Positions 1-20,000 of a stretch of DNA of 20,000 nt are shown here, piece by piece. The stretch comes from an uncultured virus (IMG/VR IMGVR_UViG_3300028030_000352). Taxonomy: Duplodnaviria > Heunggongvirae > Uroviricota > Caudoviricetes. How positions within the stretch are numbered: the stretch's first letter is position 1; each line of letters starts with the position of its first letter. Below the pieces are notes generated by a model that had not been told where the DNA came from, searched no databases, and saw nothing but the letters and a program-made list of their open reading frames with translations. The DNA is taken from IMG/VR virus record IMGVR_UViG_3300028030_000352. One strand, 5' to 3'. The position numbers and the translations under genes are program-made.

Positions 1-1145
1 TCATGCATAAATTTACCATCTTTGGTTTTGAACATCTCAGTCAAGCTAAATTCATCGGTTGATGTCCCGGATTTTTCAATGATATCGCCGTCAAGCTCAT
101 ATACGTACATTTCCATTTTAGGTAAAGCAATGTATGGATTATGATCGCCCGTCCATTCACTTTTGGCTTTTTGTTCATCGATATAAGACCAACTAAAAAT
201 TTGATCCTCCATGAATTCACCATTAGACAACGCTCTAAATGGAGTTCCTGATGAATAAAGTTTCCATTTCCCATCTATCGTGTATTGATTAGTGTCTTTT
301 ATGTCCCAGTTGAGTTCACCGTCTTCATCAAAAATTTGCTCTGATGTAATATCTGTTGCTTTTTCTCTCCAAGCTCCAAAGTGATACTCATCAATGATTA
401 CTAGATCCCAATCAATCTCCGTTAGTTTTTGATTTCTTTCCTTTAATTCACCATCCTCTTTTTGCAAAAGATCTTGAAACGACAAAAAGTAAACAAATGG
501 TCCTTTTACCTCTTTAATATCGATATCGTTATCCTTTGTATAAAATGACCAACCTTTGAAATCAATATGTGACATTAGATCCGTTCTCCATGAGTCCATC
601 ACTGAAGGAACGTACGTAATCACAATAACTTTTTTAGCTTCAAGACGTTTCGCTAATTGATAAGCTGAAAATGTTTTCCCAAAACGCATCTTAGCGTTCC
701 AAAGAAATCTAGATCCGCCGTTCTTAAAATGACCATACGCTTTTTCAACGGCTAGTTCTTGTTCCGCTCTCATAGAGAAACTTTTTGTTCTCTCAATGTT
801 GAGTGGTTCGTTTATTGATTTTCCGGACCTAAGATGCGCGATCGCAGCTTTAATTTGATCAATATCGCATCGTGTCCATTCACTATAACTTACTCGATTT
901 TTTGACTCATTATCTGGGGAATCCTTATGTTTTATACCAGATCCCCTGAAGTTATTTCGTAAAACTCTATGGATCTGTTTATCGGTAAAATTAACATCAT
1001 ACCAAGCATCTATAATCTTATATGTTAGATTAGCTGTTCTTACAATGTCATTGATTCTATGTGCAACATCACCCTCAGTTTGACCGACTTTAATCAAACC
1101 ATTGTGTTCTAATGAATAAGGTAGTGTGAATGCGTAAATGTTCAT
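1..1145 (-). CDS. GIY-YIG/T5orf172-like nuclease domain fused to an SF2 (DExH) helicase/ATPase, restriction (Res)-like; 3' end runs off the window
   Basis: Absent from the ORF track, so translated manually from the ATG at 1145 (ATGA overlap with the Sel1 gene stop). N-terminus is MNIYAFTLPYSLEHNGLIKVGQTEGDVAHRI, followed by Walker A-like FLWNAKMRFGKT, Walker B LVIIDEYH and motif III SGTP. The frame is open to the window edge. Confidence 0.85.
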   Translation of the reverse strand, partial: MNIYAFTLPYSLEHNGLIKVGQTEGDVAHRINDIVRTANLTYKIIDAWYDVNFTDKQIHRVLRNNFRGSGIKHKDSPDNESKNRVSYSEWTRCDIDQIKAAIAHLRSGKSINEPLNIERTKSFSMRAEQELAVEKAYGHFKNGGSRFLWNAKMRFGKTFSAYQLAKRLEAKKVIVITYVPSVMDSWRTDLMSHIDFKGWSFYTKDNDIDIKEVKGPFVYFLSFQDLLQKEDGELKERNQKLTEIDWDLVIIDEYHFGAWREKATDITSEQIFDEDGELNWDIKDTNQYTIDGKWKLYSSGTPFRALSNGEFMEDQIFSWSYIDEQKAKSEWTGDHNPYIALPKMEMYVYELDGDIIEKSGTSTDEFSLTEMFKTKDGKFMH

Positions 1146-2344
1146 TTATTGTACTCCATTATGTCATTAGGTGTATTTATGAGATGTGAATTTTTGAATT
1201 CATTCCAATTGTGATCTTCTTCATATAACATATGGTTATATCCTTCTATCTCAGTTGACTCAATATCATGTTTTATTGAACAGTATTTTTTCACTCCATA
1301 TTTACATCCATACTGCATAAACATAAGTAGCATTTCTTCATAAAATGGATATACACCATAAAATAATAATTCTTTACTTTTTTCACTGTTTGAATGATTA
1401 CCGTACATTTTATTTATTTTATCTGAAAGTTTATTAACTAGGTTAACACCATTTATACACGATTTTATACTTCCTGATTTACAAAATTTCGTATAAAATT
1501 TTAAATCATTTCTAATACCATTGATACTATCAGGAATATCAAGATTTTTCCTATCACGAAGAAGTGTACTTACATATTCATCATCAATGTATGTATTAGC
1601 AAACTTATGCATTGATTCATTTACTTCTTTGTTTGATGCAGCTACTAACGGTATTGATAATTGTATCATAAGTTGAGCAGCGAAATTTTTATTCATTGGT
1701 TTTGTTGATAAAAATAACGATTTTATTATTAATTTTGATCCTAACACTTCGTCTTTTATCACTGAGTCTCCATTCATATAATGCACTCCAAGGTTAAGAC
1801 ATGCTGATGCTTGCCCTAAATATGGTTTTTGATGTATGGAACATGCTTTTCTATATAGTCTTACTGAAACTAGGTTATCCTTATTAACAAATCTTCCCTT
1901 CGCATAGTATGTCCCAAGGTCAGCACACGACAAATTGTCACCATAATCACATCCTATCTTATAATATAAAAATGACTTTTCATCGTTTACTTTTCGATCA
2001 TATAAACCAACATCGTATATATTACCGAGTTTTCCACATGCGATTCCATACTTATACTGATAACATAGTTTATTTAATATCCCATCCGCTAATTCATAAT
2101 CTGTATCAACATTATATTGATTTTGATATGTTTCAGCCAATAAGAAGCAACTTTGTTTATTCCCATTTGCACAATAAAAATCACATTCACCCCTGTCACG
2201 CTTATAACAAACATGTGTGCTATAATCAGTAGTTATTACTGGTTTATTGATAACCGGTTTATTAATAACCGGTATATTTTTCGCACAAGAGGTTGTGAAG
2301 ACTAACGATGCAAGTATGATTCCTATTGTCTTTGTTACTTTCAT
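1142..2344 (-). CDS. Cys-rich Sel1-like repeat (SLR) lipoprotein, Helicobacter Hcp-like repeats
   Basis: 400 aa. Signal peptide with lipobox-like FTTS-C20. Repeats ACGKLGNIY, SCADLGTYYAKG and ACLNLGVHYMNG with paired Cys (KIGCDYG, KACSI). Short PVINK repeats follow the lipobox. Confidence 0.8.
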   Translation of the reverse strand: MKVTKTIGIILASLVFTTSCAKNIPVINKPVINKPVITTDYSTHVCYKRDRGECDFYCANGNKQSCFLLAETYQNQYNVDTDYELADGILNKLCYQYKYGIACGKLGNIYDVGLYDRKVNDEKSFLYYKIGCDYGDNLSCADLGTYYAKGRFVNKDNLVSVRLYRKACSIHQKPYLGQASACLNLGVHYMNGDSVIKDEVLGSKLIIKSLFLSTKPMNKNFAAQLMIQLSIPLVAASNKEVNESMHKFANTYIDDEYVSTLLRDRKNLDIPDSINGIRNDLKFYTKFCKSGSIKSCINGVNLVNKLSDKINKMYGNHSNSEKSKELLFYGVYPFYEEMLLMFMQYGCKYGVKKYCSIKHDIESTEIEGYNHMLYEEDHNWNEFKNSHLINTPNDIMEYNK

Positions 2345-2406
2345 TTATATGTTTTTGGTTAGGATTGGTGGTGGAAGAAGATGAATCAACGGTTATGTAT
2401 AAATCA

Positions 2407-2967
2407 TTAAGCTAGCATATCAACAATTTTACGTAGTGTATCTTTCATCCCTTTTTCATCATTAAACTTAAGAGTGACTGTTTTATTGTTAAAGTTAGCC
2501 CTAATTGTTGACATTTCTAGTTGTTCATCTGTATCAGGTTGTTCATCTGTATCAGGTTGTTCATCTGTATCAGGTTGTTCATCTGTATCAGGTTGTTCAT
2601 CTGTGACGTCTACATGATCAAGACACTTTTCTCTACGTTCAAGCTCTTCTTGAACGTATTTATTCACAATATTCACATTTTTTACAACTTCACATTTAAG
2701 ATCACTGTCCGAAAGTTTTTCCGATAACTGAAAAATCATATTCACTTTATCCTTTACAGATTCTAGCTGTTCATCTGTAAGGTGACTATAATTTTGTGAG
2801 TCACCTGTCATATTTTTGACATCTTCTGTCAGTGATATCATTTGTTTTATCATTGCAATTTCCTTTTTATTATTTAATAGTGTATCACATTCTTTCTCAT
2901 CGTCTGGCGATGACGTTTTAAAAATAATGTCTAGTTTCTTTTCTAGCTGTTTTTCACTGTTTCTCAT
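2407..2967 (-). CDS. Hypothetical helical/coiled-coil protein with acidic TDEQPD repeats
   Basis: 186-aa ORF, co-oriented with neighbours, containing an in-frame 18-bp tandem repeat. Confidence 0.7.
   Translation of the reverse strand: MRNSEKQLEKKLDIIFKTSSPDDEKECDTLLNNKKEIAMIKQMISLTEDVKNMTGDSQNYSHLTDEQLESVKDKVNMIFQLSEKLSDSDLKCEVVKNVNIVNKYVQEELERREKCLDHVDVTDEQPDTDEQPDTDEQPDTDEQPDTDEQLEMSTIRANFNNKTVTLKFNDEKGMKDTLRKIVDMLA
2520..2604. repeat. 18-bp tandem repeat GTTGTTCATCTGTATCAG x4 plus a partial copy (encodes TDEQPD)
   Basis: Exact copies at 2520, 2538, 2556 and 2574, with a partial copy at 2592. Confidence 0.95.
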
Positions 2968-3037
2968 TTGTCTTATTACCCATCTTTTTGTGTTTTACTA
3001 TTCGTATCAAGTGTTTTATTCTTAAACACTTCTATAC

Positions 3038-3664
3038 TCATTTTGTTATTTGTATCATTTTATCTATCCGTATGAAGTATTGTTTATTTTCCTTTAAAAG
3101 TTCATTACTTTCAATAATCTTATCCAATATATCTACGGTATCGATTGGTGTATCATCTATTTTGTGCCAAATATTGTGAATACTATCAGACATTAATTCA
3201 AGTAACTTTTTATCTGATTTTATTCTTTCTATTATAGATATTATATCATAGTATTTATACAGTTCACTAAATATTTTAATGAACTGTTCATTGTTATATT
3301 CACTTATTAGTATTTTACTGTCATCAAGCCACAACTCATTGTTTATCGTATCAATGAATGATCGCTGTGGATCGTCCACATATCTAACGATTGACCCGAT
3401 AACAAATTTTTCTAGTACAACTTCTGAGTCATGTTTATCCACACATAACTTTAATGAAATAGTTATTTTTCCATTTCTTTTGTAATATATCGTTCCATAG
3501 TGTAATTCTTTATCACACTCTATTACGGAATAATACGTTGGTCTTATACCTACTTCTAACGTGTTATTATTTAATTCTACTTTAGTTATTACTATGTCAA
3601 ATTCAGTTCTTTTGTGCCCTATATTCCACTCGGTGTCATTTGTAACTATGAGTTTATCATCCAT
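3038..3664 (-). CDS. Hypothetical protein, local family A (paralog of 6981..7577)
   Basis: 208 aa. Aligns by eye with 6981..7577 (HYGTIYYKRNGKI/DYGYLLFSIDGTV; IKSDKKLL/VKNNDKLL; ILDKIIESNELLK/IIDTILNDNNLVK). Ends IDKMIQITK. Confidence 0.75.
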   Translation of the reverse strand: MDDKLIVTNDTEWNIGHKRTEFDIVITKVELNNNTLEVGIRPTYYSVIECDKELHYGTIYYKRNGKITISLKLCVDKHDSEVVLEKFVIGSIVRYVDDPQRSFIDTINNELWLDDSKILISEYNNEQFIKIFSELYKYYDIISIIERIKSDKKLLELMSDSIHNIWHKIDDTPIDTVDILDKIIESNELLKENKQYFIRIDKMIQITK

Positions 3665-3667
3665 ATT

Positions 3668-4837
3668 TCATCTATTGATCTTCCTCATTTTCATGTAACT
3701 ATCGATATTATTCAGTCCAATGTTATCAGGTATTTGTACACCTATTATATTTTTCATAACTGTACCTATAAGTTTACGATTTACATAATTTTTTATGAAT
3801 TGCGAGAAATATGTAAATGATTCTGCTCCATTAAATATGTCCCCTATGCTATTCACTTTTGACACGTCCCATGATGATAAATCTTGATTGAACGCTTTTG
3901 CTCCCTTAAACATGCTATTTATATTGGTGACGTTTGATACATTCCAATCTCCAATGGGCTGATTGAACGCGCTCGTTTCACTAAACATGCTACTCATGTC
4001 GATGACGTTTGACACATCCCATTGGCTGATATCTTGATTGAATGCGGTAGCCCAATAAAACATCCAATCCATGTTTTTTACACTTGACACATTCCAGTTA
4101 CTGATATCCTGGTTGAACGCTTTTGCTCCATAAAACATGTAACTCATGTTTGTGACGTTTGACACGTCCCAACTTCCGATTGGCTGATCGAATGCTGTGG
4201 CCCAATAAAACATATATTCCATGTTTTTTACATTTGACACGTCCCAAGATCCTATGTCTTGGTTAAAAGTATCCGCTTCATTAAACATAAAAGACGTATT
4301 TCTTACGTTTGACACGTTCCAGTTACCAATATCTTGGTTGAACGATTTTGCTCTATGAAACATGTAACGCATATTTTTTACTTTTGATACGTCCCAATCA
4401 CCAATGGGCTGATTGAATGCGGTAGCCCCATAAAACATATCTTGCATACTTTTTACTTTTGACACGTCCCATCTAGAAATGTCTTGATTGAACGATTCCG
4501 CCTGACTAAACATTCCAATTATGTTAATAACATTACTTATGTTCCAAGATCCAATGTCTTGGTTGAACGCTTTTGCTCCACTAAACATAGATCGCATGTT
4601 TTTTACTTTTGACACATTCCACGATCCGATAGGTTGATTGAACGATTTCGCAAATTTAAATATGTTATCCATGTTAATAACATTACTTGTATTCCATCTA
4701 GAAATGTCTTGATTGAACGCCACGTTACCTTCAAATAAATGGGACATGTCTGTGATGCCTATCGTGTCAACCTGGGTGACATCATCGCCATTCGCTATCA
4801 TTTTTTCAAGTTGTTTTCTTGTTACTTTTCTACTCAT
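3668..4837 (-). CDS. DUF285 (PARCEL)/BspA-like repeat protein, ~12 repeats
   Basis: 25-aa repeats of the form FNQ[DP]IxxW[DN]VSxVxxMxxMFxxA. No signal peptide. Ends YMKMRKINR. Confidence 0.92.
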
Positions 4838-5559
4838 TGATTTTATTCATTTTTAAATAACTATCCACACTATCCAATGGAACGTCCCTCACTTTTTTGT
4901 ACATTTCATTTCCTAGTAAGTCTTTTATGACTAATTTTATACCAACTTTAGTTTTTTTAATAAACTCATAAACATTATGGACACCACAATTTTTAAACAT
5001 GTAACTCATATTAACGGATGGATTTAGGCTCCAGTTTGATAAATCCTTGTCAAACGTTGTTGCTCCATCAAACATTGAACTAAGGGTCATAACATTTTTC
5101 ACATCCCATGACGAAATGTCTTGATTGAACGTTTTTGCATTTTTAAACATACAACACATATTTGTTACATGACTCACGTTCCATTTAGATAAATCCTGAT
5201 TGAACGTTATTGCCCCATAAAACATTTCCATCATATTAGTAACGTTGGACATGTCCCAATTAGAGATATCTCCATTGAATGACTTTGCCATCCTAAACAT
5301 GGCATTCATATATTTAACGTTAGATACGTTCCAACATGATAAATCTTGATTGAACGATTCCGCAAGATTAAACATATAGCACATGTCGGTAACGTTCGAC
5401 ACGTTCCATCCTGATATGTCCTGATTGAATGTTTTATTTCCTTCAAATAGATGAGACATGTCGCGAATTCTTGATGTGTCAACCTGAGTGACATCCTCGC
5501 CATTCGCTATCATTTTTTCAAGTTGTTTTCTTGTTACTTTTCTACTCATTGATTTTATT
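4764..5559. repeat. 84-bp direct repeat pair (4764-4847 and 5476-5559) spanning DUF285 gene starts and the upstream gene ends
   Basis: 82/84 identical by manual comparison. Includes the overlapping stop/start junction AAAATCAATGAGTAG. Confidence 0.9.
4830..5549 (-). CDS. DUF285/BspA-like repeat protein, ~6 repeats
   Basis: Same 25-aa repeats. N-terminus nearly identical to 3668..4837. Ends YLKMNKINE. Confidence 0.92.
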
Positions 5560-6294
5560 TATCTTATGGTATCTTATTAGTTGTGTCATCATGGTGTCAG
5601 ATATTTTTCCATTAAGTTGTTTTATAGCCATATTTTCAAAGCTTTGATCTTTAGAAAGTCTTTTGATGTCGTATAGGATCGTATCCGGAATGCATCTTTG
5701 ATTCAGATATTCTTTAACTTTATTCCTATAATGTCTTTTCATGAATGAGTATGAAAACTCTTTAATGAACAGTGAGATATCATTTATTGTTTTGTTTAGT
5801 TCATACTTATTGTTTTTAAATTCATAATATATTATTACCGTTATTTCATTAAATTTTGTTTGTTCTATCAATACCTGATATATTTTGGTATTTTCTTCTA
5901 TGTCATGTTTTATCATAGATATCGTATCTATATCAATAAAATCAAGGAATTGTCCTTTTACGTGATTATCTCTAGTTATGTATTGTAATGACCCATAAAG
6001 ATGTTTTATATAATCATCATCATTGATCATGTTATCATATACTGAATCCGGTATATGCACAGTGCACTTAAGTTTATTTATCTTTTCTTTTAGTGATATA
6101 GTGTGAACAATAGCTTCAATCAGTTTACTTTTGTCTAGACTATCTAGAGATAGACCTAAAGTTTTTGTTAGTGTTATTACTTCATTATTTCTGTTTAGGT
6201 ACATAAACCTAAACTTTGTTCTAAATGTTTGAGTGCTAGTTATTTCAATGTGCGTTATATTAAAATGAACTGGTTTCATAAAATTGTTTAGCAA
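5542..6294 (-). CDS. Hypothetical protein, local family B (paralog of 15057..15773); true start possibly ATG ~6279
   Basis: Shares KSKLIEAI/KSSLEKAI, VHIPDSVYDNMI/VHIPDKLYEKLI and IPDTILYDI/VPDDLIYGI with 15057..15773. Ends YHKINKINE. Confidence 0.75.
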   Translation of the reverse strand: MLNNFMKPVHFNITHIEITSTQTFRTKFRFMYLNRNNEVITLTKTLGLSLDSLDKSKLIEAIVHTISLKEKINKLKCTVHIPDSVYDNMINDDDYIKHLYGSLQYITRDNHVKGQFLDFIDIDTISMIKHDIEENTKIYQVLIEQTKFNEITVIIYYEFKNNKYELNKTINDISLFIKEFSYSFMKRHYRNKVKEYLNQRCIPDTILYDIKRLSKDQSFENMAIKQLNGKISDTMMTQLIRYHKINKINE

Positions 6295-6976
6295 GTTCGT
6301 TGAATTTACTTATTTTATGTCCATTTAATTTGACCCATAGTTCAAGGCCGAAATAATGACGTATTGCTTCGTGTGGTTTCCTAAATTTTTTGACGAATCT
6401 AGCTATGTCAAAAGATTTTGTTCTGTATAGCATCATACTTGTTTTTTCAACCTTATCTAGATCAAAGTATCGAACGTCATGATTGAATTTGAATGCATGA
6501 CTAAACATAAGAGACATGTCTTTTACCTTACTTGTGTCCCAATATGTTACATCATGACTAAATGATCTAGCGTTATCAAACATTCTTCTCATGCTAGTAA
6601 CGTTTGATACGTCCCACTCTGGCATGTCTTGATCAAATGCTTCAGCGTGTAAAAACATCCGACTCATATCCGTGACATTTGACGTGTTCCAACCGGAGAT
6701 ATCTTGATTGAACTTTTCACAAAATGCAAACATACCTGACATGTTTTTAACTTTGCTAGTGTCCCATTTAGATAAATCTTGATTGAATTCATACGCATAA
6801 ACAAACATGTTACTCATATTAGTAACGTTGGACACGTCCCAACGAGAGATGTCTTGATTGAACTTATTCTTACCACAAAACAGCTCGCTCATATCAGTGA
6901 TGCCGCTCGTGTCAACCTGAGTGACATCTTCATCGTTCGCGATCATATTGATTAATTGCTGTCGTGTTACTTTCAT
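6260..6976 (-). CDS. DUF285/BspA-like repeat protein, ~6 repeats
   Basis: 25-aa repeats and the conserved cap [29 protein letters not shown]. The C-terminus is diverged. Confidence 0.9.
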   Translation of the reverse strand: MKVTRQQLINMIANDEDVTQVDTSGITDMSELFCGKNKFNQDISRWDVSNVTNMSNMFVYAYEFNQDLSKWDTSKVKNMSGMFAFCEKFNQDISGWNTSNVTDMSRMFLHAEAFDQDMPEWDVSNVTSMRRMFDNARSFSHDVTYWDTSKVKDMSLMFSHAFKFNHDVRYFDLDKVEKTSMMLYRTKSFDIARFVKKFRKPHEAIRHYFGLELWVKLNGHKISKFNELAKQFYETSSF

Positions 6977-6980
6977 TTTG

Positions 6981-7577
6981 TCATACCGGTAACGTTGTGG
7001 TCTTTACCGCATCTAAGAATTTATTTCCGAATTTCTTGACAAGATTATTATCATTCAATATTGTATCAATTATCTTTTTAACATAATCACTTCTATCAAT
7101 TTCAATCTCATTACCGATTTCAATTATTTCTCTTTCTAATGACTTTAATAATTTGTCGTTATTTTTTACTGTCCCGATCGCTTTAACAACGTCATTGTTT
7201 TCATATAGTTTGTTTAATTCTTTCAGTAGTTCTTTCTTAGATTGTTCGTTAAATACAAACTTCGTTTTTGACTTATTGTATAAACTAGTAACCATTTGTT
7301 CTGCTGATTTAATTGCCTCATCAACGCTATTGGCAAACAGTTCAATTGTATACCTCTTATCTATTGTCTCCACACAATCATCATCATCATCGTAGCATCT
7401 GATGTTTATCGTATAATAACTAAATTGTACCGTCCCATCTATGCTAAATAAAAGATATCCATAATCGGATATCCTACTATATGAGCATTCTTCTTCTTTT
7501 TTATAACTAATATTGGCTTTAATTTCTTTATTAGATGATGAAATGGTTGAAGTTACGATATTGTAAATTTTTAACAT
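6981..7577 (-). CDS. Hypothetical protein, local family A (paralog of 3038..3664)
   Basis: 198-aa ORF with visible similarity to 3038..3664. Confidence 0.75.
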   Translation of the reverse strand: MLKIYNIVTSTISSSNKEIKANISYKKEEECSYSRISDYGYLLFSIDGTVQFSYYTINIRCYDDDDDCVETIDKRYTIELFANSVDEAIKSAEQMVTSLYNKSKTKFVFNEQSKKELLKELNKLYENNDVVKAIGTVKNNDKLLKSLEREIIEIGNEIEIDRSDYVKKIIDTILNDNNLVKKFGNKFLDAVKTTTLPV

Positions 7578-7589
7578 TGTATTACTTTC

Positions 7590-8458
7590 TTATTTACTTA
7601 TTTTTAGCATTTTTAGATATCCGTCAATCTTCTCAGGATTAATATTTTTAGTTTTTTCATACATATCATTCCCTAACATTTCCATTATTGTCAAATCAAT
7701 GTCACCATCTAGCTTTTTCGCTAATTTATGAATGTAACACATTCCGGAGTTTTCAAACATGTCTAAAATATTCATTATGTTAGATAAGCCCCAACTTGAG
7801 ACATCATTGTTGAATGAAATTGCCCTACTGAACATTTTTTCATTGTTACAACATTATATGTGTCCCATTTAGACAAATCTTGATTGAACGCTTCCGCATT
7901 GTTAAACATATAACTCATATTAGTTACACATGAAGTGTCCCAATCTTCAATGGGCTGATTGAACATTTTTGCCCCGTCAAACATATGACTCATATTTTCT
8001 ACCATAGATACGTCCCAATCACTAATGGGCTGATTGAACGTTCTTGCCCCGCTAAACATGTAACCCATATCTTTCACTCTGAATGTGTTCCACCCTGAAA
8101 TGTCTCCATTAAATGATTTTGTATTACCAAACATATAACTCATATTTTCCACGTTTGACACATCCCATTTGGACAAATCTTGATTGAATGACTCAGCACA
8201 ACAAAACATGCTACTCATATCTTCCACGTTTGAAACATTCCACTTGGAAATATCTTGATTGAACATTATACTTCCTTCAAACATGTGCTTCATACTTTCA
8301 ACGTTCGATGTATCCCAATTTGAAATATCCTGATTGAACGTTGTATTATTATAAAACAAGATTGACATGTCACGAATTTCGCTTGTGTCTACAAACCGGA
8401 CGTCCTGACCTCTGTCTATCATCCGGATTAATTCATCTCTTGTTACTTTTTTATCCAT
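7590..8458 (-). pseudogene. DUF285/BspA-like repeat gene (~8 repeats) split by a 1-nt frameshift in an A6 run at 7835-7840
   Basis: ORF 7775..8458 loses repeat register after ...VVTMKK. ORF 7590..7835 resumes it (MFSRAISFNNDVSSW) and carries the family C-terminal domain ending YLKMLKISK. One extra A gives a single ~289-aa ORF. Confidence 0.85.
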
Positions 8459-8907
8459 GAAAAAATTGACTCAAATAGATAACTATACGCTATTGTATTT
8501 TTTAGATCTTTTGCAATAGATTCGTTTAAATCACTGATTTTATCAAAGTCAAAAACATTAAATGAAGTTCCACCTGTAGTTGGTATTGGTATTGCAGGAA
8601 TACTTGGCAGGTTATTTATTAAAAATTCATATTGATGTTTTACTAATTGTTCTCCCCCTATAAATATACCAATTACTACATCATCATTCAATTGTGACTC
8701 AATATCATTAACAATTTCTACTCTGTTCATTACGCCAATTTTTTCCGACAAATTAGTCACAAACTGTGTTATCGATTCATTATTATTGATGAATACTATG
8801 TCAAACTCAGTTTCTTTTACTGAGTAGATCAAATAACGAATCGACTCCCTTATGAGAATTTTATTACTGTTGTTTATTCCGGATGATACTAATATTTTCT
8901 TACTCAT
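8443..8907 (-). CDS. Stand-alone SLOG superfamily protein (LD_cluster3-like), degenerate
   Basis: Recognised from memory of the family pattern: ILVSSGI...IRESIRYLI...IGIFIGG...PAIPIPTTGGTS...AYSYLF resembles SLOG cluster 3 (AVFIGG, PVASTGGAA). Not confirmed by an HMM search. Confidence 0.65.
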   Translation of the reverse strand: MSKKILVSSGINNSNKILIRESIRYLIYSVKETEFDIVFINNNESITQFVTNLSEKIGVMNRVEIVNDIESQLNDDVVIGIFIGGEQLVKHQYEFLINNLPSIPAIPIPTTGGTSFNVFDFDKISDLNESIAKDLKNTIAYSYLFESIFSWIKK

Positions 8908-9511
8908 TGATCTTTTTTAAATCGCTCATTTTTATGTATTTATATAGGTCGTCGTTATCTAATGATGCCAACGCCGATTTTATGACACTTTTTCTAAATG
9001 ATTTGTCATTCAAAATGTTTTTTACAGTCTTTTCCCATGACATTAAACTTTCGTATGTCCACGCAGGTACTATGTCCATGTCAAATTCGAAAAATTGTTC
9101 TGTGTAAGCGATAAGTTCATCCATTGAATTATTACAAATTGCCGGAGATGACAACTTGATCGTTATTTCTTCTCCGTTATATCTGGCTGTTATGTTTACC
9201 ATCGTGTCAACTATTTCATAATCTAAAAATCTAGCGTCAACTTTCATGTATTTTTGTTTTTTTGACTCATCTAAATGATAATCAGCATACTCAATGACTT
9301 CCAGTGCTTTATCATTAACTACGCCATTAAATAGATCAATGATTTGATCCATTCTACTATCAAATCCCAACTCAGATCTCAAATGATACTCCATTTGAGG
9401 TCTATCATACTTTGATGAAAGTTTAATTATCTTTCCATCAACATCTATGCTAGCGTTTACTGTCCATGCCCATCCGATAGCTTGATCTATCGATACATCT
9501 GTTATTTTCAT
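8900..9511 (-). CDS. Hypothetical protein with an internally duplicated beta-rich module
   Basis: 203 aa. VNASIDVDGKIIKLSS resembles VNITARYNGEEITIKLSS. Ends MSDLKKINE. Confidence 0.72.
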   Translation of the reverse strand: MKITDVSIDQAIGWAWTVNASIDVDGKIIKLSSKYDRPQMEYHLRSELGFDSRMDQIIDLFNGVVNDKALEVIEYADYHLDESKKQKYMKVDARFLDYEIVDTMVNITARYNGEEITIKLSSPAICNNSMDELIAYTEQFFEFDMDIVPAWTYESLMSWEKTVKNILNDKSFRKSVIKSALASLDNDDLYKYIKMSDLKKINE

Positions 9512-9520
9512 TGATTTACC

Positions 9521-9856
9521 CTACGCATTTATCTGTTTTAGCATTATGAGTCTTATCCTATCTTTCAATCTATCTGATACATTTATCTGTCCGTTTTTTA
9601 TCTGTTTTGATAAACTTAGCATCATTGATGCTATGTTAGATTTTGTATTCAGCAGGTCATAGTGTATTTCGTTATCTATATATTTATCATTCAGAATAAT
9701 GTCACATTCTACATCACCAATTTCAGGAACTCTTAGTGAAATGTCTACTGACATTTTGTATATTGTGACTGTTCCGTTAACATATGACACATCTAGGGTA
9801 TCTCCATTCCATAGTGTGTATGATTCGTCTTCTGATTTTGTGAAGTTTACTATCAT
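9521..9856 (-). CDS. Hypothetical protein
   Basis: 111-aa ORF, ends LIMLKQINA. Confidence 0.68.
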   Translation of the reverse strand: MIVNFTKSEDESYTLWNGDTLDVSYVNGTVTIYKMSVDISLRVPEIGDVECDIILNDKYIDNEIHYDLLNTKSNIASMMLSLSKQIKNGQINVSDRLKDRIRLIMLKQINA

Positions 9857-9886
9857 GTTTGTATTTAGTAAGTATGCATATAGAAG

Positions 9887-9927
9887 GGATACTACGTGAC
9901 GTAGATTAAATACGTCACGTAGTATCC
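9887..9927. repeat. Perfect 17-bp inverted repeat with a 7-nt loop (hairpin, terminator or operator)
   Basis: GGATACTACGTGACGTA-gattaaa-TACGTCACGTAGTATCC, 14 nt downstream of the 9942..10211 stop. Confidence 0.9.
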
Positions 9928-9941
9928 TCCTATCGTTAGAT

Positions 9942-10211
9942 CTACTTGGACAGTGACTCTAGCAGTCTTTCAACCGCTACTTCGATGATCTGTGTCCTCG
10001 GTGGAGGAACGGACAGGCCATCCCCAGATTCAGACAGAACAGTTTTTACCTGTTCAACAAGTTTCAGAGTTTGGAGTGAAACCAAAACCGGCTTCGATTG
10101 CCGGGTCTTTTTCGTTGTCTTTTTTGCGGTGGTCTTTTTCGTTGCGGTGGTCTTTTTCGTTGCGGTGGTCTTTTTCGTTGCGGTGGTCTTTTTCGTAGTT
10201 GTAGTTGTCAT
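9942..10211 (-). CDS. Small basic DNA-binding protein: histone-H1-like K/T/A tail plus putative ribbon-helix-helix domain
   Basis: N-terminal TKKTTA repeats, then SKPVLVS (strand), LQTLKLVEQVKTVL (helix) and RTQIIEVAVERLLESL (helix), the CopG/Arc-type layout. Confidence 0.65.
   Translation of the reverse strand: MTTTTTKKTTATKKTTATKKTTATKKTTAKKTTKKTRQSKPVLVSLQTLKLVEQVKTVLSESGDGLSVPPPRTQIIEVAVERLLESLSK
10124..10195. repeat. 18-bp tandem repeat TTGCGGTGGTCTTTTTCG x4 (encodes TKKTTA)
   Basis: Exact copies at 10124, 10142, 10160 and 10178. Confidence 0.95.
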
Positions 10212-10237
10212 TGTTGTTATCCTGTTTTTTGTTTGTG

Positions 10238-10912
10238 TTATTTTGTTATATCTTTCAGAGCTAGATATCTACCGATGCTTTCAACCGGTTCTACAGAGTA
10301 TAGAAGTTCATAGGCTTGTGCCGATGTTGGCCTGACAGTGGCATTTTTTATTCTATCAATTAATATATCATCTATGAATATTGATGCTAAATGTTTTATT
10401 ACGATACCATTTACTACTGTCATCAAGACTGAATCTATTATTGCCTGCCATATCTTTATGTGATAATAGTCCATATCATCTATTTTTATTGTACGTGAAA
10501 ATCTTTCATCTTTATAGGTGGCATCATACTTTACTACAGCGTAATCATTTTTTACTACGAAGTATACTTCATTGAATTTTACATCATGAAGTTTCATTAT
10601 TATTGATATGTAGTATTTACTATTGATGAACGCGTTGTTATCGATATATGAGTCATCTATTTCTTTTGAAATTATGTCCAAGTATGATTTGTTTGATCTT
10701 GCATGTACTATTACGTCATGGTCTAAAGTTACATCTTCTCTAAATTTTTCTTCTATTGTTCGTTTAAAGTTTACAGTAAACGCTACTGTATCAATGTTTA
10801 TGTCCGCCAGAATGACCGATAATTCATAAACATTTCCATCACGTTCATATTTAAACCAGACTTTATATTTATTTCCAATACGTTTGAACTGTGTTAACTC
10901 AAGTATTTTCAT
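10238..10912 (-). CDS. Hypothetical protein with an apparent duplicated beta-rich module
   Basis: 224 aa, ends YLALKDITK. Confidence 0.72.
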   Translation of the reverse strand: MKILELTQFKRIGNKYKVWFKYERDGNVYELSVILADINIDTVAFTVNFKRTIEEKFREDVTLDHDVIVHARSNKSYLDIISKEIDDSYIDNNAFINSKYYISIIMKLHDVKFNEVYFVVKNDYAVVKYDATYKDERFSRTIKIDDMDYYHIKIWQAIIDSVLMTVVNGIVIKHLASIFIDDILIDRIKNATVRPTSAQAYELLYSVEPVESIGRYLALKDITK

Positions 10913-10927
10913 CTCAATTTTTATGTG

Positions 10928-11047
10928 TTGCTGGTAGACACTTAGGTGCCATTCATTTCTTTATTTGCGGTTTTGACTTTGCCATCTTTTGTGGCGTTTC
11001 TTTGACTATAAAAAATCTTCGAATGACACCTAAGTGTCTACCAGCAA
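10928..11047. repeat. 27-bp inverted repeat (1 mismatch) enclosing a 66-bp spacer; fills the intergenic region
   Basis: TTGCTGGTAGACACTTAGGTGCCATTC (10928-10954) and GAATGACACCTAAGTGTCTACCAGCAA (11021-11047). Confidence 0.92.
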
Positions 11048-11054
11048 TATTTTA

Positions 11055-11522
11055 TTACAACAGAATTCTTTTTAATTGTATGGCTTTTATTATCTTCCTA
11101 CTTTCTGCTACGGCCATTCCTTTATTCACCCCGTAGCTCCTCATTAGGGCGAACGATTCATTCTTCACAAAACGATCTATAAACTTTTGATCAATCTGAT
11201 CATGGATCTGTTTTGCTACTGATTTTATAATCGATGTTTTATTCTTCATCATATAATACATAACGATCTCTGTTAGAGAAACCGCCACATGTTTTGGAAA
11301 ACTTGTCCTCAAATGTTTTGAGATTACCTTATTCACTAAATTGTATACTACATCATTTGGATGTGTGCCACATACTTCAATGACAGAGTACACATTACCA
11401 TATCTTACATATGTTTTGATACAGTATGTTTTATTCTTTTTGAAAAACCTTTTTAACTCTACGTCAATAGGTATCTCAAATAGTGGAGCTATCGTGTTAA
11501 CAATATCTTGTTCTTGAACCAT
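11055..11522 (-). CDS. Hypothetical protein (possibly the C-terminal half of a frameshifted gene)
   Basis: 155 aa, ends AIQLKRILL. Overlaps the upstream ORF by 34 bp. Confidence 0.65.
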   Translation of the reverse strand: MVQEQDIVNTIAPLFEIPIDVELKRFFKKNKTYCIKTYVRYGNVYSVIEVCGTHPNDVVYNLVNKVISKHLRTSFPKHVAVSLTEIVMYYMMKNKTSIIKSVAKQIHDQIDQKFIDRFVKNESFALMRSYGVNKGMAVAESRKIIKAIQLKRILL

Positions 11523-11815
11523 GTTATCGACATCTCCCTTCTTTTAGACGTAAAGTTTATAATTGATTCCCTTATATGTTCAATGATCTTATCTGAGTTG
11601 TTATCTAAAAATTCATTGAACAATTTTTGATCAAGTTTGACATTATAGACTTTGAGCTTTTCTTGGATCTTATGATACTCAAAGTTAAACGTGAACTCAG
11701 CCACATATGTACTATCAACATTATGTACATGAACGTATACATGATAATCACCGTGTCCATCGGTTATCGCTAAACTTACAACTTCATTGTTTTGAACGTT
11801 CGCGCTTATGATCAT
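11489..11815 (-). CDS. Hypothetical protein (possibly the N-terminal half of a frameshifted gene)
   Basis: 108 aa, with an ATGA overlap with the upstream gene's stop. Confidence 0.62.
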   Translation of the reverse strand: MIISANVQNNEVVSLAITDGHGDYHVYVHVHNVDSTYVAEFTFNFEYHKIQEKLKVYNVKLDQKLFNEFLDNNSDKIIEHIRESIINFTSKRREMSITWFKNKILLTR

Positions 11816-12633
11816 TGTTTTATCATGTTTATCTTGATAATATCCATCAGTTTATCGTCCGGTAAAGCTTTAGCCATTTTACTTATGTCCTTTAGCTCCA
11901 TCATAATTAACTTTCTCATATCTGAGTTTATCGGCTTTATCGCCTTCACAAATTTTTTGAATAGTTTGTTCATATTTATACAGTATATAGCATCCTTGTT
12001 AATCTTAAAATAAGATACGATAATATTAATCACTCCAGTATAAACTTGTAGCATGTCATAATCATTTATGTTATGTCTATATACCACTAGCGATGGTAGT
12101 GATAACCTGTCATTATAAGTTGATGATGCGTATCTATCTGTTTTTCCATCCATTGTGATGGAAAATTCATACATTATTGATATTCGATATGATGCACTGT
12201 CACGTGCTTTATTTACTACATATATATTAACTGAATGAAATTGTATCGAGTCAAGTTCATTTATAGTTGTTTTCACACTATGTGGAGTTTCTAACTTTAT
12301 TGAGTCAGTATAATTTATTAGGTCATTCAATATTTTGTCATTTATATCATTGTTGATGACGTTTAGTTGTTCATCAGCTATTGTTTGCGCGATCATCTCT
12401 TTAAACTGTTTTTCATTTGAGATGACAATATTTATGTACTCGTTGATAGCGTTTGATATCGGATCAACGATCACCAATGAGTATGATGAGTCCATCATCT
12501 TGATCATTCCTCTTGATGTATAACCTGTATTGGTTTCAATCTCTACATCAATATTCACGCTAAAGTGATTGAAACCTATCGCTTCTACATTTAAAATCTT
12601 TACTATTAAACTAGTTTTACGCTGCACACACAA
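11812..12633 (-). CDS. Hypothetical protein, local family C (paralog of 14194..14958); likely start GTG at 12627
   Basis: NEKQFKEMIA/NEKQFKSMVA, YEFSITMDGKT/YSFSITINGKT and KLFKKFVKAI/RLFTEFVDSI are shared with 14194..14958. SD-like AGGGG at 12640-12636. Ends IIKINMIKQ. Confidence 0.78.
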   Translation of the reverse strand: MCVQRKTSLIVKILNVEAIGFNHFSVNIDVEIETNTGYTSRGMIKMMDSSYSLVIVDPISNAINEYINIVISNEKQFKEMIAQTIADEQLNVINNDINDKILNDLINYTDSIKLETPHSVKTTINELDSIQFHSVNIYVVNKARDSASYRISIMYEFSITMDGKTDRYASSTYNDRLSLPSLVVYRHNINDYDMLQVYTGVINIIVSYFKINKDAIYCINMNKLFKKFVKAIKPINSDMRKLIMMELKDISKMAKALPDDKLMDIIKINMIKQ

Positions 12634-12648
12634 ATCCCCTTTAAATTG

Positions 12649-12668
12649 AAAAAAGACTGCATAAGTCT
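12649..12668 (-). terminator. Weak possible intrinsic terminator
   Basis: Minus strand reads AGACT-tatgc-AGTCT followed by a T run, directly at the 12667..13125 stop. The stem is only 5 bp. Confidence 0.3.
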
Positions 12669-13125
12669 AAGAGTTTATCAACGATAACTTATATAGTCTT
12701 TTCATTTTATTTATATCACACGGCCCTGGTTTTATGAGTTTAATCGGATCATGGTCTTCATATGTTATCACATATCTGTACATCAATAACTGAGATGACC
12801 CTACTGTTATCATAAGACCGTCTCTATCAAAAATTATAAGTGGATAATCTGTCGATAATTGAACAAAATCAACAGGTTGTATATACATGTCATACATATC
12901 TCTAACGTTTACCATGTCATATCTGAATATTAGCTTACCTTCATTACCAACACGTTTTCCGTCCCATGGGATATAATCATATGGTATTCCATTTTTTAGG
13001 ACTAGATACCTGGTCCTTGAGTATATGTCATTACCGGTTGTTGTATAATCATCATATATTATAGCTAGCATTACAACAGTTAGTACTATCACAATGGCTA
13101 TCATTAAAAAGAATAGTTCATTCAT
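12667..13125 (-). CDS. Hypothetical single-pass membrane protein
   Basis: N-terminal hydrophobic segment LFFLMIAIVIVLTVVMLAII. Ends LYKLSLINS. Confidence 0.72.
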   Translation of the reverse strand: MNELFFLMIAIVIVLTVVMLAIIYDDYTTTGNDIYSRTRYLVLKNGIPYDYIPWDGKRVGNEGKLIFRYDMVNVRDMYDMYIQPVDFVQLSTDYPLIIFDRDGLMITVGSSQLLMYRYVITYEDHDPIKLIKPGPCDINKMKRLYKLSLINS

Positions 13126-13128
13126 TAT

Positions 13129-13650
13129 TCATTCCAATAGTACGCTAACCTCGTCCACAATCTTTTGTATTATGATATCCTCCACAATTCTGGCTGCCGA
13201 TTGTTTATCAACCATCCCCTTCATTGACTTACTGATTGTTAATGGCAATAAACTAACCCCATGGTATATCATTGCATCATATATTGTATATCTGATACTA
13301 TCAATACTTACGTTATACTTTTTAATGTCATCCCATATATATTTTGGTAACAGTTTTTTAAATTTGCATCCATAATGACGTTCAAAGTATGCGTCCACCA
13401 ATTTTGTTAGTATTATTGAATAACTTGACGTCTTCTGTTCATCAAGAAAGTTACTGGCGTCATACACTAAAACTGTGTAACTTCCCATATTTGTATCCAC
13501 TATTGCGTCTGCGTTAAATAGTGAATAATTATCATCCACTCTTTGTAATTTAATCGACTTTATCTTAACATTTTTCAAAAAATGAATGGCTTCTAGTGTT
13601 AGATTATGCTCTAATGCCTGCTTTGTTATTTTATTTATGTTTTTTCCCAT
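13129..13650 (-). CDS. Hypothetical protein
   Basis: 173-aa ORF, tightly packed with neighbours. Confidence 0.7.
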   Translation of the reverse strand: MGKNINKITKQALEHNLTLEAIHFLKNVKIKSIKLQRVDDNYSLFNADAIVDTNMGSYTVLVYDASNFLDEQKTSSYSIILTKLVDAYFERHYGCKFKKLLPKYIWDDIKKYNVSIDSIRYTIYDAMIYHGVSLLPLTISKSMKGMVDKQSAARIVEDIIIQKIVDEVSVLLE

Positions 13651-13651
13651 G

Positions 13652-14197
13652 TCACCCTAGTATTGTGTTCATCTTTACTAACCTATTTGCGGTTTCAATA
13701 ATTCTATTGTAATTTATATCATTTTTACCTATGGCATATCCGAATCTATTGAATATGCCATATGCTACTGATTTTACTAGGATGTCATAATTATCTACAC
13801 GTACTTCACTATTGACTGCACTATCGATGTTATCTTTTAATGCATTATAAAGCATGTTATAAACTGACTGTTTTACTGTTTTAGCATTTCTTTCTTTGCT
13901 TAGTTTTCCGAAATATCCATTCCAATTTCTTATCATCTTTAATACTATCTCATCGATTTCATCAATATTTGATGATGTTACATCATGCTTTATGACTCCA
14001 TTGTAATACTTTAAGCTTTTTGGAAGTGGAGAATAAAACGATAAACGACCCTCGGATTGAAACACCCTAGTCTTTCCCATCACGTTATAAAGAGTAAACC
14101 TAGTATTTTCCTTGATTTCATTGAATAATGGGGAAAGTTCATTTTTAAATATGTCAGATTTCAGTATTAGTTTGTAAACCCTTTTATTTTTTATCAT
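13652..14197 (-). CDS. Hypothetical protein
   Basis: 181 aa, 4-bp overlap with the upstream gene. Ends LVKMNTILG. Confidence 0.7.
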   Translation of the reverse strand: MIKNKRVYKLILKSDIFKNELSPLFNEIKENTRFTLYNVMGKTRVFQSEGRLSFYSPLPKSLKYYNGVIKHDVTSSNIDEIDEIVLKMIRNWNGYFGKLSKERNAKTVKQSVYNMLYNALKDNIDSAVNSEVRVDNYDILVKSVAYGIFNRFGYAIGKNDINYNRIIETANRLVKMNTILG

Positions 14198-14958
14198 TTA
14201 TTGATCCTATTTAGTTTAATTGCCGACGCTATTGTATGTACTGGTAACACAGATACTATGAGGTTATCATATGGATTGTCTTTACCGATCCAATTTAGCG
14301 CCATTTCAATTAGTCTATCACTATCCATGACTATGCTGTCAACAAATTCAGTAAACAGTCTTTTCGTGTCCATCATGTACATCATTGTATTACTAATATT
14401 TCCCATTGCGAGGATAACTGTCAGTATTTCATAAAATGCATCAATAATTATATCACTGTCTGTTTGCTCTTTTTTATCAAATAGACTTATTTGTTTATCA
14501 CCAAATTCTACTCCTAGTTTTTTTGTTTTACCATTGATGGTGATTGAAAAACTATAATCCACGATACTTCTATTGTTGTTTACTCTAATAAGATAAACAT
14601 AGTCCCACTTAATTGAATCAATAATCTTTTGGGATTTATTTACATCATCAATAATTTGTTTTTTATCACTTATGCTATCATTAACAATAATGTCCGCATA
14701 CTTGTCTATAATCATTTTTGCATCAGCAAATTTGGCTACCATACTCTTAAATTGTTTCTCATTATCGATGAAAACATTATAATTTGACTTTTCACCAGTA
14801 ACACTATCAATGATTTGCAATTGAGTCATGTATGTACTGACTATTATGGTAGCATTAAGTTTTTTACCTGTCACTGCTTTTACTAATGACTTGATTCTTA
14901 TTTCGTGATCGAAAAACTCTACGTCTTTTACACTCAATACCTCAATTTTTGTTACCAT
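14194..14958 (-). CDS. Hypothetical protein, local family C (paralog of 11812..12633)
   Basis: 254 aa, with motifs shared with 11812..12633. Ends AIKLNRINK. Confidence 0.78.
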   Translation of the reverse strand: MVTKIEVLSVKDVEFFDHEIRIKSLVKAVTGKKLNATIIVSTYMTQLQIIDSVTGEKSNYNVFIDNEKQFKSMVAKFADAKMIIDKYADIIVNDSISDKKQIIDDVNKSQKIIDSIKWDYVYLIRVNNNRSIVDYSFSITINGKTKKLGVEFGDKQISLFDKKEQTDSDIIIDAFYEILTVILAMGNISNTMMYMMDTKRLFTEFVDSIVMDSDRLIEMALNWIGKDNPYDNLIVSVLPVHTIASAIKLNRINK

Positions 14959-15056
14959 AGCTTCTGCCTTCCTTTATATCTTCCTGGCTTTTCATGTATT
15001 CAATGGCTTGACATAGCCTAACATATCATAAAGTGGCAAGGGGATACTGTCCTGTG

Positions 15057-15773
15057 TTACGACGATATTTTTTTCATTGAATAGAGTCTTTTGTATGTTT
15101 CCCTTATATTTTTTGGGAATACTCTATTAAAATATTCGTCATTTGTGCTATCACGAAGTGCCTGTTCTATTCCATAAATTAGATCGTCCGGAACTATCAG
15201 GTAAAACAATTTATTATTTCTAAAGTCACCGTATGATTTTAGGGTGTCATATGTATCTCTATCAACATGTTTTAGTATGGTTGATAAAATCAGCGTTACC
15301 GGTGAAACGCTATATTGAAGTATTCCATGTCTGGACCAACCTGTGATCCTTTTGATGGTGTCACCGTTATACGTGAATTTTATACTGAATTTTACTAAAT
15401 TTCCATATCTAAACGCTATGATTTCTTCTATTTTTACTTTTTTACTTAATTTTCGTCTTATTTTAACATATTCATGAAACTCACTGGAATCTGTGAATTT
15501 GCGTATATTACCAAACACATATCCCGTCCAGTGCTCTGACATGATTAACTTTTCATACAGTTTATCGGGAATATGAACACTTTCAAAATAACCGCTATAT
15601 GACGATTCATTAAGATTTGTTAAAATTGCTTTTTCTAGACTTGACTTCTTCATACTTCCGGTAACGTCAATGTTAACCGACATATCATGATTTTCACCGT
15701 TGTATATAAAACTAATTTCTATTTTTAAATATGATGATGATACGTTATACGCTTTTATGTCAGTGACTATCAT
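15057..15773 (-). CDS. Hypothetical protein, local family B (paralog of 5542..6294)
   Basis: 238 aa. Internal duplication KIEISFIYNGE/KFSIKFTYNGD. Ends LYSMKKISS. Confidence 0.75.
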   Translation of the reverse strand: MIVTDIKAYNVSSSYLKIEISFIYNGENHDMSVNIDVTGSMKKSSLEKAILTNLNESSYSGYFESVHIPDKLYEKLIMSEHWTGYVFGNIRKFTDSSEFHEYVKIRRKLSKKVKIEEIIAFRYGNLVKFSIKFTYNGDTIKRITGWSRHGILQYSVSPVTLILSTILKHVDRDTYDTLKSYGDFRNNKLFYLIVPDDLIYGIEQALRDSTNDEYFNRVFPKNIRETYKRLYSMKKISS

Positions 15774-16651
15774 GTTTGCACTCTTATCATTCTAAGAAAA
15801 TCATCGAGACCTCCCAGATTATGCTTCCTTATTGTCATGTTTATATCATACATTTCCCACTCAATGACGTCCTCTATTATTTCATCACGAGTGTATTTAC
15901 CGGAAAGTTTGTTTATGAATCTAGAAAGTCTTGTCATACCGGATTCATAGAACATGTTACGAATATGCTCTAGTTTATCCACTCTCCAGTTACATAGATC
16001 CTGGTTAAACGCCATTGCTCTGGCAAACATGCTTTCCATTCTTTCTACGTTAGACACGTCCCAGTTCCCAATCGGCTGATTGAAACTTAGTGCCTCACAA
16101 AACATAGCATTCATATTATCAACGTTTGATGTGTCCCAATTCCCAATTGGCTGATTGAATGCTGCAGCACTATCAAACATGTAACTCATGTCAGTTACTT
16201 TACTCGTATTCCAATTCCCAATTGGTTGATTGAAACTGAACGCGTTATTAAACATGTGGTTCATGTCAACTGTTTTACTTGTGTCCCATCTACTGATGTC
16301 TTGATTGAATGATGAAGCATTTTCAAACATCCCATCCATATACTCAACATTCGAAGTATTCCATCTTCCGATCGGTTGATTAAACATTCTTGCATCGTTA
16401 AACATATGACTCATGTGCACAACGTTCGACGTGTCCCATCGAGAGATATCCTGATTGAAACTGGACGCCCCGCCGAACATGTCATTCATGTTAGTCACAT
16501 TAGATGTGTCCCACCTACTGATGTCCTGATTAAAATCAGGTTTTTCGGCAAATAAACAGGACATGTCAGTGACAGCGCTTGTATCAATGAATCTAAGATC
16601 ATATTCATACATGATCAATTCTATCAGTTGTCGTCTGTCAACTTTTATCAT
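15770..16651 (-). CDS. DUF285/BspA-like repeat protein, ~8 repeats
   Basis: 25-aa repeats ([21 protein letters not shown]) and the same N-terminal cap. Ends FLRMIRVQT. Confidence 0.92.
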   Translation of the reverse strand: MIKVDRRQLIELIMYEYDLRFIDTSAVTDMSCLFAEKPDFNQDISRWDTSNVTNMNDMFGGASSFNQDISRWDTSNVVHMSHMFNDARMFNQPIGRWNTSNVEYMDGMFENASSFNQDISRWDTSKTVDMNHMFNNAFSFNQPIGNWNTSKVTDMSYMFDSAAAFNQPIGNWDTSNVDNMNAMFCEALSFNQPIGNWDVSNVERMESMFARAMAFNQDLCNWRVDKLEHIRNMFYESGMTRLSRFINKLSGKYTRDEIIEDVIEWEMYDINMTIRKHNLGGLDDFLRMIRVQT

Positions 16652-16652
16652 G

Positions 16653-16973
16653 TTATTTTACGGATTGTACTAAAGTATTTAGATCATTTCTTTGTGACTT
16701 CAATGAGGGGACTCGAAGTAAAAATCGAAGAACTTTCGCCGTCCTTCTTTTTGCTCTTTTCTTTTGCTGAGGTGAGTCAAACCTCGTTTTGTTTAGTTCA
16801 TCGACATACAGTTTCACTGTATCCAAAACTTGCTTTGGATCATCAAAACTGGTGCGGTCACTTCTTCCGTTACTCGCTAATTGTTTAATATCATCGAACG
16901 TCATTTTTTCCTTTTCTTTAATGTTTATTACGATTCTTGTGTTATTGACCAGTTTTTGACTTTTTAAGTTCAT
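16653..16973 (-). CDS. Small basic hypothetical protein; likely start ATG 16904
   Basis: SD-like AAGGA lies upstream of ATG 16904 (MTFDDIKQ...). Contains the basic patch KKRAKRR. Confidence 0.6.
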   Translation of the reverse strand: MNLKSQKLVNNTRIVINIKEKEKMTFDDIKQLASNGRSDRTSFDDPKQVLDTVKLYVDELNKTRFDSPQQKKRAKRRTAKVLRFLLRVPSLKSQRNDLNTLVQSVK

Positions 16974-17139
16974 CTAGTCTATTATAAACTTTGTTCAATT
17001 TATCGTCACCCATTGATGAATTCGCATAAGATCTAATTTCGTCTTCATTCAAGATAGCTAGTTGTTTTATCTTGTTAAAAATGAATGACTTTTCATTACC
17101 TAGTATCGCAATAGCTAGTTTCTTTATTATGTCATTCAT
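16942..17139 (-). CDS. Small hypothetical protein
   Basis: ORF track gives 16942..17163. The ATG at 17139 overlaps the upstream stop by 8 bp and is the more plausible start. Confidence 0.55.
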   Translation of the reverse strand: MNDIIKKLAIAILGNEKSFIFNKIKQLAILNEDEIRSYANSSMGDDKLNKVYNRLDELKKSKTGQ

Positions 17140-17335
17140 TGTTTTCCGGTGCAAATTGTTCAATCAATAGTTTTTCATCGGATTCGGTAAAATAATAAAA
17201 ACTTATTGTTTGTCTATGCTTATTAGCTAAACTCCTAATATATTCTAACGTTTCTTTCCACTTTTCTGTGGTTGAATAATACCCGCTGTCGATCGATAAC
17301 TCTTCTATCATTGTTATGATGTCCTTTTTTAGCAT
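17132..17335 (-). CDS. Small hypothetical protein
   Basis: 67-aa ORF, co-oriented and filling the gap after the ATPase. Confidence 0.55.
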   Translation of the reverse strand: MLKKDIITMIEELSIDSGYYSTTEKWKETLEYIRSLANKHRQTISFYYFTESDEKLLIEQFAPENNE

Positions 17336-17380
17336 TAGGTGTAGTAAGAAATTAAGAAATAAGGAAGCTCGAACTAAAGT

Positions 17381-18502
17381 TTATGAAAGTGCTTCTATTA
17401 GTTTGTTAATAATAGAGTCGAAACTCTTTTTGTCTACTCCATCAATGTCTACCATGCGAATGAATCCGTTTGGACTAACGCTTGCCCTGATAGATCCGAT
17501 CGCCATCTCTGGTGGGACATTCTGCATGAATTGTACAACCCTGTTTAACTTTTTGATATCATCTCTACTTGGACTATAGTTAGACCCCTCAATCGCCGAC
17601 ACAGATCTGTCCATTGCGCTCATTATAAAGACAAATCTTTCATCCATTGAAAGCCTGTCATACTTAGACTGTACTTTTTTGCCATTGAGAAGGTCATCAA
17701 CGAGTCCGTCAATTTTTACGTAGTATGTAAGCCATACTTGAAACTTGATAGCAGCCTCTGTGCCAACATAGCCCTCGATGGCCATGATTTGGTCTTTCAC
17801 CGTCATGTTATTATTTTCCATCAGGCCAAGCACTCCTGATGCCATCGTCCATGACCTTGGTGACGGTTTTGTCAGTGTTTGTTCATCTTCTGACTCGTGG
17901 TCCACTAGGATTTGACCTGGGTTTTTCATGAGATAACCGGTGATCAGTGGGTGCACCTTATTGTTTGATGCCCATGACACCCATCCATCAATGCTAGGTT
18001 GAAGAGTGTAAATCAGTGACCTGTTCGCTACTGGACGCGAAATTTCATTGGAGAACGCTCCCTCGTCCGGCATGTTTGCTGTTGCGATAATCACCTTCGT
18101 TCCAGTTTTTCTTCCCATGATCGACTGGTCTTGGAAGAACTCAAGCAGTGGGGCTTGAAGTTCTCTTGCTGACTTGTCAAGCTCGTCCAGTAAGACGACA
18201 CTAGGTTCATTTTCTTTAGTGAATAGGTCTGGTGGAGCCCACCGAGTTACTCCATCCACGACTTGTGGGATTCCTAGGAAGTCTGTCGCTTCCATTACCG
18301 ACAAGTTGATGTAAACGAGTTTCATTCCGGACTCTTTTACTAGCTGCTCTGCGATTTTCGTCTTCCCTACTCCCGCTGGTCCGAAGACGATCATGTTCCG
18401 GTAGATTCTTTCGTTTTCTGCGTTTTTTAGCAGAAATCTCACCATTCTTTCGTACTGGATGGTGTTTATCGTGCGGACGTTTTTGATTTGGTAGTTTTTC
18501 AT
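17381..18502 (-). CDS. MoxR-type/AAA_5 AAA+ ATPase
   Basis: Walker A GPAGVGKT, Walker B VVLLDE, sensor I ATAN, Arg finger PVANR and a PSPRSW motif. Adjacent to a VWA gene. Confidence 0.92.
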   Translation of the reverse strand: MKNYQIKNVRTINTIQYERMVRFLLKNAENERIYRNMIVFGPAGVGKTKIAEQLVKESGMKLVYINLSVMEATDFLGIPQVVDGVTRWAPPDLFTKENEPSVVLLDELDKSARELQAPLLEFFQDQSIMGRKTGTKVIIATANMPDEGAFSNEISRPVANRSLIYTLQPSIDGWVSWASNNKVHPLITGYLMKNPGQILVDHESEDEQTLTKPSPRSWTMASGVLGLMENNNMTVKDQIMAIEGYVGTEAAIKFQVWLTYYVKIDGLVDDLLNGKKVQSKYDRLSMDERFVFIMSAMDRSVSAIEGSNYSPSRDDIKKLNRVVQFMQNVPPEMAIGSIRASVSPNGFIRMVDIDGVDKKSFDSIINKLIEALS

Positions 18503-18529
18503 GTTAGTATTGTTTTCCTTTTTTGTATG

Positions 18530-20000
18530 TTATCTGAGAATTGACTTCTTGCCAAACGGTGGATCGAATTCTTCATAACCAGATGTTATGATCCAGTTTA
18601 CAGAGACTCGTGGATTCTCCGCATGTTCAATCTCTGCAATATAACCATCAGACATCACGATGATCAGATCAGTTTCTCTTCTATCAAAGTTTTTCCAGAT
18701 GTCTTCAAAGATTTCATTGAAGACGGTTCCACCACCACCCTGAAGTTTCGTTTTCTTAATGTCCTCTGTTCTTTCGATCGGAACAGCTTTTTCCCAATAA
18801 ACTTTTGCGTCTACTGGAATTACAGTTCCCTTGCACCCGATTTTAGTCAATGCTTTTAGTTGTGTCAGACCTAGAGCTATTTGTTCATCGTTCATCGATC
18901 CGGACGTATCGATAAACGCTACGAACTGTACAACATAATCCTTTGTCTTAGGAAAATAAAGTTTCAGTCCACCTAGCAATCTCTTTCTGGGTCGTGACCA
19001 GTCAGATCTCTTTCCTCTTTTCACAAGACGACGTGCTGTTCTTGTGATTAGATCCTTTGCCTTGAGTTGCGGTTCACCGATTTCATCCAGCAATCTCTCA
19101 AGTCCACTCGCAGTCTTTCCTGCATTAACCGACGCGGCGTGTTGACGAGCCTTTTGAATCTCAAGTTCTCGCTCCTCGTCGGTCATGTCATTTTTCATAT
19201 CATGGTCATCCGGATTTATTGGACCATACTGAATCTCCTTTTTGCCATACTTTCCGGACCATGAGTCCCTCCAGTTATCAGCAATTTGATCCTCTAGTTG
19301 ATCACCGGATTGATCACCCTGTTGACCGCCCTGTTGGTTCCCTGATTGGTTCCCTGATTGATCACCCTGTTGATCTCCGGATTGACCGCCCCGTTGGTTC
19401 CCTGATTGATCACCCTGTTGATCACCCTTACAAGTTTGATCCGGCTCTCCATACTCATCGCCCTGCTCACCTGGCTGGCCATCGGATTGGCTACCTGGCT
19501 GTTCACCTTGCTGATCACCAGGTTGTTTACCTGATTGATCATTGGTCTGGCTTCCTGGCGTATCACATGATTGATTATCTTGCTTATCATCGGGCTGATT
19601 GCCAGATTCACATTGTCCATATTTTGACCTATCACCAGGTTCACATTGATCATTATTCGATTGATCCCCTAATTGGTCACCGGATTTGCACTGTTGTTCA
19701 CCAGACTGCTCACCGGATTGATCACCGGATTGATCATCACCGGATTGATCACCGGACTGTTCACCGGATTGATCATCACCCTGCTCACCAGACTGCTCTC
19801 CAGATTGATCATCACCGGATTGATCATCACCTAATTGATCATCACCGGACTGCTCATCACCGGATTGATCATCACCGGACTGCTCATCACCGGACTGCTC
19901 ATCACCTAATTGATCATCACCGGACTGCTCATCACCTAATTGATCATCACCGGACTGCTCATCACCGGACTGCCCATCACCGGACTGCCCATCACCGGAC
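18530..20000 (-). CDS. VWA-like domain protein (DUF2201-type, MoxR partner) with a long low-complexity linker; 5' end outside the window
   Basis: MIDAS DTSGSM, GGGGT and SDG motifs. The frame was checked manually and is open from 19198 to the window edge without Met (...SGDEQ repeats...QLEDQIADNWRDSWSGKYGKKEIQYGPINPDDHDMKND), so the 222-aa track ORF is only the C-terminal part. Confidence 0.88.
   Translation of the reverse strand, partial: SGDGQSGDGQSGDEQSGDDQLGDEQSGDDQLGDEQSGDEQSGDDQSGDEQSGDDQLGDDQSGDDQSGEQSGEQGDDQSGEQSGDQSGDDQSGDQSGEQSGEQQCKSGDQLGDQSNNDQCEPGDRSKYGQCESGNQPDDKQDNQSCDTPGSQTNDQSGKQPGDQQGEQPGSQSDGQPGEQGDEYGEPDQTCKGDQQGDQSGNQRGGQSGDQQGDQSGNQSGNQQGGQQGDQSGDQLEDQIADNWRDSWSGKYGKKEIQYGPINPDDHDMKNDMTDEERELEIQKARQHAASVNAGKTASGLERLLDEIGEPQLKAKDLITRTARRLVKRGKRSDWSRPRKRLLGGLKLYFPKTKDYVVQFVAFIDTSGSMNDEQIALGLTQLKALTKIGCKGTVIPVDAKVYWEKAVPIERTEDIKKTKLQGGGGTVFNEIFEDIWKNFDRRETDLIIVMSDGYIAEIEHAENPRVSVNWIITSGYEEFDPPFGKKSILR
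19298..20000. repeat. Degenerate 12/15-bp coding tandem repeats (SGDEQ/SGDDQ/SGDQ)
   Basis: Units such as ATCACCGGACTGCTC and ATCACCGGATTGATC, most regular from ~19700 to 20000. Confidence 0.9.

Follow-up and report, generated by a model that had tools for sequence, protein, structure and literature searches.

Fourteen minus-strand genes of the window, that is, the whole stretch of 20,000 nucleotides analyzed from the uncultured virus IMGVR_UViG_3300028030_000352, encode proteins with a common ten-residue C-terminal end of consensus (-10 to -2) [R/K/S]-hydrophobic-hydrophobic-K-[M/L/I]-x-[K/R]-I-[N/S/T]-x-COOH, and this tag sits on about ten bodies that are unrelated as judged by sequence comparison. 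It matches no Pfam or PHROG family, no description of it was found in the literature, and it suggests an undescribed protein-addressing label. A preliminary description of this DNA had reported a shared C-terminal tag on otherwise different proteins, and the tag is real: translation of the minus-strand ORFs reproduces exactly the 14 nine-residue C-termini listed there, together with both near matches, and the motif is end-anchored and conserved as protein. The carriers and their neighbors are given below, with scores from a leave-one-family-out matrix covering the last 12 residues.

g3038, 3038..3664, minus strand: orphan of 208 aa, weak paralog of the untagged g6981; tag codons 3041-3070 (R-I-D-K-M-I-Q-I-T-K), score 8.95
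g3668, 3668..4837, minus strand: DUF285 repeat protein of 389 aa (Pfam PF03382 at 5e-142) ending in a helical tail of ~48 aa; tag codons 3671-3700, score 4.33
g4830, 4830..5549, minus strand: DUF285 protein of 239 aa; tag codons 4833-4862, score 11.48
g5542, 5542..6294, minus strand: orphan of about 245-250 aa, weak paralog of g15057 by BLAST; tag codons 5545-5574, score 16.53
g7590, 7590..8458, minus strand: DUF285 gene frameshift-split at an A6 run, 7835-7840, into ORFs 7775-8458 and 7590-7835, g7590 being its 3' part; tag codons 7593-7622 (G-Y-L-K-M-L-K-I-S-K), score 6.60
g8900, 8900..9511, minus strand: orphan of 203 aa with a second tag register three residues upstream; tag codons 8903-8932 (K-M-S-D-L-K-K-I-N-E), score 6.85
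g9521, 9521..9856, minus strand: orphan of 111 aa; tag codons 9524-9553 (R-L-I-M-L-K-Q-I-N-A), score 12.40
g10238, 10238..10912, minus strand: orphan of 224 aa; tag codons 10241-10270 (R-Y-L-A-L-K-D-I-T-K), Pro at -16, score 9.09
g11055, 11055..11522, minus strand: orphan of 155 aa, followed by 142 nt to the next gene start; tag codons 11058-11087 (K-A-I-Q-L-K-R-I-L-L), score 9.04
g11812, 11812..12633, minus strand: the weakest carrier, 273 aa, paralog of g14194 (BLAST 2e-11); tag codons 11815-11844 (D-I-I-K-I-N-M-I-K-Q)
g12667, 12667..13125, minus strand: 152-aa protein, its N-terminal hydrophobic stretch (about 21 residues) probably a membrane anchor; tag codons 12670-12699 (R-L-Y-K-L-S-L-I-N-S), score 7.71
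g13652, 13652..14197, minus strand: orphan of 181 aa; tag codons 13655-13684 (R-L-V-K-M-N-T-I-L-G), score 3.00
g14194, 14194..14958, minus strand: orphan of 254 aa; tag codons 14197-14226 (S-A-I-K-L-N-R-I-N-K), Pro at -16, score 16.12
g15057, 15057..15773, minus strand: orphan of 238 aa; tag codons 15060-15089 (R-L-Y-S-M-K-K-I-S-S), score 14.70
g15770, 15770..16651, minus strand: DUF285 paralog of 293 aa ending in F-L-R-M-I-R-V-Q-T, score -9.27
17381..18502, minus strand: MoxR-type AAA+ ATPase that lies shortly upstream of the tagged block, a neighbor and candidate reader only
18530..19999, minus strand: VWA (DUF2201) protein continuing beyond the window, with its D-x-S-x-S motif intact and a long S/G/D/Q-rich acidic insert

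As had been described, Ile at -3 (15 of 22 ORFs lying at 3038-16651; the background Ile frequency is 9.1%, binomial 2e-11), M/L/I at -6 (16 of 22) and K at -7 (10 of 22, corresponding to 9 of the 14 carriers) recur in this block. The carriers had been chosen by eye on three of the motif columns, and two columns unused in that choice are also biased, with R at -10 in 7 of 14 carriers (p<0.0004) and N/S/T at -2 (p=0.0017); upstream of -10, no column carries a signal, except for a weak Pro at -16 (3/14 carriers, p=0.03). With the leave-one-family-out matrix, 13 of the 14 carriers reach at least the 99.84th percentile of 5,784 internal windows, while the top one of 15 non-carriers attains just the 97.3rd and a single plus-strand decoy ORF out of 100 scores above 3, which ties the motif to the protein end. 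The near matches FLRMIRVQT (g15770) and ESIFSWIKK (8443) fall outside the matrix, both scoring -9.3, and g11812 fits poorly in the register first proposed (-5.0) but better when shifted by three residues (6.2).

The carrier bodies comprise DUF285 solenoids, orphans made of β-meanders and helices, and one putatively membrane-anchored protein. Iterated HMM searches performed after removal of the last 20 residues joined only g14194 with g11812 and g3038 with g6981, and BLAST added the DUF285 set and a weak link between g15057 and g5542. Outside these groupings, the carrier bodies show no relation by sequence. Nor is the tag a DUF285 feature, as it is absent from 120 of the 120 best outside DUF285 homologs, and an HMM of the 50-aa DUF285 tails retrieves no other carrier above decoys. 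The 50-aa tail of g15770 is homologous to the tagged DUF285 tails, but its end has drifted out of the motif. A very old common ancestry of the carriers is conceivable, because many orphans look alike by eye at their N-terminus, with a β-meander or β-hairpin pattern. The membrane-anchored look of g12667 counts against the label reading favored below.

The tag is conserved as protein and not as DNA. Its information is concentrated at codon positions 1-2, position -6 being encoded by ATG, ATA, TTA, CTA, or CTG and position -3 by ATA (8), ATC (5), or ATT (1). The sequence following the stop codon shows nothing conserved among carriers, and the spacing to the next start is variable, the extremes being an 8-nt overlap and a 142-nt gap.

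Comparable tags occur in huge phages (contigs of 131-436 kb), selected as relatives because their MoxR ATPases are the nearest to that of the window and analyzed with ORF sets from crude greedy calls. MoxR and the VWA protein are the only markers linking the window to these tag-bearing phages, a link of two genes at 33-40% identity, and the source phage is itself large, probably huge. Three relatives carry their own genome-specific, end-registered tags, with M at -3 in 18% of 628 called ORFs (G001) and in 27% of 635 (G002), and I at -3 in 36% of 210 (G003); a fourth has a weaker one, whereas G005 gives no positional signal in 579 ORFs despite possessing MoxR and a peptidase-VWA protein. The pattern V-M-[DE]-x-stop returns 89 matches against 2 in the control in G001 and 45 against 1 in G002, and I-I-x-x-I-I-x-stop returns 36 against 2 in G003. 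These tags are confined to small proteins, whose bodies form 102 BLAST clusters for 104 proteins in G001 and 162 for 165 in G002; 94 of the 95 scanned G001 proteins lack a Pfam family. Thirteen tagged G001 proteins have a G002 homolog, and M at -3 is kept in 10 of these 13 homologs, while some orthologs are devoid of the tag. The relatives' tags are acidic and related to each other. Matrices built from those of G001, G002, or G003 miss the ends of the window, and the window's matrix misses theirs, so that the link is one of kind and not a demonstrable homology. The basic tag itself was found in no other genome, and a degenerate-pattern scan of IMG/VR yielded 67 single hits, with no locus containing more than one tagged ORF end.

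We favor an explanation in which the ten-residue end would be a short linear label for addressing or docking, carried by about ten unrelated bodies within a fast-evolving accessory block, with selection acting on the peptide itself and one partner, probably phage-encoded, reading it. In this general form it has, in our view, a somewhat better than even chance of being correct. The exact end register suggests that one binding pocket holds both the hydrophobic residue at -3 and the free carboxylate, and the different tag dialects between genomes point to a co-evolving and phage-encoded reader. The preliminary description had likewise proposed one terminal label and one common partner: protein-level conservation, end register, unrelated bodies, and the kindred tags of relatives support it, its helical part is not supported, and the reader is putative. 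Its comparison with C-terminal T4SS signals lacks support in a phage context.

If such a label exists, our tentative proposal, made by analogy, is that it loads its carriers into or onto a structure built by the phage, most likely the capsid; virion loading would deliver small host-takeover or anti-defense proteins along with the DNA. A common hub or compartment is an improbable destination. In G001, tagged genes lie mostly at 0-110 kb, far from the protease, portal, and terminase genes at 350-363 kb, a location in keeping with early or accessory genes and not in favor of virion loading. Among the closest known systems is the N-terminal capsid targeting sequence (CTS) of the T4 internal proteins and Alt, cut by the prohead protease after L/I-x-E, which addresses its carriers to one phage-built structure, so that T4 delivers its internal proteins together with its DNA. 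Both are short terminal peptides common to otherwise different small phage proteins; however, the window's tag is C-terminal and basic, with no known cleavage and a putative capsid link, and the V-M-E-S or I-I-E ends of the relatives merely resemble the hydrophobic-x-Glu pattern of the CTS. In poxvirus ankyrin/PRANC adaptor families, repeat proteins whose binding domains vary also share a short C-terminal end, an F-box-like module present on many paralogs that docks on Skp1. Those viruses have eukaryotic hosts, whereas the host here is bacterial, the relatives encoding sigma factors, and the carrier tails have no F-box or PRANC match at E<=10. The tail of SspB, which binds ClpX, is another end-registered basic-hydrophobic peptide that docks its protein on an AAA+ machine. 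The same holds for the MuA-like ClpX C-motif 2, described as R/H-x-K/R-K-hydrophobic at the C-terminus (PMC3983244); unlike the motif described there, the window's tag covers ten residues, has extra conserved positions, and runs two residues past the K/R-Ile pair, and the relatives' tags are acidic. According to the account in PMC7355545, unrelated encapsulin cargo proteins end in a conserved cargo-loading peptide of about 10 residues, which fits a pocket lining the inner face of an HK97-fold shell and by itself suffices for loading. This peptide resembles the tag as a ten-residue end on unrelated proteins but differs in sequence; encapsulin cargo genes, as described, adjoin the shell gene, whereas the window contains no shell or capsid gene, and encapsulins load few cargo types, compared with 14 to >100 tagged proteins here.

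A less probable use of the label is as a degron or client tag through which the carriers would dock on an AAA+ unfoldase or protease, to be remodeled or cleared at a set time; we hold this to be rather unlikely. Candidate machines are the phage MoxR with peptidase-VWA or a classical AAA ATPase, or the host ClpXP or FtsH. Besides the resemblance to C-motif 2, the MoxR gene precedes the tagged block by about 730 nt and shares its strand, the genes for MoxR and peptidase-VWA are located within tag-rich regions of G001, G002, and G003, and the accessory, early-like position of the carriers would suit timed clearance. The relatives' VWA proteins possess an N-terminal HExxH peptidase-like domain, and Iyer et al. 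2021 (PMC7824862) describe MoxR and the peptidase-vWA protein together as a chaperone system in which proteolytic processing takes place. However, the register differs from C-motif 2, G005 encodes MoxR, peptidase-VWA, and a nearby classical AAA ATPase yet has no tag, the S41 C-terminal processing protease was found in none of 5 relatives and ClpP only in G003 and G005, and the differing dialects argue against a conserved host protease.

It is more doubtful still that the end has no reader and is an inherited or recombined remnant, either of one ancestral gene with a structurally needed last helix or of repeated in-frame fusion of new genes to a 3' end already resident where cassettes join. One junction is indeed duplicated as DNA, the last 15 nt of g5542 and the sequence downstream, toward g4830, being identical to the g4830/g3668 junction; paralog pairs exist among the carriers, the similar β-hairpin start of many orphans and the two β-meander modules and helices predicted for g14194 would suit a common ancestor, and orthologs in the relatives gain or lose tags. 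Elsewhere, the tags share amino acids and not codons, and the same end is found on unrelated folds as well as on a DUF285 solenoid. Columns -10 to -2 have stayed conserved on bodies too divergent for HMMs to join, which requires purifying selection on the end itself. Moreover, more than 100 BLAST-unrelated bodies each in G001 and G002 carry one tag, with synonymous codons typical of the genome.

A constraint at the nucleic-acid or translation level, such as a promoter, an A-rich initiation region for the following gene, a coupling signal in 3' ends, or a nascent peptide in the ribosome tunnel at termination, is very unlikely. The genes lie close together, in places overlapping by 4 to 34 nt, most starts lack a Shine-Dalgarno sequence, and a nascent-chain effect would by nature be fixed to the stop codon. 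In G001, TCA is preferred for Ser at -1 (43 observed, 13 expected), giving an ATGA overlap with the next start, and TGA stops are enriched (71/98 tagged vs 269/530 untagged). Nevertheless, with information at codon positions 1-2, synonymous or conservative codon classes vary, gaps of 26-142 nt follow 5 of the 14 carriers, and the untagged g6981, g13129, and g16653 also abut the next gene. Likewise, 35% of the G001 tagged genes lie >100 nt from the next same-strand ORF, Ser at -1 is encoded by TCN as well as AGY codons, synonymous codon use at the G001 tag positions follows that of the genome, and differing dialects in related phages are hard to square with a conserved ribosome.

Regarding its physical character, the tag had been proposed to form an amphipathic basic helix. 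It is basic, the last 12 residues of 13 of the 14 carriers having a net charge of +1 to +4, but its helical hydrophobic moment is 0.03-0.37, compared with 0.5-0.59 for ordinary C-terminal helices of untagged neighbors, and its hydrophobic periodicity peaks at 120 degrees and not 100; with a period of 3.0 residues, it is not a classical amphipathic helix. A membrane-targeting helix like the C-terminal ones of MinD and FtsA, recruiting the carriers to the inner membrane, would suit a basic and hydrophobic extreme C-terminus and the terminal helix drawn by AlphaFold2, but is highly improbable given this moment and periodicity, the strict Ile at -3 and exact end register that lipid binding would not need, and the acidic tags of the relatives. 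In the AlphaFold2 models, g4830 has a mean pLDDT of 89.6 with its tail helices (residues 191-234) at 59-69, and the terminal helix of g14194 is drawn at a pLDDT below 50.

Isoleucine occupies the third position from the end (-3, the last residue before the stop being -1) in 15 out of the 22 ORFs of the block at 3038-16651, as compared with 9.1% Ile overall (2e-11). Fourteen of these ORFs had been listed in the preliminary description as carrying a shared, length-registered C-terminal tag on otherwise different proteins, and translation returns the 14 ends exactly as listed. A position matrix built on the last 12 residues, from which the family of the scored protein was always left out, confirms the position-specific enrichment: 13 of the 14 carriers reach the 99.84th percentile or higher among 5,784 internal windows, all 15 non-carriers remain below the 97.3rd percentile, and a single opposite-strand decoy ORF out of 100 scores above 3. 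The two ends that had been added as near matches (15770 and 8443) do not fit this matrix, g11812 (ORFs are named by their lower coordinate) matches it only after a three-residue shift, and two registers are possible for g8900. As the carriers had been picked by eye on columns -3, -6 and -9, the remaining columns were examined separately. R is found at -10 in 7/14 carriers (p<0.0004), K at -7 in 9/14 (p=0.0017), and N/S/T are enriched at -2 (p=0.0017); beyond -10, a weak Pro(-16) alone remains. The unit is therefore a ten-residue peptide, with the consensus [R/K/S]-hydrophobic-hydrophobic-K-[M/L/I]-x-[K/R]-I-[N/S/T]-x-COOH.

All long ORFs of the window (GC ~32%) lie on the minus strand. Pfam and PHROGs analysis assigns the following genes, and everything else within 3038-16651, apart from the DUF285 genes and the SLOG-like protein, is an orphan.

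Annotated genes of the window (Pfam/PHROGs)
3-1145, minus strand: T5orf172 and ResIII helicase
1142-2344, minus strand: Sel1-repeat protein with a lipoprotein-type signal
3668, 4830, 6260, 7775/7590 and 15770, minus strand: five DUF285 repeat genes
8443, minus strand: SLOG-like protein
17381-18502, minus strand: MoxR-type AAA+ ATPase (phrog_1297, 2.7e-48)
18530 onward, minus strand: DUF2201 VWA protein

The same databases report no capsid or shell gene and no other head gene in the 20-kb window, and no secretion gene is in view there. Most gene starts are devoid of a Shine-Dalgarno sequence. Megablast of the window against phage records returns no match, and the stretch is present in one DNA sequencing run, labelled hydrothermal vent metagenome, from which it may originate; no RNA run is listed. 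Since the closest relatives of the ATPase (32-40% identity) are sited on phage contigs of 131-436 kb, the window most likely derives from a large or huge phage. A giant-virus origin, considered because DUF285 expansions occur in Kratosvirus, was dropped because the ATPase and the VWA protein belong to phage families and the phage relatives encode sigma factors. The VWA protein (18530-19999) bears a very long acidic S/G/D/Q-rich low-complexity insert, with a local GC of up to 49%, at a site where its relatives have only a short acidic linker between the HExxH peptidase-like domain and the VWA domain.

Four of the five IMG/VR contigs found through the MoxR ATPase (G001-G005) display shared ends of their own on arrays of small ORFs near the ATPase homologs. 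Over whole contigs, V-M-[DE]-x-stop is found 89 times in G001 (436 kb, complete) vs 2 control matches and 45 times in G002 (427 kb) vs 1, while I-I-x-x-I-I-x-stop is found 36 times vs 2 in G003 (131 kb) and 8 vs 3 in G005. In G004 a similar but weaker tag reads ...[DE]-E-Y-x-T-x-E-V-V-[ED]-[SAG]. In our own greedy ORF calls (at least 50 aa, crude and uncurated, and covering only the first 400 kb of G002), M(-3) is present in 18% of 628 ORFs in G001 and 27% of 635 in G002, and I(-3) in 36% of 210 in G003. No positional C-terminal signal emerges from the 579 ORFs of G005, though MoxR and peptidase-VWA genes are present. In its locus L001, three adjacent paralogs (36-1753) end in ...W-[ND]-S-S-S-[AS]-[YFK]-C, a motif confined to that family, and three neighbouring genes beside MoxR/VWA (12413-14074) encode tandem repeats of ~23 residues (...LSE[DE]FI[RK]EFQDKVNW..IS...).

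The tagged proteins of these relatives are small, and among ORFs of at least 300 aa none out of 112 is tagged in G001 and 2 out of 91 in G002. They appear soluble, and TM-like stretches are seen in 0-5% of them. Deprived of their last 16 residues, they fall into almost as many BLAST clusters as there are proteins in G001 (104 into 102) and G002 (165 into 162), and into 17 for 49 in G003; 94 of the 95 tagged G001 proteins scanned have no Pfam family (E<=0.001). Of the G002 homologs of tagged G001 proteins, 10 out of 13 keep M(-3); the tag is missing from the other three and also from a G004 ortholog with 57% identity, and is thus modular. Strictly tagged G001 genes are concentrated (66/98) within the first 110 kb, adjoining the terminal repeat, a region that has few genes in common with G002 or G004 and contains MoxR, VWA, a ParB-like protein, ligase, RtcB and NAMPT. 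The G001 protease, portal and terminase genes lie at 350-363 kb, and those for replication at 160-190 and 370-390 kb. The structural region has few tagged genes; among them is an ORF of 214 aa (352391-353035), close to portal and terminase, which adjoins a head maturation protease-like gene (350839-352392) located on the other strand. A subset of G001 carriers has a Cys pair directly before the tag: Cys(-12) occurs in about a quarter of the tags and Cys(-9) in 12/98, as in C-E-E-P-E-C-V-V-x-x-V-M-E-S.

The acidic tags of G001-G004 are mutually related: a G003 matrix restricted to columns -14 to -4 matches 30% of the G001 tagged ends after a one-residue trim, vs 2% untrimmed and 1% of G005 ends. 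The basic tag of the window does not match the acidic ...E-x-[IV]-[VI]-x-E-[VI]-M-[ED]-S or its one-residue-shorter form. With the G001 and G003 matrices, at most 3 of the 14 window carriers fall below 0.05; the trimmed G002 matrix brings 10/14 below this value, but also 3/8 non-carriers, and the window matrix selects 1.0-2.5% of the relatives' ORF ends vs 1% expected. A degenerate IMG/VR scan for the window's own tag reports 67 isolated matches and no locus with more than one tagged ORF end. MoxR and VWA are the only genes common to the window and G001. As a distant relative, the window thus displays a system of this kind, possibly in an independent dialect; the likeness seen is one of kind, and the matrices give no evidence of tag homology.

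The tag is probably a label whose single reader co-evolves with it and is hence phage-encoded. This reading brings together the strong selection on a short end-anchored peptide, the many unrelated, fast-evolving, mostly small soluble carriers in accessory regions, the genome-specific dialects and the one untagged relative. The exact end register suggests that the free carboxylate and the residue at -3 would be read together; a carboxylate and a near-terminal residue are read jointly in other end-reading systems. It is conceivable, if somewhat short of probable, that a lineage of huge phages uses a proteome-scale C-terminal address code, with its own dialect in each phage, on tens to more than 100 fast-evolving unrelated small effectors, and that one co-evolving phage machine reads it, for example for capsid loading and co-injection, joint import or clearance; the window would then represent an independent basic dialect on DUF285 binders and orphans.

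Among destinations, loading into or onto the virion ranks first because the clearest precedents for such labels concern capsid or shell loading; by analogy the tagged proteins might be delivered with the DNA as takeover or anti-defence proteins, a known phage strategy, although we regard this destination as doubtful. The T4 capsid targeting sequence (CTS) is a shared peptide that loads the internal proteins of T4 into the capsid. It is N-terminal, whereas the window tag forms the last 10 residues of carriers with different N-termini; it ends at the prohead-protease site L/I-x-E, and I-x-E-COOH is found in 3/14 window carriers. G001 encodes a head maturation protease-like ORF (phrog_18299, 4e-8), and a search for the gp21-type protease (PF03420) returned no match in the five relatives, with a control that matched nowhere either. 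The encapsulin cargo-loading peptide is described in PMC7355545 as a C-terminal peptide of ~10 residues, present on unrelated cargo proteins, that binds a luminal pocket of the HK97-fold shell. The window tag shares the length, the C-terminal position and the unrelated bearers. Encapsulin cargo genes adjoin the shell gene; the 20-kb window, part of a contig of 67,428 bp, has no such gene. Counting against virion loading, the tagged genes are far from head genes and one carrier looks membrane-anchored.

The Dot/Icm type IV secretion signal is C-terminal, with a hydrophobic residue at -3/-4, and belongs to effectors of bacteria with a type IVB system; the window tag has the hydrophobic -3, but its context is that of a phage (ATPase at 2.7e-48, relatives of 131-436 kb). 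F-box and PRANC profiles (PF00646, PF12937, PF09372) have no match at E<=10 in the last 60 residues of the 14 carriers and g15770.

Docking of the carriers on an AAA+/protease machine, a less probable and on the whole unlikely destination for the label, is suggested by the MoxR and peptidase-VWA pair that neighbours the tagged block; Iyer et al. (PMC7824862) proposed this pair as an assembly chaperone that also has processing activity. The tag also loosely resembles ClpX C-motif 2, given in PMC3983244 as R/H-x-K/R-K-hydrophobic at the very last residues. It departs from this motif in that two further residues come after its K/R-Ile pair (-4/-3) in 14/14 carriers. Moreover, G005 has the MoxR/peptidase-VWA pair and no tag. 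Complex prediction of MoxR, the VWA domain and a DUF285 tail gave a score of 0.00 in a run without controls, which is evidence neither way. ClpP is found among the five relatives in G003 and G005 only, and S41 protease in none of the five. As candidate readers, a comparison of gene presence and absence singles out three families found in G001-G004 and missed in G005, namely a primase, a PD-(D/E)XK nuclease and a classical AAA ATPase; as G005 has a similar AAA ATPase, the comparison does not discriminate.

That the shared end is a remnant left by descent or junction recombination is less probable still. BLAST returns four groups among the carriers and their neighbours, namely the DUF285 set, g11812 with g14194 (2e-11), g3038 with the untagged g6981 (1e-4) and, weakly, g15057 with g5542 (2e-3); iterated HMM searches on carriers without their last 20 residues add none. 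The claim that the proteins are otherwise different is thus upheld: the tag is borne by ~10 sequence-unrelated bodies, and by sequence the carriers are not all full-length homologs. The DUF285 paralogs have a common tail of ~50 residues, and a shared tail domain of 35-50 aa was considered and dropped; as an HMM of the 50-aa DUF285 tails matches no further carrier above decoys, only the short end is common to all carriers. This tail is not part of the conserved DUF285 (PF03382) architecture: none of the 120 best outside homologs ends with the tag, their coverage of g4830 stopping at or before 85%, the g4830 tail region alone returns no database match, and the window paralog g6260 lacks the tag. 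AlphaFold2 models g4830 with a mean pLDDT of 89.6 and its tail as four short helices at pLDDT 59-69, the last helix beginning directly after a Pro. The DUF285 ORF g7590 is the 3' part of a gene (7590-8458, minus strand) broken into two ORFs in an A6 run at 7835-7840; with one extra A it would read ...V-T-M-K-K-M-F-S-R-A-I-S-F-N-N-D..., a regular DUF285 repeat, and the one-base frame change may reflect an assembly error, slippage or a pseudogene.

Among the orphans, g14194 matches only itself in a database search, on the 67,428-bp contig. Its profile with g11812 matches nothing in IMG/VR and, among 1.84 billion representatives, only these two proteins and P0123, a protein of 1,891 aa with DUF11-like repeats by eye. 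Nine weak stretches of P0123 match profile positions 138-190, the second beta-meander (summed E 3e-11); this could reflect an Ig-like or CARDB-like module, or else a repeat artefact, and is a lead at most. The AlphaFold2 model of g14194 is poor (pLDDT 59.6; C-terminus <50), with two beta-meanders and helices. An ESM Atlas search with the tail and g14194 gave no usable lead, and the terminal 60 residues of the 14 carriers and g15770 gave only scattered sub-threshold Pfam matches at E<=10, such as YqbF HeH at 0.033 on g5542. Many orphans begin with a similar beta-hairpin pattern by eye, so the carriers may share a very old common ancestry.

A constraint at the nucleic-acid or translational level is very improbable. 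The information resides in codon positions 1-2 of -3 (ATA 8, ATC 5, ATT 1) and in codon position 2 of -6 (ATG, ATA, TTA, CTA or CTG). No conservation was found downstream of the carrier stops, the spacing to the following start varies between an overlap of 8 nt and a gap of 142 nt, and untagged window genes also abut their next gene. In G001, synonymous codons of the tag match genome usage, and Ser(-1) is encoded by both TCN and AGY, TCA being in excess and giving rise to ATGA overlaps. The exception is the pair of junctions g4830/g3668 and g5542/g4830, which are a DNA duplicate: at 4830-4862 and 5542-5574, g4830 and g5542 agree exactly over their last 15 nt and over at least 30 nt beyond, the length compared. 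The DUF285 gene had its 5' end duplicated along with the five final codons (N-K-I-N-E) of the gene upstream of it. Outside this junction, the constraint acts on the peptide.

A membrane helix is the least credible reading. MinD/FtsA-type C-terminal targeting helices combine a high helical hydrophobic moment with a period of ~3.6, whereas the moment of the tag at 100 degrees is 0.03-0.37, vs 0.5-0.59 reached by terminal helices of untagged neighbours, and its mean hydrophobicity profile peaks at 120 degrees (0.51 vs 0.09 at 100 degrees), a period of 3.0 residues. Hence, of the amphipathic basic helix first suggested, the basic character stands (in 13/14 carriers the last 12 residues have a net charge of +1 to +4), while the low moment and the 3.0-residue period do not support an amphipathic helix and make a lipid-binding one unlikely.

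Shared address peptides at protein termini occur in a few systems, among them T4 internal proteins, encapsulin cargo and PTS1, and each labels a handful of proteins. In the present phage the mark is borne by 14 of 22 neighbouring genes, and in its distant relatives by 18-36% of all called ORFs, nearly all of them orphans. Pfam and PHROGs hold no family for the tag or the orphan carriers, a full-text literature search found no description of such tags in large phages, and the one paper pairing huge phages with a C-terminal motif concerns ribosomal protein bS21; the window tag and the scale of tagging in the relatives appear new. If one reader exists, the tag would offer a common handle on the dark matter of huge phages, indicating the destination and timing of these proteins and probably which of them are delivered jointly, as well as a natural portable tag to load or route proteins in phage-based tools. 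A scan of C-terminal columns, genome by genome, could map such tags over all uncultured phages.

Two further loci of the window deserve mention. The Sel1 protein (1142-2344) has a triple PVINK repeat and paired cysteines in every repeat, and is probably exported; a surface or periplasmic Sel1 protein encoded by a phage is unusual. It was set aside as a tag reader, since its lipoprotein-type signal and paired cysteines seem typical of exported Sel1 proteins. Within the tagged block, a small untagged protein (9942-10211, minus strand) combines a basic N-terminus of T/K-rich repeats (TTKKTTA...) with a C-terminal part that is ribbon-helix-helix-like by eye; its gene is followed by a hairpin (9887-9927, minus strand) with a 17-bp stem and no clear T run, which divides the block in two.
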